Part shown: positions 1 through 64,000 of the stretch, piece by piece
How positions within the stretch are numbered: position 1 is the stretch's first letter
Layout of the letters: each line of letters begins with the position of its first letter
Assembly: GCA_913040915.1 (NCBI GenBank)
Contig: CAJWHW010000008.1
Location: 9,808-73,807, forward strand
DNA length: 64,000 nucleotides
Source: an uncultured Fidelibacterota bacterium
GTDB lineage: Bacteria; Fidelibacterota; Marinisomatia; Marinisomatales; UBA1611
Direction: 5' to 3'
Position numbers and translations under genes: made by a program
The notes under the pieces: model-generated
Told to the model about the DNA's origin: nothing
The model's input: the letters and a program-made list of their open reading frames with translations, nothing else
Databases searched by the model: none

Positions 1-2060
1 ATGCAGGTATGCATTTTTCATTTACGTCCAGTCCACTAAAAAAGAAAACTGATTTTAGAACAAATCTCCAAAAAATAATTGATCGAGGACTACATCAAGA
101 TGTTGCTCTGGCTGCTCTCACAACATTTCCTGCTAAAGCAATGGGCGTAGAAAAAACATTGGGGAAAATACAGCCTGGTTATATTGCAAATCTTGTAATA
201 ACTGATGGAGACTATTTTGATCCAAAATCACGAATCATTTCTCTCTGGCTTTCTGGTAAAGAACATTATATAGCACCGAGATACAAAGTAAATGTTATGG
301 GTAAATGGAGTATCACAATTGACAAAAAAATGTATAATTTGGAATTTTCCATCCCGAAACCGAAAAAGGGTGATATAGTTAGTAAAAGAAAACCATCATT
401 TGGCGGAAGACTGATTGGAAGCATAGCTATTGGTGAAGAAAAAATTAAAATCCAGGGTCTTGATATTTATGAAACTTTTATCAGCTTTACCATAGATGGA
501 AAGTCTATGGGTTTTAAAGGTACATTAGCATTTAATGGTGAATTAACTCAAGAAAATATAAATGGATCAGCTCACGACGGTTCCGGAAAAAGTTATCCAT
601 TTTCTGCTACCAGAGTAGAAAAGAAAGAATTAAAACCCAGAACCCCAGACATTCCCAGCAGTGCGTCTGTGTTTTTTCCAGAGGGTGCTTATGGATTATC
701 ACAAGAATTACTGTCACCGAATGCTGTTCTAATTGATAATGCTACAATATGGACTTGTGGTCCAAAAGGTATTCTGGAAGATTGGGATATCCTGTTTATT
801 GATGGAAAGATTGATAAAGTTTCACCAGATGTTTCCGTACCAAAAGGAAGTGCTCTTGTGATAGACGGAAGGGGTAAATATGTAACTCCAGGCCTGATTG
901 ATTGTCACAGTCATTCTGCTGCCTCATCAATAAATGAAGGAGCTCAAAATGTAACCGCGGAAGTCAGAATCCAAGATGTGCTCTATGCTGATGATATTAA
1001 TGTGTATCGTCAATTAAGTGGCGGGCTCACAACAGCCAATGTACTTCACGGCTCAGCAAATCCTATCGGTGGGCAGAATGCAGTTATAAAACTTAGGTGG
1101 GGTTCAGCACCGGAAGATCTGATTTTTAAAAATGCTCCCCAAGGAATCAAATTTGCGCTGGGTGAAAATGTAAAACAAGCCAATTGGCCTGGGACACGTT
1201 ACCCTCAGACCAGAATGGGTGTGGAACAAGTCATACGAGATGCCTTCCGTGCTGCACAAGATTATCGACATAAACATAATACCTATAATCGAAATTCAAA
1301 AGCACAGCGAAAGAAAATTCCACCTCGTAAAGATCTTGAATTAGAAGCATTAGCTGAAATCTTAGAAGGTACTAGATTACTTCATTGTCATTCCTATCGA
1401 CAAGATGAAATTTTGATGTTGACCAGAATTGCAGAAGATTTTGGATTTACAATTGCCACATTTCAGCATGTGCTGGAAGGCTATAAAGTTGCAGAAAGAT
1501 TGGCAGAGCATGGTGCGGGCGCATCCACGTTTTCTGATTGGTGGCAGTACAAATATGAAGTAATTGATGCAATACCCTATAATGGAACTTTGATGGCAAA
1601 AAATGATGTTCTTGTATCCTTTAATTCAGATGATGATGAATTAGCAAGACGAATGAACACTGAAGCAGTGAAAGCAGTGAAATATGGCGGTTTGGATGAG
1701 ATTGAAGCCTTCAAATTTGTCACTATCAACCCTGCAAGGCAGTTGGGAATTGATAAATGGGTAGGATCCCTTGAAGAAGGTAAAGATGCTGATTTTGTTA
1801 TTTGGGACGGTCCACCTCTTTCTATTTATTCTCATGTAGAAGAAACTTGGATCGAAGGTGTACGCTACTTTTCAAAGGATGAAAATATAAAACTTGAAGA
1901 AAGAGATAATAGTTTGAGACAAAACTTAATTCAAAAAATATTGTCTTCAACAACCACTTCGACTGGAAAAGAAATGAAACCAAATGGTGCCGCACCAAAA
2001 ATCCATCAACATAATTGTAATTTAACAGATGATGAACTCATGGGCTGGGAGATACAATAA
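1..2060 (+). CDS. Amidohydrolase family protein with tandem domains, 5'-partial
   Basis: PGLIDCHSH metal motif, GSLEEGKDADFVIW and GKIQPGYIANLVI amidohydrolase C-terminal motifs. The frame is open to the window edge (GCA GGT ATG), so the true start is probably upstream. Confidence 0.85.
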   Translation, partial: AGMHFSFTSSPLKKKTDFRTNLQKIIDRGLHQDVALAALTTFPAKAMGVEKTLGKIQPGYIANLVITDGDYFDPKSRIISLWLSGKEHYIAPRYKVNVMGKWSITIDKKMYNLEFSIPKPKKGDIVSKRKPSFGGRLIGSIAIGEEKIKIQGLDIYETFISFTIDGKSMGFKGTLAFNGELTQENINGSAHDGSGKSYPFSATRVEKKELKPRTPDIPSSASVFFPEGAYGLSQELLSPNAVLIDNATIWTCGPKGILEDWDILFIDGKIDKVSPDVSVPKGSALVIDGRGKYVTPGLIDCHSHSAASSINEGAQNVTAEVRIQDVLYADDINVYRQLSGGLTTANVLHGSANPIGGQNAVIKLRWGSAPEDLIFKNAPQGIKFALGENVKQANWPGTRYPQTRMGVEQVIRDAFRAAQDYRHKHNTYNRNSKAQRKKIPPRKDLELEALAEILEGTRLLHCHSYRQDEILMLTRIAEDFGFTIATFQHVLEGYKVAERLAEHGAGASTFSDWWQYKYEVIDAIPYNGTLMAKNDVLVSFNSDDDELARRMNTEAVKAVKYGGLDEIEAFKFVTINPARQLGIDKWVGSLEEGKDADFVIWDGPPLSIYSHVEETWIEGVRYFSKDENIKLEERDNSLRQNLIQKILSSTTTSTGKEMKPNGAAPKIHQHNCNLTDDELMGWEIQ

Positions 2061-3379
2061 TGAAAATATTAATATTTACCTTAACCATATCTACTATTCT
2101 GGCAAATGATCAAATTCCAGGTCTTGACCAAAAACGTCCCATTCTACTAAGAGGTGGTACACTGCATACGGTTTCAGGTGATGTACTAGAAGGGTATGAT
2201 CTATTATTTGCAAATGGAAAAATTGTTACAATTGACCAGCAAATCCAACCATCACCTGAGACTGACATCTATGATATTTACGGCAAACATGTTATACCCG
2301 GTTATATAGCAGCTTATACCAGATTGGGTTTAACAGAAATTGCGGCAGTAAGACAAACCAATGATTACGCTGAAATTGGGGATATAAATCCGAATGTAAG
2401 AGCTAACGCAAGCTACCACCCCGATTCTGATTTGATACCAGTAACCCGCTCAAATGGTGTTTTAATTGCAAACTCTGCACCAACATCCGGACGATTCCCG
2501 GGTCAATCTTCCATTATGCTAATGGACGGTTGGACTTGGGAAGACGCTACCTTGAAGCACCCGTCTGCATTACAACTAAATTGGCCCAGCATGCGTCTTA
2601 ATTTTAGGAAGGATGCCAAAAAAAAGGAGAAAGATCAACGAGATGCCTACCAAAAAGCTATACGAGAGATTGATCTGTTAGTCCGAGATGTACAAGCATA
2701 TCATCAGCGCAGATCTGTAAAAGAAAGAAAAGCTGAACAAAAACAACAGACGGATTTACGGTTAGAATCAATGATACCATTCATCATTTATAAGGAACCC
2801 ATCCACGTTCAGGCAAATGACATTCGACAAATAGAAGCAGCAGTTAAATGGGCAAATAAACACAAATTTAATATCGTGATTGTAGGTGGTCGGGATGCAT
2901 GGATGAATCCTGAATTACTGGTTAGAAATAATATACCAGTAATTTTGGTTGGAGTTCAAATGACCCCAAGGAGAAGATTTGAGCCGATTCATACGCCATA
3001 CAAGGCTCCCTCTATGCTTCATGAAGCAGGTGTTAGTTTTTGTATCTCTACAGATACAGGCTATACGTCTGATGGACAAGTACGACTACTCCCAAATGAA
3101 GCTATGCGTGCAGCTGCCTGGGGGCTACCTAAAAGCGAAGCCTTGCGATCAATTACATTATCTGCAGCTGAGATTTTAGGTGTAGATGATAAAGTCGGTT
3201 CTTTGGACCCCGGGAAGGATGCAACATTCTTCATTGCAGATACACATCCATTGATTCAAACTACAAATCCAACTAAAGCATTCATTCAAGGTCGAGAAGT
3301 AGATCTTACAGATCGTCAAAAAAATCTGTGGGAAAAGTATAAAGAAAAATACCGCCGTTTGGGCAGGCTAAATGATTGA
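2060..3379 (+). CDS. Amidohydrolase family protein with signal peptide and degenerate metal site
   Basis: GSLDPGKDATFFI motif; the HxH position reads PGYIAAYTRLG; start overlaps the upstream stop (TAATG). Confidence 0.8.
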   Translation: MKILIFTLTISTILANDQIPGLDQKRPILLRGGTLHTVSGDVLEGYDLLFANGKIVTIDQQIQPSPETDIYDIYGKHVIPGYIAAYTRLGLTEIAAVRQTNDYAEIGDINPNVRANASYHPDSDLIPVTRSNGVLIANSAPTSGRFPGQSSIMLMDGWTWEDATLKHPSALQLNWPSMRLNFRKDAKKKEKDQRDAYQKAIREIDLLVRDVQAYHQRRSVKERKAEQKQQTDLRLESMIPFIIYKEPIHVQANDIRQIEAAVKWANKHKFNIVIVGGRDAWMNPELLVRNNIPVILVGVQMTPRRRFEPIHTPYKAPSMLHEAGVSFCISTDTGYTSDGQVRLLPNEAMRAAAWGLPKSEALRSITLSAAEILGVDDKVGSLDPGKDATFFIADTHPLIQTTNPTKAFIQGREVDLTDRQKNLWEKYKEKYRRLGRLND

Positions 3380-3787
3380 TCAGACCCTCATAGTTGGAAG
3401 ACTGAAAATATAGGTAGTCCCCGCTAAAGCTGCCAGTACAGTTAAAATCTTGGCCCAGATCAGATAATCTGGAATTCCAAATACAATTGCAAATACAATA
3501 AATATCCACATGAACAAAAATACCATTATTTTTGCTTTTATTGACATTCCATTTCCTTCGCGAAAATTTTTGACATGGTGACCAAATAACTGATGATTAA
3601 TCACCCAGTCATAAAATCTTTGGGAAGAACGGTAAAAACAAGCAGCTGCCATTAACATAAAAACCGTTGTAGGCAAGCCAGGAATAATGATACCGACTAG
3701 CCCGATCATTGCAGAAATACATCCGCTAATGAGCCAAAATATGCGAGTGACTTTATTTGATTTTATCTGTGCAATGTGAAGACTCAT
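3380..3787 (-). CDS. ybaN: YbaN/DUF454 family inner membrane protein
   Basis: GIIIPGLPTTVFMLMAAACFYRSS...HQLFG...KAK signature. Confidence 0.85.
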   Translation of the reverse strand: MSLHIAQIKSNKVTRIFWLISGCISAMIGLVGIIIPGLPTTVFMLMAAACFYRSSQRFYDWVINHQLFGHHVKNFREGNGMSIKAKIMVFLFMWIFIVFAIVFGIPDYLIWAKILTVLAALAGTTYIFSLPTMRV

Positions 3788-3828
3788 ATTGTTGAACTAA
3801 CTTATTTAAAATGAATTGTAAATAAAAA

Positions 3829-4215
3829 TTAAATTGTCCGTAGCTTGATAATATAAACTGTACCTATTGTAGCAGCAATAAGTGTTATAATCTTAACAAT
3901 TAACAATTTATCAGGTATCCCAAATAATACTGAAATTGAAACGAAAACCCACATCCATGTTAATATCCTTTGCTTAGCTTTTCTTGGTATTCCCTTATAA
4001 TCTCGGAAATTTTTTACGTGCTGTCCAAAATATTTATTATTAATGGCCCATTCATATAATTTTTTTGAACTACGGAAAAAACAGGCCGCTGCAAGAATCA
4101 TTACAGGTGTCGTAGGTAAACCAGGTAAAATTATTCCAATTAATCCAATAATAGATAGTAGAATACCTAGTATTAGCCAGAAGTACCTGACGACTGGATT
4201 ATTACTTATAAACAT
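3829..4215 (-). CDS. ybaN: YbaN/DUF454 family inner membrane protein (tandem paralog)
   Basis: GIILPGLPTTPVMILAAACFFRSS...KAK signature. Confidence 0.85.
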   Translation of the reverse strand: MFISNNPVVRYFWLILGILLSIIGLIGIILPGLPTTPVMILAAACFFRSSKKLYEWAINNKYFGQHVKNFRDYKGIPRKAKQRILTWMWVFVSISVLFGIPDKLLIVKIITLIAATIGTVYIIKLRTI

Positions 4216-4252
4216 ATGTTAATTGGAATAAAATTAGAATATTTACCTTAGT

Positions 4253-4675
4253 CTAATTGAAATTTGCGTCTATATCTATAGTGAAGTCTGGATTGTCTTG
4301 TGTTAGGTCTATACTATTTATATAACTACCTATTAAGATATAATTAGTACCAGCAGTTGCGTAACCTAATGACCAATAAGTAATAGTGACTGCATCATAA
4401 GTTCTAAAAGAGAGACTATCAAAGCTGAAACTATAGTTACCACTTTGGACATTATCACTTGTTATGTAGGAGAATTTTGCTGGTGGGCCCTGCGGTGGAT
4501 AAACTGTATCTAAAGTAATCAAGACTTCACCAGTATCAGGCCATGTACCCGTAAAATTAACATTACCAGATATTGAACCATATTCTGGTAAAATTTCTTC
4601 ATCATTGTTTTTGTCTTCACAAGACACTAATACTAGTAAAATGGAAGAGAAAAATAGGCTTATAACTTTTTTCAT
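4253..4675 (-). CDS. Hypothetical lipoprotein
   Basis: MKK + hydrophobic stretch + LVS-C lipobox; SD AGGT upstream; follows the TonB receptor. Confidence 0.7.
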   Translation of the reverse strand: MKKVISLFFSSILLVLVSCEDKNNDEEILPEYGSISGNVNFTGTWPDTGEVLITLDTVYPPQGPPAKFSYITSDNVQSGNYSFSFDSLSFRTYDAVTITYWSLGYATAGTNYILIGSYINSIDLTQDNPDFTIDIDANFN

Positions 4676-4686
4676 AAATGTTACCT

Positions 4687-6849
4687 TTATTTTATTACTT
4701 TATTAATTGATATTTCAAAGTTTCTACCAGGCATTGGATAATGTTGTATAAGAACATACTGCCTATTAAAAAGATTCTTGATCCTAATTGTTAAGTCATA
4801 ATCAAGCAAAGTCTTAGACATACTAAAGTCAGTAATAAATGTGGCAGGAAGAGTCTCTAGTGGGAAAATAACTTTGTTATTTTCAATTGGATGATCATCA
4901 CTTAAGAAGTCTTCATATAATTGCGTGCTGGTATATTTCGTTGATAATGTAAAATCAATACCAGGTGTCTTTTGTAATACCGTAAACCTTATTTTATGAT
5001 TCGGACGGTAAAGTAATGGAAAATCTGCTTTTACATTTTCCATATCCAAATAGCTATAATTAAAATTAATGATTGAACCTGTTCGATTTAAATTCATATT
5101 TGAACCAAGCTCAAAACCTTTACCATGAACTGTCCCACGATTAACAGATCTGACAGGAATAGTATAAACAAAATCAATCATATCTCTGTAACGATTAAAG
5201 AAAAGATTACCAAAAAATGAAAAATTCCCTTCTGCTTGATACTCAAACCCTGATTCAATATTCGTTAATGATTCAGCATTTAAGCTTGGATTACCTTGCA
5301 ACAAAAGGCCATAACTACTTTCATACTCTAAAAATAATTCTGAAATGGAAGGAGCTCTGAAACCCTGATTAATTGATATATAAACTTTTGTTTTTGAATT
5401 TATACTTTGGGATAGACTAAGTTTTGGAGAAATTGCTTTAAATAACTTCGGCTTATATCTATCACCACCCTTGACTTCTCTAAAATCATATCGTAAGCCA
5501 AAATCAAACATAATTTTATTAAAAATCTCTTTTCTAAACTGTGCAAAACCTGCAGTCGTAAATTGTTCTGGTTGTACGTATATGTTTCTTAAAACATTGG
5601 ACCTGGACTGGTCTAAAGAGATTTCTGTACCTATTACCAGGTTGGTTTCTTCATTATAAAACTTCTGTAACTGACTTCTAAAAATATAGCTTTTATCACG
5701 ATAATGTGTCTTGCCTAGGATTTTATTTTCTGGAGCATCATTACGATCATTATAATCAGTATCAAACTGATTTGAAGCTATTGAAACAGAAATTATGCTC
5801 TGGCCTAATAGTGCTTTATAATAAAACTGTAGATAACTACTCAATCGGTTAGACTCTCTGTAAGATATTAAACCTGGATTATCTGGATAAACAAAACCAG
5901 GTTGGCCATTGAAACTATTTGCATTGATGAATGAGAATTGAACCTGTTGATTAATTGATATTGATCTATTTAGCTTAACGGAAAATCGTTTTTGTTCATA
6001 ACCTGAATTAAATCTGTGGCCATTTGAACTACCGTAACCAACTGAGCTAACAATCTTTGTATTTTTTATACTTCCAGTATATGATAAAGAAAGGGCATTT
6101 GAACCATAACTACCATAACGTAACCTAGGGTACCATTCATTTGAATAATTACCTGTTTTCGTAACTAAATTAACAATACCTCCCATAGAATTATGGCCAT
6201 AGACTGATGAAGCAGGACCCCTAACAACTTCAATATGTTTTATTGTTTCAAACGGTATTGCATTCCAATCTGATGAACCAGAATTCGGTATTGAAACTGG
6301 AAAACCATCAAGCAGAAGTAAGACTCTATTGTTATAACCGCCTGGCTTGAAGTCAGATGATCCTCTAATTGAAATATTCACATTTCGCCCATAATCATGA
6401 GCACTCTGAACTTCAATACCATGAAGATTAGTTAGGAGAGCAGAAAGAGTCTCTTGATCAGTGTTAGTTACCTTATTTCTTTCTACTATTTCCGTTGTTT
6501 CAGGCGAGTGTTTGGATGGAATAAACCCCATTACATTTATTGCTTTCCATTGAATAGAACTCTTTTCAAGTGCTATATCTAGGTACAATTGACCTGTATT
6601 GTTAATATCAATTATTTGAGAAAACTGTTTATAACCAATAATAGAAAAAAGTATTTTGTAATTACCTTGTGGAAGATTTTCTAATTGGAAATAACCATTG
6701 CTATCAGATGCTGTACCAGTATTTAATTCTTCTATAATAATATTTACACTTTCTAGTGGGTTTTTAGACTCTGAATCATAAATGCTACCCGAGATAGATA
6801 AACCATTTAAAAAAGAAGTGCAAATTAGAAACAAGCTTAAAAAGTACAT
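4687..6849 (-). CDS. TonB-dependent receptor with N-terminal carboxypeptidase-like regulatory domain
   Basis: Plug motifs ISIRG, LLLLDG and IEVVRGPASSVYG; GFRAP and NPSL barrel motifs; NLFN...PGRNF C-terminus. Confidence 0.9.
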   Translation of the reverse strand: MYFLSLFLICTSFLNGLSISGSIYDSESKNPLESVNIIIEELNTGTASDSNGYFQLENLPQGNYKILFSIIGYKQFSQIIDINNTGQLYLDIALEKSSIQWKAINVMGFIPSKHSPETTEIVERNKVTNTDQETLSALLTNLHGIEVQSAHDYGRNVNISIRGSSDFKPGGYNNRVLLLLDGFPVSIPNSGSSDWNAIPFETIKHIEVVRGPASSVYGHNSMGGIVNLVTKTGNYSNEWYPRLRYGSYGSNALSLSYTGSIKNTKIVSSVGYGSSNGHRFNSGYEQKRFSVKLNRSISINQQVQFSFINANSFNGQPGFVYPDNPGLISYRESNRLSSYLQFYYKALLGQSIISVSIASNQFDTDYNDRNDAPENKILGKTHYRDKSYIFRSQLQKFYNEETNLVIGTEISLDQSRSNVLRNIYVQPEQFTTAGFAQFRKEIFNKIMFDFGLRYDFREVKGGDRYKPKLFKAISPKLSLSQSINSKTKVYISINQGFRAPSISELFLEYESSYGLLLQGNPSLNAESLTNIESGFEYQAEGNFSFFGNLFFNRYRDMIDFVYTIPVRSVNRGTVHGKGFELGSNMNLNRTGSIINFNYSYLDMENVKADFPLLYRPNHKIRFTVLQKTPGIDFTLSTKYTSTQLYEDFLSDDHPIENNKVIFPLETLPATFITDFSMSKTLLDYDLTIRIKNLFNRQYVLIQHYPMPGRNFEISINKVIK

Positions 6850-6867
6850 TATCGCCTTAAATAATAC

Positions 6868-7464
6868 TTAATTATTGATTTTAGGGTCTCTTATCAGTTC
6901 ATTGAGAAGATTCTCTACATCTTTATCAGTCACTGGCTCCTTTTTATCTCCCATAAATACAAGCCCCATGAAAAGGCCACCAAGAGCTTTAAACATAAGT
7001 TGTGGATCGACTTTAGGGAACTCACCTAGCTTTATGCCATCTTCTAACAGACCTTGAATAACAGCATAAAGTCTATGTTGGTATTCTTTCCATGGTTGTT
7101 GATCTAATTTGATTATTTTTGGGACATCGAAAAGGAACTCAAACAACCCAGGCCTATTTTGAGCATTTTCAGCTATTTTTATTAGTACATTAATAAAAGT
7201 TTTTCTGGGAGAATTCTCATCTGATATAACGGGCTCTAATGATTCCCATATATTCTTCCAACCATCAACTAAAATTGCTGACAATACATCTTCTTTTGAT
7301 TTGAAGTAATAATAAAGTGTAGCTTTGCCAAATCCAGCTGCATTTGAAATTTCATCCATAGTAGCACCCTCGAGACCCTTCGTTTTGAAAACTTCGAGGG
7401 CACCTAATAATATACGCTCTTGGCGCATTTTTCTTTCTTCTAATTGACGTCTAGAAACAGACAT
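6868..7464 (-). CDS. TetR/AcrR family transcriptional regulator
   Basis: ATMDEISNAAGFGKATLYYYFKSKE helix-turn-helix. Confidence 0.9.
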   Translation of the reverse strand: MSVSRRQLEERKMRQERILLGALEVFKTKGLEGATMDEISNAAGFGKATLYYYFKSKEDVLSAILVDGWKNIWESLEPVISDENSPRKTFINVLIKIAENAQNRPGLFEFLFDVPKIIKLDQQPWKEYQHRLYAVIQGLLEDGIKLGEFPKVDPQLMFKALGGLFMGLVFMGDKKEPVTDKDVENLLNELIRDPKINN

Positions 7465-7492
7465 ATTGATTGTTCCAAAATCTAAATATATA

Positions 7493-7538
7493 TTCGAATG
7501 ACCGGTCGAAATTTAAAACCTGTGTTTTTATAATACAA
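7493..7538 (-). promoter_or_regulatory. Sigma70-like promoter (TTGTAT-N17-TAAATT) followed by a palindromic operator core GACCGGTC
   Basis: -35 at 7533-7538, -10 at 7510-7515, GACCGGTC at 7500-7507, flanking TTCGA/TCGAA repeat at 7493-7510. Confidence 0.55.
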
Positions 7539-7647
7539 AATGATTCATATAATTATAATTATTTTTTTTCCAGTAACTTTGATTACGACAATAAAGTATA
7601 TTGTTATACTAAAATAATAATCTTCAGAAAAACTTTTAACAAATAAA

Positions 7648-8640
7648 ATGCAAAATGATTATCTTGATAGTAGTAATAGGATAGGGATCTTGATTTCCAA
7701 TTTAGGTACCCCTAGTTCCACATCAACAAAAGATTTAAGGAGTTATCTTAATCAATTTCTGATGGATAAAAGGGTAATTGATTTGCCAAGAGTACTATGG
7801 ATACCTATCCTAAAACTAATTATATTAAACATAAGGCCAAGAAAATCTGCAAAATTATATAAAGCTATTTGGACGGAAGAAGGTTCTCCTTTACTATCCT
7901 ATTCAGAAAAAATTGTTCAAAAACTATCAGCATTATTTGATAAACGAATTACATTAGTTCTTGGTATGCGGTATGGTACACCTTCCATATCAGATGCAAT
8001 GGATGTTCTAAGAAAAAAGAAAATTTCAAAGATAATAGTACTCCCATTATATCCACAGGCAGGTTCACCAACCACAGCAAGCACATTTGATGCAGTAGCT
8101 GGTTATTTAAAAAATATCTCGTGGATGCCAAATTTAAAATTTATATCTGGATATCATGACCATGACGATTACATCAATGCTTTGGTCAAAACAATAAATA
8201 ACAGTTTTAAAAATAATGGTAAGCCTGATAAATTAATTTTCAGTTTTCATGGAATGCCATATCGCTATTTAGAAAAAGGTGATCCCTACTATTGTTTTTG
8301 CCACAAGACGGCTCGTTTGACTGCTGAAAGCTTAAAACTTAATGAAAATTCTTATCTTGTTGCGTTCCAATCCAGGTTCGGATCAGATAAATGGCTAGAA
8401 CCATATATTGATAAGTTACTCATCGATGAAGCAACTAGTGGTACAAAATATATTCAAGTGATTTCACCAGGGTTTGCAGTTGATTGCCTCGAAACATTAG
8501 AAGAAATAAGCATACAATATCGTGAATTATTCATTTCTAATGGTGGTGAAAAATTTGAATATATACCCTGTTTAAATGATGATGATGATCAAATAAATTT
8601 GTTTCATAAAATAATCAATAACTGTATTGCAGATTGGTGA
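7648..8640 (+). CDS. hemH: Ferrochelatase
   Basis: NLGTP, GMRYG, PLYPQ, FSFHG, FQSRFG..WLEP and DCLETLEE motifs. Confidence 0.95.
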   Translation: MQNDYLDSSNRIGILISNLGTPSSTSTKDLRSYLNQFLMDKRVIDLPRVLWIPILKLIILNIRPRKSAKLYKAIWTEEGSPLLSYSEKIVQKLSALFDKRITLVLGMRYGTPSISDAMDVLRKKKISKIIVLPLYPQAGSPTTASTFDAVAGYLKNISWMPNLKFISGYHDHDDYINALVKTINNSFKNNGKPDKLIFSFHGMPYRYLEKGDPYYCFCHKTARLTAESLKLNENSYLVAFQSRFGSDKWLEPYIDKLLIDEATSGTKYIQVISPGFAVDCLETLEEISIQYRELFISNGGEKFEYIPCLNDDDDQINLFHKIINNCIADW

Positions 8641-9966
8641 TTATTTTAATTTCTTTATAAGTAGATCAGCCTGTTTAAAAATATCGTGTATATGTAGATA
8701 CGAAAATTGTGCACTGCGTCCAATGGTATATAAATTTTTGAATCCGCTTAAAAATGAAAAAACATTATCTATTTTTTTTTCACTATCAATTTTTAGAATT
8801 GGATAGGCATATTTCAAATCGATTACTTTATGCCCTATAATTTGTTCATCATCAATTAATTTATTATCAATAAGGATATCACGCGTCATTGAGAAAACTT
8901 GCTCTTCTTTTAATGGATGCAATAAGGAATCTGGGCCGTAAGGGATTTCAATTACTATGCAAGTTTTATCATTTGGAGCCATTTTACTGCTTCTGTTTTT
9001 AGGCTCATAAATACGTGTAAACGGGTAAATGGATTCTGGAAAATAAATTGATGCATTTTTAGTAAAATTAGGTGTGTCTAGATAAATAATACACAGATAT
9101 AAATTTCTATAGTGGATACTATTTACTATATCTCTAATCTCTATTGGCGGAGGTGGATCTAAGGCATTGATTAAAATATTTATTGGTAAAGTACTAACAA
9201 CCTTTTCAATATTTTCAATTATATTATGTCCGGTGGTAATTTTTGTTATTCTACTATCATTGTGGTATAATTTGGTTATTGTTGTATTGTAGTAGATCGA
9301 AGTATGGTCAAAACTGTCTTTGATTCTTTCAAATATTGTTCCAAAACCATATACAGGATAATAAAATGAACCATCAAGATGATTAACCTTCTGAGAATTA
9401 AAAATTAATTGTTTAATTAATGAGGTAATATTTAGATTTTTCAATCTATTACCTGAGACTTTAATATCTAATTCATGAGCAGGACTACCCCATAATTTTT
9501 CTGTATAATTAATAAGAAATAATTCAGATAAAGTTTTGCCGTATAATTGATATGCATAATTCTTAAAATCATCATACTTATTATTTCGTATGAAAAGATT
9601 ATTAAAGTTTTCAATGAAAATTTTGTATATGGTAGTTTTATCTAGCTTTTTTAAAATACTATAAAAATTTAATGGAAAATCTATCATTCCCCCTTTGTGA
9701 TAGATTTGGCTAGGAGCATTGACCTGTTTTAATTCATTACCCATAAAATGTTTTATTTCAGTAGTTATTTCATCATATTTATCATGAAATCTGTGTGCGC
9801 CAGTATCGTAACTAAATTGTCCATCTTTTATAGTTTTACAATTCCCACCAACCTGATTTGAGCTTTCATAAAGATTAAAAATAATATTATTCTTTTTCGC
9901 ATAATACCCCACAGCAAGGCCTGCTGGGCCAGCTCCAAGAATATGTAATTTTGAATGGTCTACCAT
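8641..9966 (-). CDS. FAD-dependent oxidoreductase (HemY-like / UDP-galactopyranose-mutase-like superfamily)
   Basis: GAGPAG dinucleotide motif, VGGNC...DTGAHRFH, FYYPVYGFG, IGRSAQFSY. Confidence 0.75.
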   Translation of the reverse strand: MVDHSKLHILGAGPAGLAVGYYAKKNNIIFNLYESSNQVGGNCKTIKDGQFSYDTGAHRFHDKYDEITTEIKHFMGNELKQVNAPSQIYHKGGMIDFPLNFYSILKKLDKTTIYKIFIENFNNLFIRNNKYDDFKNYAYQLYGKTLSELFLINYTEKLWGSPAHELDIKVSGNRLKNLNITSLIKQLIFNSQKVNHLDGSFYYPVYGFGTIFERIKDSFDHTSIYYNTTITKLYHNDSRITKITTGHNIIENIEKVVSTLPINILINALDPPPPIEIRDIVNSIHYRNLYLCIIYLDTPNFTKNASIYFPESIYPFTRIYEPKNRSSKMAPNDKTCIVIEIPYGPDSLLHPLKEEQVFSMTRDILIDNKLIDDEQIIGHKVIDLKYAYPILKIDSEKKIDNVFSFLSGFKNLYTIGRSAQFSYLHIHDIFKQADLLIKKLK

Positions 9967-9967
9967 T

Positions 9968-11392
9968 TTATTTTTTTTCTAGTTTGAAAGTTTCAATTGC
10001 AGACCACATTCTATTAACATACGGATTATGAAAATATGTAGTATCATGAATAGCTTCATACTTACTACCAAAAAGATTTTCGAAATTTCCAATAAGTAAA
10101 GCTGTATCTTTACCAGATGAATTAAATATCCTTATTTGTTCAATATTCTCAATATCGATAAAATCACCTTTTAGGCCATGCCGTTCTAAATAATAATTGA
10201 TCAAAGGTGTACTAATTACTGTTTTGTAAGATCTATCTGAAATTAGGTCATCTTTTAATTTAGATATTGCAGTAGGATTCTTATGTTGTATTACTACGGT
10301 AGAAGTAATTGTAATTAAGGAAATAAAAAATAATGTAGATAAAACATTCAATAAAGTTTTTTGAGGATTAGTGATATATTTTTGACCTATAGTTGCTAAA
10401 ATAAATAATATCAAAAGAATAGGCATCACGTGTCTTGATTTATAAATCATATTTTGGAAAAGAAATATCCAGATTATATATAAAAACATACAATATATAA
10501 TCATTAACAGATTTTTGTCATATTTAAGATATTTTTTAAGGCCTTTAATACCGTAATAAAGAAAATAAATATAGAATATTGATAGGACTAGAGTAGGCCA
10601 ACCTCTTCCTGGCCAAAATCCACCTAGACCATCAGCCCATATTGACCTAAATAAATTAATAATTCTAAGAAAGTAATTATTCTCAGTAATAATAGTACCA
10701 CCAAAATTTGTGAAATGACCTACAGATTGTTTATTAGCAGCAATATATAAATTCTCAAACCCCGTCATTAATATTAGAGGCAAGAGCCATAAAATACATC
10801 CTAAAATAAAAGACATAAGTAGATACGATCTTTTATTATGAAATATTAAATGGTAAAAAAATGGAATAATAACTAAAGGAACATATGAAAGTCGAACACC
10901 AGATAAGATACCAATTAAAAAACACCCTGCAGTCAAATTATTTATTCTACTTCTTTTTTCTGTTAAATAGTATAGACATGAAACTGAGAGTGCTAAACCC
11001 ATTAAATCTGGCATATATCGATTACTCATTAACCAAATCATTGGATTAAAAAAAATAAGAAAAGAGCAGAATATACCAATGCGATTGTTTATTTCTATTT
11101 TACTAATTTTTAAAATATAATAATTGATAAGAAAAATAGAAACAGCACCAATTAATGAAAAAGTTACTCCCTTACTTCCAAGTATACTAAATAATATGTT
11201 CGCTATAAAACAAAATACAGGATATCCAGGGAAATGAGGCTGCAGCTTAGTAATACTATAATTATCAAGGCTAAGTGCAAACCTCAAACTGTCTATATCT
11301 TCTATATAATAAATACTTGAAGCAGCGCGCGAAATAACATATGCAACAAATAACAAAAAATAAGACTGGTTTTTAGTGAGTTTATTAAACAT
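9968..11392 (-). CDS. Polytopic membrane protein, GT-C/PMT-like glycosyltransferase candidate
   Basis: About 10 TM segments; acidic first loop EDIDSLRF followed by QPHFPGYP. Confidence 0.55.
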   Translation of the reverse strand: MFNKLTKNQSYFLLFVAYVISRAASSIYYIEDIDSLRFALSLDNYSITKLQPHFPGYPVFCFIANILFSILGSKGVTFSLIGAVSIFLINYYILKISKIEINNRIGIFCSFLIFFNPMIWLMSNRYMPDLMGLALSVSCLYYLTEKRSRINNLTAGCFLIGILSGVRLSYVPLVIIPFFYHLIFHNKRSYLLMSFILGCILWLLPLILMTGFENLYIAANKQSVGHFTNFGGTIITENNYFLRIINLFRSIWADGLGGFWPGRGWPTLVLSIFYIYFLYYGIKGLKKYLKYDKNLLMIIYCMFLYIIWIFLFQNMIYKSRHVMPILLILFILATIGQKYITNPQKTLLNVLSTLFFISLITITSTVVIQHKNPTAISKLKDDLISDRSYKTVISTPLINYYLERHGLKGDFIDIENIEQIRIFNSSGKDTALLIGNFENLFGSKYEAIHDTTYFHNPYVNRMWSAIETFKLEKK

Positions 11393-11410
11393 TGAATTAT
11401 CTAAAATAAA

Positions 11411-11441
11411 AATAAGGGGTCTTACAATAAGACCCCTTATT
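11411..11441 (-). terminator. Rho-independent terminator downstream of the DUF4856-like gene
   Basis: Perfect hairpin AATAAGGGGTCTTA-CAA-TAAGACCCCTTATT with a T-rich tail on the minus strand. Confidence 0.8.
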
Positions 11442-11448
11442 AGTAATT

Positions 11449-11470
11449 GATAGAGAATATATTCTCTATC
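11449..11470. repeat. Perfect 22-bp palindrome
   Basis: GATAGAGAATATATTCTCTATC. Confidence 0.8.
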
Positions 11471-11491
11471 TTATTTTCAAATACCTAAAAT

Positions 11492-12757
11492 CTAATTGAG
11501 ACTCAACTTACTAATCAGTAAATCTCTTGCAGTTATTAAATTAGCTTCATAAGTATCATAGCCATCATGTGCAGGATATAATGGTTTTGCGCCAAGATGT
11601 TCAACAACCGTGTCAAGGTCAGCATCAGGAAGTTTATGAGGAATATATTGCAACGATACAACAAAACCTCTCATTTCTGACCAATACTTATTGTAGTCAT
11701 TCGAAGCATCAGTATCATCTGTCGGCGTATGATCAACAGTAAGTGCTGACATTTTACCATCGGTGCCAACTAATTCATTAATATAATGAACGACATTGGC
11801 AGCAGTAAGTTGCTCCCATCTCGTTTTGATCATATCAATATGTTCAGCTAATTCAGCTTGACCACCACCATTATGGATGATTGTTCTACCTGCTACAAAT
11901 GCAGTAAAAATATCTGTTCTGAAATCAAAACTATAGCCAGGATTTTCATCCCTTTTTCTTGCATATTCTGCCCAACCAAAATTATATTCTGAAGTAAGAT
12001 CTACGCAGGCTGTTCCCTGAGCTTGATCTCCAAGAAAATCACGGTGAGCTCCAAAGTACCCGAAGGCTTCATCCCAATAGTGCTCTGCAGCTGAATATTT
12101 TCCACCATCTGAACTTGCTACATCATTAGCTGGAAAAGTAGATGCATCTTCAAACTTGAGAAGATAAACTCCAATCGCGTTGTATGATCCGACAGCTCCG
12201 TAAAGAACTTTATTTATCATTTGTGACATATTATGACCATCTTCGTTTGTATAAGCAAGTTTGGTTGCTTCCGTAACTCCATTTGTGGTATAATAATTTC
12301 CTATCGAATTAATCCAGGACTCTACAGCTGTTACTGCAGTAGCTTGACCGAAACCTTTGATCGCATCAGTATTTGTCTTTCCACTTAGATTTTTACCAGT
12401 TGAGATATTATCATATACAAGCTCACAGGCTGCTGGAGTTGTTGAAATGTATGATGAATTTGATGTTGCATCACCATCAAAGAAATCCATTAAAGCATCT
12501 GCCGCCATATAAGTAACGACAGCTGCTCTATCAGTGGATGCTTTAAGATCTGTGTGAAGCATATTTCGAACAACTTGTCCTGTATAGCTTACACTGCTTT
12601 CCCCTTCAACAAACCTACTTGGAAATGTATAAGAAGTTGGCTGTTCTATGGTCTCATCATGATCATGATCATGATCATCATCTTTTGTATCTTCACAGCC
12701 TATCGTTAACATTAGCAGAAACGAAAGGAGGTATAAGACTTTTGTGTTTTGTACCAT
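11492..12757 (-). CDS. DUF4856-like (imelysin-related) lipoprotein with His/Asp-rich N-terminal tail
   Basis: IG-C lipobox, SSVSYTGQVVR, EHYWDEAFGYFG, HYIN and WSEMRGF motifs; DDDHDHDHDE tail. Confidence 0.75.
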   Translation of the reverse strand: MVQNTKVLYLLSFLLMLTIGCEDTKDDDHDHDHDETIEQPTSYTFPSRFVEGESSVSYTGQVVRNMLHTDLKASTDRAAVVTYMAADALMDFFDGDATSNSSYISTTPAACELVYDNISTGKNLSGKTNTDAIKGFGQATAVTAVESWINSIGNYYTTNGVTEATKLAYTNEDGHNMSQMINKVLYGAVGSYNAIGVYLLKFEDASTFPANDVASSDGGKYSAAEHYWDEAFGYFGAHRDFLGDQAQGTACVDLTSEYNFGWAEYARKRDENPGYSFDFRTDIFTAFVAGRTIIHNGGGQAELAEHIDMIKTRWEQLTAANVVHYINELVGTDGKMSALTVDHTPTDDTDASNDYNKYWSEMRGFVVSLQYIPHKLPDADLDTVVEHLGAKPLYPAHDGYDTYEANLITARDLLISKLSLN

Positions 12758-12806
12758 TTTGGTTTTCCTTTTTTTATTTATTTAAGTTTTTAAAAAGTTT
12801 TCAATA

Positions 12807-15377
12807 TTAGAAAGAATATTCAATACTCATATTTATTTGTCTTCGTGGCGCTGGCATAATTCCTGAGCTCATGTCAGGTGCAAGCTGTCTAGGATTAGAA
12901 TGAAGCCGAGATCCAATGTAGATTTTATCTGCAATATTCTTTCCGGTTAACAAAATATTTATTTTAGATGTGAAAGAAAATTTTGCTGAAAGATTTACTA
13001 TACTATATTCATCAATCTGACCTCTGATACCTTTATTCTCAGGATCAACAATATTTTCAAAATCTGTGAAAACCTTATCTACATATTTAAAATCACAGCG
13101 AATTTGGGCAAATTTTGATATTTTTTTATCAACCCCAAGGGTTAGTGTGTGACGAGGAGCATATGGTAATTCATTCCCTTTTAGATCTGCAGTCTGACCA
13201 GATTTGACGGCAGAATTAATTTCCCCTTCATCAATTTGAGTATTTAATAGACAATAAATAACATTTAAATCAGGTAAGATTGCTGAAATATTAGATAGGA
13301 AAAAATGTGATCCAACTTCCACACCCATTGTCGTAGCCTTGCCTAGATTTAAAAATGCAGTCCCTCTTCCAGCTGCGATTAAATTTTCAATATCTACATG
13401 AAATGCTGCAACTTCATATTTTATTAATTGTGTTTTATACCTCAGACCAATTTCCTTATTCCAACTAAGTTCAGACTCAACATCCAAACCACCATCTTCA
13501 TATTCTTCGCCAAAATTAACAATGTTTAATGCTCCACTTGAAGGTGGTGTATATCCTCTATGGATTCCACCAAAAATATTCATACTAAATAATTGGCTAC
13601 TAAAGGCCAATCCGGGTAAAATTACATATTCTGTTTTATCTAGGTAGGTAGATCCAATTAAGCGATCAATTCTTTCTTGCTCAAAGATTTCAAACCTAAT
13701 TCCTGATCTGATAGTAATACCTTTAAAATTAAAAGATTCTGAAACATATCCTGAAAAGGCAGTTGTCTCATAATGCTGACTCTTACCAACTATTGTTATT
13801 AATGAATCATCATCTGAATAAATCATGTTTAACAATGTTGTATCTTTGTCAACAATATAATAAACCCCGTCCCTAGAGTCTGGGTTTAGCCCCTCCTTTC
13901 TATCATCGATAAATCGTTCCCAATAAACTCTCCATCCGAGATCCATTTTTGCAGGATTGTTAAAAATCGCATGTTTTATATCGTATGATGTTTCGAGACC
14001 AGCAACATAAAATGTTCTTAGAATTCCAAAATTTCTGTGTCCTTGTCCACTATATACGGCTCTTCCATTCTGATAACCAATTTTTGGGTAATTAATTCCT
14101 CCCCCAACACGAACTAAATCAATAAAATTGCCAATATATTTACCTGGTGCCACTTGATCATAAATATTATAGTCATTTTGATCATTGAGAGAATCTGGTA
14201 ATATGAACATATCATACTCTCTCCACCAACGTCTATCAAAATAGCTTATAAAACCAGTTGTGTTCTTAGTCACTTTTGAATTAACCTGTTCAGTTTGAAT
14301 GAGATCGATCGCTGTTCGAAAAACTTTAAAATTATCATCTTCTTTGGGATTAAAGTTTGGATCATTATCAAATGAATATTCGGTTAAACCCGTATATGTT
14401 GCATTAGAATTCTCATAATTAATATTTGCTTTAAAGTAAATATTTTTTGTCGAAGATTGATTGTAATTCAATTTAAATGTCGTATTTATTTGCTCAAATC
14501 CATTATTCTGTCTGAAACCATCTCCTCTTTTCAATAGAAACTGTAACTCTGGATTAAGTTTTTTACTACCCCAGCCTCCAATTTCACTAAAAAGACTTGC
14601 ATAGCCATTCTCACCAGCTGTGAGCTTGAATAATCCACCTAATTCACTACGAGGTCTTCTGGTAAAATAATTAATTACACCTCCCATCGTCTGGGGCCCA
14701 TATGAAATAGAGCCACTACCTTTAATGACTTCAATCCGGTCAATACGATCTGATGGGGGATTATAGTACATATTGGGATAGACATAAAGTGCTGGCTGAA
14801 TTGGAACACCATCTTCTAATATAAGAGTCCTCGAACTTCTTCTTGGATTAAGGCCTCTTATACCAATACTAATTCTTGAGTTGCCTATACCATCATCGGC
14901 AAATCCATTAATACCTGGTATATATTCCAACATTTCTTGAGTACCAATAGGATTGACAAGTCTTAATGTTTTTATATCCAAAACGGTTGCTGCACCGGGT
15001 AGCTCATTATATTCTTTATTTAATTCGCTAATGATCTCCAGCTTAGCCATTAATATTGGTTGGATAGATAATACAGCATCAACTATATATTTTTTACCTT
15101 CTTCGATTATGATACTCTCTTTGTAATCTTCAAAACCAATAAAACTTATTTTTATTGTGTAGTTACCGGCTAATATCTCACTGATGGAAAAAAACCCATT
15201 TTCATCGGTTGATGTTCCATAATTTTTTCCAGATTCACTCTCAAATAATACGTTTGCTCCTTGCAAAGGTAAATTTGTTTCGTCTTTAACAATAGTTCCA
15301 GTGATGACTGAATTAATATTAGCTCCGCATAAAGATCGAGAAAGGATTAGGATTACAATGATTTTTGAATAAGACAT
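12807..15377 (-). CDS. FecA-like TonB-dependent receptor (probable iron uptake)
   Basis: IGIRGLNPRRSSRTLILEDGVPI, IEVIKGSGSISYGPQTMGGVINY, GNELPYAP, C-terminal YSF. Confidence 0.9.
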   Translation of the reverse strand: MSYSKIIVILILSRSLCGANINSVITGTIVKDETNLPLQGANVLFESESGKNYGTSTDENGFFSISEILAGNYTIKISFIGFEDYKESIIIEEGKKYIVDAVLSIQPILMAKLEIISELNKEYNELPGAATVLDIKTLRLVNPIGTQEMLEYIPGINGFADDGIGNSRISIGIRGLNPRRSSRTLILEDGVPIQPALYVYPNMYYNPPSDRIDRIEVIKGSGSISYGPQTMGGVINYFTRRPRSELGGLFKLTAGENGYASLFSEIGGWGSKKLNPELQFLLKRGDGFRQNNGFEQINTTFKLNYNQSSTKNIYFKANINYENSNATYTGLTEYSFDNDPNFNPKEDDNFKVFRTAIDLIQTEQVNSKVTKNTTGFISYFDRRWWREYDMFILPDSLNDQNDYNIYDQVAPGKYIGNFIDLVRVGGGINYPKIGYQNGRAVYSGQGHRNFGILRTFYVAGLETSYDIKHAIFNNPAKMDLGWRVYWERFIDDRKEGLNPDSRDGVYYIVDKDTTLLNMIYSDDDSLITIVGKSQHYETTAFSGYVSESFNFKGITIRSGIRFEIFEQERIDRLIGSTYLDKTEYVILPGLAFSSQLFSMNIFGGIHRGYTPPSSGALNIVNFGEEYEDGGLDVESELSWNKEIGLRYKTQLIKYEVAAFHVDIENLIAAGRGTAFLNLGKATTMGVEVGSHFFLSNISAILPDLNVIYCLLNTQIDEGEINSAVKSGQTADLKGNELPYAPRHTLTLGVDKKISKFAQIRCDFKYVDKVFTDFENIVDPENKGIRGQIDEYSIVNLSAKFSFTSKINILLTGKNIADKIYIGSRLHSNPRQLAPDMSSGIMPAPRRQINMSIEYSF

Positions 15378-15391
15378 AGAGTAGTAATCAA

Positions 15392-15568
15392 TTAAAATAT
15401 CTCAGGATTTTCAACATTATTATCTTGAGCCGGTAAAGAAAGTTTTCCATAGCTTCCTCCACTATCATCAGATTCAGCTTGTGGCGATAGAACAGGGTCA
15501 TCCTCGCACCCATTAAGCAACAGGGCATAGAATAAACCCAAGGATAAAATTTTAAATATTTTATTCAT
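15392..15568 (-). CDS. Small lipoprotein, 58 aa (absent from ORF track)
   Basis: Manual translation: MNKIFKILSLGLFYALLLNG-CEDDPVLSPQAESDDSGGSYGKLSLPAQDNNVENPEIF; lipobox; ends 14 nt before the receptor start. Confidence 0.7.
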   Translation of the reverse strand: MNKIFKILSLGLFYALLLNGCEDDPVLSPQAESDDSGGSYGKLSLPAQDNNVENPEIF

Positions 15569-15586
15569 TTTAGAGCTGAAATAATC

Positions 15587-15727
15587 TTATAGATAAAATT
15601 CATTGAAAAATTGACTGAAAACCAAATAGGATTTATTTCCATCCTGGATCACAGATAATCCTTTTAATAAACCACTGGAACTGGATCCAAGCACTTTTCT
15701 ACTAATTCCTATGTTTAATTCTGCCAT
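15587..15727 (-). CDS. Small hypothetical protein, 46 aa (absent from ORF track)
   Basis: Manual translation: MAELNIGISRKVLGSSSSGLLKGLSVIQDGNKSYLVFSQFFNEFYL; AGGA SD upstream. Confidence 0.5.
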   Translation of the reverse strand: MAELNIGISRKVLGSSSSGLLKGLSVIQDGNKSYLVFSQFFNEFYL

Positions 15728-15750
15728 TATTTATTCCTAATTAATTTTTA

Positions 15751-15819
15751 GGGGCTCCATTTACTTTATATTGGGATATCTGAGATCCGGATTTTGGAAC
15801 TAAAGGATTTAGGAGCCCC
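15751..15819 (-). ncRNA. Candidate structured 5' leader RNA
   Basis: GGGGCTCC/GGAGCCCC 8-bp closing stem enclosing CUUUA/UAAAG and GGAU/AUCC pairings, lying between the promoter and the first ORF. Confidence 0.35.
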
Positions 15820-15838
15820 AGGAGTATAAATATAATGA

Positions 15839-15859
15839 TAATGAGACTAAGTCTCATTA
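15839..15859. promoter_or_regulatory. Fur-box-like perfect 10-1-10 palindrome
   Basis: TAATGAGACT-A-AGTCTCATTA, preceded by ATAATGAT; overlaps the expected transcription start of the iron-uptake unit. Confidence 0.7.
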
Positions 15860-15862
15860 AAA

Positions 15863-15890
15863 ATTATAAAATTAGAAATACAGTTGTCAA
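15863..15890 (-). promoter_or_regulatory. Consensus sigma70 promoter TTGACA-N16-TATAAT
   Basis: Minus strand: -35 at 15885-15890, -10 at 15863-15868. Confidence 0.75.
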
Positions 15891-15961
15891 CAATTTTTAT
15901 TATTATTAAAAGTAATTATTGAAATATATTTGGAATCAACTCAATTTACATTGTAAAATAT

Positions 15962-15975
15962 ACCGACCAGTCGGT
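15962..15975. promoter_or_regulatory. TetR-type operator palindrome ACCGAC-CA-GTCGGT
   Basis: Perfect 6-2-6 inverted repeat just after a TAAAAT -10 (15954-15959) and 6 nt before the TetR ATG. Confidence 0.7.
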
Positions 15976-15981
15976 TTGTTA

Positions 15982-16575
15982 ATGAAGCAAAAGAAGCAGG
16001 ATCAGCGGAAAGATCAAATTATGGAAGCAGCTTTATCCGTTATAGTTGAAAATGGATATGATCGTAGCCGCGTAGATGATATTGTAGCAACGTCCAATCT
16101 TTCCAAAGGAGCCATCTACTGGTATTATAAATCAAAAAAAGAAGTGTATTTATCCTTGGTGGATCACTGGGTTAAGAAATACAATGCAGGCTTTATTGAC
16201 AACCTAGAAAAATACAATACCGCTTCTGCACAATTGAAAGGATTATTTGATTATTTCCTTGACCAGTATGATAATGATCCTGCAGCATTCAAGATCTTAG
16301 TTGAATTTTGGTCTCTGAGTGGCCGGGACAAAGACTTTAATGAAAAGTTGCAGAATGTATATTCGGATTTCCTGGAATATCTTGTACGTATCATTCAATA
16401 CGGCGTGGAAAATGGAGAATTTAGAAATATAGATCCTCGAATCACTGCCCTTTCCATTTTAATTAACATTGAAGGAATTAATTGGTTTACCTTATTTGAA
16501 AAATCTGGCGTTGAAGCTCAAGAATATATCCATACCATTTCAGATTTTATTCTTGCAGGTTTAAAAAAGAATTAG
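15982..16575 (+). CDS. TetR family regulator of the beta-oxidation operon
   Basis: VDDIVATSNLSKGAIYWYYKSKKE HTH. Start moved to the ATG at 15982 because the longer ORF runs through the promoter/operator. Confidence 0.85.
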   Translation: MKQKKQDQRKDQIMEAALSVIVENGYDRSRVDDIVATSNLSKGAIYWYYKSKKEVYLSLVDHWVKKYNAGFIDNLEKYNTASAQLKGLFDYFLDQYDNDPAAFKILVEFWSLSGRDKDFNEKLQNVYSDFLEYLVRIIQYGVENGEFRNIDPRITALSILINIEGINWFTLFEKSGVEAQEYIHTISDFILAGLKKN

Positions 16576-16585
16576 GAAAATAAAT

Positions 16586-18376
16586 ATGCAAAAAGTAAAA
16601 CAACTATCCATTAAATCAGGTGGACAATGGCTTATTACTTCTTTAGAAAATGCTAAAGTTTTTTGCAGAGAATCATTTACGGAAGATCATCGTAATATAG
16701 ATGAAATGATCCGTGATTTTGCAAGAGACAGAATCTTGCCAAATGCCAATGCTATTGAAAAACTAGATAAAGACCTCAGTTTAAAATTACTTCGTGAGAT
16801 GGGAGATTTGGGACTTATTGGAATCGATATACCGGAAGAATACGGCGGTGCTGATTTAGATAAAATAACATCCTGTATCGTAACAGAAGGTATGGCCCGT
16901 GGCGGTTCTCCATCATTCTCATGTACATTTTCTGTACAGACTGGAATAGGTAGTATGGGGATAGTATTTTTTGGAACACCAGAACAAAAAGAAAAATATC
17001 TCCCTAGACTGACAACGGGTGAATGGGTGGCAGCTTATGCCCTTACGGAACCTTCTGCTGGCTCAGATGCTCTTTCTGGAAAAACCACAGCTACACTTTC
17101 AGAAGATGGAAAATATTATATTCTTAATGGTGAAAAACAATTTATTTCAAATGGGAGTTGGGCAGATGTCTTTACTGTTCTGGCTCAAGTGGATGGTGAC
17201 AAATTTTCTGGTTTTATCATTGATCGAGATACGGAAGGCTTTGGAGTTGGTCCAGAAGAAAAAAAAATGGGCATGAAAGGTTCATCCACCACATCTTTAA
17301 AATTCAACAATGCGAAAGTTCCGGTAGAAAATTTATTGTATGATGTAGGTAAAGGGGCTACCATTGCATTTAATGCACTGAATATTGGTCGGTATAAATT
17401 GGCAGCAGCCTGTATAGGTGGGACCAAACTCGGGTTAGAGAAATCAATTGAATATGCCCTAGAACGACGTCAATTTGGTCAACCTATCGCACATTTTGAC
17501 GCTATAAGTGGAAAAATCGCAGATATGACCGTTCGGATTTATGCTGCTGATGCAATGCTGTATCACACTGTAGGTCTTATTCAGGATGCTATTGATGACT
17601 TAGAAAAATCAGAACCAGACTATTATAAGAAAATGGGTGAAATAACAGAAAGATTTGCAGTTGAAGCATCTATGACAAAAGTGTTTGGCAGTGAAACTTC
17701 AAATATGGTAGTGGACGAAAGTTTACAATTGTTAGGTGGGTATGGTTTCATAGAAGAATATCCTTTTGCCAGTGCATATCGAGATGACAGAATTAATAGA
17801 ATTTGGGAAGGTACTAACGAAATTAACAGAGCTATTATTACCGGTTATATGATGAAGAAAGTACTCATGGAAGAAATTTCACTTCGGGATTTTCTTAAAA
17901 AGAAAGATTCATTCCTAAACTCTGATGTGCTAGATATGGCTATAGGTCAGTTTCATTTTGAATTACAAGGACTAAATGCAGCAAAAATATTATCAGCTCT
18001 GGTTTTTCAGGAAGCGTTGTGTGAATATGGTCAGGATCTGAAACATCAGCAACAATTATCAGAAGCTTTAGCAGATATGTTCACCTTCATTTACACAGCC
18101 GGTTCTGTTCTTTCCAGAGCAAATCAGGCTCAATCAGTAAATGGAATAACCAATTACCACATTATAAATGCTCGAATCTTTATTACAGAATCACTGCTGA
18201 AAGTGAAATTGTTATCAAATATTTGTTTAAATAAAATTTTTAGAGAATCCATTCCGAAAGACTTTAACGCATCTGTTCAATCACTCGAAAAAATGATGAC
18301 CTTGAATACAGATACTATTTCCTTAAAACAGGAACTAGCTTCCTTTATGATTACGCAAAATGATTATCCATTTTAG
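16586..18376 (+). CDS. fadE: Acyl-CoA dehydrogenase (Bacillus FadE-like, long C-terminus)
   Basis: AYALTEPSAGSDA, LNGEKQFISNG, EKKMGMKGSST, QLLGGYGFIEEY, RINRIWEGTNEINR. Confidence 0.9.
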   Translation: MQKVKQLSIKSGGQWLITSLENAKVFCRESFTEDHRNIDEMIRDFARDRILPNANAIEKLDKDLSLKLLREMGDLGLIGIDIPEEYGGADLDKITSCIVTEGMARGGSPSFSCTFSVQTGIGSMGIVFFGTPEQKEKYLPRLTTGEWVAAYALTEPSAGSDALSGKTTATLSEDGKYYILNGEKQFISNGSWADVFTVLAQVDGDKFSGFIIDRDTEGFGVGPEEKKMGMKGSSTTSLKFNNAKVPVENLLYDVGKGATIAFNALNIGRYKLAAACIGGTKLGLEKSIEYALERRQFGQPIAHFDAISGKIADMTVRIYAADAMLYHTVGLIQDAIDDLEKSEPDYYKKMGEITERFAVEASMTKVFGSETSNMVVDESLQLLGGYGFIEEYPFASAYRDDRINRIWEGTNEINRAIITGYMMKKVLMEEISLRDFLKKKDSFLNSDVLDMAIGQFHFELQGLNAAKILSALVFQEALCEYGQDLKHQQQLSEALADMFTFIYTAGSVLSRANQAQSVNGITNYHIINARIFITESLLKVKLLSNICLNKIFRESIPKDFNASVQSLEKMMTLNTDTISLKQELASFMITQNDYPF

Positions 18377-18387
18377 GAAAAAATACA

Positions 18388-18447
18388 ATGAAAATATTTC
18401 AACAACATAAATTAGCTTATCTATTGCACCGTAATAAACGGGCTTAA
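18388..18447 (+). CDS. Possible 19-aa mini-ORF MKIFQQHKLAYLLHRNKRA
   Basis: AGGA upstream; its TAA is part of the thiolase SD (TAAGGAG). Confidence 0.25.
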   Translation: MKIFQQHKLAYLLHRNKRA

Positions 18448-18456
18448 GGAGATATC

Positions 18457-19584
18457 ATGTCAAGATCAGTCATTATTGATGCAGTACGCTCACCTATTGG
18501 TGTGAAAAATGGAAATCTTGTTGGAATTCGCCCTGATGATCTTTCTGCCCAAGTTGTAAAAAGCCTTTTAGAGCGAATCAAATCTATTAAACCTGAATCT
18601 ATCGAAGATCTAATCCTTGGTTGTGCTTTTCCCGAGGGTCCTCAAGGGATGCTTATGGCAAAAAGTGTGGCCATTCTTTCAGGTCTGCCTGAAACAGTTG
18701 GCGGTGCAGTGGTGAATCGGTTCTGTGGTTCATCTATGGATGCTATTCATCAGCTTAGTGCAAGGATTGAGGCAGATGATATCCAGGCTGGTATAGCAGT
18801 AGGTGTAGAAGATATGTTTTCGATTCCAATGGGAGGTTTTAATCCTGATTTTCATCCAGAATTGGCAGAACAAGAATATTACATCGGCATGGGCGAAACT
18901 GCTGAAATATTAGCTGATGAAGGTAATATTAGCCGTGATGCCCAGGAAGAGTTTTCCATTAAATCCCATACAAAAGCGTTGGATGCTTGGGCAAACGGTA
19001 GATTCGATAATGAAGTTGTGTCGATTGATGTTTATGGTGAAGCCACTGTTGAAAAAGATGAAGGGCCAAGAGATCCAAATATGGAAAAAATTAAAAGTCT
19101 GAATCCTGTATTTTTAGAACATGGTACAATCACACCTGCCACTTCAAGTCCAATTTCCATCGGCGCAGCTGCCATTTTAATTACAAGTGAAAAATTTGCT
19201 GAAGCGAATGGGCTGACTTTTCGTGCAACCGTAAAAAGTAGAGCTACTGTAGGTGTAGACTGGAAGAGAATGGGTATGGGGCCCATACCTGCAACAGAAA
19301 AAGCATTAAAGCATGCTGTCCTTTCATTAGATGACATGGATGTTATTGAACTTAATGAAGCATTTGCAGCACAATCTCTTTATGTAATTCAGCAAGGCGG
19401 TTGGGATGCATCCAAAGTGAATTTGAATGGTGGTGCTATTGCCTTAGGGCACCCATTGGGCTGCTCCGGAGCGAGAATAATCACAACACTTATAAACGTA
19501 ATGGAGCAGCAAAATGCTAAAACAGGATTGGCCACAATGTGTATTGGAACTGGTCAGGGCATAGCAACAATATTAGAACGATAG
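18457..19584 (+). CDS. fadA: Acetyl-CoA C-acyltransferase (3-ketoacyl-CoA thiolase)
   Basis: [32 protein letters not shown]. Confidence 0.93.
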
Positions 19585-19592
19585 GAATAGTC

Positions 19593-21938
19593 ATGTCACA
19601 AAAATTTGAAAAAGTTGCTGTATTGGGTGCAGGTGTGATGGGCGCACAAATTGCCGGGCACCTTGCCAATGCGGGAATTCCATCTTATTTATTCGATATA
19701 AATGTTGAGTTGGCTACTCAGGGGGTGGAAACGTTAACTAAACTTAAGCCAGCGCCATTGTATAAACCGAAAAATGCTGACTTAGTTACACCCTGTACTT
19801 ATGATAATGATATTGAAAAAATTGCGGACGTGGACTGGGTGTTGGAAGCTGTTGTAGAACAATTAGATATTAAAGAAAAAGTGTACCAGTCCATCCTGCC
19901 CCATTTAAAAGATTCTGCTATTCTTACATCTAACACTTCTGGTATTCCATTGAAAGATTTAACTGCTCTACTTCCGGATGATTTGAAACAGCGATTTATG
20001 ATTACGCATTTTTTTAATCCGCCACGATATATGCAATTACTGGAACTTGTTCGCGGGGAAAGAACATCAGATAGCACCTACAAAACCATGGTAAACTTTG
20101 GCGAATCCATTTTAGGGAAAGGAATCGTTCATGCAAAAGATACGCCCAATTTTATCGGAAATAGGATTGGTGTTTATGCACTTATGATTACAATGAATCT
20201 AGCAATTGAACAAGATTTAACCATTGAAGAAGTAGATAAGCTCACAGGCACTATCTCCGGTCGACCTAAGAGTGCTACTTTTCGCACATCTGATGTAGTA
20301 GGTTTGGATATATTAAAAAATGTAGCTTTGACCACTTATGATAAAGCCACTGAAGATGAAGAAAGGAATATATTCCAAATTCCTGATATATTGAATCAAC
20401 TAATTGAATCGGGACGTCTAGGCAAAAAAACTAAGTCCGGATTTTATAAAAAGAATAAAGATAGATCTATCTATTCAGTCGATTTTCAAACTGGAGAATA
20501 CTCACCGCAGGAAAAAGTTCGGTTTGATTGTTTCCGCATAGCCAAAGATCACCAAAAACTAGCTAACAAATTAAAAGCTCTTTGCTACGGTGATGACCGT
20601 GGAAGCAAATACTTTTGGGAAATTACAGCTAAATCTTTAATCTATAGTGCAAACCGCATCCCTGAGATCTCAGATGATATTGTCAATATTGATAATGCCA
20701 TGAGATGGGGATTTGCTTGGGAATTGGGACCTTTTGAAAGTTGGGATGCTATTGGTGTTCAAAAATCTGTTGACCGTATGAAATCAGAAGGGGAAAAAGT
20801 GCCAAAATGGGTTTTAGATATGCTAGAAACAGGACGAGAAACGTTTTATAATCTAGAGAATGGTGAACGAACATACTGGTGTCCAATCAGTAAACATCCC
20901 ATTGTAATTGAACAAAATCCCAAAATATTAAACCTGAATATCAATAAATCCAAAGGAACAACTTTAAAGAGGGATCTCAGTGCTAGTATTCAAGATTTAG
21001 GTGACGGTATCTTAAATGTTGAATTTCATTCCATCTTACAGCCAAAATTAAATCCAATAGATGGTTCCTATATTGAAATGATTGGATATGCCCTTGACCT
21101 GATTGAGAATGAGGACTATAAAGCAATGGTTCTTGGACATCAGGGCGCTAATTTTTCTGCAGGTGCTAATTTGAATCTCATCCTCGAATTATGCGAAAAT
21201 CAAATGTGGAAAGAACTAGATTTAGCTGTAAAAACTTTGCAGGATATGACGCAAAGGATTCGTTTTGCTAGTGGACCAATTGTAGCAGTTCCGTTTCAGC
21301 TTGTTTTAGGTGGCGGAGTGGAAATTGTTCAACCTGCAGCACATCGCGTTGCCGCAGCTGAAACTTATATGGGCTTGGTAGAGGTAGGCGTTGGACTTAT
21401 TCCAGGTGGTGGTGGTAACCTGCGTATGATCTTAAACGCAATGGAAGAAGAGACAGGCCGTATGGGGGCATTTCAGAAAATTCAAAAGACATTTGAAACT
21501 GTGGGCTTTGCCAAAATAGCTACAAGTGCGGATGAAGCAAAACATTTTGGTTATTTGAAAAAAGATGATACGGTTGTTTTAAACAAAGATCATTTGATCC
21601 AAACTGCAAAAGATAAAGCATTGGAATTAGCCGAAAATTATGAATCGCCTGTTTATAGAGATGACCTTAAACTCCCGGGAACTGGCGGGAGAACGGCTTT
21701 GAAAATGGCACTAAAAGGATTTAAAATGCAGGGAAAAATATCTGACCATGATATGAAAATCGGTGAAAAGCTTGCTTTTGTCATGACTGGCGGTGACAAA
21801 GCAGGGCTTACAAAAACAGTCGATGAACAATACTTGCTTGATATTGAACGGGAAGCATTCGTTTCTCTATGCGGTGAGAAACTTTCTCAAGACCGTATCA
21901 AGTATATGTTAAAAAGAGGAAAACCACTGAGAAACTAA
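19593..21938 (+). CDS. fadN: 3-hydroxyacyl-CoA dehydrogenase/enoyl-CoA hydratase (FadN-type)
   Basis: GAGVMG, SNTSG, HFFNPPRYM, FSAGANL, GLVEVGVGLIPGGGG, GKPLRN. Start moved to the ATG at 19593. Confidence 0.9.
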   Translation: MSQKFEKVAVLGAGVMGAQIAGHLANAGIPSYLFDINVELATQGVETLTKLKPAPLYKPKNADLVTPCTYDNDIEKIADVDWVLEAVVEQLDIKEKVYQSILPHLKDSAILTSNTSGIPLKDLTALLPDDLKQRFMITHFFNPPRYMQLLELVRGERTSDSTYKTMVNFGESILGKGIVHAKDTPNFIGNRIGVYALMITMNLAIEQDLTIEEVDKLTGTISGRPKSATFRTSDVVGLDILKNVALTTYDKATEDEERNIFQIPDILNQLIESGRLGKKTKSGFYKKNKDRSIYSVDFQTGEYSPQEKVRFDCFRIAKDHQKLANKLKALCYGDDRGSKYFWEITAKSLIYSANRIPEISDDIVNIDNAMRWGFAWELGPFESWDAIGVQKSVDRMKSEGEKVPKWVLDMLETGRETFYNLENGERTYWCPISKHPIVIEQNPKILNLNINKSKGTTLKRDLSASIQDLGDGILNVEFHSILQPKLNPIDGSYIEMIGYALDLIENEDYKAMVLGHQGANFSAGANLNLILELCENQMWKELDLAVKTLQDMTQRIRFASGPIVAVPFQLVLGGGVEIVQPAAHRVAAAETYMGLVEVGVGLIPGGGGNLRMILNAMEEETGRMGAFQKIQKTFETVGFAKIATSADEAKHFGYLKKDDTVVLNKDHLIQTAKDKALELAENYESPVYRDDLKLPGTGGRTALKMALKGFKMQGKISDHDMKIGEKLAFVMTGGDKAGLTKTVDEQYLLDIEREAFVSLCGEKLSQDRIKYMLKRGKPLRN

Positions 21939-21967
21939 TTTTTTATATGAAAGGAATCAAAAACAGT

Positions 21968-23410
21968 TTACTCTATGAATCTATTTTTTAATTCAGGAGT
22001 TGGCACCATACAAATATCTTTTTTCCCAAACCATAAATAGCGATTCCTAGCTATGATTGAATAAATAGAATCCCTACAAAACTTAGGAACTAAAACTAGC
22101 AAATATAGGTAGGGCCACAGTCCATCCAATTTTCTTACGATCTCTAAAAATGCTGTTGATTTATCAAAAGTATCTGACTTTTGCCTTAGTATAATTGTCT
22201 CGTAATCTTTTTTACCAGGCTGAATAACTTGTAATGGAGCAAATTTAAAATAGGCCCCTTTATCTCGCTTAATTACAAATTGAATAAATCCATTACAAAG
22301 ATTACATACTCCATCAAACTCTATAATATTTTTTCCCTTTTTATCTAATGTATTAATAAAACTTAGTTTAGGTTTCTTGAATAAAATATAAATGCTTAAT
22401 AAAAAAGCAATTAAAAGAAATAAATCCTTTAGAGCCAGATTAATGTTGTTAATTGTAGATAGGTGTAAAATATAGATAAGGAGAATAAAAGCAAGAACAC
22501 TAATTAATTTAAATTTATTTAATTTTAGTTCATCAAAAATAGAGTTGAGTTGTTTAATTTTTTCACTTGGAATAATAGGAGTCCAAAAAAGTAAATATAC
22601 AGGCAAGAAATGAAAAGAAATATTAAACATCAACATTACCATACCATGAAAAAAATTTGCTAGTAATGTAAAAAATCTAAATAATACGGGCCTAAAAACG
22701 ACAAGAAGAAAACCAATTTCAAAAATTACTGTAAACCAATCACCACTCTCCCAGAATAAATCAAAATTGAAATGTTCAAAAAATCTAGCCAAATAATCCT
22801 GTTTTTGCTGTATGTAGTAGTTTCTTAAGTAAAAAGCACGAACCATAGATTCAGAAAATTCAAGCCACCCGGAAATCAGCTTTATTAATCCAGATGTGAA
22901 AAATGAGAAACCTAGCCCCATTGCTATTAATGAAATCGGCCATTCTTGGATTTTAATTTTTTCAGTATTATTTACAATATTATCGAGACTAAAGGTTTTT
23001 CCCCAACCTGTAAATGACATCATAAAAAGTGTAAACCAGATAATAAAAGAGTGATCAATTTTTCCAGTGCTATAGATAAACCCATAATTTATGATACAAA
23101 GAAATGCTAAAATAATTCCGCTAACTTTTGTGAAAAAACCTATGAAGACAAAAAAGAATCCAATAGTAATCAATGTATCTGTTATTCTAAAATATATTAA
23201 AGGTAAAACTTCATCAAAAAATAGGCTGAAAAAAGGAGGTGGGTTAAAATAACCATCAGGGAACAAACTTATTTTACTGGAAAATTCAGGTACACCAACA
23301 ATAAAGATCAATAAAAACATGAAAATAATTCTATAAACACCAAGTTGGTATGAGTCACAGCTGTAAGCGTTGAATACCCAATGTTCAAATTTTTTATGTA
23401 GCTGCTTCAC
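21968..23410 (-). CDS. HTTM/SdpB-like membrane protein fused to a DCC (DUF393) thiol-disulfide oxidoreductase domain
   Basis: Multi-TM N-terminal part with GKIDH, FSLD, SGLIKL and FH motifs; C-terminal FDGVCNLCN...RNRYLWFG...C DCC domain. Confidence 0.75.
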   Translation of the reverse strand: MKQLHKKFEHWVFNAYSCDSYQLGVYRIIFMFLLIFIVGVPEFSSKISLFPDGYFNPPPFFSLFFDEVLPLIYFRITDTLITIGFFFVFIGFFTKVSGIILAFLCIINYGFIYSTGKIDHSFIIWFTLFMMSFTGWGKTFSLDNIVNNTEKIKIQEWPISLIAMGLGFSFFTSGLIKLISGWLEFSESMVRAFYLRNYYIQQKQDYLARFFEHFNFDLFWESGDWFTVIFEIGFLLVVFRPVLFRFFTLLANFFHGMVMLMFNISFHFLPVYLLFWTPIIPSEKIKQLNSIFDELKLNKFKLISVLAFILLIYILHLSTINNINLALKDLFLLIAFLLSIYILFKKPKLSFINTLDKKGKNIIEFDGVCNLCNGFIQFVIKRDKGAYFKFAPLQVIQPGKKDYETIILRQKSDTFDKSTAFLEIVRKLDGLWPYLYLLVLVPKFCRDSIYSIIARNRYLWFGKKDICMVPTPELKNRFIE

Positions 23411-23414
23411 CGTA

Positions 23415-23972
23415 CTAAACTTCTATCACACCAATTACTTTTTTGTGTTTTATTTTACCAGATTTGAATAGTCTTGTTATCAAGATTTTCTGAATAATTA
23501 TTTTTGATACTTCTACTTCTCTCTTCATTAAAATTGTTTTTTTGATCCATTCTGTAAATTCTGTTTTCTCTTTATTATCTAATGTGGGGTATCTTACCTT
23601 TATAATGTATTTAGTATATTGATCTTCCCCAATTATTGACTTTATCATTGTGTAATATTTTTTCTGTATACTGTTATAATTTTCTTCAGATTGCTTACTG
23701 AAATATGCTAGATCAATTGCTCGAGCAATTGCTATTTTTGAAAATGGGTAAGCCAATTCTTTTAGTTCAATAGAATCTTTTATACCATCCGTATAATAAA
23801 ATAAATTATAATCTTTTAACGTATATTCTCCTTGATTAATGTCAATCCTAGAAAAGCCAGGCATTATAAATGATGGATAAGGCTCTCTGACAATTAACCC
23901 GTATGCTAGATGCAAAATCAAAAAAAAGGGAAATAAATAAAATAATAAGATTATTGTTTTATTATTTTTCAT
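23415..23972 (-). CDS. Hypothetical membrane-anchored protein, partner of the HTTM gene
   Basis: N-terminal TM followed by EPYPSFIMPGF; 4 nt from the HTTM gene. Confidence 0.6.
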   Translation of the reverse strand: MKNNKTIILLFYLFPFFLILHLAYGLIVREPYPSFIMPGFSRIDINQGEYTLKDYNLFYYTDGIKDSIELKELAYPFSKIAIARAIDLAYFSKQSEENYNSIQKKYYTMIKSIIGEDQYTKYIIKVRYPTLDNKEKTEFTEWIKKTILMKREVEVSKIIIQKILITRLFKSGKIKHKKVIGVIEV

Positions 23973-24136
23973 TTTAACTAATTGAAATTATTTAATCTCC
24001 ATTTTATCCACCATTTGATAAATAATAATTGTATTTTGTGTAATTCATATAAAAACTCTCATTTCTATAACATAAATAGATATAGAAAGAATTCTAATTA
24101 TATGTAAAACCTGATCAAATTCTAATATTAATGTAA

Positions 24137-25345
24137 TTAAAAATGATATTTCAAACCAATTTTAGTATGAGAAAAGTCTTCCATAGTCTGAAACTGAGTT
24201 TCTTCACCACCAATAATTTTTGAAAACGAAAAATTTAATTGCCAATCATTTTTTGGAAAATAATCAGCAGAAAAGCCATATATAAGCTGAGTGTCTTTTA
24301 AATCCGTAAATAAATTTATCTTTAGATCAAGAGCATTATCCATGTGAGCTGATTGGGCCGCAAGTAATAATGCTAAATCTGTAAATGATGCAAAGGGTGT
24401 GCCCATTCCCGGTTTGAAATCAGGCTCTTTTTCAAGCATTGTTTTATCCCAATTTATTACACCATCCATGGATCCAATTACCTGAGCTGAGAGAATGATA
24501 TCATTAGGTGTAGTATAGTCAATTTGTTCAGCATATTGTATGTAAGATACATTATTAAAATATAAAGAGTCTATCTCAAAATCATTCTCTGTTGTAAAGA
24601 ATCCAACCTCAAAACGGTTCGTCATATTACCAATAAAAAAAACACCATCTAAACCAACAACATTAGTTTTTCTATAAGAAAATACTGGAACATTAACATC
24701 ATGTCCTACATAATCAAAAGAACGATCTCTTCCTCTGAAAATTGAAAAACTAAAATCGCCAATATCATTTGTTGTCTGAATTCGAATACCAAATTCAGAA
24801 ACAGTTTCCAATTCTATTAAAGGTGGATGACTAGCAGGAAGCTTAATTGGAAATGCCGTCTCATTAAATGGCATTCGGTTCGGTACGTGCTTTGGAATAA
24901 ATACACCTTCAAATTGCCAATCATTCCAATAATACTTGATTGATCCTGACACATTTCCAACCTTCCTTTCAGCACCGAGAAGAAACATATAATAATAATC
25001 ATAAGGATTTAAATTATCTGTGGGATTGTTTCCATCTACTGTACCCCAAGCATGAATTTGCTTACCGAGTTTTAATTCTCCCCACTCAGGATACCACATA
25101 ATATATATTTCCCTAAATTGAACGTCATTTTCATTGTTGGACCATCGATACTCCAATGCTGAATTAGTTTGTATTTCAAAATCTCCCATAGAATACCCAA
25201 TTTCTACTTCAATCAAACGAAATGGTAGTGAAATCTCAGTCTGATCCGATAATCGATGCATATTTCCAGGCTTAAATGATCCGGTATAATTTAATTGCCC
25301 AAATAATATTGCTATTGGAAAAAGTGACCAAAACAATTTTTGCAT
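24137..25345 (-). CDS. Outer-membrane beta-barrel protein (DUF1302-like)
   Basis: Signal peptide, REIY...GKQIHAWG..D..NPTDNLN motif, C-terminal LKYHF. Confidence 0.7.
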   Translation of the reverse strand: MQKLFWSLFPIAILFGQLNYTGSFKPGNMHRLSDQTEISLPFRLIEVEIGYSMGDFEIQTNSALEYRWSNNENDVQFREIYIMWYPEWGELKLGKQIHAWGTVDGNNPTDNLNPYDYYYMFLLGAERKVGNVSGSIKYYWNDWQFEGVFIPKHVPNRMPFNETAFPIKLPASHPPLIELETVSEFGIRIQTTNDIGDFSFSIFRGRDRSFDYVGHDVNVPVFSYRKTNVVGLDGVFFIGNMTNRFEVGFFTTENDFEIDSLYFNNVSYIQYAEQIDYTTPNDIILSAQVIGSMDGVINWDKTMLEKEPDFKPGMGTPFASFTDLALLLAAQSAHMDNALDLKINLFTDLKDTQLIYGFSADYFPKNDWQLNFSFSKIIGGEETQFQTMEDFSHTKIGLKYHF

Positions 25346-25349
25346 TCAG

Positions 25350-26099
25350 TCAGTCTCTCGGAGTACGCTTGAGATTTTTTTCTTGGAATAATTTTTTGTC
25401 AATACCGGAATCTACAAGAATATCTGAGAATGTAACTTCTGTAGAATGATTTTTTTGAATATCTTTCACAAACACTCTTTTAATTACATGGTATTCTTTA
25501 ATACTCTGAAATGTATATTCTTTAACTTTTTTCAAGCGGCCACGCTTATCATATGCTTCTTCCTTCAAACCTATAAGCGCTGTTTTATCAATCCATGAAA
25601 TATGTTTTGAATAAGAAGATTTTACTTTTTTGATAGGAGTGATTTCTAAAACATAGCAATCTTTGCCAAGAAAAATTTCATCATCCAATCGCTTAAAATT
25701 ATTTTCATCCAAATTCCGACTAGATAAATCTTCATAGCTTAAGTCTGAACCCATAAATGCATCCCCCTTTTTTTTGGATGATATTCGTCTTACTTTCTTA
25801 AAAGCAGGAAGCCACATTCTCATTTCATCATCTTTATCATCATGTTCAATTTTTAAGAATGCTACTCCCTTATCATCTTTCGGCTCCAAAAACCAGATTA
25901 ATTGTTTTTTACTTCCATCAATTGATTTAGACACCATAGTGTTTGTTCTTGTTTTCCCTTTTGAATTAGTCAAAATCATTTTTGTTTTATTGGACATATC
26001 TTTTGGAGTTGGTCTATCATCGATCATCTTTGCAATCTCCAAACCGGATTGTCCAAGTAAATACCCAATGAGAACTGGCAGAGTGATAAACTTCTTCAT
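25350..26099 (-). CDS. LolA-like outer membrane lipoprotein-sorting protein
   Basis: FLEPKDDKGVAFL, WLPAFKKVRRI, FMGSDLSYEDL; start at MKKFI after GGAGGA. Confidence 0.85.
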   Translation of the reverse strand: MKKFITLPVLIGYLLGQSGLEIAKMIDDRPTPKDMSNKTKMILTNSKGKTRTNTMVSKSIDGSKKQLIWFLEPKDDKGVAFLKIEHDDKDDEMRMWLPAFKKVRRISSKKKGDAFMGSDLSYEDLSSRNLDENNFKRLDDEIFLGKDCYVLEITPIKKVKSSYSKHISWIDKTALIGLKEEAYDKRGRLKKVKEYTFQSIKEYHVIKRVFVKDIQKNHSTEVTFSDILVDSGIDKKLFQEKNLKRTPRD

Positions 26100-26134
26100 T
26101 TTTTCCTCCATGAAATTATAGGTTTATTGTTTTA

Positions 26135-26697
26135 TCAACGTATTGCTGCATATGCCCAGGTAAACCCAGCCCCAAATGCAGCCAAAATAAGATGGTCACC
26201 CTTTTTAATCAAACCATCTTCAAAAGCATCACAAAGAGCAATTGGGATTGAAGCTGCAGTTGTATTACCGTATCTATGAATGTTATTGTATATTTTTTTT
26301 ATCCATAGAAATATTCATCGACTTGGCTACTGATTGTATAATTCGCAGATTCGCCTGATGTGGGATAATTAATCTAATATCATCGATAGATAAATCATTT
26401 TTATTCATAGCTTCATTAATCACTTCGGGAAAACGGCACACAGCATTTTGAAATACTTTTTTCCCATTCATATATGGTTCATAGGCTTTGGAATTGTTCT
26501 TCATATTTTCCAAATTGATTTGATTTGCACCAGATGAGCCAGGTCCTTCCATCCAAAGATTTTTAATATTTGCACCATCACAGTGTAGATGAGTTGATAA
26601 AATTCCTTCATCATTATTAGTCGCCTGAATTACTGCTGCACCGGCACCATCACCGAAAAGAACGGCAATATCCCGCCCTTCCGTAGATCCCTTTTAT
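26135..26697 (-). pseudogene. fabH: Truncated, frameshifted 3-oxoacyl-ACP synthase III remnant
   Basis: Only the C-terminal half is present (LFGDGAGA, MNG..VF, PHQAN, then GNTTAASIP...GAGFTW in another frame). Shift falls in an A8 run at 26293-26300; no ATG after the SD AGGAGT; catalytic-Cys half is missing. Confidence 0.8.
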
Positions 26698-26714
26698 GGT
26701 ACTCCTAATCATAT

Positions 26715-29030
26715 TTACATCTTCTTAATTAATTTTTTCTTTAATAATTCTGCCAGGGCTGAAAGTACTGTTAATGTTCCAAGTGAAGTAGAGACCATGG
26801 CAAATACCATTAATCCACCAATATATTGGATAGGTATAAATACAGAAAATATTAATGCACCAAACCCCATATTTGAACACGCATCTAATATGATTGGATA
26901 TCCGACATCATCAATCACTTCACGACTCAGTTGCTGGGGATTGATCTCCTTTGATAATCTACGAAATTGCGAAATATAATGAATTGCAAAATCAACACCC
27001 ACACCAATAATAATGGATGACAAAATTGCAGTTATATGATTCAGCGCTACATCGAAATGTCCCATTAATCCAAAGTTCAGGATTACTGCAGATGATAGAG
27101 GAACCACAGCTAAGAAACCCCAAATGACCCGCTGAAAAAATATTGAAGCGATAACTCCAATAACAATTAATGAAAAAATGATGCTTAGAGCTGTTGATTT
27201 TATTATCATTATTACCATATCACGAATAACAATAATCATTCCTGTTACAGTTAAAGTCATATCAGATGTCAAATTATTATCAATATATGTATTGATTTCA
27301 TTAGCATACTGGAATATTTCATCAGTACTCATTATTTTAGCCAATATGGTTAGTAATCCTGTTTCATAATTCATATCATCCACAATAGATGAATAATCAT
27401 TTGAAAATCCTCTTATCAAGTTTTTTATTTTTGATGCTGAATCAGGAATCGTGTAATAGGTAAGTTTGTCATCCATAAATGTGCGATGCATTTGTTTAAC
27501 TATATCGGCAAATGAATAACTTAAGGAGACTTTTTCTTCTTTTTCGAGAAAGGACTGAAGTCGATTCAAATCATTAAGTACTTGCGGATCTCGCATATCA
27601 CCTTCTATTCTAACTCTTAGGTCTAACGTACCTGTCATTTCACGATCCATGAAATCCATACTGTCACGAATTTCCGTTCCAGGTTTAAAAAAATGGGCTA
27701 TGTTTACATCAACGTATATTTTTTGAAATCCAAATAACCCAAACATCACTAAAATAATTCCAATTGAAAAAACATATTTTGGATGGGTTAATACCACTTT
27801 CCCTAAACGATCAATCAATTTTTCAAAAAAACTTATTTTTTTAATTGCTTTTGATTCCATATCCCAATTCTTAATAGAAATAACCGCAGGAAGAAGTAAA
27901 GAACTGAGAAAACATGCCCATAGAATTCCTACAGAAACAGTTATACCATATCCAATCAAAGGTTCCATTGGAGAAAAAATCATTGTCAAAAAAGCGACTA
28001 CTGTGGTAATACTTGTTAAGAATATTGGCAGGAGTAAAGAATCCATGGTTGATACTAATGCTGTATTCAGATCACCTTTTAAACGCATTTCCTTGAAAAA
28101 TTTTGAAATTACATGAACACCATCAGAGTTTGCTATTGTCAATAAGATAATTGGCATCGATGTATGCATCATTGTAAATAAAAATCGATCTGACTCAGTG
28201 AATTTGTATACCCAACCCATAAAACCTATCATAGAGACCAATGATAATCCAATTACCATTAAAACCATTAGTAAACCAGGAATACTTCTTAGGTTTGATA
28301 ATAGGATCATTACCATGATTAAAAGACCAATTTTTATCAGAGACTGAACATCTTTTCGAATTAATGAAGGTACTGTACCTGTAACATAGGCTGTGCCGCC
28401 ATAATGGACCTCATAGCTCTCCAAAATCGTTCCTGTAGCCTTTACTAATTCATTCCGGAATTGATCTAGGCCTAAATCATCGTAGGGTTGTACCATGACA
28501 ATGATGTAATCTTCATTCCGACTGATGAATTGCTTCTTCAAATTCGGATATTTATTTAAATAATCCCGAATGCCCATAATTTCAGTTTCTGCTAATTCAC
28601 GATTAGGCTGTAAATCCTGTATGATTAACTCACCTTCCTCATTGTCCATCCGCATCGAAGTTGAAATACAGGATACTTTTTCTACTACTGATAATGCTTC
28701 CAACTCTAAGACTAAATCCCAAAGTGTGCCTAAGGCATCTGGATGATATATTGAACGACCCTCATTCCCAAATGCTACAAAAATAACTTCTGTACTCCCA
28801 AACTCATCCTGTAAAGAATCCCAAGCCTGACGTGACTGAAGTTTTTTAGGAAGCATTTTCATCATATCATCATCTATAACTAAATATCTTATCCCCGAAG
28901 CCATAAAAAAAGTAGCCAGCAAAGATACAATAATTGATCTGACAGGATAATGTATACTTTGGTAAATGATCCGTTGTCTTATGGGATGACTGGAATATTT
29001 ATGAATCTTAGTGTTACTAGTTTTTTTCAA
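26715..29030 (-). CDS. MMPL/RND family transporter
   Basis: Two TM repeats; IANSDGVH, LTSITT, GVGVDFAIH. Confidence 0.9.
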   Translation of the reverse strand: MKKTSNTKIHKYSSHPIRQRIIYQSIHYPVRSIIVSLLATFFMASGIRYLVIDDDMMKMLPKKLQSRQAWDSLQDEFGSTEVIFVAFGNEGRSIYHPDALGTLWDLVLELEALSVVEKVSCISTSMRMDNEEGELIIQDLQPNRELAETEIMGIRDYLNKYPNLKKQFISRNEDYIIVMVQPYDDLGLDQFRNELVKATGTILESYEVHYGGTAYVTGTVPSLIRKDVQSLIKIGLLIMVMILLSNLRSIPGLLMVLMVIGLSLVSMIGFMGWVYKFTESDRFLFTMMHTSMPIILLTIANSDGVHVISKFFKEMRLKGDLNTALVSTMDSLLLPIFLTSITTVVAFLTMIFSPMEPLIGYGITVSVGILWACFLSSLLLPAVISIKNWDMESKAIKKISFFEKLIDRLGKVVLTHPKYVFSIGIILVMFGLFGFQKIYVDVNIAHFFKPGTEIRDSMDFMDREMTGTLDLRVRIEGDMRDPQVLNDLNRLQSFLEKEEKVSLSYSFADIVKQMHRTFMDDKLTYYTIPDSASKIKNLIRGFSNDYSSIVDDMNYETGLLTILAKIMSTDEIFQYANEINTYIDNNLTSDMTLTVTGMIIVIRDMVIMIIKSTALSIIFSLIVIGVIASIFFQRVIWGFLAVVPLSSAVILNFGLMGHFDVALNHITAILSSIIIGVGVDFAIHYISQFRRLSKEINPQQLSREVIDDVGYPIILDACSNMGFGALIFSVFIPIQYIGGLMVFAMVSTSLGTLTVLSALAELLKKKLIKKM

Positions 29031-29164
29031 TTTCTTTCACGCCATTATGGTTAATTGAACCTAAAATACCAACGCCAATAATACTACTAGGAGATTTTCT
29101 ATTGTTTGAAAATGTTTTAATGAAAAAAAATTTTGACCAAGATTTGAATTAAAATAATGTATAA

Positions 29165-30625
29165 TTAATTAGTAGTAATAAACGAAAGGAGCATGATAGC
29201 ATCATAAAATGTTACAGAACCATCTTCATTAAAATCTGCGGGAGGTGTCGGCTCATAGCCAACTCCAAAAGACATATCTATGATATAGATTAAATCAAAT
29301 AAATCCAAATTTGAATCAAAATTAACATCGCCAAGTGTGAAATTTGGGAATCCAGCTTCTTCTAAATAATTCATGGGATATTTTTGAGCTCGTGCAATAA
29401 AAGTCTGATTATTGCCATAATCATAACTCCAAACAACTTCATGAGAAGGTGTAACCTCGATCATAGTTGCATCATCACAATCGGTCAAAAGCGTATTACC
29501 GTTTGGCAAACGAAAAGCCCCTCCTTGCATTTGTGTGTGAAAGTCACCTATATGGGTCCAGATAGGTTCTTCAGGCCCAAATGGCTGATCCGGATCTATA
29601 TGGTATATTCCGTTTTCAGTTAATGGCGGAACTATTTCTAAAACAGCCGATATATTAATACCATGATTATTATTAAATAAAATTAAATTTCCTGCACCTG
29701 GTGATCCACTCGGTATCCAATTAATACCATGCTGTGCTGCTAACTGGTGGTCTGAATCATTTCCTCGACCATAGGTCTGCGGATTACCCCAGCGGTAAAG
29801 ATAATCACCACCCATTCCCGAATTACCGCCTGAATGACTTGCTGCTTCTTCTGTGGTCGTACTATGATCTATAATATAAATTTCATCATGGTGCCTGGAT
29901 GAAATTGCAATTTGATCTAATTCTTCATTATAAGCCAATGCATTATAATGTTTCCAATCGCCATTAGGGCCTCCAGGACCTTGATTAATACCTGCATTTC
30001 CAAAATTAATATCTTGCAACTCTGGGTGGTCTGAAATCACACCATAATTGGGTAATTCAGGGTCTACATCTTGGATTAAATGATCCCAAATATGCCATTC
30101 CCAGACAATATTGACTGAATCAGAGCCAACTGGCTCAACCTCTAAAATTGCTTCTGCCCACATTTCATTCAGGGAATTATCAATAGATTGTCTTCCAACT
30201 GCATAAGCTTCTGTCGCTGTTTTCCTTTCCCAAAGGATAACCAGAATATTTCCGTTTGGTAGAGGTTCTACATCATGGTGATGTTGATAGGTATTATTTG
30301 CAAACTCGTAGGACCATAATAATTCACCATCCCAATTGTAAATAGAGACGCCACCTCCTACTCCGCCAGCACCCATGGAAGGATTTTGGACACGATAAGG
30401 ATAAATCAATGTGCTATCTTTTCTTAGATATGCCATACTTGCAGCACCACGGGGATGATCCCAAGAATTAATAACATTTAAATCATTGTCAATTAAAAAA
30501 GTAGTGAAACCACCTCCATTTGCACCCTGCGTTGGCGAAAACAGCGTCATACCTTCAAATGCCTGGCTATAAACTGAAGATAAAAGAATAATAATAAAAA
30601 AAATAATTGTCTTTTGTTTATTCAT
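29165..30625 (-). CDS. Secreted arylsulfotransferase (ASST)-like protein with C-terminal dockerin-like domain
   Basis: HHDVE, WEWHIWDH, H-x-N, SSRH, QH, FNN motifs; GDVNFD...ADFNEDG duplicated Ca-binding repeat. Confidence 0.75.
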   Translation of the reverse strand: MNKQKTIIFFIIILLSSVYSQAFEGMTLFSPTQGANGGGFTTFLIDNDLNVINSWDHPRGAASMAYLRKDSTLIYPYRVQNPSMGAGGVGGGVSIYNWDGELLWSYEFANNTYQHHHDVEPLPNGNILVILWERKTATEAYAVGRQSIDNSLNEMWAEAILEVEPVGSDSVNIVWEWHIWDHLIQDVDPELPNYGVISDHPELQDINFGNAGINQGPGGPNGDWKHYNALAYNEELDQIAISSRHHDEIYIIDHSTTTEEAASHSGGNSGMGGDYLYRWGNPQTYGRGNDSDHQLAAQHGINWIPSGSPGAGNLILFNNNHGINISAVLEIVPPLTENGIYHIDPDQPFGPEEPIWTHIGDFHTQMQGGAFRLPNGNTLLTDCDDATMIEVTPSHEVVWSYDYGNNQTFIARAQKYPMNYLEEAGFPNFTLGDVNFDSNLDLFDLIYIIDMSFGVGYEPTPPADFNEDGSVTFYDAIMLLSFITTN

Positions 30626-30751
30626 ATTGATCCATTTTTAATAATTTTTGATGAATAATTTAACTCTTAGATTCCAGTAGGGTTAAAACGTTAAATATTC
30701 TTTATCAATAATGCCATAACCTATTTCTTATCTAAGAAAATTCTAATTCAT

Positions 30752-31834
30752 GTGATGTTAAAACGAATCATCAAAGTTTACTATATTATTGGTAAAACTT
30801 TTGGGGTATGGATTGCGCCTATTTTTACAGGTCTAATAATAATTATTTTACGGATAGTTGTGGGAATATCAAGATTTGTTGACCACTTACTATTCTCAGC
30901 AATTCGAAAATCAATAACGGCACCAATCATTATTGTGGGTAACCCACGTTCTGGTACTACATTTCTTCATCGATTTTTGATTAAACAAGGATTTGGTGTA
31001 GGAAGTCAACTTTGGCAGATGGTTTATCCATCTATATTTCTCCAAAAGATTTTAAAACCCTTTTTGCCAATTATGGAATTTTTTAGTCCTGCCCGCCATC
31101 ATTCTACTGAAGCTCATAAAACAAGTTTATCTTCAATAGAAACAGATGATGTATCTCTCTTTTTTAGGTATTTTGATGGATTTTTTCTATACGGATTTTT
31201 TTTAACATTTGATGAAGAAGATCTATTTAATTGGATAGATCCAAAAGTTCAAGATACTACAATACGTGACTTTGCATGGTTCGAAGCACTTTGGCAAAGA
31301 AGCCTGATTTCAAATAAAGGGAAAAGATATATTGGTAAATTATTTAGTTTGAGTGGGAATCTCCCAAAATTCCAAAAGAGATTCCCTGATGCAAAAGTCA
31401 TTTACATGGTGCGTGATCCTTTAAGTGTTATCCCATCCGGGCTTAGTCTTGTTACAGGCGTTTTAGATAAAAAATTTAACTTTTGGTCCTTAGACCCAGA
31501 AATCAAAGTCCGATTTATTCAAAGATTATATAAAGCCCTAGTTGAATTATTAAATCGATTTCATGAAGATTGGATAGAGAATAAGATAGATAAGGAAAAA
31601 GTGCTGATCGTTCGTTTTGATAACATGATGTCCAATTTTGAATCTGTTATGGATGATATTATTTCATTTACAAATCAAGAAATAACGGATCTACTTTTAG
31701 AAAAAATTAAAACAACATCAGAAAGCCAGCGCGCATACAAAAGTAGGCACAAATATGATTTGCAAAAATTCGGACTAAGTGAAGATCAGATTAAAAAAGA
31801 TTGCATACATATCTATGAAACATTCTTATCCTAA
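30752..31834 (+). CDS. PAPS-dependent sulfotransferase (Sulfotransfer_3-like)
   Basis: 5'-PSB GNPRSGTTFLH and 3'-PB MVRDPLSVIPS; HKY-L--FGL tail; N-terminal TM. Confidence 0.85.
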   Translation: MMLKRIIKVYYIIGKTFGVWIAPIFTGLIIIILRIVVGISRFVDHLLFSAIRKSITAPIIIVGNPRSGTTFLHRFLIKQGFGVGSQLWQMVYPSIFLQKILKPFLPIMEFFSPARHHSTEAHKTSLSSIETDDVSLFFRYFDGFFLYGFFLTFDEEDLFNWIDPKVQDTTIRDFAWFEALWQRSLISNKGKRYIGKLFSLSGNLPKFQKRFPDAKVIYMVRDPLSVIPSGLSLVTGVLDKKFNFWSLDPEIKVRFIQRLYKALVELLNRFHEDWIENKIDKEKVLIVRFDNMMSNFESVMDDIISFTNQEITDLLLEKIKTTSESQRAYKSRHKYDLQKFGLSEDQIKKDCIHIYETFLS

Positions 31835-31837
31835 TTT

Positions 31838-32443
31838 ATGATTAAATATTTTTTCCAATTTATTTTAATTCACTATTCAATTCTCGCCTTGGATTTGCGA
31901 AAAATAGAATCCTTTACTAATTGGAAAAATCTACAAAAGGGCACAATCACTGTTGATTGGTGTAACTATGAAGGGTATCCAGTCAGCCGAGCGGAAACCA
32001 TACTGAATCATCCAATGGCTATGGTTGCAAAAGCCGTTGAGGATGTTGACCAATATCCGAAAATTTTCAATCGTGTTACAAAAACAAACCGCTTGGGAAA
32101 AGACGTAGTTCAAATTGTATTGGATATGCCATTTCCCTTCGATGGACGAGATTACATCGTAAATTACAAAATTAAAAATTCTGCAAATGAGTATACTTTA
32201 GTGTTTTCAGCTATTGAACATCCCTTGGGGAAATTGGAACCCAATCATGTAAGGCTTCCAAATGCCGCAGGTATCTGGATATTAAAAAAATTGAATGAAA
32301 ACCAAACTAAAATAATCTATGGTTGGAATGGAGAGCTATTAGGGAATTTTCCTGATTTTGGACTCACTAAGGCATGGGTGATGCAGGGAACTGAAGTCTT
32401 AAATTGGCTGGATGAGGCCCTGAATAAAAGGAAAAATTCATGA
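31838..32443 (+). CDS. Secreted START/SRPBCC lipid-binding domain protein
   Basis: DMPFPFDGRDY, HVRL...GIW, GNFPDF pattern typical of START domains; signal peptide. Confidence 0.7.
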   Translation: MIKYFFQFILIHYSILALDLRKIESFTNWKNLQKGTITVDWCNYEGYPVSRAETILNHPMAMVAKAVEDVDQYPKIFNRVTKTNRLGKDVVQIVLDMPFPFDGRDYIVNYKIKNSANEYTLVFSAIEHPLGKLEPNHVRLPNAAGIWILKKLNENQTKIIYGWNGELLGNFPDFGLTKAWVMQGTEVLNWLDEALNKRKNS

Positions 32444-33867
32444 AAAATTTTATTCTTCTGTCCTCAATTTCAATATTGTTTTCAGATGAGCTAACATTTC
32501 AATTCAATGGATTCGTGGATTTTGCAAATATATCTCGTTTATCTGATAATTCACTAATTGATATACCTTACAGAATAGGCTCATTGAATTTTTCACAACA
32601 TTCCAATAATATTTCATTAAATGGAAACTTCTCATTAGAATATCAAATTCGGAGTGACACCTATTTTTTAGAATCAAAGGATCCTCAGGATTTTAGATGG
32701 GACATGCGGGAATTATATGGTACAATCTCCAGTGACCAGTTTGAATTTAGATTTGGAAAACAAATCCACTCCTGGGGAAGTGTTGATGTGAATAGTCCAG
32801 TAGATAATGCCAGCGCATTTGATTATTATTATATCTTCTTCCTTGGGCAGGAAAGGAAAATGGCTACTTTTTCTACTATTATCGATTATTATATCGGCAA
32901 TTTAAAAATGAATATTGTTTTTTCCCCAATACATACTACAAATCGTATTCCGCTTGGTGATGATGAATTTCCAATCACCTTACCAATTTATCCTAAAGAA
33001 AGCCAAATATTACCGATTTCAAAACTCCCATTGGAGAGTGGGTTTCATGGGACATATTCATTTGGGTTAGGTGATATTTCTGCATCTTACTTTTCAGGTT
33101 ATGATCGAGTGTTTAATTTTACAGGTGTTAATGTTTATAGTAATAATAGCCAAACTATTTTTTCACCTCCTGATTTAGTATTTGGATATAGAAAAACAAA
33201 TGTTTTCGGTTTTGGATTCACTTTTTTGAATCCAAGTTTTATCCTAAGAGTAGACACTGGTCATTTCAAAACTAAAGATTTAAATGATATAATTGAACGT
33301 CCCTACTCTAACTCAGCCTTAGCAACTATTTATGATACTTTAGTTTTTAGTTATCCACTTAAAGAGAGAGCAAGCTATAGACAATCTACCATCCAAATTG
33401 AAACTGAACTTCCATTCAAGATTAATTTTATCGGTCAAATATTCATCCATGAAAAATCATCCTTCTCATCAGATACTCTGCCAGATGTGGAAATTGATAT
33501 CCCAGGATTTGAATATGATCCGGAAACTATGACACCTGAAAATTTTTTTACACCGGGTATGGGAGTCCCATTAGCTATTTTGACTGAAAAAGCAGCAATT
33601 TTTGTTATTTATAGAACATTATTTGATGAACAATTGAAACTATCTATGACATCCATGCTTGATTTAAAAGAATATCAAGGAGTTTCAGGAATTCCCGGGA
33701 ATTTGACCGAATACAAGTTGGAATATAATATTACGCAAGATCTACTTGGCCTTTTAGGTGTTACAAAAGTTCAGGGATCAGATGACCATCCCGAAGGTGA
33801 AGAATACCAATTCAATTCGATGGAAGATTTTTCTCATTTAAGATTTGAATTAAAATATTATTTCTAA
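32440..33867 (+). CDS. Outer-membrane beta-barrel protein (DUF1302-like), paralog of 24137..25345
   Basis: RELY...GKQIHSWG..D.NSPVDN, DYYY.F.LG.ERK, PGMG.P, MEDFSH...LKYYF shared with the paralog. Confidence 0.7.
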   Translation: MKNFILLSSISILFSDELTFQFNGFVDFANISRLSDNSLIDIPYRIGSLNFSQHSNNISLNGNFSLEYQIRSDTYFLESKDPQDFRWDMRELYGTISSDQFEFRFGKQIHSWGSVDVNSPVDNASAFDYYYIFFLGQERKMATFSTIIDYYIGNLKMNIVFSPIHTTNRIPLGDDEFPITLPIYPKESQILPISKLPLESGFHGTYSFGLGDISASYFSGYDRVFNFTGVNVYSNNSQTIFSPPDLVFGYRKTNVFGFGFTFLNPSFILRVDTGHFKTKDLNDIIERPYSNSALATIYDTLVFSYPLKERASYRQSTIQIETELPFKINFIGQIFIHEKSSFSSDTLPDVEIDIPGFEYDPETMTPENFFTPGMGVPLAILTEKAAIFVIYRTLFDEQLKLSMTSMLDLKEYQGVSGIPGNLTEYKLEYNITQDLLGLLGVTKVQGSDDHPEGEEYQFNSMEDFSHLRFELKYYF

Positions 33868-33879
33868 AAAGAAAATTTA

Positions 33880-34845
33880 TTGAAAATAAAAATTACAGGG
33901 GTAGGGCTCTATCTCCCTCCAAAAATAGAAACTGCAGCAGATATTTCGGAGAAAATTGGAAAATCTGTTGATTGGATCATTGAAAAAACTGGAGTGATTG
34001 AGCGACGGGTATCCGAAATAGATGTTGACCAAATGGGAGCATTAGCCGCAAAGAATGCTTTAGGAAAGGGCGGAAAACCCGACTTAATCATAAATGCTTC
34101 CGGTGTACCAAAACAAACCATACCTGATACAGCTGCATTCTACCAAAAAGAACTTGGTTATAAAGGAATTCCATCTTTCAGTATTCATTGTACCTGCCTA
34201 TCTTTTATTACAGCCTTACACACAGCAGCTTCACTGATACATTCCCGTTCCTATAAACGTATACTAATTATTTCTTCAGACCGTGGAACGATAGGAAGAA
34301 ATTTTAACGAACCGGAAAGTGCATCGCTTTTAGGTGATGGGGCTGCTGCCGTAGTAGTGGAACGAACGTTAAAAGATGAAACCGGTAAACTCATTTACTT
34401 TGATATGAAAACCTTTCCTAAATATGCTAATCTAACTGAGGTTCGAGGGGGAGGTACAAATAAGCATCCACAGGACCCAGAAACAACACTAGCAGACAAT
34501 TTGTTTACCATGAATGGACCTGCAGTATATAAAATCGCCAGAAAAGAAGTATATCGAATGATGCTAAAAACAATGAAAGAAACAGAGTTAAAAAGAGAAA
34601 ATGTGGATTGGATAATTCCACATCAAGCTTCCGGCAAGGCAGTAGATGCCTATATTTTAGCAGGTGGATTTTCCGAACAAAAGGTGGTAAATATAATTAC
34701 AAAATTTGGAAATTGCGTAGCTGCTTCTGTACCTATGGCTTTTGCAACTGCGGTAGAAGATGGACGTATAAAACGTGGTGATCTTATATTGTTTATTGGA
34801 ACAGGTGCTGGTTTGAGTGTAGCGTGTGCTTTAATACGATATTAA
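33880..34845 (+). CDS. fabH: 3-oxoacyl-ACP synthase III family protein
   Basis: Triad Cys (HCTCLSF), His (PHQAS), Asn (FGNCVAAS); GDGAAA; GTGAG. Confidence 0.85.
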   Translation: MKIKITGVGLYLPPKIETAADISEKIGKSVDWIIEKTGVIERRVSEIDVDQMGALAAKNALGKGGKPDLIINASGVPKQTIPDTAAFYQKELGYKGIPSFSIHCTCLSFITALHTAASLIHSRSYKRILIISSDRGTIGRNFNEPESASLLGDGAAAVVVERTLKDETGKLIYFDMKTFPKYANLTEVRGGGTNKHPQDPETTLADNLFTMNGPAVYKIARKEVYRMMLKTMKETELKRENVDWIIPHQASGKAVDAYILAGGFSEQKVVNIITKFGNCVAASVPMAFATAVEDGRIKRGDLILFIGTGAGLSVACALIRY

Positions 34846-35910
34846 TTACTTTACCAGAATTAATTTTTTGATCTCCATATCAATCCCATCATTAATCTTT
34901 AAAAAATATAAGCCAGATGAATATTCAGATCCATCCCAGTGGATTTGATACTTGCCAGTTTTATATATTCTATTTTTTGAAATAACATCTACTTCATTTC
35001 CCAGCAAATCAAATATGCTGATAAATAATCTCCGATCATATGGAATAAACAGATCAAGTATTACCTTATGATTAAATGGATTTGGATAAGGCTGCGAAAG
35101 TTTATACTGATAAGGCAAGCCATTTTTAATTAGTGAAACATTTTCACACTCTTGTGGTGTATAAACAGGAAATGAATAATAAAATTGATCCAGACTCAAT
35201 TCAAAATGTTCACTTTCCACTATACAGGAATCTATATTCTCACACAGTATATTTCCCCCAATGGCAAAAAAAGGATAACCACCATTGTCATTATTGTCCC
35301 AATCCAAATTCATATCACAAAAACAGTTTGGTAGTGATTCAAGATTATTATTAAATAACCAGAGATAGATTAGGTTATTCAAGTTGCAAATCGATTCTGG
35401 TAAACTCCCTATTTTATTATATCCCAGATCTAGAAAATATAAACCATCTAAATTCCCAAGACTGTCAGGTAGATTTTCTAAAATATTATTATTCATATGA
35501 AAAGATTGTAGACCAATCATATCAGAAAAAGTTTCAGGCAATGTTGAAATTCTATTCCATTCAAGATAAAGAGAAGCAAGACTTGTCCAATTCCCAATAT
35601 TTTCAGGCAAAACAAAAATTGTATCATTAACACCTGAACTGTTTCCATAATTTCCAGCAACTAAAAATCTAAGTCGACCATTAAACCAAGTCTGAGTCCC
35701 TAATGCTAATGGAGAATCATACTCTAGGTTATTTTTTATGATAATAGAATCCAGTACTTCAACATCTGAATCATAAAAGCATGTATCACCAGCAAGGATT
35801 GTTACGTTCAAAGGTAAATTGGGATAATAAGTATAAGCACTGTCACATTGTCCAGTTAAACTTTGAGTAACGAAGGATATTATAAATGAAATGGTGATCT
35901 TTTTAATCAT
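34846..35910 (-). CDS. Secreted leucine-rich repeat protein with T9SS-type C-terminal domain
   Basis: LxxLxLxxNxIxxLP repeats; YPNPFN...SSGLYF...KKLILVK. Confidence 0.8.
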   Translation of the reverse strand: MIKKITISFIISFVTQSLTGQCDSAYTYYPNLPLNVTILAGDTCFYDSDVEVLDSIIIKNNLEYDSPLALGTQTWFNGRLRFLVAGNYGNSSGVNDTIFVLPENIGNWTSLASLYLEWNRISTLPETFSDMIGLQSFHMNNNILENLPDSLGNLDGLYFLDLGYNKIGSLPESICNLNNLIYLWLFNNNLESLPNCFCDMNLDWDNNDNGGYPFFAIGGNILCENIDSCIVESEHFELSLDQFYYSFPVYTPQECENVSLIKNGLPYQYKLSQPYPNPFNHKVILDLFIPYDRRLFISIFDLLGNEVDVISKNRIYKTGKYQIHWDGSEYSSGLYFLKINDGIDMEIKKLILVK

Positions 35911-38003
35911 TTTATTAGAATGACTTTACGTGTTTGCGACTGATTTCCACATGTTAAATGAATGAAGTATATACCAGAAGGTTGATTTACAGCATTCCAT
36001 GTATATGAGTAATGGTTTGATGATAGATTATCATTCAATATTGATTTGATAACCTGTCCTGATATGTTAAATACTTCCAGTGAATTTCTTTGTTGAGGTT
36101 CTAAAATATCAAATTGAATTGTTGTTACTGGATTGAAAGGGTTTGGAAAAGGTTCATATAATTGGAATACTGCAGTTATCGTTCCACCTTCATTTCCTAA
36201 TAAATTCGAGTGTCCTTCAATTTGAATTAGCTTTTGATTCTCAGGATGATGAATAGGTGTAATAATAAGTTCAATATTATTTATATCATCTGATTCCGGA
36301 ATCTCTCCTGTAAATGAAAGTGTCTGGGTTGCATCTGGTGAAAGTGTAATTATCTCTTCTGATGATTCAAACCAACCTGCTTGATCAGTAAAAGTATATT
36401 GATATTCAACCTCATATGGTCCTTCATTTATTAACTCAAAAGTTATTAAAGACGATCCCGGGTTTAAATAAACACCCGACTGTCCATTAAAATCTGTCAA
36501 GTCACTAACTATAACGCTAAAGGCAGCAGGAAATATTCCCGGAATACGATGGGCTCGGTAAACCGCACCATTAGGAAGACTTAAATTATAATTTGCTTCC
36601 CAAACTATTTGCCCATTAGTATTAACCTCAAGGCTTCGCCCACCACCTCCTATGGTAGTAACCAATACATTTCCATTTTGAAGTTTTTGGGCATTCCCGG
36701 AAGCAAAACCAAATAGATCATTTGGCAAGTCATAAGTCCAAACCAATTCTGCATTATTTGCATTTACTGAAATTTCAATCGCCCTGGACTGAGGATCATT
36801 AGTATTTCTGAAAATTTCAGATAGATTTCCATTGTCAAAGGTAAGAAGATTACCATTATCTAAAATTTGTACACTATGTTGGAAACTAAACCCTATATCT
36901 GTTCCAAGAGTTACATCCCCGGAAGGCATATCATGTCCCAAATTCCAAATGATGTTACCAGAAGGATAATCAATTTTTGTGATCCGGGATAAATGACGCG
37001 TAGATATGTAAATTGCATTTTCAGATTCTTCAAATATTACCGCATTTACATGTGTCCAGTCATAATGCAAATCAACATAAGCTTGATTCCAGGTGCCTCC
37101 ATATTGATCAAAATCGATCATATTAAAATGATCGAACACATTCCATTCCCACACTACATCACCAGTCTCAGCATCCCATTCAACTAGTTTATCACCGATC
37201 CATGGAAATTCGATTGTTACACCATCAGCTTGAAAACCAAGCCCTTGGAATAAATAAGTCCAGTCTCCTATTGGTATATAGCCAAGTGAACTCGTTTCAA
37301 TAATTCCAAGATAATTTCCATTAGGTAATTGAATTAAATCATGGTGCAAGAATTCATTATTGGGTTCCTCCCAAATAGTTTCACCTAGAAATGTGAATTC
37401 CTTGCCGGGTAAATTATTCTCTGTTCCAGAAGCCAAAGAGCAGCCAAATACATCACCACTTTCACTCGTACTGTAATAAACTAAATTCTCAGCTCCCGAA
37501 TTCCATATCTCTTTCCCTGTCTTATCTACTGCAGCTGAAAAATAATTAAAGAAGGCTCCAAAAACAGTGATTCCATCCTGAATTAGGTTTTCATTGATAA
37601 TAGTAGTGGTAGTCTCAGAAATAGGTGACCCTGTAGAAAAATTATATGCTGGACTCCAATCTCCTGTCATATTTGACACATTAAGCGGACGGATGCGCCA
37701 GTGATAGGTTTTATCCCATTCCAAATCATTCTTTTCAATATAGATTAAAGAATAATCAATAACCTGCACTACTATACTTGAAAAACTGGGATTTTCTGAA
37801 ACTTGTAACTCATACCCTATTGCTTCCGGAATTTGTTTCCATTCAAATATCACATGGAGATGGTTTAATTCTGAATTGTTTTCTGGAAGAATCAATCCTG
37901 CAAATAAATACTGAACCCAAAAAATTATTAACCTAAGATAGTTTTTATAAAATTTCAAAATTATTAATATAAAGATGTAATGAATTAAAAATAAATTAAT
38001 CAA
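35907..38003 (-). CDS. Secreted ASST-like protein with FN3/Ig-like domains and T9SS-type C-terminal domain (start uncertain)
   Basis: HHDL, WEWNVFDH, WTHVN, STRH, FQH, FDNG, VYRA; FPNPFNP...SGIYF...KVILIK. Confidence 0.75.
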   Translation of the reverse strand: MINLFLIHYIFILIILKFYKNYLRLIIFWVQYLFAGLILPENNSELNHLHVIFEWKQIPEAIGYELQVSENPSFSSIVVQVIDYSLIYIEKNDLEWDKTYHWRIRPLNVSNMTGDWSPAYNFSTGSPISETTTTIINENLIQDGITVFGAFFNYFSAAVDKTGKEIWNSGAENLVYYSTSESGDVFGCSLASGTENNLPGKEFTFLGETIWEEPNNEFLHHDLIQLPNGNYLGIIETSSLGYIPIGDWTYLFQGLGFQADGVTIEFPWIGDKLVEWDAETGDVVWEWNVFDHFNMIDFDQYGGTWNQAYVDLHYDWTHVNAVIFEESENAIYISTRHLSRITKIDYPSGNIIWNLGHDMPSGDVTLGTDIGFSFQHSVQILDNGNLLTFDNGNLSEIFRNTNDPQSRAIEISVNANNAELVWTYDLPNDLFGFASGNAQKLQNGNVLVTTIGGGGRSLEVNTNGQIVWEANYNLSLPNGAVYRAHRIPGIFPAAFSVIVSDLTDFNGQSGVYLNPGSSLITFELINEGPYEVEYQYTFTDQAGWFESSEEIITLSPDATQTLSFTGEIPESDDINNIELIITPIHHPENQKLIQIEGHSNLLGNEGGTITAVFQLYEPFPNPFNPVTTIQFDILEPQQRNSLEVFNISGQVIKSILNDNLSSNHYSYTWNAVNQPSGIYFIHLTCGNQSQTRKVILIK

Positions 38004-38770
38004 ATTTTTATTAAGAAAGATTCTGAGAAAATCTCATCTCTAAGGCCAATGTCTGGCTTGAAAGATTGAATCACCATGATAGTTTTATTCCCATTTTGAT
38101 TCGTCATTATCATCCTAAATGGTGTTATAAAATTATTTTCTTCAACAAATTTGTCAAGGATTAGAGTTTTTTCCTTATTGGATTCACTAGAATAAAACTC
38201 AATCTTAATTATTTGCCATTTTTTTGTGCTTACCCATAGTTTCCTCGCAAAATAAGAACTTGCTTTTTTCGGCCAAGCCATTATTACTTTACATTGACTA
38301 CCTTGAAAATGTTCTGTACCTAGAAGGGACAAACTATCAAGACCTAATTTTCGACTTTCAAGATCTTCATAAATAAAATCAGTACCCATGAAAGATTTTG
38401 TTTTTTCTTTAGCTTTAACTCGCTTTGCAGTTTTTAATTTTGGTAAGAAAAACCATTGATCAGTTTTCCCATTACTATATACCCAACTCAACAGGCCCGT
38501 ATCCTTAATTTTTAGTGGTTTATGGAACCGAACTAAGGATTTAGACTGAAATTTCCCTGATGAATAATTTTTATTGAAACGAGTGAATTCCCTAACCTTG
38601 ATTTTTTCCTTTCCATGTTTTATTCGAACAATCTCAAGTTTAATCTCTGTTATTGATGAATTTGGTTTAGGTGCATCATATACCATTTTCATAATTTCCT
38701 CAGCGGTGTATTCTTGAGCAAAGACTTGAATGCCAAGCATAGAAAAAAACATAAAATTAATTTTCATCAT
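38000..38770 (-). CDS. LolA-like outer membrane lipoprotein-sorting protein (second copy)
   Basis: DQWFFLPKLKTAKRV, FMGTDFIYEDL; signal peptide. Confidence 0.85.
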   Translation of the reverse strand: MMKINFMFFSMLGIQVFAQEYTAEEIMKMVYDAPKPNSSITEIKLEIVRIKHGKEKIKVREFTRFNKNYSSGKFQSKSLVRFHKPLKIKDTGLLSWVYSNGKTDQWFFLPKLKTAKRVKAKEKTKSFMGTDFIYEDLESRKLGLDSLSLLGTEHFQGSQCKVIMAWPKKASSYFARKLWVSTKKWQIIKIEFYSSESNKEKTLILDKFVEENNFITPFRMIMTNQNGNKTIMVIQSFKPDIGLRDEIFSESFLIKI

Positions 38771-39065
38771 TATGTCTTATAAAAAGTAGTGATATAGGAG
38801 TGAATAATATTGCTAATATAGAACAAATTAAATAATCCTTCTGATATCTTAGTTCAAAATAACCTGCGACTTGAAGACAAATAAAAACATATCCAATAAA
38901 AATAATATCAAAATAATGATTTAAAAGATATGTAAAAATTTCTCCAGTTGTCCAATTCTTAAATGTATCGATAGTTTCAGCCGAGCCTAGTCCGTAAATA
39001 ATTAAGAGGCAACTAATAAGCAAAAGCATGCCACTAAGCATCTTATCTTGTTTTACAGTCTTCAT
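38757..39065 (-). CDS. Small hypothetical membrane protein
   Basis: Three hydrophobic segments; overlaps both neighbours in the operon. Confidence 0.6.
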   Translation of the reverse strand: MKTVKQDKMLSGMLLLISCLLIIYGLGSAETIDTFKNWTTGEIFTYLLNHYFDIIFIGYVFICLQVAGYFELRYQKDYLICSILAILFTPISLLFIRHNDEN

Positions 39066-41368
39066 TTATATAAAAACTTAGGATTAATCAAACTGGTTAA
39101 TGCCGGTAATGTTGCCAATGCTCCGAATAAACAAAATGATATTGACCCCATAACCAGTATACCAAAAATTTGAACGGGAACAAATACAGAGAATAATAAT
39201 GCAGAAAAACCAACCACAACGGATAGACCATTAAATAAAATACCTTTTCCTGAAATTTTCATTGTGTTGGCTATAGCTTCATCCAAAGAATCACCATCTT
39301 GGATATGGTCTCGTAAATGCCATAAAAAATGAACAGTATAATCCACTCCAACACCAACTAATATCCCAGTTAGCATTGATGTGGTCATGTTTAATGGAAT
39401 ATTCATGTACCCCATCAAACCAAACATCATAATAACAGATACCACCATTGGCAATGTTGCAAGTAACCCACCTGTTATCGAACGGAAAACTAACGTCATA
39501 ATAATTAAAATGATAAAGATAGAGAAACACAAACTGAATAATTGACCCTTTAAAACCATTCTCGTTAGGATACCCAATAGTGTTGCACCACCTGTTAATT
39601 TTATAGGCGATTCATCATAGAAATTCGCATTGATAAACTGTTCTGTATCATCAACAATTTCAGCAATAGTAATTGTTTGCACCTCCTTTAACCTCAAAAA
39701 AACCTGAGTAAATGACGGCTCTTCAATATCATCCAGCATTATATCAAAATCATCAGCTTCACTAGCAATGGAATATAAAAACATATATTGCACAATCAGG
39801 TCTCTGTCATCAGGAATAGTTTCAAATTTTGGATCGCCACCATGAAATCCTGAATTCATATTTTTGATCACATCCACAATGGAGAAAGATTTGGTGACAA
39901 TATCATGCGTAGTTTTAATATGGTCAGTGAGCATCTCAATATTTTGAAGTGTTTTAGGATTATAAATATCCCCTTCCACAAGAATATGAATTTGAGTGGA
40001 CCCACCAAACGCTTCACTGATTTTTGTATTAGCAATTCTTAATCTTGAATTCGGTGGAAAATAATGGTCAGGATTTGTATCAACTTTAAGATCATTGATC
40101 CCTAAGGAAAGCCAAAAACCTATGATCCCTAATAATGTCAATATCGGCACCTTAAATCTTGTAAATGCTCTTCCTAATACGACTAGAAATTTATTGATTT
40201 TTGATATACCTGATCTCTTTGTCAAATATGTGGGCCTCGGGACTAAGACTAACACGGATGGGATAAGAAAAACACTCAATAAAAAAGCTACTAGAATACC
40301 AAATGAAATTAACAAACTCATTTCTCTAACCCTTGGTAATGCACTTGATAAAAGGCTTAAAAAACTTATCATAGTTGTAAGCCCTGCTAAGAATATAGGA
40401 ACACCTAGTTTCCTAATTGTTTTCCGTAATATTTTACCACGATTTGCATCCGGTTCCATTATCGTGAATTCATAATAATGGGAAATTATATGAATTCCAT
40501 AATTGTTTGCTATAGCAATAAGCATAACTGGAATCATTGTACCGATAAATGCTACAGACATATCCATCAATCCCATAATCCCAAATGTCCAAAGGATTGA
40601 AAATCCAACTACAAAAAATGGTAGAAATACTCCGGTCCAACTTCGAAAAGAAATCATGAGAAGCAATAAACAGAGGCCAAGTGCTATGGGCGTGAATACA
40701 CGTAAATCCCGCTGCATATTCTCGATAACTGTTGCACGAGTAATTGGCAAGCTGGAAACGTAAAAGTTTTCAGGGCCACTAAATCGATTAACAAGTTCAA
40801 ATATCTTAGATCTGAACTCAAACTCATCATATTCAAAAGATGTGATAATTTGACCAATGAAACATAATGTTCTTAAATCTTCTGAAACCAGGTTTCCAAC
40901 CATTCTAGATTTTTTTATCCTTTTAAATAAGTTTTCCTGGTTTGCAGAGTCTCTAGGAATGTCAATTAATAGTGGTTCAATTTCGAAACCACCATCATCC
41001 GGTAAAATATGTTTCTGCGTAAAGATAGAAGTGACGTTCCCTAAAATATCAAAAGACTCCAATGAGTCCTGAAAAGAAGATAATTTTTCTAAAGTCTCAG
41101 GGATAAATAAGCTGTCAGATTCTACCGCTATGATAATAATATCACTTCCTGAGAACATTTCATCTACTTTTTCCATCGAATGAACGATCTCATGATCTCT
41201 AGGAAGCATGGATTTAACACTGGGGTCCATTTCCAAATCAAAGATTTTCCACCCAAGGATTATTGAAATTAATATTACTCCTGCAATGATTGATCGCGGG
41301 TAATGGGTATCAAAATCAAATAAATATCTAGAAAATTTTCTGAGATTCATAACATTAAAGACTAACAA
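39062..41368 (-). CDS. MMPL/RND family transporter (second copy; start may be the ATG at 41350)
   Basis: IANNYGIH, LAGLTT, GVGVDYTVH; two TM repeats. Confidence 0.9.
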   Translation of the reverse strand: MLVFNVMNLRKFSRYLFDFDTHYPRSIIAGVILISIILGWKIFDLEMDPSVKSMLPRDHEIVHSMEKVDEMFSGSDIIIIAVESDSLFIPETLEKLSSFQDSLESFDILGNVTSIFTQKHILPDDGGFEIEPLLIDIPRDSANQENLFKRIKKSRMVGNLVSEDLRTLCFIGQIITSFEYDEFEFRSKIFELVNRFSGPENFYVSSLPITRATVIENMQRDLRVFTPIALGLCLLLLMISFRSWTGVFLPFFVVGFSILWTFGIMGLMDMSVAFIGTMIPVMLIAIANNYGIHIISHYYEFTIMEPDANRGKILRKTIRKLGVPIFLAGLTTMISFLSLLSSALPRVREMSLLISFGILVAFLLSVFLIPSVLVLVPRPTYLTKRSGISKINKFLVVLGRAFTRFKVPILTLLGIIGFWLSLGINDLKVDTNPDHYFPPNSRLRIANTKISEAFGGSTQIHILVEGDIYNPKTLQNIEMLTDHIKTTHDIVTKSFSIVDVIKNMNSGFHGGDPKFETIPDDRDLIVQYMFLYSIASEADDFDIMLDDIEEPSFTQVFLRLKEVQTITIAEIVDDTEQFINANFYDESPIKLTGGATLLGILTRMVLKGQLFSLCFSIFIILIIMTLVFRSITGGLLATLPMVVSVIMMFGLMGYMNIPLNMTTSMLTGILVGVGVDYTVHFLWHLRDHIQDGDSLDEAIANTMKISGKGILFNGLSVVVGFSALLFSVFVPVQIFGILVMGSISFCLFGALATLPALTSLINPKFLYK

Positions 41369-41433
41369 TTTACACGATTAAAGAATGGAATGGAATTCGT
41401 TCTCTAAAAGAATCTCATTTTGTAATTTTTGTT

Positions 41434-42066
41434 ATGATTAAAGATCAAACTCATTTCGAAGCACCAATTATCTTGTTTGGAAATGGAGAAATACCAACAC
41501 ATGAAATTCCATTATTTCATTTAAAAAATGCCAAAACAATTTTATGTGCTGATGGAGGTACAATACAATTGGCCCAATTAGGTTTTTATCCAGATATAAT
41601 TTTAGGTGATTTGGATTCATATAAACAGTCACAATACCCTGTAGAAATCATTCAATTAAAAGATCAATCAAAAACAGATCTACAAAAGTGTTTGGATTGG
41701 TGCATTGAAAATGGTATTTCTAAACTATCATTGATTGGCTTTTCTGGCAAGGAAGATGATCATTGGATGTCTACCATCTGGGCATTGGCATCTTATTATG
41801 AAAAAATTGAATTAACCTATTACTCAAATTATTCTAAAATTCGATGTGTAAATGGTATACAGAAGTTTGATTCTATCGCAGGACAAATTATTTCTATCAT
41901 ACCTACAAAAGAAAAAATTAAAATATCGGTTTCTGGCCTAAAGTATATCATAAAAGAATCTGAATTATTACCACCTTCTTTCGGTATTCGAAACAAAGCA
42001 TTAGGAGATATATTTACTATTCATTCTTCAGGCCCCGTTTGGTTGTTCCAAAATCATAATACATGA
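41434..42066 (+). CDS. thiN: Thiamine diphosphokinase
   Basis: CADGG, GDLDS, DQSKTDLQK, GKEDDH, GLKY. Confidence 0.88.
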   Translation: MIKDQTHFEAPIILFGNGEIPTHEIPLFHLKNAKTILCADGGTIQLAQLGFYPDIILGDLDSYKQSQYPVEIIQLKDQSKTDLQKCLDWCIENGISKLSLIGFSGKEDDHWMSTIWALASYYEKIELTYYSNYSKIRCVNGIQKFDSIAGQIISIIPTKEKIKISVSGLKYIIKESELLPPSFGIRNKALGDIFTIHSSGPVWLFQNHNT

Positions 42067-43445
42067 ATCAATTCCATTTTATAGATTGGGCGATCCTGAT
42101 TGCATATATCTTAGGATTATTTTGGATTGGTATTTATAAATTAAAAGATCAATCTTATTCACAAGAAGTATTCATACTCAGTGGCAGAAAATTGAGTTTA
42201 GGTGGGTTTGTAGTCACGTTGGTTACCACCTGGTATGGTGCTATTCTAGGCATAGGTGAAAACACATATCTTTATGGTATCCAAACCTGGTTCATTTTTG
42301 CACTACCTTATTATATATTTTCTTTAGGATATGCTTTTTGGATTGCACCAAAAATACGACAGAGAAAAATGCTATCTATTCCAGATCATTTCAGAAATAA
42401 TTATGGTGAAAATGCCGGAATTCTTTCAGCCGCAATGATCGTTTTACTTGCTAGTCCTGCACCATATATTCTGAGTATGGGCCTTTTGGTTCAATTCGTA
42501 TTTGGAATTGCATTAAATATGGCTCTGCTTTTATCAACAATATTTAGTATAATCTATGTTTGGCATGGTGGATTCTCTGCTGTGGTGAAAACAGATAAAA
42601 TTCAATTTGTGCTTATGTTTGGTGGGTTTCTAGTACTCTTGGGTATTGCATGGTCTCAAATCGGGTCTCCAGTCATATTAGCAAAACAATTACCTGAAAT
42701 ACATATGGAACCAATGGGCGGCAATTCTTTTCAATATATTTTAGCCTGGTTTTTCATTGCTGCCTGGACATTTATTGATCCTGGTTTTTTTCAAAGGTGT
42801 GCAGCTTCCAGATCGCCTGAGACTGCGAGAAAAGGGTTACTTATTTCCATTGTATTTTGGGCTATATTTGATATCCTGACATTACTCAGTGGCTTATATG
42901 CTGTGGTTTTAATCCAAACAGAACAACCTATTTTATCATTCCCACTTTTGGGACAACAAATTTTGCCTATTGGTATATTTGGTTTATTTATAACAGGAAT
43001 ATTAGCAACCATTATGTCTACGGTTGATTCTCTAAGTTTGATTAGCGCTATTACAATTGGAAGAGATATTTTATGGCAAATTCAACGTCCGCAAGAGAAC
43101 AAGAATCCAGTTAAATTGATACGGAAAGGATTAATTATTATTGCATTTTTATCTCTTCTACTTACTCTTGCAATTCCTTCGGTAGTTGGTTTATTATACA
43201 CCATAGGTTCTATTTTGATTCCTGGGCTTATTCTACCTTTTTTATGGACAATTTTTCTTTCAGATTCTTTTTTAGATTCTAAGTTGGCCATAAGATGGAT
43301 TTTGTTCCCTGTGGCATTATCTATCTTTTGGCTTTTGATCTCAAAAGGTTTAGGTGTACCATGGTTTGGCTTAGAGCCTTTTTACCCAGGTATGATTCTA
43401 TCAATTGGGATGGGAATTTATTTATTAATAACTGAAACAGAATAA
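42063..43445 (+). CDS. Sodium:solute symporter family protein (thiamine/precursor uptake candidate)
   Basis: LSGRKL, TWYG, GGFSAVVKTD, FFQR, ATIMST.DS; overlaps thiN. Confidence 0.85.
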   Translation: MNQFHFIDWAILIAYILGLFWIGIYKLKDQSYSQEVFILSGRKLSLGGFVVTLVTTWYGAILGIGENTYLYGIQTWFIFALPYYIFSLGYAFWIAPKIRQRKMLSIPDHFRNNYGENAGILSAAMIVLLASPAPYILSMGLLVQFVFGIALNMALLLSTIFSIIYVWHGGFSAVVKTDKIQFVLMFGGFLVLLGIAWSQIGSPVILAKQLPEIHMEPMGGNSFQYILAWFFIAAWTFIDPGFFQRCAASRSPETARKGLLISIVFWAIFDILTLLSGLYAVVLIQTEQPILSFPLLGQQILPIGIFGLFITGILATIMSTVDSLSLISAITIGRDILWQIQRPQENKNPVKLIRKGLIIIAFLSLLLTLAIPSVVGLLYTIGSILIPGLILPFLWTIFLSDSFLDSKLAIRWILFPVALSIFWLLISKGLGVPWFGLEPFYPGMILSIGMGIYLLITETE

Positions 43446-43447
43446 AA

Positions 43448-43915
43448 ATGGCGATTGAAATTGAAAGGAAATATTTAGTTAGTGAAATTCCATTTCATTT
43501 AGCAAAGAAATCAATTAGAATTCGACAAGGCTATATTGTTAATGATCAAAACCAAGTTATTCGTGTTCGTGAAAAAGGAGATAAATATTTTCTAACAATT
43601 AAGGGAAACAATATTGGAATTTCACGCCTTGAATATGATTTTCCTATTTCAGAAATTGATGCTAAAGAATTGATAAAACACTTTTGTAAAACGGCACTTA
43701 TCGACAAAAAAAGGTATTATATTGACTATAAGGGTCACACTTGGGAGGTGGATGAGTTTTATGGTAATAATAAAGGACTCATCGTTGCTGAAATTGAATT
43801 AGAAAATGAAGATGAAAAATTTCATGTCCCGGAGTGGGCCATTGCAGAAGTCACTTCAGATGAGCGTTATTTTAATATGAACCTTGCTACGAATCCTTTT
43901 AAAGATTGGAAATGA
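43448..43915 (+). CDS. CYTH (triphosphate tunnel) domain protein
   Basis: EIERKYLV, IRVR, LTIKG, WEVDEF, AEIEL, EVT.D.RY.N. Confidence 0.9.
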   Translation: MAIEIERKYLVSEIPFHLAKKSIRIRQGYIVNDQNQVIRVREKGDKYFLTIKGNNIGISRLEYDFPISEIDAKELIKHFCKTALIDKKRYYIDYKGHTWEVDEFYGNNKGLIVAEIELENEDEKFHVPEWAIAEVTSDERYFNMNLATNPFKDWK

Positions 43916-43954
43916 AAAAATCTCCAAACAGGGTTTCATTGAATCAATGATGTA

Positions 43955-44974
43955 TTATTCCATGTCTGAAGAATATGCCCCTGATGTAGCTAGGCTATTC
44001 AGTTTAGCTCGTTTGTAAAATGCTTCTTGCGCTGCAGGAACATTATCAGCATTCCCTCCCCAAGTTTTAAGTGCAGGTGCTTGTAGTGCTCTACCATATG
44101 AATACGTCAAATTCCAAGGATTATTATTATTCAATATTTGGTTCATTGAATTTAAATGTGCTGTAGCATCTTCATCACTCTGTCCACCGGATAAAAAGGC
44201 AATCCCTGGGACAGCCGCAGGTACACATCGTTTTAGTACAGTCACTGTCAATTCAGCTACTTTTTCCACAGTAGCTTGATCAGAGCACTCGTAGCCAGAA
44301 AGAACCATATTGGGTTTTAAGACCATGCCTTCCAATTCAACATTTTGGCCATATAATTCATTAAATACAGTATGTAGTACTTTTTCTGTTGCCACAAAAC
44401 TATCATTAATAGTATGAGAGCCATCCATGAGTATTTCAGGCTCTACGATTGGAACTAATCCATATTCCTGACAAAGAGCTGCGTACCTTGCCAAAGCATG
44501 AGCATTTGCCGTAATACAGGTTATACTGGGTTCTGATTCACCAATGGTAATCACTGCACGCCATTTTGCAAAGCGAGCACCTAGTTCATAATATTTTTTC
44601 AATCGATCTCCCAGTCCATCTAATCCAGCAGTTATTTTTTCTCCATAAGTGCCAGCTAGTGCGTGAGCACCTTTATCAACTTTAATTCCGGGAACTACAC
44701 CAAGATTTGTTAAATATTCGGGGTAAGGTTCATCATCTTTTAGCGTTGATTGATGGAGCGTTTCATCAAATAAAATCACACCACTAATAAATTCTTCCAT
44801 ACCAGGGGTTGTAAAAAGCATATCACGATAAGCATTACGATTTATTTCAGTACTTTCAACACCGATCGAATCAAATCGTTTAGTACAAGTTGGTGTACTT
44901 TCGTCAGCAGCCAATATACCACGGCCCTTTTCCACCATTGTGTTTGCAATTTCTGTTAAACTATTCCAACTCAT
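43955..44974 (-). CDS. fba: Fructose-bisphosphate aldolase class I
   Basis: GILAADES, GIKVDKG, FAKWR, PIVEPE, LKPNMV, FLSGGQS, SYGRALQ. Start moved to the ATG at 44974 (SD GGAG). Confidence 0.93.
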   Translation of the reverse strand: MSWNSLTEIANTMVEKGRGILAADESTPTCTKRFDSIGVESTEINRNAYRDMLFTTPGMEEFISGVILFDETLHQSTLKDDEPYPEYLTNLGVVPGIKVDKGAHALAGTYGEKITAGLDGLGDRLKKYYELGARFAKWRAVITIGESEPSITCITANAHALARYAALCQEYGLVPIVEPEILMDGSHTINDSFVATEKVLHTVFNELYGQNVELEGMVLKPNMVLSGYECSDQATVEKVAELTVTVLKRCVPAAVPGIAFLSGGQSDEDATAHLNSMNQILNNNNPWNLTYSYGRALQAPALKTWGGNADNVPAAQEAFYKRAKLNSLATSGAYSSDME

Positions 44975-44996
44975 TTTTTTCTCCAATATAATTAAG

Positions 44997-46187
44997 TTAT
45001 TTTTGTCCAATTTCACGTAACATGGATTGATACCAATCCACTTCCATATTAAAAGGTTTACCACCTTTAATTCTTTCAAATTCAATTAAACGCATAGATT
45101 CATTGTGATCATCATCTAATCCTGCAACACCACTTTTCCCCTCTATAGCCTGTTCTGCACCAAAAAAGGAAGACTTTTTTATTAAATCTAGATCTATTTG
45201 ATTAGGTTTTGCCGATCGGGCAAAATAACCACTTTTTTGTACAAGTGTCTTTTCTGCTTCCAAGGCACCTGAAAATTGTTTTGCAAACCATTGCCCAGGA
45301 TTTATTTCATCCAAACGGACATGACCAAATGCATCTCTAGGCACATTTTCACCATTTGCTTCCATCTCACGTACTATAGTTTCTAACCCTGCACCTTCAC
45401 TTAAAAAAATATTAACTCCATCTTTCTCATCCATTCGATTTTTCAACCGTATAACTTCAGATTGAAAATCAAAATCATCTTCGGGTATATATATTGCATC
45501 AATATCCCAACGTTTTTGATCAATTAACATTTCAGGTAAACTAGGTTTATTATGAAGTGTCTGGCGATAATCAAAAGCAGTTTGTGCTGTTAACCATCCA
45601 CAATTTCGTCCCATCACTTCATGAATGATAAGTTGTCTTGTACTGGTTGTATTTTCATTTGCAATATTTTCAAAAAATACAGCCCCTTGCTCTGCTGCAG
45701 TTCCAGCACCTAAAGTTTTGGTAATTGGGAACACATCATTATCCACTGTTTTTGGTAGGCCAACCACCGTCAAATCATATCCATTTTCTTTCAAGAAAAA
45801 GGATAACTGGGCTGCCATTGTATTTGTATCATCTCCGCCGATAGTATGTAGTATATTTATTTCATCATTAACGAGTTGATCTGCTGCAACTTTTAACGGA
45901 TTCTCTCCTTCCTGCACCAAACCACGTTTGATACAGTCTTCTACATTAGTCAATTTTACTCTACTGTTTCCAATTGGTGAACCGCCATACTGATAAAGTA
46001 CTTCGTATTTCTGTTTTACGGAGTCGGGTATTAAAATGGACTTACCCAATAACAGTCCCTGATATCCATTTAAATAGCCCACTAATTTGGCATCCGAATC
46101 GAGATCATTATATTTTTGAATAAGTGCTCCAATGGCAGCAGAAAGACAGGGTGCAATTCCTCCAGCCGTTAAAAATGCAATTTTCAT
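44997..46187 (-). CDS. pfp: Pyrophosphate-dependent phosphofructokinase
   Basis: GGDD and PKTVDND motifs (Asp/Lys pair diagnostic of PPi use), MGR. Confidence 0.9.
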   Translation of the reverse strand: MKIAFLTAGGIAPCLSAAIGALIQKYNDLDSDAKLVGYLNGYQGLLLGKSILIPDSVKQKYEVLYQYGGSPIGNSRVKLTNVEDCIKRGLVQEGENPLKVAADQLVNDEINILHTIGGDDTNTMAAQLSFFLKENGYDLTVVGLPKTVDNDVFPITKTLGAGTAAEQGAVFFENIANENTTSTRQLIIHEVMGRNCGWLTAQTAFDYRQTLHNKPSLPEMLIDQKRWDIDAIYIPEDDFDFQSEVIRLKNRMDEKDGVNIFLSEGAGLETIVREMEANGENVPRDAFGHVRLDEINPGQWFAKQFSGALEAEKTLVQKSGYFARSAKPNQIDLDLIKKSSFFGAEQAIEGKSGVAGLDDDHNESMRLIEFERIKGGKPFNMEVDWYQSMLREIGQK

Positions 46188-46292
46188 GTAATCTTTATTA
46201 TAATATTAAGATATAATATTGAATTTAATTAAAAATTTTCTTTTTGAATTATTTTTATCAATGCATATTCTGTTAGTCAAATTAATTATTAT

Positions 46293-47708
46293 ATGTTAAA
46301 ACAATTAGAATTAGAACTAATCCAGGATATTCATAAAAAAATCGAATCTTTATTGATTGATTCTAATAGAAAAGTGAATCCAGCTTCATCTGTCGAGATT
46401 TTGGAAAAAGAAATTGATATCTTTTTAGGCCAATCTTCTGAACTGGATGAGATAAGAAATCTTATAGATCAATATCTCTATCATTCTGTAAACACAGGGA
46501 ATCCTAATTTTTATAATCAGTTATTTTCTGGGTTTACACCCACAGGGTATTTGGGTGAACTAATCACAGCAATTACAAATAGTTCCATGTATACCTTTGA
46601 GATGAGTCCTGTTTCTACATTAATTGAGAATGAGTTAATCAATAAAATGTGTAGTTATGTTGGTTATAAAAATGGGTTTGGGACCTTTGTCACAGGCGGG
46701 AGCAATGGAAATTTAGTCGGTATGCTCGCAGGCCTTTTTTCCCATAGCCCCGAGTCTAAGCTTAATGGACTTTCATCTGAAAAAAAATTCACTGCTTTTG
46801 TATCTGACGAGTCTCATTATTCATTTATGAAAGCAGGACATCAATTGGGAATTGGAACCAATCAAATACGTAGAGTTCCCTGTGATAGCAACGGAAGAAT
46901 GGATATCCAACAATTAATAAACCTAATTCAATTATCTATCGAGGCAGATGAAAAGCCCTTTTTCGTTGGAGCCACTGCTGGAACAACCGTCCGGGGGGCC
47001 TTTGATCCAATTGGAGAAATAGCTGATGTATGTAAATCTTTTGGTTTGTGGTTTCATATAGATGGATCATGGGGCGGATCTGTATTACTTTCTTCAAAAC
47101 ATAAAAATTTGATTGATGGGTCGAAGTATTCAGATTCATTTACGTGGTGTGCACATAAAATGATGGGGATGCCATTAGTATGTACAGTATCATTATTTAA
47201 TGATAAAGACATTTTATTAAAAATCAATGATGTTAAAGGTACAGATTATTTATTTCATAGTAAAGATCATCAAGAATTGGATTTAGGTCTATATTCTTTA
47301 CAATGCGGTCGAAGAGTGGATGTACTGAAATTATGGCTTACATGGAAATACTTTGGTGATAATGGTTACGAAGAACGGATTAATCATTTATTTAATATGG
47401 CTAAATATGCATCATATAAAGTGGAAACCAGTGCAAATCTTAGACTTCTTTCACCTACAATTTCATTAAATATATGTTTTCAAGTGCAAACTGAACGGGT
47501 TAAGCAAAAACAGTGGAATGAGCTTACAATTTCCGTTAGGGAATCCTTATGTAAAGATGGGGATGTAATGGTTAACTACGCAGAGATTGGGAATAAGTTC
47601 TGTATTAGACTTGTAACGGTTAATTTCGATCTAACTGAAAAACATTTAGACTTTTTCTTTAATAAAGTTGAAGAAATGATTGATAAAGAAATTCCAAATT
47701 TTTCATGA
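46293..47708 (+). CDS. Group II PLP-dependent decarboxylase with CSAD/ADC-type specificity motif
   Basis: NQLFSG...NSSMYTFE, SHYS, ATAGTT, HIDGSWGG, AHK (PLP Lys), QCGRR. Confidence 0.85.
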   Translation: MLKQLELELIQDIHKKIESLLIDSNRKVNPASSVEILEKEIDIFLGQSSELDEIRNLIDQYLYHSVNTGNPNFYNQLFSGFTPTGYLGELITAITNSSMYTFEMSPVSTLIENELINKMCSYVGYKNGFGTFVTGGSNGNLVGMLAGLFSHSPESKLNGLSSEKKFTAFVSDESHYSFMKAGHQLGIGTNQIRRVPCDSNGRMDIQQLINLIQLSIEADEKPFFVGATAGTTVRGAFDPIGEIADVCKSFGLWFHIDGSWGGSVLLSSKHKNLIDGSKYSDSFTWCAHKMMGMPLVCTVSLFNDKDILLKINDVKGTDYLFHSKDHQELDLGLYSLQCGRRVDVLKLWLTWKYFGDNGYEERINHLFNMAKYASYKVETSANLRLLSPTISLNICFQVQTERVKQKQWNELTISVRESLCKDGDVMVNYAEIGNKFCIRLVTVNFDLTEKHLDFFFNKVEEMIDKEIPNFS

Positions 47709-48871
47709 TAAAAAATTCTTTTTTTGCAGATGAAAAATCTGTTGTCTTTCTATTTATTAATGGACCGCATCATGTCTATCATGCTATCATACCAGCTTTG
47801 ACATTTGCAAAAAATAATCCAGATTTAAGAACAATCATAGTAAGCGGAAATAGAATAAACTTAAACATAATTACTTATTATCACCTAAGAATGGGAGAAC
47901 CGAAATGCGAAATCGTTAGCTTGCCCTTACCCTGGCGATATAAAATCCTAAATTATAAGAATAAGTTGTATCGTCATCCATCTAGGCAGTGGGAAAAAAT
48001 TCACCCTTTCTTAAAAGAATCTTTGGCTGTGGTATCTACTTCACATGACGCACCCCATTATTTTGCAAAATATAAGATAACTAAACCAAAACTCTTTTAT
48101 TTATTCCATGGAACAGGTACACGTGAATATGGATTTGAATTAAATTTAAACCAATTTGATTTATTAATGATTCCGGGTCCTTACCATAAAAAAAGGCTTA
48201 ACAAAGATGCCAGTATATCTAAATCCAAACTAATACAAGTCGGATATACAAAAAATGATACTTTCCAATACTCTGACTTTAAAGAACAAAAATTATTTCC
48301 AAAAAATCAAACTACATTTTATTACAATCCCCATTGGGATGTAGAACTATCATCTTTACCAAAATGGGGAAGATATATTCTGGATTATTTTAAAAACCAT
48401 TCTCAATTTAATTTAATTTTTGCGCCACATCCTTTAGTAAAACATTACAATACAAAATATAATTTGGATCTCAATTATTCTTCTTTTACATCTGATAACA
48501 TTTTAATTGATTTTGATAGTCAAAAAAACATGAATGGATTTTATTGTATTCATGCTGACATTTATCTAGGAGATGTAAGCAGTATGCTGTTTGAATGGAT
48601 CAATTATAAACCTCGTCCCTGTATATTCATAAATACAAATAATATTGAATGGGAAAATGATGAAAATTATTCAAATTGGAGAATTGGACATGTAATCAAT
48701 TCCTTGGATGAGTTTAATGATATAATCGGAATTGCAATTGGATCAAAAACAAAATTCGCTGAACAAATTTCTTATAAAAATAAAATGATTTACAAAGGGG
48801 TAAAATCACCATCCGAAATTGCAGCAAATGCCATTACATCTGCTGTTTATGAACCAAATATTATACCTTGA
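47705..48871 (+). CDS. CDP-glycerol glycerophosphotransferase (TagF/TagB-like) family protein
   Basis: FHG, GY.K.D, YNPHW, APHP, GDVSSMLFEW...RPCIF. Confidence 0.65.
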   Translation: MIKNSFFADEKSVVFLFINGPHHVYHAIIPALTFAKNNPDLRTIIVSGNRINLNIITYYHLRMGEPKCEIVSLPLPWRYKILNYKNKLYRHPSRQWEKIHPFLKESLAVVSTSHDAPHYFAKYKITKPKLFYLFHGTGTREYGFELNLNQFDLLMIPGPYHKKRLNKDASISKSKLIQVGYTKNDTFQYSDFKEQKLFPKNQTTFYYNPHWDVELSSLPKWGRYILDYFKNHSQFNLIFAPHPLVKHYNTKYNLDLNYSSFTSDNILIDFDSQKNMNGFYCIHADIYLGDVSSMLFEWINYKPRPCIFINTNNIEWENDENYSNWRIGHVINSLDEFNDIIGIAIGSKTKFAEQISYKNKMIYKGVKSPSEIAANAITSAVYEPNIIP

Positions 48872-49923
48872 AGAAAACGAAAATTCATTTTATCGGGCGT
48901 AAACAAGGCGTTGGATTTAGACGATGGCGATATAGCAGTCTAGAAAACCGCAGAAAATTTGAATATGAAGGGTTCTTAGACGTTGAAAATATTCAACAAG
49001 TTCGATTGATCCAGAATGCGGATGTTGTATGGTGTCGTGTACGCCCGGAGCACACATCTGATTTGCAAAGAGAAATTATAGATAATCAAATCAAAAAAAT
49101 GCGGGGTAAAATACCAATTATTAATGATATCGAAATTTTCGATAATTATGATTGTAAAGATATTTCATTTGACCTTTGGTCAAAAGCTAATATCGCTTGT
49201 CCTAATTATATCAAAATTGATATCAGAAAAGAAAAAAATAATCTTTCTAAGAAAATTCAAAAAATTCAAGAATTTATATCTACACATGGGAAAATGTTTC
49301 TTAGAACAAATAATGAGACAGCAGCAAATGGAATATATTCGTTAGATGAGAGTTCAACCGAAATAGAAATTAAAGATGCTCTTAAAGCATTAATAAATCG
49401 ATGCGAATCATTTCATAGTACTAGGAAAGCGACAAATATTGTCGGAGTGAAATTTATTAGATCAAAAAATGAAAAGAGTTATCAAGATTTATATCGTGTA
49501 CACGTGTTATTCGGAAAAGTTCTTTCTTTTTATAGTGTTACAAGTCCTTTAGATATTTTTCATAATATTAATATGAGCGATATTGACATAGACAGATTTA
49601 TACAACTAAATCATGATTTATGTAAAAAAATGTCGAAACTGGAAAATAAAGTTCTAGATGCTGCTAAAGCACTTGATTGTAATCTGGGTGCTGTTGAATT
49701 TTTTTTGCAGGATGATAAACCCATATTTTTAGAACTGAATCCAATGTGGGGAGGTCATGCCAGCAAATTTGGATTTGGAAATAATAAGATGCAGAATTAT
49801 TTAAGAGAGAATCGTGACCAATTAATCAAATTGATTCCGAATATTTATGATTTTATGAATCGGAGGATTTATTATAAAAATCTATTCCAGTGGGTCCATA
49901 GATACTGTTCTACCAATCTTTAA
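48868..49923 (+). CDS. ATP-grasp fold protein
   Basis: DCK, FLRTN, YRVHVLFG, GAVEF...FLELNPMWG (E-x-N terminal motif). Confidence 0.6.
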   Translation: MKKTKIHFIGRKQGVGFRRWRYSSLENRRKFEYEGFLDVENIQQVRLIQNADVVWCRVRPEHTSDLQREIIDNQIKKMRGKIPIINDIEIFDNYDCKDISFDLWSKANIACPNYIKIDIRKEKNNLSKKIQKIQEFISTHGKMFLRTNNETAANGIYSLDESSTEIEIKDALKALINRCESFHSTRKATNIVGVKFIRSKNEKSYQDLYRVHVLFGKVLSFYSVTSPLDIFHNINMSDIDIDRFIQLNHDLCKKMSKLENKVLDAAKALDCNLGAVEFFLQDDKPIFLELNPMWGGHASKFGFGNNKMQNYLRENRDQLIKLIPNIYDFMNRRIYYKNLFQWVHRYCSTNL

Positions 49924-50389
49924 ATAAAATATAATCTTTGCCGGATACATGACAATTATAACACATCGATTCTGCACCATTACTACCAGCCAATTCTCCA
50001 TCTGGATTATAATTCGCCCAAAACCAATTATTATGATCTGGGTCATATCCTTCAATTTTTTTCATGATTGTAATTTTATTCAAGGACTGGCCACTTGAAT
50101 CTAAATATCCTTCCTTAACAAGTATACTTCCCGCAGGAAGTATTGCATTTTCTAAAGTATCAGGATTACTAAAATAATTAGAAACGGTTTCATTTAACCA
50201 GATCTGGATATAATCTCCATGAGGCGAATTAGCAGATTTTATCCCTGAAAACGAAGAATCCTGCACCCAGTTCTGATAACCTTTAATTTCTTGCCAAATT
50301 TCATTTGCTATTTTTTGGTCATCACTTAAATCTCCATCCTCACAACCAAATAGCATAAGGAATAAAATTAATAAATATTTTTTAATCAT
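49910..50389 (-). CDS. Cytochrome P460-family lipoprotein
   Basis: LFG-C lipobox; P.GSILVKE, MKK..GYDP...NWFW, C-terminal CYNCH. Confidence 0.75.
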   Translation of the reverse strand: MIKKYLLILFLMLFGCEDGDLSDDQKIANEIWQEIKGYQNWVQDSSFSGIKSANSPHGDYIQIWLNETVSNYFSNPDTLENAILPAGSILVKEGYLDSSGQSLNKITIMKKIEGYDPDHNNWFWANYNPDGELAGSNGAESMCYNCHVSGKDYILFKDW

Positions 50390-50488
50390 AATTTTACAAT
50401 TGTTATTAATAGTAAGAATATAATCAAATTACGATTAATGTTTTAATTGAATAAAAATATTAATTTTAGTTTTGAAATTATTTAAGAT

Positions 50489-52432
50489 ATGAATTCTATC
50501 CTCTGGAAACCACAACACTTCGAAAAATCAAAAATGGTAAAATTTATGAACCAGATAAATGAATCATATAATCTGAAAATGCAATCTTATGATGAATTGT
50601 ATAATTGGTCCATAAATTATATTCCCGAGTTCTGGTCCCATGTATGGGACGCATGTGAAATAAAACATTCAACTCCGTACACTTCAATTGTGGATGACAT
50701 TAAAAAAATGCCGGGGGCGACATGGTTTGAAGGAGCTCGTTTAAATTTTGCAGAAAATTTGCTTCGTTTTCAAGATCATCACATAGCCATTCACTTCAAA
50801 AGTGAATGCAAACCTGTAAGGTCCTTAACCTATAAAAAATTGTTTACAGAAGTAGAAAAAGTTGCCCATTCTATGAGAGAATCTGGTATTCAAAAAGGTG
50901 ACCGAGTAGCTGGGTTTATTCCCAATATGCCAGAAGCAATAATTGCTATGTTGGCCACTGCATCCATTGGAGCAATTTGGAGTTCATCATCACCAGATTT
51001 TGGCATTAAGGGCGTTTTAGATCGTTTTTCACAAATTGAGCCAAAACTCATATTTGCTGCTAATGGATATTATTACAATGGGAAATCCTTTGACTCTTTA
51101 GAAAAGCTAAAGGGAATTCTATCGCATCTTCCAAGTGTGCAAAAAGTTGTTGTGATTGAATATACAGATAATGAAACAAATATGAATAATATACCCAATG
51201 GGATCCATTATTCTGATTTTATTTCAAAATCACCTTATCCACTAAAGTTTGAGCAAATGCCCTTTGATCATCCACTTTATATTATGTATTCATCAGGCAC
51301 TACTGGATTACCTAAATCTATTGTTCATTCTGCAGGTGGAACCCTTATTCAGCACATGAAAGAATTAAAATTACATTGTGATTTAGAGAGGCAAGACTCT
51401 ATTTATTATTTTACTACCTGTGGATGGATGATGTGGAATTGGCTTGTATCTTCATTGGCCGTAGGCGCTACTGTAGTCCTTTATGATGGATCACCATTCT
51501 TTCCAGATGGAAACGCTATGTGGCAATTAGCTGATGAACTAGATATTACAGTTTTTGGAACAAGTGCAAAATTTATTGATGCATGTAAAGAAGCAAATAT
51601 TCAACCTATACAGTCAGCTGATTTAACCAATTTAAGGACTATCCTTTCAACGGGTTCACCTTTAGCAGATGAAAGTTTTGATTATATTTATGAAAATGTA
51701 AAAAATGATATTCTTCTAGGATCTATATCTGGAGGGACTGATATAATATCATGCTTCGCCTTAGCCAGCCCAATGCTACCAGTTACTAGAGGAGAGTTAC
51801 AATGTCGGGGGCTTGGGATGGATGTTCATGCCTTTGATTCAGCAGGTCACTCTATGATTAACGAAAAAGGCGAATTGGTTTGCACTTCTGCATTTCCTTC
51901 CATGCCAATATATTTCTGGAATGATCCTGATTATTCTAAATATCAAAGTGCATATTTCAATACATATCCCGGTATCTGGAATCATGGTGACTTCATACGC
52001 ATTTCTGAATATGGTACAATTAAAATATTTGGCAGAAGTGATGCCACTCTGAACCCTGGTGGTGTCAGGATTGGTACAGCAGAATTATATCAGGTTGTAG
52101 AATCCATGGAAAGCATTGAAGACAGTTTGGTGATTGGTCAAGAATGGAATGGTGATCAACGAGTTATTTTATTTTTAAAGATGTATAAGGGCTTTGAATT
52201 GAATAAAAACATAGTTCAAGATATCAAAAATCAAATTCGGACAAATTGCTCACCAAGACATGTGCCTGAAAAAATATTGGAAACAAAAGGGATTCCCTAT
52301 ACAATCAATCTAAAAAAAGTAGAAATAGCTGTGAAGAAAATTATAGAGGGTGAAAAAGTTACAAACCTAGATGCCTTATTAAACCCTGAAGTATTAGAAT
52401 ATTATAAAAACATCCCAGAATTAAATTCTTAA
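50489..52432 (+). CDS. Acetoacetate--CoA ligase
   Basis: WFEGARLNFAENLL, YSSGTTGLPK, TTCGWMMWNWL, SISGGTD, GRSDATLNPGGVRIGT. Confidence 0.92.
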   Translation: MNSILWKPQHFEKSKMVKFMNQINESYNLKMQSYDELYNWSINYIPEFWSHVWDACEIKHSTPYTSIVDDIKKMPGATWFEGARLNFAENLLRFQDHHIAIHFKSECKPVRSLTYKKLFTEVEKVAHSMRESGIQKGDRVAGFIPNMPEAIIAMLATASIGAIWSSSSPDFGIKGVLDRFSQIEPKLIFAANGYYYNGKSFDSLEKLKGILSHLPSVQKVVVIEYTDNETNMNNIPNGIHYSDFISKSPYPLKFEQMPFDHPLYIMYSSGTTGLPKSIVHSAGGTLIQHMKELKLHCDLERQDSIYYFTTCGWMMWNWLVSSLAVGATVVLYDGSPFFPDGNAMWQLADELDITVFGTSAKFIDACKEANIQPIQSADLTNLRTILSTGSPLADESFDYIYENVKNDILLGSISGGTDIISCFALASPMLPVTRGELQCRGLGMDVHAFDSAGHSMINEKGELVCTSAFPSMPIYFWNDPDYSKYQSAYFNTYPGIWNHGDFIRISEYGTIKIFGRSDATLNPGGVRIGTAELYQVVESMESIEDSLVIGQEWNGDQRVILFLKMYKGFELNKNIVQDIKNQIRTNCSPRHVPEKILETKGIPYTINLKKVEIAVKKIIEGEKVTNLDALLNPEVLEYYKNIPELNS

Positions 52433-53430
52433 TCTAAATTTCCTAATACACTTAGTAAATCAACCACTCGATTTGAATATCCCCATTCATTATCATACCA
52501 ATTCAAAGTTTTGACAAAATTACCTTCCACAACTCTTGTAAATGGTGCATCAAAGATTGAAGAATGGGGGTTCCCAATAATATCAGTTGAAACAACAGGT
52601 AACATTGAATAATCTAATACATTTTTAAGAGGACCATTATCTGCTGCTTCACGAACTGCATCATTGACCTGCTCCACAGTCACATCTTGATTTACCCTTA
52701 CATTGAAATCAACTACTGAGCCATCCGGGACAGGGACTCGCATAGCAATTCCATCCAGTTTCCCATTTAGTTCGGGTAAAACTTTACCAACGGCACGTGC
52801 TGCACCCGTTGTTGTCGGGATAACGTTTTCTGCTGCAGCTCTGGAGCGACGCCAATCTGAATGTGGCACATCTGCCAACCGTTGGTCATTTGTATAGGCA
52901 TGAATTGTATTGATAACTCCTAATTCAATACCAAAAGCATCATTAAGGACTTTCGCCATAGGTGCCAGGCAATTTGTTGTACATGAAGCATTAGAAACTA
53001 TTCTATGTTCATTTTTGAGTCCGTTTTCATTTACACCTAATACAACGGTATAATCAATTTCATCCTTTGCAGGTACAGTTAAAACAACCCGCTTAGCACC
53101 AGCTGATAAATGATTTTCCAGTTGTGCCTTTTGCCGAAATATTCCAGTGGACTCAATAACAAAATCTATACCCATCTCTGCCCAAGGCAATGCAGTCGGA
53201 TCACGCTCTGCTAATAATTTAACAGACTGACTTTCTGTTTTCATGAAATCCCCTTCTAAGGAAACCTGTTCCGGAAATCGACCCATAACTGTATCATATT
53301 TTAATAAATATGTTAAGGCAGCTTTATCAAAAATATCATTGATAGCAACAATTTCAATATCTTCTTTAGAATTTAAAATACGAAAAACTGATCGGCCAAT
53401 TCGTCCAAATCCATTAATAGCAACTCTCAT
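52429..53430 (-). CDS. gap: Type I glyceraldehyde-3-phosphate dehydrogenase
   Basis: NGFGRIG, SNASCTTNCLAP, HAYT, WYDNEWG. Confidence 0.95.
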   Translation of the reverse strand: MRVAINGFGRIGRSVFRILNSKEDIEIVAINDIFDKAALTYLLKYDTVMGRFPEQVSLEGDFMKTESQSVKLLAERDPTALPWAEMGIDFVIESTGIFRQKAQLENHLSAGAKRVVLTVPAKDEIDYTVVLGVNENGLKNEHRIVSNASCTTNCLAPMAKVLNDAFGIELGVINTIHAYTNDQRLADVPHSDWRRSRAAAENVIPTTTGAARAVGKVLPELNGKLDGIAMRVPVPDGSVVDFNVRVNQDVTVEQVNDAVREAADNGPLKNVLDYSMLPVVSTDIIGNPHSSIFDAPFTRVVEGNFVKTLNWYDNEWGYSNRVVDLLSVLGNLD

Positions 53431-54446
53431 TTTTCATCTCCTATATCAGCATACAGGTCAATCGTTTCTAAAATTCTTTTGGAGAATCCCCAACCATTAT
53501 CATACCAGCATATAGTTTTTAATAATGCATCCTTAGTAATCATGGTTGCTTTACTGTCAAAGATCATTGTTTCATCCCTGCCTATTACATCACTGGATAC
53601 GATTGGATCATCTGTATAACCAACGATACCTTTCAATGTAGTTTCAGAAAATTGTTTCACCATATTATTTGCTTCATCTACTGATGGCATAGTATTTAAC
53701 TCAGTAGTCAAATCCACACATGATCCATTGGGTACTGGTACATTGAATGCGATTCCATCCAACTTACCTTTGAATTCCGGCATAATTTGTTCAACAATTG
53801 ATGGTGCATTCGTAGAGTTAGGTATAATATTTTCTACAGCAGATCGACTTCTGCGTAAATCTATTCCAACAGCATCTGCTAATGGCTGATCTGAAGTGTA
53901 AGCGTGTACGGTAGTCATCATTGCTCGATTTAAACCAAAAGTCTCATCCAACATTTTTACCATTAGGGCTAACACTTGAGTTGTAGAAGATGTTGTGGAA
54001 ATAATTTTATCAGTTGCTTTGATGGAAGACTCATTTACTCCTGGAATGACATAACGGTCAATGTCATCATCTGGGTCTCTTGTGGTAAATACCCGTTTAG
54101 CGCCGGCACTCAAATGTAAATCTAATTCTGAACGTTTTAGAAACTTACCTGTTGCATCAATAACACAATCTATATTATATGCATCCCAGGGTATTCCTCC
54201 CGGTTCTCCTCCACTGATAACGCGTACACGTTGGTCTCTAACAACTAGATGATTGCCATCTAAGTGAACAGGGTCATCCATAGCACCATGAATTGAATCA
54301 CGCGATAATAGATAATGTAATGTTTCAGCAGATCCAATATCACTGATAGCAACAAAGTTATAATTAGGGTTTTTATAGCCTAATCGAAAAATATTTCGCC
54401 CTATTCTGCCAAAACCGAATATTGCAATATTTACAGTATTAGTCAT
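53427..54446 (-). CDS. GAPDH paralog lacking the catalytic cysteine
   Basis: GFGRIG, HAYT and WYDN are intact, but the active site reads STTSSTTQVLA. Confidence 0.85.
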   Translation of the reverse strand: MTNTVNIAIFGFGRIGRNIFRLGYKNPNYNFVAISDIGSAETLHYLLSRDSIHGAMDDPVHLDGNHLVVRDQRVRVISGGEPGGIPWDAYNIDCVIDATGKFLKRSELDLHLSAGAKRVFTTRDPDDDIDRYVIPGVNESSIKATDKIISTTSSTTQVLALMVKMLDETFGLNRAMMTTVHAYTSDQPLADAVGIDLRRSRSAVENIIPNSTNAPSIVEQIMPEFKGKLDGIAFNVPVPNGSCVDLTTELNTMPSVDEANNMVKQFSETTLKGIVGYTDDPIVSSDVIGRDETMIFDSKATMITKDALLKTICWYDNGWGFSKRILETIDLYADIGDEK

Positions 54447-54642
54447 AAATCGTAAATAAACTCTATATTTTACGCATTGAAATTAAAGACAGAATTAAAG
54501 GATTATATATGGAAAAAATTTTGAAATTCATTTTATACTATAAATAATATACTATAATCCTATTAATCAGAATAATTTTTGAATCGTTTTCTGACTTGTA
54601 AAAATGCAAATAGGAGTAGCAGAACTATAATAATCTCTATTT

Positions 54643-54984
54643 TCATTTTTTCCCAGATTGGCTATAGCCTAAAGCACCATATCTGTCATTTAGAACAATT
54701 ACTCCATCCATGTCCCGATTTGAACCAATATAGGATGTAGGTTGTTCATACTTATTATAAGTTTGCACATAACCATTTTCTTCCTTTCCTGTTCCAAGAT
54801 ATAACGTGCGCTTCTGATCCTGGTTATATGCAGTAATAAAACCACCATGACCATCATCTTGAATAGTAATAGAATTCACAACAATATCTCCTAGGTTCCC
54901 ATTTTTTTCAAAACCAGTTACAACAAAAAATAGTACACTACTTAAGACACCAATGATAAAACTTTTCAAATCAACTATCTTCAT
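54643..54984 (-). CDS. Hypothetical protein with N-terminal membrane anchor
   Basis: 113-aa ORF with SD AAGGAG; hydrophobic N-terminus; beta-rich body. Confidence 0.65.
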   Translation of the reverse strand: MKIVDLKSFIIGVLSSVLFFVVTGFEKNGNLGDIVVNSITIQDDGHGGFITAYNQDQKRTLYLGTGKEENGYVQTYNKYEQPTSYIGSNRDMDGVIVLNDRYGALGYSQSGKK

Positions 54985-54986
54985 TT

Positions 54987-55772
54987 TTACTCCTTACATC
55001 TTTCTATTATTTTTGGTAAATCACCGATTGACTCAATAAAAGCATCTGGTTTGATTCGACTTGATTCTACCATACCTTCATGGTATTTACCAGTTTTTAC
55101 CAAAATACCCGGTATGCCTAGATTTTGTGCACCCTGCACATCATTAATTAGGTCATCACCAATCATAACGACATCGTCAGATCCTAATTTTAAATCATCC
55201 AAGGCACATTGAAAAAATAATTTATTTGGCTTTCCAACTATATGTGCTATTTGTCCAGTGGAATATTCTAAGGCAGCAACAAACCCTCCAGCATCTAAAC
55301 GCAAACCCAAATCTGTCTTGTAGTATTTACCTTTATGAAGCGCAATGATTTGAGCACCAGCCATAATTTGGACAAAGGCAATATTTAAAATTTCAAAATC
55401 CCATTTATCGTAATCACCAATAACTACTACATCAGGTTGATCAATAGTTTCATCAAATTCTAGGTAATCTCTTTTTAGATCTTCTGTGATATAAAAGCTA
55501 CAGGAAGGAGAACCCATTTTCCGTAAAAAATCAACTCCAGAAAAACCTGCAGAGATAATTTCATCTTCCTTACAATCTAATCCGATATTTAATAATTCAT
55601 GTTGTAAAGTTTTACGATTTTTTATAGTAGTATTTGTCAAAAATCGAAAGGGTAATCTATTTTCCCTTAAAAAAGCTAGGGTTTCTACTGCACCCGGTAA
55701 CGCTCGACCAGATTGATAGAAAACACCATCTAAATCAAACAAAAACCCATTAGCTTTTCTGATCTGTTCCAT
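54987..55772 (-). CDS. HAD-IIA hydrolase (LHPP/TIGR01458-like)
   Basis: FDLDGV, FLTNTT, GKP, MIGDDLINDVQGA, VKTGKY. Confidence 0.88.
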   Translation of the reverse strand: MEQIRKANGFLFDLDGVFYQSGRALPGAVETLAFLRENRLPFRFLTNTTIKNRKTLQHELLNIGLDCKEDEIISAGFSGVDFLRKMGSPSCSFYITEDLKRDYLEFDETIDQPDVVVIGDYDKWDFEILNIAFVQIMAGAQIIALHKGKYYKTDLGLRLDAGGFVAALEYSTGQIAHIVGKPNKLFFQCALDDLKLGSDDVVMIGDDLINDVQGAQNLGIPGILVKTGKYHEGMVESSRIKPDAFIESIGDLPKIIERCKE

Positions 55773-56025
55773 CTTGCTCTGCTAATTTTTGATTTAAATC
55801 ACTCATGTTTTGAATTGATTCGGTTTTACCACTTACACTTTCATCATATTCTCTATGCCAACTTTCTTTTGCATATAAAATTCGTAAAATTAAAATGGCA
55901 GTGTAACCTAATAATAAAGTTATATATCCAATTACATGATACCAGTTTTCTCTATCAACCATAAGTAACAGAATAAAGAGAATTAGGGGCATCCAACGAA
56001 TCAATTTTTGAATTATTTTACTCAT
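55750..56025 (-). CDS. Small hypothetical membrane protein
   Basis: Two TM segments; overlaps the HAD gene start. Confidence 0.6.
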   Translation of the reverse strand: MSKIIQKLIRWMPLILFILLLMVDRENWYHVIGYITLLLGYTAILILRILYAKESWHREYDESVSGKTESIQNMSDLNQKLAEQDGTDQKS

Positions 56026-56096
56026 GATATAAAAAATAATAGTTAAGCACTTTTTATATTTCTACCATATTAAAAATTACCAAAACATAGATATAT

Positions 56097-57659
56097 CTAT
56101 TTGAGAAGAAGTATTTTTTGACTTTTTATATAATTGTTTGATCGCAATTGGATAAAATAAACCCCTGATGGGAGATCAGAAGCAATCCATTGAATTTCAT
56201 GCTGTCCCTGCTGCATTTTCTGATCCAAAAGTTTTTCAACCATACGTCCACCTATATCAAATATTGTTAAAGTTTGTTCATGGGAATTTGCAAGATCCAA
56301 ATCTATCTGAAACCGGATAGTAGTAGTGGAATTAAATGGGTTTGGATAATTGGGAAATAACTGGAATTTTTCCGCAAGACCAAGTGATTCCCCTTTTTGA
56401 TCTAATAACATGTGGCAATTTTCTAAATCCCAACCATTTTGAGGATAGACATAAGCGTGGTATTCTGGTGGACATGCTTCAAAATAATTATGGTGAGCAT
56501 ATATAGGAACCCAATCGGTCGTATCCATGGGTGCACTTCTATATAAATCATATCCATAGTCTGAATAATTTTCATTAAAATAATTACTTGATTTTTCAGA
56601 CCCTCCAACTAAAGGAAAAGCAGTAGAGTCCACATAAATCGCTCCTCCAAAATAACAAATGCAATCACATTCTCCCTGAACAATATTTTCATAGAATTTA
56701 TTCCCAATAACTAACGGGTATGAGTCACCCCAGATTGCTAATCCTGCCCCTTCGCCTCCACAACTACCCGCAACATTATTTCGGATGATATTCCTATCAA
56801 TAGATGGACTTGAATTTTCAATTAAGATACCTCCACCTGTTTCTTCAGCATAACCATTTTCAATAGTTAAACCTAATAAAATTGTTGATGCATCCTGCCC
56901 ACCATTAATGGTTACAACGGTACCTTCCATATTACCATTCAGAATTGTTTCAGATACGAGTGATGGGTCAAACCCTGTATATAAAAGAGATGCAATGGTT
57001 ATATTCCTATCTAAAAAATCAATACGCTCCTGATAGACCCCTGGACTCACTAAGATTATATCGCTATCATCCGATGCTTCAATGGCACTTTGGATTGAAT
57101 TATTATCCTCGGGGATTCTAATAACGCTAGAACCATTTTCAGCGCGATAATCTAAAATGAGATTAATTAAATACTCATAATCCTCAGTTTCAGTAGGATC
57201 TAATGATGTAATATTAAATTCATTTTGGAGGTTGCCTTCTCGATCCAAAATATAAGTACTTCTTTGAACTGCACCATAATTGGCCCAAACAGGATATCCA
57301 TTTTCCTGTACATCTTCTACCCATGGTAAAATATTTTCTTGAATCATCCCTGGAAGATGCTCATTGTAAGAATCTTTTCCAATACCAATAATACCCAGAT
57401 CATTAACACCCATGGATTGTAGATCTAAATAAATTGTATTCAAAAACCCGAACCGGCTTCGACAAGTTCCTCAGTACTCATGACCAAAAAATACAATAAA
57501 AATATCACCCAAGTAATCATCAGCACCTATTAATTGTCCATATGTCTCCGAATTTGGATTTAAGTCTTGTAATTCAAAATCATATTGTGCTGTAGTTATG
57601 GTAAAAAAACAAAACAGGCTCAATACATTTAGTTTTTTGAATAGACTATATTTAATCAT
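56097..57659 (-). CDS. Candidate selenoprotein, 520 aa: signal peptide + thioredoxin-like (AhpC/TSA-TlpA-type) U-x-x-C domain + right-handed beta-helix domain + T9SS-type C-terminal domain
   Basis: In-frame TGA at 57471-57473 joins the two ORF-track ORFs: FFGHEY-(TGA)-GTCRSRFGFLNTIY. Redoxin features DFELQDLN and STYILDREG; IPED..SIQSAI...PGVY.ERIDF; YPNPFN...KILLLK. Confidence 0.8.
57441..57470 (-). promoter_or_regulatory. Candidate bacterial SECIS hairpin
   Basis: After UGA: GGAACUUGUC-GAAGCC-GGUUCG-GGUUUU; the apical loop starts with G, 16 nt after the UGA. Confidence 0.5.
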
Positions 57660-57760
57660 TTATTCTCACTATCCTCATTAATACGATACCAAAGGGCTAA
57701 TGCAAGTGACCCGATAATAAATATCACCATTACGATGAATCCAATCATTTTCAGTGTCAT
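57656..57760 (-). CDS. Small single-TM protein, 34 aa (absent from ORF track)
   Basis: MTLKMIGFIVMVIFIIGSLALALWYRINEDSENK; AGGAGG SD; stop overlaps the selenoprotein start (ATGA). Confidence 0.6.
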   Translation of the reverse strand: MTLKMIGFIVMVIFIIGSLALALWYRINEDSENK

Positions 57761-57796
57761 TTTAACAGAATCCTCCTAGATAATCAAAAAACATAA

Positions 57797-58954
57797 CTAA
57801 ATCTGATCTGCTAATAGTAGAAGGTCAAATATATCGATTGAAGAATTGAAATCAAGGTCTCCAGATGAGTATTGATGCATGGTTGGTTCTGAATTTTGAA
57901 TAATAATTAGTAGTAATAAGATTAAATCCGGCATAGTTATAATTCCATTATTATCCAAATCACCCAATGATTCAAGAATATCTGCCAGAAAGAATGATTC
58001 TTCAATAAATGTTAAAGAATATGGAAAACGTTCACCATTCAATACTTCAGTGTAATGATCACCAGGATAAATTTCATAAGTATAATGAATATTTTTTTCT
58101 TCTAATAAATCAGAAAAGGAATTAGAATGATTGTAGAACAAATAGGAATCTTGATCTCCGCAGTCTAAGTAAAACCGTTGAGCTTTTAGATTTTCATCTG
58201 AATCTTCAGCAAGCGTTAAAGGATCATGCTGCAGCCAAAGTTGCCATACATCTTCAATTATATTGCCATCAGCATCAACTGGTAAGTTAACATTATATGG
58301 AAGATTATTTAGATCAGGACTAAAAGCTGCAGCTGCACTAAACATAAAGAGACTTACAGTTCCATTGAAGGGTTGATATCCTAAAATTCCTGTTTCCTCT
58401 AAAAGTACAGGTAATAAATCAGGGATAAGGTTCTCAAAAGCAATTGCGCCAGCATGTGAAGCTGCAATCTTAAATAATTCTGGGAATTTCACAGCTAATT
58501 TCACAGCACCATAACCACCCATAGAATGGCCCATTATGGCACGGTATGATGGGATATTAATAGTTTGATAAGTCTGATCAATATGTGTAATCAAATCCTG
58601 GACAATATAATTTTCAAATTGTCCATTATATTCTGAATTCGTATACATGCTCCCTAAATATGGTAGTACAAATCCATCTAACTTAATTAGGACGGATTCC
58701 CGAACTTCACCTGTTACCATCATGCCTTCAAATACATCTATCAAGGTACTATACCATGAATAATCTGCTCCAAATCCATGAAGAAAATATATAGATGGGT
58801 AAGTTGAATCTGGATTGGACTCATAGCTCGGTGGAAGAACGATCTCATAATACATATTATAGCCTAAAGCAGGACTATAAAAAGATGCAGTAATAGCATC
58901 TGCTTTTACTGTTGTAAAGCAAAACAGGTAAAAGTAATGTATATATTTTTTCAT
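57797..58954 (-). CDS. Secreted alpha/beta-hydrolase (esterase) with C-terminal dockerin-like domain
   Basis: FLHG, GHSMGG, DCGDQD, PGDH; GDLDNNG...GDLDFNS repeat. Confidence 0.85.
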   Translation of the reverse strand: MKKYIHYFYLFCFTTVKADAITASFYSPALGYNMYYEIVLPPSYESNPDSTYPSIYFLHGFGADYSWYSTLIDVFEGMMVTGEVRESVLIKLDGFVLPYLGSMYTNSEYNGQFENYIVQDLITHIDQTYQTINIPSYRAIMGHSMGGYGAVKLAVKFPELFKIAASHAGAIAFENLIPDLLPVLLEETGILGYQPFNGTVSLFMFSAAAAFSPDLNNLPYNVNLPVDADGNIIEDVWQLWLQHDPLTLAEDSDENLKAQRFYLDCGDQDSYLFYNHSNSFSDLLEEKNIHYTYEIYPGDHYTEVLNGERFPYSLTFIEESFFLADILESLGDLDNNGIITMPDLILLLLIIIQNSEPTMHQYSSGDLDFNSSIDIFDLLLLADQI

Positions 58955-58987
58955 AAGACTAAATAAAAATTAAGCAGTAAATAATTA

Positions 58988-60016
58988 TTATCCCCAAATA
59001 AGTATTTGATCTGATGGAAGATATTTAGAAATATAATTTTTTAATAACTTTAATGCGGCTTGTCTTTCTTTTTTCGGAACTGTAACAATACCACCTTCAA
59101 ATGTATATTGATCATAAAATAGATCTGATCTTGGTTCCCGCTTCCGTATTCTATTAAAAAAGTCCTTGTTCATCCGAAACACGCCTAAAGTTACATCTAA
59201 TAATTCCGATGCATTAATTTCTGAAAATATGTATGAAAAAAAACTCTGATACAGCTGTTGCCACTCATCTACAAATAAAATAGGATCAAAACAAAGGCGG
59301 ACCTTCCATCCCGCTTTCATTGCACTTTTAATAGAAGCAACACGACTATTCAGAGGAGGTGCTGAAGTTTCATATCTTTCACATATTTTGCTAGGTGAAA
59401 GAGTCCAGCTTAGTATGACGTTATGTGTATATGGCAAGTGATTTAATGAAGAGAAGAGTGCACTTTTTGTTCTTATTTCTATTATTAGATTCTCTTTAGT
59501 TCTAACGAACTCAATCCAACGAGATGATACAGGAATAATTTTTTCCATAGCCATTAAATCAGTATTATAAGAAATAGATACTAGCATAGGCTGTGAAGGC
59601 TGTTTCAAATTTTTGAGTTCTAGTTCAATCGAATTGAAGAAGTCCACTTCATTCACAAATACTACCATATTCCCTGAATTATACATACCTTGTAAAAAAC
59701 AATAATCACAATTATAAAGACAATTTAAAATGGGGGTATTATAATAGACATTTGGCGTACCAAATTCCTGAACCAATTCAGAAGCTGGATATAAAAGAGG
59801 CTCTGACTTTTTGGCCAAAATCAATTTCATAGAAGTCTTTTGGATTTGGAAATCTTGTCTGGTCCTGTTAAATAAATCTTTATAGTGATCTATCTCTACA
59901 ACCTGAGCATCAGGAAATTTGGATAAAGCCAGTTGAGCCAGGGCATAATCTGCGGTTCCTTTTTCAACATAAATATGAGAAAAATTAGGTTGAAAGTTGT
60001 TCACGAATAAATTCAA
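58988..60016 (-). CDS. Spore photoproduct lyase-like radical SAM protein
   Basis: NCLYNCDYCFLQG, EIRTKS, WTLSP, E...PPL..R, CFDP. Confidence 0.8.
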   Translation of the reverse strand: MNLFVNNFQPNFSHIYVEKGTADYALAQLALSKFPDAQVVEIDHYKDLFNRTRQDFQIQKTSMKLILAKKSEPLLYPASELVQEFGTPNVYYNTPILNCLYNCDYCFLQGMYNSGNMVVFVNEVDFFNSIELELKNLKQPSQPMLVSISYNTDLMAMEKIIPVSSRWIEFVRTKENLIIEIRTKSALFSSLNHLPYTHNVILSWTLSPSKICERYETSAPPLNSRVASIKSAMKAGWKVRLCFDPILFVDEWQQLYQSFFSYIFSEINASELLDVTLGVFRMNKDFFNRIRKREPRSDLFYDQYTFEGGIVTVPKKERQAALKLLKNYISKYLPSDQILIWG

Positions 60017-60803
60017 AAAGTTGGTTTCGTTCTACCTTAGACATTGATTTTTTCAATTGAATTAAAGGAAAATTCGAATATTGATTTCTTAACCGAAATC
60101 CCTTACAATAATTCAGCAATTTCCGAAATTGTGATTCAGTAAAACCGAATTTTTCACGTATGGATTCAATCCATACCATATCCTTTTCATTTAATATTGA
60201 TTTTTCTGAAACCGCTAGTCTTTTAAACTCTAAAATAAAATGTTCTATTAGATTCATTCTTGATTTGATAAGTTTTGAAATTGTTTGATCAGTTATCCTA
60301 TTCTCAGCTAAGTCCATATAGTCCGATACAATTTTAATAAATGATACTCGCTGAATAGGTAAAATTGATGCTAAAACATTGAATATTTCAGAAGCCTCCA
60401 TATCAACCAGTGTAGAATATTCATTGTCATCCTTGGTTACGGGTTCATTTACAGTAACGATTGAACTTTCCTGAAATTTGTGTTTTATGATCATTTCCGG
60501 ATAGAAAGATTTACCTGTTTGTTTATCCGTTATTTTTTGAATAACATATCCAGTGCCGATCTTTGTTGTTAAAGGATTCCCTCCAGCGATTCCAATATTA
60601 ATAAACTGGATAAATTTTGGATGGAGTTGTTCTAGAAAAAATAAGATTCTATTTCTGATTTTTGCTGAGCCAATACCTATTCCTAGTAAATAAATGTCTT
60701 TGTTTTTGAAAACTGGAAAGTCAAATGAAGGTTCACGTTTTAGATTAAAATGATCAATTAGTGGCTGTGATTCTGCTTTTAAAGCAGTCAGAATACATTG
60801 CAT
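59985..60803 (-). CDS. Nucleoside phosphorylase / MTA-SAH nucleosidase-like protein
   Basis: TAL..E, GIG, INIGIAGG, VDMEAS, KIVSD. Confidence 0.75.
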   Translation of the reverse strand: MQCILTALKAESQPLIDHFNLKREPSFDFPVFKNKDIYLLGIGIGSAKIRNRILFFLEQLHPKFIQFINIGIAGGNPLTTKIGTGYVIQKITDKQTGKSFYPEMIIKHKFQESSIVTVNEPVTKDDNEYSTLVDMEASEIFNVLASILPIQRVSFIKIVSDYMDLAENRITDQTISKLIKSRMNLIEHFILEFKRLAVSEKSILNEKDMVWIESIREKFGFTESQFRKLLNYCKGFRLRNQYSNFPLIQLKKSMSKVERNQLFEFIREQLST

Positions 60804-60812
60804 CGAAATTGG

Positions 60813-61436
60813 TTAAAAGAAAGAAAACCGAACGATTTTTCGTTTTGGTTTATATCTTTTCTTCAATATGTTTCTTCCTTCCCATGTAAAGAAAAGTAAT
60901 CGTGTCCTACGACCTTCTGATCCATACATAAATTCACTTTGCTTATCTCTCTTTCTCATATCCAAACCGATAGACTCTAAAACTAGTTTTTGTGTATCAA
61001 AATCCAGCCTGTCAAAATCTTGATATACAATATCACGTCCAAATCTGGCACCAATCAAATTGAGAGTTTTACCAAGCAGATAAATTGTAATCCCTCCCCC
61101 AACACCGTATAACATTAATTCATTTGTCATTTGACCAGAAACAGAAGCACCGAGGGACGCAGCCATAGATAATGCCCCGATAAATGTAAATGGTGTGCCT
61201 AATGAGTGATATGATTTTTCAGCATAACGTACTTCTACCAGACTTCTAATTGGAACAGCCATTAATACAACTTTCTCCTGCCAAAAAATAACTTTTTTCT
61301 TTTTAATTGTAAAATTATTGGATGATGTGAAAATATCATTGGTTTTGGTGAATAGCATGATCCTTTGTGAAAACCCTGAGGAAAGGAATAATGCAAAAGC
61401 GATAATATGTATCATTCTAAATTTCATGGGTCGCAT
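60813..61436 (-). CDS. Hypothetical membrane protein
   Basis: Signal peptide plus two Gly-rich TM segments. Confidence 0.6.
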   Translation of the reverse strand: MRPMKFRMIHIIAFALFLSSGFSQRIMLFTKTNDIFTSSNNFTIKKKKVIFWQEKVVLMAVPIRSLVEVRYAEKSYHSLGTPFTFIGALSMAASLGASVSGQMTNELMLYGVGGGITIYLLGKTLNLIGARFGRDIVYQDFDRLDFDTQKLVLESIGLDMRKRDKQSEFMYGSEGRRTRLLFFTWEGRNILKKRYKPKRKIVRFSFF

Positions 61437-61445
61437 TGTTTAAAT

Positions 61446-62582
61446 TTAATTAAGAGATTGTAATGCTCTCATCAAAAGTTCCACATCCTTTATCGAGTTA
61501 TATATTTGGATTGAAATACGGATATACTGCTTACCCTGCCAATAAAATATTGGAATTTCAATTTTGTACTCATGCCATAGTTTCTCTTTTAAACCTGCAG
61601 GCAAATTATCTGGTAAAGGGTGGGATAACATTTGGCCCAACCAATTACCACCAGTGGATATTGGTGGAGTTCCCAATACAGAATGAAATTCTGAATAAAC
61701 ATTATGTATTAGTTCTTTACAAAATAATTGATTATGATGAATAACATTTTTATAGAAATCTATAGCTATTGGAATTGTCAAGAATGCTGATAAATCACGG
61801 GTACCCTGCCACTGAAAATTCTGTAAAAACTCAGAAGGCGTTGGATCATCTCCTTCCTTCCCCCAACTAATTACTAAAGGACGAATCCAAGTCTGATGTT
61901 TTTTATCAACATATAAAAAAGATGAACCTTTTGGTCCGCATAGCCATTTATGGCACGCGCCAGTGTAAAAATCACAACCCAATTCTTTGATATTTAATGG
62001 TATATGTGCTGGTACATGGGCCCCATCAATAATCGTTAGTATTCCCTTTTCTTTAGCGATTTCAATAATTCTTTGAATGGGAAATATCAATGCAGTAGCA
62101 CTGGTAATATGTGATAGAAATATTACTTTGGTCTTTGAGTTTATTCCTTTTGAAAATTCTTCAACAAATTTCTCATCTGTTGTCATCGGGAGTGATATCT
62201 CCTGCTGTATAATTCTAACTTGGGTTTTTTTGCCCCAATCATTCCACGAACGGACTAATGCACCATATTCATGACTGGACATTAGAACTTCGTCCCCTTT
62301 ATTTAACCCCAAATTGTATATTACATTGGTGATAGCGGTAGTTGGATTTGGGAAAAAAATAATTTCATCTTGATTACAACCAACAAAGTCACTCAAAGCA
62401 ATTCTTGAATTTTCTAATTTAGTATATACATGATCCGTAAGGAACCGGACCGGCTGTTTTTCCAATTGTTTTTGACAGTCCTGATATTCCTTAAATATAG
62501 GGACCGGACAAGCACCATAAGAACCGTGATTCAAAAATGTCATAGTCGGATCAAGCAGAAAGAGATCCTTAAGATCATTCAT
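61446..62582 (-). CDS. Class V PLP aminotransferase-family protein (isopenicillin N epimerase / cysteine desulfhydrase-like)
   Basis: FLNHGSYGACP, HEYGA, SHITS, IDGAH, CHKWLCGPKG, WQGTRD. Confidence 0.85.
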   Translation of the reverse strand: MNDLKDLFLLDPTMTFLNHGSYGACPVPIFKEYQDCQKQLEKQPVRFLTDHVYTKLENSRIALSDFVGCNQDEIIFFPNPTTAITNVIYNLGLNKGDEVLMSSHEYGALVRSWNDWGKKTQVRIIQQEISLPMTTDEKFVEEFSKGINSKTKVIFLSHITSATALIFPIQRIIEIAKEKGILTIIDGAHVPAHIPLNIKELGCDFYTGACHKWLCGPKGSSFLYVDKKHQTWIRPLVISWGKEGDDPTPSEFLQNFQWQGTRDLSAFLTIPIAIDFYKNVIHHNQLFCKELIHNVYSEFHSVLGTPPISTGGNWLGQMLSHPLPDNLPAGLKEKLWHEYKIEIPIFYWQGKQYIRISIQIYNSIKDVELLMRALQSLN

Positions 62583-62629
62583 AATAAATATCCAATTAGT
62601 TTTGGGCCTCTTACATTTATTTATGAGAG

Positions 62630-62821
62630 CTATTTCCCATTAGTGAATTTCATACTAATCAGAGATACAATTGCAGTAATCACCAGCATAAAAGTGACTA
62701 AATAATAATAAGGCATTATATCCCAAATAAATGATTTCTGTGTAATTATTAATACTATTAACAGGAAAAGGTAGTTTAGTAAAAATAGTTTATGAAAATA
62801 GATTTTGTTGAAAAATATCAT
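62630..62821 (-). CDS. Possible small membrane protein
   Basis: 63-aa hydrophobic ORF co-oriented with neighbours in very AT-rich DNA. Confidence 0.35.
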   Translation of the reverse strand: MIFFNKIYFHKLFLLNYLFLLIVLIITQKSFIWDIMPYYYLVTFMLVITAIVSLISMKFTNGK

Positions 62822-62877
62822 TTGGAATTTTTTTATTTATTCTAAAAACTATATTTAAATACAATTAAAAACATTTA

Positions 62878-63678
62878 CTAAAAGCGTCTTAATCTTTTCT
62901 TCATAATTTTAGCATGTTGAATGAGCTCTGAAACTACTTCTTCGGAGAAAATTTTTGATAAAAAGGTACTAGATATCTGGCGTAAATCCTTTTGTGTTTT
63001 TTCATAATATTCCACAGCAGATTTCTGGAGTGATACCTTTATACTTTCACGGTCACCTTCGTCCCAATCAACACCAAAGTCATCAAAGAGCCTTTGTACC
63101 AATGTGATTTGATCTTTTTGAGCCATTCCTAATTGATTTAACAAATTGAAAAATTTCCCCATAGAAATCTGTAATCCCGTTAAATAGCCGGCACGGGATA
63201 AACTTGTCCAATGTTCCATTTCTAACACTAAATCCTTTTGGATCATTTTTAGGATCTCGAAAACATGGTTAATGCCCTTATGCTTTGGTGTAGGGTCATA
63301 TCCATATTTCGGTGAACCAATTTCAGGGTCTTCGATTAAAATTTCAATTCTCGCTAACTGATTTTTAACCAATTCAATATGGTAGGATCTCATTGTCTGA
63401 GTGACACTTGTTCTCTCTTTTTTTGATAAAGTCAAGAAATATACAGTATCTTTTAAAGAATCTGCGATCTCTTTAATTAGACCTTCATTATCTTGTTGAG
63501 CAGATTCTAAAAGAGAAATTTGGGTCTCCCGATTATATTTTAACAGTGGGTTATCTGGATGACTAAGTGAAGATCTTAACTTATCATAGTTAGTACGATA
63601 AGAAATATCTATCGCTTCCAAAATTTTATCCGGATTGTATTTTTCTCGTAACTCCTTTGTGCTTGCTAGATGTCTCAT
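62878..63678 (-). CDS. Hypothetical helical protein
   Basis: 266-aa ORF, no recognised motif. Confidence 0.65.
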   Translation of the reverse strand: MRHLASTKELREKYNPDKILEAIDISYRTNYDKLRSSLSHPDNPLLKYNRETQISLLESAQQDNEGLIKEIADSLKDTVYFLTLSKKERTSVTQTMRSYHIELVKNQLARIEILIEDPEIGSPKYGYDPTPKHKGINHVFEILKMIQKDLVLEMEHWTSLSRAGYLTGLQISMGKFFNLLNQLGMAQKDQITLVQRLFDDFGVDWDEGDRESIKVSLQKSAVEYYEKTQKDLRQISSTFLSKIFSEEVVSELIQHAKIMKKRLRRF

Positions 63679-63731
63679 ATATATCCAAATGTACTTTTAG
63701 TTGCACATTTGAGGCAATGAAGCAAAAATAA

Positions 63732-64000
63732 CTATTTCAACAGTAGAATTTTTTGTGTTTTTGTTTTTTCACCATATGTAAGCCGCGCAAAATACATACC
63801 TGATGCGTATTGATTTGCATGCCATTTTGCTGAATATCGTCCCGCCAGCATTGACCCTTTAATTAATGTTTCAACTAATCTGCCTTGTAAATCATAAATA
63901 TTTAGAGACATCAAATATTGCCTATCGCTCTCGGGAAGATCAAATCGAAGTGTTGTTGTCGGGTTGAATGGATTTGGATATGCAGGATATAGGGCTATTT
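63732..64000 (-). CDS. C-terminal end of a secreted protein with T9SS-type sorting domain (5'-partial)
   Basis: Frame open to the window edge: ALYPAYPNPFNPTTTLRFDL...ASGMYF...QKILLLK. Confidence 0.85.
   Translation of the reverse strand, partial: IALYPAYPNPFNPTTTLRFDLPESDRQYLMSLNIYDLQGRLVETLIKGSMLAGRYSAKWHANQYASGMYFARLTYGEKTKTQKILLLK

Follow-up and report, generated by a model that had tools for sequence, protein, structure and literature searches.

A conserved three-gene operon of marine Marinimicrobia (SAR406): a CSAD-type decarboxylase, a TagF-like transferase and a divergent ATP-grasp enzyme as a candidate system for attaching an amine to the cell envelope

What would a marine bacterium gain from encoding, in a single operon, a decarboxylase related to CSAD, the cysteine sulfinic acid decarboxylase of animals, a TagF-like transferase and an ATP-grasp enzyme? 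Such a trio is found in a 64-kb stretch of DNA (the whole stretch analysed, referred to here as the window) from an uncultured member of the Marinimicrobia (SAR406). An earlier note, made from the sequence alone, suggested that these genes make (hypo)taurine or beta-alanine and ligate it to a carboxylated surface polymer. According to the analysis described here, the operon probably serves to produce an amine and to join it to a unit of the cell envelope. The gene identities given in that note and its reading of the decarboxylase motif held up and the polymer link gained indirect support, while the product, donor and acceptor are those that we infer.

The operon and its genomic setting

The trio (Table 1) spans positions 46293-49923 of the plus strand, with 4-base overlaps at both junctions (ATGA and TTGA) and a GC content of 0.29 to 0.35, in line with its original description as three overlapping genes in AT-rich DNA. 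This composition is similar to that of the surrounding DNA, and no composition anomaly or genomic island was detected at the trio. The upstream neighbors, both on the minus strand, code for a PFK-family protein and a class-I aldolase; downstream are the genes for a cytochrome P460-like protein, an acetyl-CoA-synthetase-like protein and two GAPDHs. Because a scan for promoters and terminators gave results not above those for shuffled sequences (30 promoter sites compared to 26.4 expected), the promoter role of the divergent stretch upstream of gene 1 is presumed. Metatranscriptome data came from the one run that was found, which held 6% of the sampled words and yielded two 151-nt contigs confined to positions 48807-49104 of the operon. 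One of these marine contigs spans the gene 2/gene 3 junction without a mismatch, which is weak evidence of transcription.

Table 1. Features of the operon and its immediate surroundings (positions in the window)
Feature	Position	Strand	Properties
Divergent AT-rich intergenic stretch between the PFK-family gene (-) and gene 1	46188..46292		Presumed promoter region
Gene 1 (P0001), CSAD-type group II PLP decarboxylase	46293..47708	+	471 aa; F78/S98/Y100, PLP lysine K289; PF00282
Gene 2 (P0002), TagF/TarL-like GT-B transferase	47705..48871	+	388 aa; weak PF04464 match, predicted structure
Gene 3 (P0003), divergent ATP-grasp enzyme, unclassified family	48868..49923	+	351 aa, TTG start; predicted fold
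Cytochrome P460-like gene	49910..50389	-	PF16694 at 2.9e-08; convergent, 14-base overlap with the end of gene 3

Conservation of the gene order

The earlier note had left it to be seen if the trio is syntenic elsewhere. The same gene order is kept in 8 of the 24 sampled genomes of the host family (on a single contig in 7 of them and split at contig ends in one) and in none of the 16 genomes from other families of the same order. Among the 31 metagenome loci with a close homolog of gene 2, the decarboxylase gene was found in 19 of the 20 that have room upstream, and the ATP-grasp gene in all 19 that have room downstream. The flanking genes differ between genomes (glycolysis, tyrosine catabolism, a PETase-like gene, a cellulase), so the three genes travel as a unit. 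The operon is self-contained, and within the collections searched it occurs only in a single family of marine Marinimicrobia. In 18 of the 29 non-duplicate loci with room for it, the P460-like gene immediately follows the ATP-grasp gene (17 counted by a script and one reversed locus, L014, added by hand). Its membership in the module is uncertain, and an NCBIfam scan assigned its product to no family. A search of viral contigs for relatives of gene 3 found none, and a literature search for the trio, for bacterial polysaccharides amidated with taurine and for DUF6716 (a domain discussed below) brought up no paper.

A decarboxylase of the CSAD type

The product of gene 1 matches the Pfam family PF00282 (E value, 5.5e-70). 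Among solved structures, its best relatives are the CSADs 6zek and 2jis (303 and 302 bits, respectively), followed by GADL1 (292 bits), GAD67 (282 bits) and GAD65 (270 bits), whereas bacterial decarboxylases of 2,4-diaminobutyrate (DABA) and other substrates score at most 186 bits (DABA decarboxylase 8zpi). The best NCBIfam match, the DABA decarboxylase RhbB, reaches 175 bits against a cut-off of 900. Judged by sequence comparison, gene 1 is closer to CSAD than to the other decarboxylase subfamilies, as had been proposed.

The same holds for the substrate-selectivity motif. Gene 1 reads NQLF...NSSMYTFE, and HMMER pairs its F78, S98 and Y100 (F-x19-S-x-Y) with the F/S/Y found in the CSADs of mouse and human; the corresponding residues are Y/S/Y in GADL1 and S/N/F in GAD67. 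Lys289 aligns with the HK lysine of CSAD and is present in all of the best 120 homologs. Both the F/S/Y triad and the PLP lysine are retained in 38 of 38 trio-linked decarboxylases (52 to 61% identity; six of these loci duplicate genome loci), and because of this conservation the motif is not a chance match. The CSAD selectivity residues are numbered F94/S114/Y116. Insect aspartate 1-decarboxylases, as the earlier note stated, carry F/S/Y as well. An excerpt of a published study describes the three positions as setting substrate selectivity in these decarboxylases, mentions a slow decarboxylation of aspartate by human CSAD and, citing Agnello 2013, refers to the CSAD of a bacterium, Synechococcus sp. 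PCC 7335 (PMC8153620). Gene 1 shares with the animal enzymes (2jis, 6zek) and the Synechococcus CSAD the group II PLP fold family, the F/S/Y residues, the PLP lysine and the presence of a cysteine dioxygenase (CDO) gene elsewhere in the genome. It differs from them in sharing its operon with genes for a transferase and a ligase, an arrangement that was not found for CSAD in the literature examined.

A GT-B transferase resembling TagF

The TagF-like character ascribed to gene 2 also stood, mostly at the level of predicted structure. Its product matches PF04464 (Glyphos_transf) weakly, over residues 142-339 only (27.3 bits; cut-off, 22.1). The NCBIfam TarF model gives 27 bits, well short of its cut-off. 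Sequence searches of solved structures with gene 2 and its family profile returned no TagF. In VIA-align, the AF2 model (pLDDT 92.3) is most similar to TagF (3l7i, Z 23.4), TarL (8va1, Z 22.7) and the capsule multienzyme 8a0c (Z 22.3), with UDP-GlcNAc 2-epimerases (Z 21.3 to 21.8) within ~2 Z units of TagF and ranking about equal to it in Foldseek; the TagF-like capsule polymerase 8qoy reaches Z 21.2. The predicted protein is of the GT-B fold and closest to TagF and TarL. The 40-sequence alignment of the gene 2 family has three invariant histidines, H135, H210 and H242, which may correspond to the catalytic histidine pair of TagF.

Like TagF, TarL and the TagF-like capsule polymerases, gene 2 combines the GT-B fold with a Pfam match over the gathering score. 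Its distant family members, too, adjoin TagD-like cytidylyltransferases and a second Glyphos_transf gene: in 13 to 14 of 20 distant loci, the adjacent genes code for cytidylyl- or nucleotidyltransferases, another Glyphos_transf protein, GT1/GT9, Wzy_C or flippases. Homologs with 27 to 37% identity are found in Acetobacteraceae, Zymomonas and Erythrobacter. In contrast to these polymerases, gene 2 encodes a single-domain protein without their extra domains, is only 13 to 16% identical to them, and comes from a genome in which no CDP-glycerol synthase was found. In this 85%-complete genome, TagD (TIGR01518) gave only a partial match of 32.8 bits (cut-off, 165).

An ATP-grasp enzyme of an unclassified family

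Neither Pfam nor NCBIfam gave a family match for gene 3, and no ATP-grasp Pfam family, TupA-like included, was found at an E value of ≤0.1. Its assignment comes from the AF2 model (pLDDT 89.7), whose Foldseek matches are Ddl, ArgX, LysX, RimK and PurK at ~1e-11, with a probability of 1.00 for Ddl, ArgX and RimK. VIA-align ranks ArgX (Z 19.5; rmsd 3.3, 263 aligned residues), RimK (Z 18.4) and LysX/ArgX (Z 17.5), all at 11 to 12% identity, and each of the 50 matches listed is an ATP-grasp-fold protein; inositol-phosphate kinases, which share this fold, score Z 15.6 to 16.5. The family profile hits only ATP-grasp chains among solved structures, over the GAiEFF...FLELNP motif. Residues E277, E289 and N291 are conserved, the latter two invariantly, and align with the FLEINP and FIEVNP motifs of MdnC and pyruvate carboxylase. 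Structure prediction thus places gene 3 in the ATP-grasp fold, as anticipated, even if this fold by itself does not imply a sugar-amidating role.

Protein modification in the manner of RimK, LysX and ArgX, with gene 3 coupling a carboxylate, at the C terminus or on a side chain, to the amine and gene 2 acting on the same or another target, is what these structural neighbors and the RimK-like ESM Atlas neighbors of gene 3 could suggest. It appears quite improbable. The likeness extends to 257 to 263 residues (Z 17.5 to 19.5) and to the aligned E-x-N magnesium/ATP motif, but gene 3 is very distant in sequence, has invariant motifs of its own (RTNNET and ELNPMWGG) and no Pfam model, and in no locus examined is it linked to a gene for a LysW-like carrier or a ribosomal protein.

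The fusions and neighbors of the family are glycosyltransferase-like instead. Its profile matches 193 representative clusters. A 37%-identical paralog is encoded between a GT-B gene of the DUF6716 family and genes for GT1, GT29, an ABC exporter and a CMP-sugar synthetase, and the Saccharospirillum paralogs lie between Stealth, GT2, Wzy_C and GT4 genes. Two representative proteins of 725 and 710 aa are DUF6716-ATP-grasp fusions. In hhalign, the C-terminal half of the gene 2 family is matched by DUF6716 proteins with probabilities of 87.6% and 65.6%. Another candidate, P0359 (672 aa), was rejected; its N-terminal region bears no relation to the gene 2 family. No close homologs of genes 1 and 2 were found in the genomes that carry these distant paralogs, so the evidence from paralog context may not transfer to the trio. 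The predicted complex of the gene 2 and gene 3 products (score 0.02, mark 0.32) speaks neither for nor against binding.

A proposed pathway and its alternatives

A functional proposal can draw on what the analysis shows: the fold and motif assignments, the preserved gene order and, in other organisms, the association of this ATP-grasp family with GT-B enzymes. On this can be built a three-step scheme of CSAD-type amine synthesis, TagF-like transfer to an envelope unit and ATP-grasp amidation, offered as tentative but with a reasonable chance of being right. In the first step, gene 1 would convert cysteine sulfinate supplied by CDO into hypotaurine; cysteate to taurine would be an alternative, and aspartate to beta-alanine a less likely one. 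Gene 2 would then move a unit from a nucleotide-activated donor, which by analogy would release CMP, onto an envelope glycoconjugate or a lipid-linked precursor. Finally, gene 3 would activate a carboxylate as an acyl phosphate and join it to the amine made by gene 1, giving a sulfinate- or sulfonate-bearing (or beta-alanyl) decoration.

The earlier note knew of no description of such a pathway, which needs correction, as its general logic is known from amidation of the capsular glucuronate in Campylobacter jejuni. There, according to an excerpt of the study, Cj1438, an ATP-grasp domain fused to a glycosyltransferase, amidates this sugar with ethanolamine or serinol (PMC11800379). Coupling of a glycan-building transferase to an ATP-grasp enzyme that amidates a sugar carboxylate is likewise the proposed logic of the trio, and the gene 3 family is also found fused to a glycosyltransferase-like domain. 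This likeness is one of logic, not of family membership: Cj1438 combines GT2 with a TupA-like ATP-grasp domain, for which gene 3 gives no Pfam match, and the partner of the gene 3 family is a GT-B enzyme (TagF-like or DUF6716). The amine of the trio would derive from a group II CSAD-type decarboxylase; that of Campylobacter is reportedly made from serine phosphate by a different PLP decarboxylase.

Modification of a surface polymer is argued for by the distant relatives of genes 2 and 3 in polysaccharide clusters and by the GT-B fusion, and argued against by the failure to find TagD or flanking glycan genes: the surroundings of the trio, both in the window and in seven other genomic contexts, contain no glycan, lipopolysaccharide or capsule genes. 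Somewhat unlikely, in our estimate, is a trio that decorates no polymer and whose product is a small soluble compound (such as an osmolyte, an antioxidant or a signal), for example an amide of hypotaurine or taurine with an organic or sugar acid, possibly bearing a phospho-alcohol or glycosyl group that gene 2 would contribute. This would agree with a self-contained module in unrelated contexts devoid of glycan genes, with the three translations, in which no signal peptide or membrane feature was noticed on reading, and with the folds closest to gene 3, which ligate small amino acids. It accords poorly with the occurrence of the wider gene 2 and gene 3 families in polysaccharide and envelope clusters, with the fusion of the ATP-grasp family to a GT-B domain, and with the characterized TagF-like enzymes, which act on polymer or lipid-linked acceptors (PDB structure titles agree).

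An envelope decoration could also carry beta-alanine, made by gene 1 from aspartate, with gene 3 activating the carboxylate of the partner or of beta-alanine itself to form a beta-alanyl amide or ester on the acceptor. The score of GADL1 is near that of CSAD, and an excerpt of another study names aspartate and cysteine sulfinate as GADL1 substrates (PMC5947694); the slow action of human CSAD on aspartate points the same way. We nevertheless regard this choice of amine as unlikely: the triad of gene 1 is exactly that of CSAD, not of GADL1, and the genome contains two animal-type CDO genes that would supply cysteine sulfinate (62 bits to mammalian CDO1 versus 34 bits to Bacillus CDO; no NCBIfam family in a scan). 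In addition, PanB, PanC and PanD were not found in the 85%-complete host genome, and across the 9 trio genomes there was no hit to PanC in any and none to PanB in 8, so classical use of beta-alanine seems to be missing. The CDO genes and the absence of hits to PanB, PanC and PanD thus favor, as far as gene content goes, a sulfur amine (hypotaurine or taurine) over beta-alanine for CoA synthesis. Of the two amines named in the earlier note, the evidence leans to the former. As a discriminator of the trio, co-occurrence with CDO gave no signal (7 of 9 trio genomes compared to 10 of 16 family genomes without the trio).

That the trio replaces the missing pantothenate synthesis, gene 1 standing in for PanD and gene 3 for PanC, is barely credible and was rejected: PanC is indeed restricted to genomes without the trio (4 of 16), but the other 12 of these 16 also lack a PanC hit, the absence of PanB hits in nearly all trio genomes implies that there is no pantoate to ligate, and the TagF-like gene would be left without a role.

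Implications

An envelope decorated with an amine is the preferred reading. Its most specific form, in which SAR406 bacteria make hypotaurine or taurine de novo by an animal-type CDO-CSAD route and attach it covalently to an envelope unit through the gene 3 family and a TagF-like transferase, is somewhat unlikely in our estimate. The trio lends itself to experiment, as it encodes three predicted soluble enzymes that could be expressed without culturing the host. A function for the gene 3 family would serve to annotate the 193 representative clusters, including members that adjoin or are fused to GT-B enzymes such as the uncharacterized DUF6716 proteins.

In the dissolved organic sulfur of the sea, taurine and hypotaurine serve as major currencies and are usually credited to animals and algae. 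SAR406 (Marinimicrobia) belong to the most abundant uncultured bacteria in the ocean's interior. A conserved operon built on an animal-type CSAD in such an abundant uncultured phylum would indicate a bacterial producer and a new fate of the amine, covalent attachment. If true, this would mean that a bacterial surface is decorated with sulfinates or sulfonates and that some of the taurine-type organosulfur in the organic matter of the sea has a bacterial source.

Conservation and organization of the operon

The decarboxylase, the TagF-like GT-B transferase and the divergent ATP-grasp protein (genes 1, 2 and 3) are encoded in a conserved operon in one family of Candidatus Marinimicrobia/Neomarinimicrobiota (SAR406). 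In the window, which comes from contig C8 of a 1.86-Mb, 85% complete assembly, both junctions within the trio are four-base overlaps (ATGA and TTGA), and the GC content (0.29 to 0.35) is the same as that of the flanks. The trio is preceded by minus-strand genes for a PFK-family protein and a class-I fructose-bisphosphate aldolase and is followed by a cytochrome P460-like gene in convergent orientation, one acetyl-CoA-synthetase-like gene and a tandem pair of GAPDH genes, all in agreement with the location described in the earlier note.

Coordinates of the trio, neighbouring genes and CDO homologues in the window's genome
Feature	Location	Strand	Remarks
Gene 1 (CSAD-type decarboxylase)	46293-47708	+	471 aa
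Gene 2 (TagF-like transferase)	47705-48871	+	388 aa
Gene 3 (ATP-grasp)	48868-49923	+	351 aa, TTG start
Cytochrome P460-like gene	49910-50389	-	PF16694, 2.9e-08; convergent to gene 3, 14-base overlap with its end
GAPDH tandem pair	52429-54446	-	333 and 339 aa, four-base overlap
CDO homologue	G000:C58 (L034:1489-2016)	+	CDO_I match
CDO homologue	G000:C2 (L033:1435-1953)	-	CDO_I match

In a set consisting of the window's own genome and 40 relatives, gene 3 homologues were found in 8 of the 24 same-family genomes and in none of the 16 genomes from other families of the order. In each of these eight, genes for the decarboxylase (53 to 59% identity) and the transferase (43 to 46%) lie directly upstream of the ATP-grasp gene in the same order; the whole trio is on one contig in seven genomes and is split over two contig ends in G006. 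A pattern search across GTDB, with each species represented by one genome, detected 18 gene 3 loci, thirteen with 49 to 58% identity (those with a taxon label are Marinimicrobia), three with 36 to 39% and two, from Saccharospirillum, with 25 to 28%. In metagenomes, 80 loci were retained after a scan with the transferase family, and neighbours were counted only where the contig had room for them. The 31 loci with at least 41% identity had the decarboxylase upstream in 19 of 20 cases and the ATP-grasp gene downstream in 19 of 19, as against 0 of 32 and 1 of 39 (a borderline truncated case) for the 49 loci below 41%. The association of the three genes, whose conservation the earlier note had proposed to examine, therefore extends well beyond the window and is specific to the ATP-grasp clade of 49 to 70% identity. 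The only close transferase homologue without an upstream decarboxylase (L043:3809-4951, 45% identity) has an opposite-strand PETase-like gene in that place and no ATP-grasp match within 650 bases downstream; it may represent a degraded or rearranged module.

The trio is flanked by PFK and acetyl-CoA synthetase genes in G011, as in the window, by tyrosine-catabolism genes in G004 and G018, by a PETase-like gene in G015 and by a cellulase gene in G017. Because the flanks vary between genomes, the trio behaves as one selectable unit. The GAPDH pair is kept in G011 (85% and 78% identity), and the P460-like gene is convergent to the ATP-grasp gene in 18 of the 29 non-duplicate trio loci with room downstream. 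This adjacency could reflect an ancestral or a functional link; oxidation of a sulfinate by the P460-like protein would be pure speculation.

Elsewhere in the 64-kb window, a Pfam search revealed no gene cluster for polysaccharide, LPS or capsule; some genes near the trio carry T9SS sorting domains. Positions 26715-41368 encode two MMPL transporters, two LolA-like proteins, two arylsulfotransferase-family proteins (one with a T9SS tail), a sulfotransferase and a KAS III, which may form an export system for a sulfated lipid or metabolite. Apart from an MMPL gene that is also upstream of the trio in G011, this cluster is unlinked to the trio in other genomes.

One marine metatranscriptome run contained two 151-nt contigs matching the trio with zero mismatch, at 48807-48957 (spanning the junction of genes 2 and 3) and 48954-49104, weak evidence of transcription, since the presence of a contig in an RNA library is no proof of it.

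The CSAD-like decarboxylase

Gene 1 matches Pyridoxal_deC (5.5e-70) and, among solved structures, scores highest with mouse and human CSAD (303 and 302 bits), followed by GADL1 (292), GAD67 (282) and GAD65 (270), as compared with at most 186 bits for bacterial DABA-type and other decarboxylases. Its top NCBIfam match, to the DABA decarboxylase RhbB, has 175 bits where the cut-off is 900, which rules out gene 1 as an RhbB equivalog. According to PMC8153620, GAD/CSAD selectivity is set by three active-site positions, and CSAD from a bacterium, Synechococcus PCC 7335, has already been expressed. The F/S/Y pattern read at these positions in the earlier note is borne out by the HMMER alignment, which places NQLF...NSSMYTFE of gene 1 on NQLF...NTSQYTYE of CSAD; the residues are F78, S98 and Y100 (PLP lysine, K289), while the same columns hold Y/S/Y in GADL1 and S/N/F in GAD67. 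The best 120 homologues comprise 76 FSY, 19 YSY, 10 WSY, 7 FSA, 4 FSS and 4 other sequences, and all 38 trio-linked decarboxylases (six of the loci being duplicates of genome loci) are FSY. Homologues P0280-P0298, with 52 to 53% identity, have the GADL1-type Y/S/Y residues, and one is labelled Candidatus Poseidoniia archaeon; the CSAD-like family is shared by marine bacteria and by archaea of Marine Group II.

The GT-B transferase and the ATP-grasp protein

Gene 2 matches Pfam Glyphos_transf over residues 142-339 (27.3 bits; cut-off, 22.1) and scores 27 bits, far under the cut-off, with NCBIfam TarF; no sequence-level match to solved TagF was obtained. With a structure model built from a 40-sequence alignment (pLDDT 92.3), Foldseek ranked UDP-GlcNAc 2-epimerases and TagF about equally (both ~1e-10). 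A VIA-align comparison against 48,161 chains placed TagF at the top (Z 23.4, rmsd 3.8, 328 aligned), followed by TarL with CDP-ribitol (Z 22.7), a TagF-like capsule multienzyme with CMP (Z 22.3) and the epimerases (Z 21.3 to 21.8). His135, His210 and His242 are invariant across the 40-sequence alignment. Homologues with 27 to 37% identity (P0174, P0185, P0197 and P0212) occur in cultured Acetobacteraceae (Gluconacetobacter, Komagataeibacter), Zymomonas and Erythrobacter. Gluconobacter makes a taurine-amidated ornithine lipid.

Gene 3 matched no family in Pfam or NCBIfam, and none of its 93 homologues, which all derive from metagenomes or MAGs, has a precomputed Pfam ATP-grasp domain. With a 34-sequence profile, the only PDB matches were ATP-grasp chains, hit weakly (best E 0.031) in the GAiEFF...FLELNP stretch. 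The structure model (pLDDT 89.7) gave Foldseek probabilities of 1.00 to Ddl, ArgX, LysX, RimK and PurK, and the ESM Atlas neighbours are RimK-like. The VIA-align matches include ArgX (Z 19.5, rmsd 3.3, 263 aligned), RimK (Z 18.4), LysX/ArgX (Z 17.5), DcsG (Z 17.4) and Ddl (Z 16.8), with ATP-grasp-fold inositol-phosphate kinases reaching Z 16.5. In view of the Foldseek and VIA-align matches, the earlier assignment of gene 3 to the ATP-grasp fold stands.

Genomic context of the wider families

Among the nearest 65 of the 116 listed neighbouring ORFs, at least one envelope- or glycan-type gene was found at 13 to 14 of the 20 distant transferase loci examined. These neighbours include TagD-like CTP_transf_like genes (L072, L073, L081), a second Glyphos_transf gene (L072, L073, L076, L081, L094), NTP_transf_3 or NTP_transferase genes (L065, L076, L083, L104, L106) and GT1, GT9, GT92, Wzy_C, Polysacc_synt or LptC genes.

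Coupling to GT-B enzymes recurs in the ATP-grasp family. At locus L028, a paralogue with 37% identity lies immediately 3' of a DUF6716 "putative glycosyltransferase" gene and is followed by GT1, GT29 sialyltransferase-like, ABC exporter, CMP-sugar-synthetase-type and sulfatase-family genes. An exhaustive gene 3 profile search returned 193 representative clusters, two of which (725 and 710 aa) have DUF6716 fused N-terminally to the ATP-grasp domain; in hhalign, DUF6716 proteins matched the gene 2 family over its C-terminal half with probabilities of 87.6% (E 3.5e-6) and 65.6% (E 5.8e-5). The Saccharospirillum copies are located among Stealth, GT2, Wzy_C and GT4 genes. The contexts of L029 and L030 are non-glycan; in L029 (1208-6655), the paralogue (36% identity) follows four kynurenine-pathway-like genes for an amidohydrolase, a kynureninase, an FAD monooxygenase and a cyclase. 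Weighing against a transfer of these contexts to the trio, no close homologues of genes 1 and 2 were found in genomes with distant ATP-grasp paralogues.

Predicted substrate and possible functions

The window's genome encodes two CDO_I proteins above the Pfam cut-off. One scores 62 bits with mammalian CDO1 and only 34 bits with Bacillus CDO, and aligns with CDO1 over the YTRNL, IHxH, Cys and SLHxY stretches, which hold the catalytic and cross-link residues. The organism should thus be able to make cysteine sulfinate. As CDO is common family-wide (7 of 9 trio genomes and 10 of 16 same-family genomes without the trio), its presence is compatible with a hypotaurine/taurine product but does not discriminate. 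Hypotaurine/taurine is nevertheless the probable product of gene 1; beta-alanine is a distinctly less likely one, and another amine would be surprising. A role in pantothenate synthesis, the classical sink of beta-alanine, is unlikely, given that neither PanD nor PanC was found in the window's genome (85% complete), and that among the nine trio genomes PanC was found in none and PanB, weakly, in one.

In the proposed scheme, gene 1 would supply hypotaurine/taurine, the ATP-grasp protein would join this amine to a carboxylate, and the GT-B enzyme would build or transfer the amine-bearing unit onto an envelope glycoconjugate. The suggestion in the earlier note that the amine is ligated to a surface polymer holds in part: the enzyme identities, the conserved operon and the ATP-grasp/GT-B coupling speak for it, whereas the trio has no glycan neighbours and no source of CDP-glycerol, TagD not having been found in the 85% complete genome. 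These two gaps keep alive the alternative that the trio makes a soluble product, and envelope decoration is accordingly put forward only tentatively, at somewhat less than an even chance.

No account of the trio, of taurine amidation of bacterial glycans or of DUF6716 emerged from literature searches limited to papers outside subscription. The closest precedent in its logic is amidation of the Campylobacter jejuni capsule: according to PMC11800379, glucuronate there receives ethanolamine or serinol in amide linkage through the TupA-like ATP-grasp domain at the C terminus of Cj1438, a protein in which this domain is fused to GT2. In contrast, gene 3 falls outside the TupA-like family and is paired with a GT-B enzyme, and the amine would come from a CSAD-type enzyme of group II. 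Together, the predicted CDO and the CSAD-like decarboxylase would give a marine bacterium an animal-style route from cysteine to hypotaurine.

What the first reader, a model, noticed from the sequence alone, without database searches (positions are those of the whole stretch)
56097..57659. Hidden secreted selenoprotein: U-x-x-C redoxin fused to a beta-helix and a T9SS sorting tail
Seen: the 62-aa and 448-aa ORFs are in the same frame, separated only by TGA (57471-57473) and 9 sense codons, reading IVFFGHEY-TGA-GGA-ACT-TGT (U-G-T-C). The TGA sits at the first Cys of a thioredoxin-fold W/Y-C-x-x-C site. The upstream piece supplies the signal peptide and the redoxin start (DFELQDLN); the downstream piece completes the redoxin domain, then a beta-helix-type domain and a YPNPFN...KILLLK tail. 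Established: U-x-x-C Trx/AhpC-TSA proteins are a common bacterial selenoprotein class, and this tail type marks T9SS cargo in FCB bacteria. Inference: a selenocysteine oxidoreductase exported to the cell surface, an architecture I do not know to be described and that standard annotation would split in two.
Basis: partly seen in the sequence, partly recalled or inferred. Interest (0 to 1): 0.92.

Follow-up and report, generated by a model that had tools for sequence, protein, structure and literature searches.

The report
Secreted selenocysteine redoxin, wrongly split gene
The apparent stop codon inside this gene of a marine Marinimicrobia bacterium almost certainly encodes selenocysteine, so the two pieces are one secretion-tagged redox protein, from a selenoprotein family that NCBI already curates.

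Summary
Window 57659..56097 (-) is one frame interrupted only by TGA at 57473..57471, reading FFGHEY-U-GTC-R.

The TGA is a selenocysteine codon, not a break:
- 87 of 88 homologous matches in 62 of 301 genomes of the phylum carry an in-frame TGA.
- All 36 distinct fetched sequences have U-x-x-C at the same place.
- The one match without TGA has Cys there.
- A hairpin with an invariant GGUU loop starts 11 nt after the UGA and shows compensatory changes.
- The genome has selA, selB and a Sec-containing selD. tRNA-Sec is missing from this 85%-complete assembly but present in the same-genus genome.

The protein has four parts: signal peptide, ResA/DsbE-like redoxin, polysaccharide-lyase-like beta-helix and T9SS sorting domain. 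T9SS genes are present.

The redoxin domain passes the curated NCBIfam model NF053656, "TUGYCR motif thioredoxin fold (seleno)protein". This scan has also reported such T9SS-tagged selenoredoxins in other genomes. So the finding is correct but a new member of a known kind. Export and enzymatic function remain inferred.

The parts
56097..57659 (-). One selenoprotein gene: 520 codons plus a TAG stop, with Sec at codon 63
   Evidence: Single frame read with TGA=U. Full-length orthologs with exactly this in-frame TGA occur in 12 other genomes. The 19-sequence alignment A3 is conserved on both sides of the TGA.
57588..57659 (-). Signal peptide (residues 1-24). Cleavage is predicted by eye before the nearly invariant Q25
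   Evidence: Sequence shows basic residues followed by a hydrophobic stretch. The model gives helix 2-22. Q25 is conserved in at least 90% of A3. No signal-peptide predictor was available.
57471..57473 (-). UGA selenocysteine codon (residue 63), the first position of U-G-T-C
   Evidence: TGA at this aligned place in 36 of 36 distinct fetched homologs. A Cys occupies this place in the G215 homolog. Contigs of three runs show no variant there.
57444..57460 (-). SECIS-like hairpin: a 7-bp stem with GUU at the tip (the window's own copy has one G.G mismatch), or the 5-bp stem that RNAalifold predicts with a 7-nt loop holding the invariant GGUU. The stem starts 11 nt after the UGA
   Evidence: Alignment A2 (36 sequences): 95.2% of cells paired, 15 compensatory cells in 3 pairs, 0 of 500 shuffles reach this, slid controls 28-63%. 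RNAalifold predicts the same 5-bp core on its own. GGTT is invariant.
57150..57581 (-). Thioredoxin-fold redoxin domain (residues 27-170), ResA/DsbE/TlpA-like
   Evidence: NF053656 redoxin_TUGYCR scores 135.9 bits against cut-off 100. PF00578 scores 25.6 bits, just under its cut-off of 26. Foldseek finds DsbE, ResA and related chains at TM about 0.6 by target length.
56400..57128 (-). Right-handed parallel beta-helix domain (residues about 178-420) with six invariant Cys (C300, C331, C333, C335, C396, C415)
   Evidence: DUF1565 weak hit. VIA-align top match is alginate lyase 6kfn (Z 18.0, rmsd 3.3, 189 aligned), followed by polysaccharide lyases, hydrolases and phage tailspikes. Invariant columns come from A3.
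56655..56669 (-). C-D-C-I-C motif (residues 331-335) inside the beta-helix
   Evidence: Invariant in A3. The motif CxCxC[YFW][YF]GG is also present in beta-helix proteins that lack the redoxin.
56109..56348 (-). T9SS type A C-terminal sorting domain (residues 438-517)
   Evidence: PF18962 scores 46.9 bits against cut-off 27. TIGR04183 scores 44.1 bits against cut-off 23. The model shows a beta-sandwich at 445-518.

Best explanation
Window 57659..56097 (-) is one gene for a 520-residue selenoprotein of a marine Marinimicrobia bacterium. During translation, SelB with Sec-tRNA(Sec) would recognise the hairpin that starts 11 nt after the UGA (57460..57444, GGUU loop). It would then insert selenocysteine at codon 63, giving the active site U-G-T-C. 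This is the position of the attacking cysteine in ResA/DsbE/TlpA-type thiol:disulfide oxidoreductases.

The signal peptide takes the protein across the inner membrane. The C-terminal sorting domain then hands it to the type IX secretion system for display on, or release from, the cell surface. There the Sec-redoxin would exchange with, reduce or isomerise disulfides (or react with other oxidised sulfur or selenium species) on substrates held near the polysaccharide-lyase-like beta-helix.

Shown here:
- one conserved reading frame
- a conserved UGA with a Cys counterpart
- a covarying hairpin
- Sec genes in the genome
- the domain folds, and T9SS genes in the genome

Inferred: actual Sec insertion, export, the redox chemistry, the substrate and the source of reducing power.

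The confidence given is for the core claim (one gene, UGA read as Sec). I put export by T9SS at about 0.7 and the disulfide-oxidoreductase chemistry at about 0.5.
For: Frame and motif.

Conservation of the TGA:
- 13 of 41 related genomes (including this one) have a full-length match with one in-frame TGA.
- Across 301 genomes of the phylum, 62 have a match. Of the 88 matches, 87 contain TGA.
- In all 36 distinct sequences fetched, the TGA lies at U-x-x-C-[RQ]-x-R-F.
- The one match without TGA reads C-G-T-C at that place.

Hairpin:
- 95.2% of cells are paired.
- 15 cells in 3 pairs show compensatory changes, several of them tied to amino-acid changes (S to N/H/A/D on one arm; G to D/E or F to V/L on the other).
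- 0 of 500 shuffles reach these values, and slid controls give 28-63%. RNAalifold agrees.
- The loop codons are CGG/AGG in 36 of 36 and TTC in 32 of 36. Genome-wide, CGG+AGG make 21% of Arg codons and TTC 21% of Phe codons.

Sec machinery:
- selD scores 385.6 bits and itself carries Sec in GSGUACK.
- selA scores 492 bits and the adjacent selB 323.6 bits.
- tRNA-Sec at 58-70 bits is found in 20 of 25 relatives, including the same genus. ARAGORN called tRNA-SeC(tca) in 3 of 3 checked.

TGA is an ordinary stop in this genome: it ends 225 of 836 long open frames.

Family and folds: NF053656 scores 135.9 bits against cut-off 100.

Export:
- The sorting domain passes two curated cut-offs.
- SprA and PorU score over their cut-offs, and about 45 other sorting-domain matches occur in the genome.
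- Elsewhere in the phylum the same redoxin domain is fused directly to a sorting domain (270-278 aa) or to a dockerin (385-400 aa), all extracytoplasmic contexts.

Assembly: the TGA is unchanged in contigs of three DNA runs.
Against: - No tRNA-Sec was found in this assembly. The best RF01852 hits are tRNA-Ser. The assembly is 85% complete and shows only 30 tRNAs, with none for His, Ile or Trp.
- The window's own hairpin has a G.G mismatch, and the local fold is no more stable than shuffles (z = 0.24).
- No Rfam family matches the region.
- The PorV-like hit is below its cut-off (131.6 bits against 250).
- PF00578 is just under its gathering score.
- The model is of middling confidence (pLDDT 73, pTM 0.65).
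- No reductant is known outside the outer membrane, so the catalytic cycle is open.
- One ortholog cluster (P0003) has S-Y-D-S in place of U-G-T-C while the rest of the protein is kept. The beta-helix module also exists without any redoxin. The redox site is therefore not essential to every form.
- Sec insertion and export have not been observed.
Confidence: 0.9

Rival explanations
1. The TGA is a true stop. The locus then encodes a 62-residue secreted peptide and a separate 448-residue protein that starts at the TTG or a later ATG.
For: This is how gene callers read it. Public protein sets hold a 438-aa piece at 99% identity, and the orthologous hits there cover 83-86% of the joined protein. 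TGA is a normal stop in this genome.
Against: - The nine codons between the TGA and the TTG are conserved as protein (G-T-C-R-S-R-F-G-F) in all homologs.
- The split would cut a thioredoxin fold through its active site, and NF053656 spans residues 27-170 across the TGA.
- The piece with the sorting domain would have no signal peptide.
- A Cys homolog reads straight through.
Confidence: 0.03
2. The TGA is a nonsense mutation or an assembly error in a gene whose working form has Cys.
For: The Cys form exists in one genome of the phylum.
Against: 87 of 88 matches in 62 genomes carry TGA. Contigs of three runs from three studies agree at the site. The frame is otherwise intact, and residues downstream are conserved.
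Confidence: 0.01
3. The UGA is read through as another residue (Trp, Cys or Gly), by a code change or near-cognate suppression, rather than as Sec.
For: No tRNA-Sec was found in this assembly. Incorporation has not been observed.
Against: - TGA ends 27% of long open frames (225 of 836), so the code is standard.
- selA, selB and selD are present, and SelD itself has the classic U in its active site.
- tRNA-Sec is present in the same genus.
- A conserved, covarying hairpin sits where bacterial SECIS elements sit.
Confidence: 0.03
4. It is a selenoprotein, but it acts as a thiol(selenol) peroxidase, removing peroxides at the cell surface, rather than as a disulfide oxidoreductase.
For: The best Pfam match is AhpC/TSA. 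Peroxiredoxins appear among the Foldseek hits (2zct, 4kb3, 3drn). Selenols react fast with peroxides and resist over-oxidation (established chemistry, recalled).
Against: The peroxiredoxin T/S-x-x-C(U) motif is absent: the residue at -3 from U is His. The spacing is the U-x-x-C of ResA/TlpA, and the best structural matches are DsbE and ResA. ResA is also the only redoxin family seen by sequence against solved structures.
Confidence: 0.15
5. It is a selenoprotein that works in the periplasm. The sorting domain would be only a remnant, or export would happen after the protein has done its job.
For: Known ResA/TlpA/DsbE proteins work in the periplasm, where CcdA/DsbD supplies electrons (established knowledge, recalled). 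No extracellular reductant is known.
Against: The sorting domain is conserved to the last residues (K515 and K520 are invariant) and passes curated cut-offs. Other forms of the family carry a sorting domain or a dockerin. The T9SS genes SprA and PorU are present.
Confidence: 0.1

Closest known systems
NCBIfam NF053656, 'TUGYCR motif thioredoxin fold (seleno)protein' (domain model)
   Same: Residues 27-170 match 143 of 146 model positions at 135.9 bits (cut-off 100), including the U-G-x-C-R core. The model's name already allows for Sec.
   Different: The motif here is Y-U-G-T-C-R rather than T-U-G-Y-C-R. The model covers only the domain and says nothing about the beta-helix or the T9SS tail. 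I found no paper holding the motif name (0 papers).
UxxC 'Prx-like' and 'Trx-like' selenoprotein families of marine metagenomes (Zhang & Gladyshev 2008, PMC2398784; passages and section 9 read)
   Same: A marine, thioredoxin-fold UxxC selenoprotein. By the paper's own criterion (pfam00578 plus UxxC) it fits 'Prx-like 1'. The paper also reports fusions of Prx-like selenoproteins with unknown Cys-bearing domains.
   Different: The subfamily cannot be fixed. 'Prx-like 2' is defined by a weak pfam04592 hit that my scans did not show. The text has no occurrence of 'signal peptide' or 'periplasm', and 'secreted' occurs only in names of other families. Figure S1 is a PDF that I could not read.
ResA / DsbE(CcmG) / TlpA extracytoplasmic thiol:disulfide oxidoreductases
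   Same: Same fold. Foldseek gives 3gl3 DsbE and 1st9/1su9 ResA at TM 0.57-0.63 by target length. ResA is also the best redoxin by sequence profile (E 0.04-0.09). The active site has the same x-x spacing at the start of helix 1.
   Different: Sec replaces the first Cys. The protein is not membrane-anchored in the periplasm but carries a beta-helix and a T9SS sorting domain. No link to cytochrome c or copper-centre maturation is seen.
Porphyromonas gingivalis HBP35 (PMC2907840, abstract and outline read)
   Same: A thioredoxin-motif protein with the conserved C-terminal domain of T9SS cargo. It is found on the cell surface and has thioredoxin activity in vitro that depends on its two active-site cysteines.
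   Different: HBP35 uses Cys, binds hemin and has no beta-helix. No sequence comparison with it was made here.
Right-handed beta-helix polysaccharide lyases and depolymerases (for example alginate lyase 6kfn, PL6 lyases, phage tailspikes)
   Same: Residues 177-423 superpose on them at Z 13-18, rmsd 3-4 over 185-205 residues.
   Different: Identity is only 10-20%. No catalytic residues were identified. The domain carries six invariant Cys, including C-D-C-I-C. A shared fold shows no function.

Membership tests
Bacterial selenoprotein gene (SelB/SECIS-dependent UGA decoding) | In-frame UGA conserved among homologs, with coding conservation on both sides | tested here: met
   13 of 41 related genomes (including this one) have a full-length match with one in-frame TGA. 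87 of 88 matches in the phylum contain TGA. 36 of 36 distinct fetched sequences have it at U-x-x-C.
Bacterial selenoprotein gene (SelB/SECIS-dependent UGA decoding) | Homolog with Cys at the aligned position | tested here: met
   The G215 homolog reads SSVH-C-GTC-QVRFG.
Bacterial selenoprotein gene (SelB/SECIS-dependent UGA decoding) | Stem-loop just downstream of the UGA with a conserved G/U-bearing apical loop (SECIS) | tested here: met
   The hairpin starts 11 nt after the UGA. The GGUU loop is invariant, 95.2% of cells are paired, 15 cells are compensatory and 0 of 500 shuffles reach this. The window's own copy has one G.G mismatch. Binding by SelB cannot be tested here.
Bacterial selenoprotein gene (SelB/SECIS-dependent UGA decoding) | selA, selB, selD and selC (tRNA-Sec) in the genome | tested here: inconclusive
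   selD, selA and selB score over their cut-offs. selC was not found in this 85%-complete assembly. It is present in 20 of 25 relatives, including the same genus.
Bacterial selenoprotein gene (SelB/SECIS-dependent UGA decoding) | Selenium actually incorporated at the UGA | not testable with these tools
   Needs mass spectrometry or 75Se labelling.
NF053656 redoxin_TUGYCR (seleno)protein domain | Score over the curated cut-off across the whole model | tested here: met
   135.9 bits against 100; model positions 3-145 of 146.
ResA/DsbE/TlpA-type thiol:disulfide oxidoreductase | Thioredoxin fold with C(U)-x-x-C at the start of helix 1 | tested here: met
   In the model, strand 53-59 is followed by helix 64-82 right after U63. 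Foldseek finds DsbE and ResA at TM about 0.6 by target length.
ResA/DsbE/TlpA-type thiol:disulfide oxidoreductase | Disulfide reductase or isomerase activity | not testable with these tools
   Needs an enzyme assay.
Peroxiredoxin (AhpC/TSA, PF00578) | Pfam gathering score, and a peroxidatic Cys/Sec in a T/S-x-x-C(U) context | tested here: not met
   21.8 bits for the whole protein and 25.6 bits for the domain alone, against a cut-off of 26. The residue at -3 from U is His, not Thr or Ser.
'Prx-like 2' selenoprotein family of the GOS survey | Weak similarity to pfam04592, plus UxxC | tested here: inconclusive
   UxxC is met. PF04592 is not listed in scans up to E = 10, although HMMER drops most matches above about 0.1. 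The paper's alignments are in a PDF that I could not read.
T9SS type A cargo | C-terminal sorting domain over the curated cut-offs | tested here: met
   PF18962 scores 46.9 against 27. TIGR04183 scores 44.1 against 23.
T9SS type A cargo | N-terminal Sec signal peptide | tested here: inconclusive
   Judged by eye only: basic residues, a hydrophobic stretch and A|Q. No predictor was run.
T9SS type A cargo | T9SS translocon and sortase genes in the same genome | tested here: met
   SprA lies in two contig-end pieces, both over the cut-off. PorU scores 563.5 against 420. The PorV-like hit is only 131.6 against 250.
T9SS type A cargo | Secretion with removal of the sorting domain | not testable with these tools
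   Needs proteomics or a T9SS mutant.
Polysaccharide lyase / carbohydrate-active beta-helix | Right-handed parallel beta-helix fold | tested here: met
   Z 18.0 to 6kfn and Z 13-17 to many lyases and tailspikes over residues 177-423.
Polysaccharide lyase / carbohydrate-active beta-helix | Catalytic residues of a named lyase or hydrolase family | not tested
   No residue-level comparison was made. Identity is 10-20%.

The most novel reading that the evidence does not exclude
The TUGYCR redoxin is the constant working part of a Marinimicrobia-wide set of extracellular selenoenzymes. They are displayed through T9SS sorting domains or dockerins and carry interchangeable binding modules; here that module is a lyase-like beta-helix with a six-Cys cluster. 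Selenocysteine is nearly fixed in them (87 of 88 matches). The proposed reason is that the enzyme must work outside the outer membrane, in oxygenated seawater or on particles, with no enzymatic reductant, where a selenol stays reactive and reversibly oxidised. If so, these would be cell-surface bacterial selenoenzymes acting on disulfide-rich or sulfur-bearing organic matter. They would also link the selenium demand of an abundant deep-ocean lineage to the breakdown of particles.
Probability: 0.25. Interest if true: 0.65.

Novelty: new member of a known kind. Interest (0 to 1): 0.4.

Why it matters
In practice, public protein sets hold this gene family as pieces that lack the signal peptide and the active site. 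In one search the orthologous hits cover 83-86% of the protein, most at 425-453 aa. Functional and localisation predictions for an abundant ocean lineage are therefore systematically wrong at this locus.

Biologically, a thioredoxin-fold enzyme with selenocysteine and a T9SS tail would be a selenoenzyme working at or beyond the outer membrane. I found no paper on this: 3 papers hold the searched word pairs, and none is on the subject by title and abstract start. Near-fixation of Sec over Cys (87 of 88) in 62 genomes suggests a real selective reason.

Against this, the domain family is already curated by NCBI as a (seleno)protein. The class of marine UxxC selenoredoxins has been known since 2008. 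The same kind of gene has been reported several times by this scan. The result is therefore a solid confirmation with added detail (hairpin covariation, range of architectures) rather than a discovery.

Tried and rejected
- Rfam scan of 57300-57560 at E up to 10 gave only chance snoRNA-like rows and no SECIS family.
- Folding the single sequence around the UGA gave z = 0.24, no signal on its own. The signal came only from the alignments.
- tRNA-Sec in the window's own genome was not found by Infernal or by ARAGORN on the whole assembly.
- The 34-aa membrane ORF whose stop overlaps the start codon looked like a coupled partner. It is present in 30 of 31 genomes of the family, including genomes with no match to the redoxin domain (G012, G016, G024) and others that lack this ortholog (G003, G015). 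I therefore treat it as conserved backbone synteny, not part of the system.
- The beta-helix was considered as an obligate client of the redoxin. I rejected this as a rule because the CxCxC beta-helix occurs without the redoxin and the redoxin occurs without the beta-helix.
- The NosD link was rejected as generic beta-helix likeness: TIGR04247 scores 18.5 bits against 300, and NosD ranks only 26th by structure.
- The atlas search gave only DUF1565, Beta_helix and NosD labels.
- The exhaustive search with the beta-helix found 21,403 proteins. Its first half is a common repeat of giant surface proteins, which gives no functional clue.
- RNA runs: only one 167-nt contig (57183-57349) in one metatranscriptome. 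This does not show transcription.
- Three mistyped calls were corrected and repeated (22 as 24, 52 as 53, 61 as 63).
- The second structure job and the complex job were not used.
Full report
**Observation.** On the minus strand, window 57659..56097 is a single reading frame. It is broken only by TGA at 57473..57471. Nine sense codons follow before the TTG that ORF finders take as the start of the 448-aa ORF. Read with TGA = U, it gives 520 residues with the motif IVFFGHEY-U-GTC-RSRFGFLN.

**Is the TGA a Sec codon?**

*Conservation.*
- A six-frame search of 41 related genomes found full-length matches at 48-69% identity, each with one in-frame TGA, in 12 genomes besides this one.
- A search with the first 175 residues over 301 genomes of the phylum found 88 matches in 62 genomes. 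Of these, 87 contain an in-frame TGA.
- I fetched loci for the best of them. In all 36 distinct sequences the TGA sits at the same place, in [FG]-[GFH]-[HDK]-[EQA]-x-U-x-x-C-[RQ]-x-R-F. I did not inspect the position in the remaining matches.
- The single match without TGA (G215) reads C-G-T-C there, which gives the classical Sec/Cys pair.
- The 19-sequence protein alignment is conserved on both sides of the site.

*Hairpin.* A hairpin starts 11 nt after the UGA (window 57460..57444).
- RNAalifold predicts its 5-bp core on its own, in the 17- and the 36-sequence alignments.
- For the 7-bp version, 95.2% of 252 cells pair, and 15 cells in 3 pairs are compensatory. None of 500 shuffles reaches the observed pairing, compensatory-cell count or covariation score. 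Sliding the partner by 1-3 columns drops pairing to 28-63%.
- Several compensatory changes alter amino acids on both arms. In L061, for example, Ser to Ala (GCU) pairs with Gly to Glu (GAG).
- The loop GGUU is invariant. It is encoded by CGG/AGG (36 of 36) and TTC (32 of 36). In this 35.6% GC genome, CGG+AGG make 21% of Arg codons and TTC 21% of Phe codons.

*Machinery.*
- The genome holds selD, which itself has U in GSGUACK.
- It also holds adjacent selA and selB, both over their curated cut-offs.
- tRNA-Sec was not found. The assembly is 85% complete and has only 30 tRNAs.
- 20 of 25 relatives have a 58-70-bit tRNA-Sec, including the same-genus genome. ARAGORN calls tRNA-SeC(tca) in the 3 that I checked.

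*Genetic code and assembly.* TGA is an ordinary stop here: it ends 225 of 836 long open frames. Contigs from three DNA runs of three studies cover the site without change; one of these runs may be the source sample.

*Weak points.*
- The window's own hairpin has one G.G mismatch.
- A single-sequence fold shows nothing.
- Rfam has no match.

**What the protein is.**
- Residues 1-24 look like a signal peptide, followed by a nearly invariant Gln.
- Residues 27-170 pass NCBIfam NF053656, 'TUGYCR motif thioredoxin fold (seleno)protein', at 135.9 bits against a cut-off of 100. They sit just under the Pfam AhpC/TSA threshold.
- The AlphaFold model (pLDDT 73, pTM 0.65) puts U63 at the start of a helix after a strand. 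Its best Foldseek matches are DsbE, ResA and related thiol:disulfide oxidoreductases, at TM about 0.6 by target length. ResA is also the best redoxin by sequence profile.
- Residues 177-423 form a right-handed beta-helix. It superposes best on an alginate lyase (6kfn, Z 18.0, rmsd 3.3, 189 residues), then on many polysaccharide lyases, hydrolases and phage tailspikes. It carries six invariant cysteines, including C-D-C-I-C.
- Residues 438-517 are a T9SS type A sorting domain by two curated models.
- The genome has SprA and PorU over their cut-offs, a PorV-like gene under its cut-off, and about 45 further sorting-domain matches.

**Modularity.** The redoxin and the beta-helix are independent modules.
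- Elsewhere in the phylum the redoxin is fused straight to a sorting domain (270-278 aa), to unknown middle regions plus a sorting domain (537-573 aa), or follows a dockerin (385-400 aa).
- The CxCxC beta-helix occurs with only a signal peptide, or behind another Cys-bearing N-terminal domain.
- Its first half is a repeat found in 21,403 proteins, many of them giant.
- One ortholog cluster (P0003) has S-Y-D-S instead of U-G-T-C.
- All contexts of the redoxin are extracytoplasmic, which supports an extracellular role but does not prove it.

**Mechanism.** The most likely course is this:
1. SelB and the hairpin insert Sec at codon 63.
2. The Sec pathway and then T9SS export the protein.
3. At the surface, the selenol attacks disulfides, or other oxidised sulfur or selenium, and forms a selenenylsulfide with C66.

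Step 1 is strongly supported. Step 2 rests on domains and gene content. Step 3 is inferred from the fold and motif, and the source of electrons is unknown. A peroxidase role is the main functional rival. However, the peroxiredoxin T/S-x-x-C context is absent.

**Comparison with what is known.**
- The domain is a member of a curated family whose name already allows for Sec.
- Marine UxxC Prx-/Trx-like selenoproteins and their fusions were catalogued in 2008 (PMC2398784). By that paper's Pfam criterion this protein fits 'Prx-like 1'.
- A Cys-based thioredoxin-motif T9SS cargo with measured activity is known: P. gingivalis HBP35 (PMC2907840, abstract).
- Searches for selenoprotein or selenocysteine together with 'type IX secretion' or T9SS found 3 papers, none on this subject by title and abstract start.
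- Marinimicrobia or SAR406 together with selenoprotein or selenocysteine gave 3 papers each, none on this family by title and abstract start. In one of them (PMC5029168), passages showed SAR406 only in a genome table.
- 'TUGYCR' occurs in no paper.
- The scan's own index lists at least seven earlier reports of T9SS-tagged or secreted selenoredoxins in other genomes. One is a close relative (e1-2106027) judged 'known'.

**Verdict.** The finding is correct and well supported. It is a new member of a known kind rather than an undescribed architecture class. Interest 0.4.

Noticed in passing
window 57656-57760 (-): A 34-aa hydrophobic ORF (MTLKMIGFIV...) whose TGA stop overlaps the selenoprotein's ATG (ATGA). 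It is single-copy in 30 of 31 genomes of the family, including genomes that have no match to the redoxin domain, so it looks like a real small membrane-protein gene of unknown function.
   Followed up: partly
window 57797-58954 (-): The upstream neighbour is a 385-aa putative esterase (PF00756, 1.4e-24) with a weak dockerin-like C-terminal tail (PF00404, E 0.013). It lies next to the selenoprotein in only 3 of 18 orthologous loci.
   Followed up: partly
G000 C6:66560-67486 (-) = L001:1501-2427: The genome's SelD is itself a selenoprotein, with U in the GSGUACK active-site loop.
   Followed up: yes
whole genome G000: In a crude scan of 309 ORFs with signal-peptide-like starts, Gln was the commonest residue right after the guessed cleavage site (58 of 309, against 3.2% background). 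Q25 is nearly invariant in this family. This resembles the 'Q-rule', which its authors say holds in Bacteroidetes but not in the entire FCB group (PMC5837995, abstract start).
   Followed up: partly
protein P0003 (public cluster of 42 sequences), aligned in A3 columns about 63-67: A full-length ortholog at 62% identity has S-Y-D-S where the others have U-G-T-C. Both redox residues are gone, but the rest of the protein is kept.
   Followed up: no
L032 and L034; proteins P0087 and P0243: Relatives of the CxCxC beta-helix plus sorting domain carry a different N-terminal domain with its own conserved cysteines (…HRNCGS…AFCNCYFDL…) in place of the redoxin.
   Followed up: no
window 57183-57349: One marine metatranscriptome run (X18) holds a 167-nt contig with 1 differing letter inside the gene, downstream of the UGA. 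This is a weak hint of expression only.
   Followed up: partly
window about 63756-63983 (-) (G000 C8:73563-73790): Another match to a T9SS sorting domain lies at the far end of the window. It is one of about 45 in the genome.
   Followed up: no
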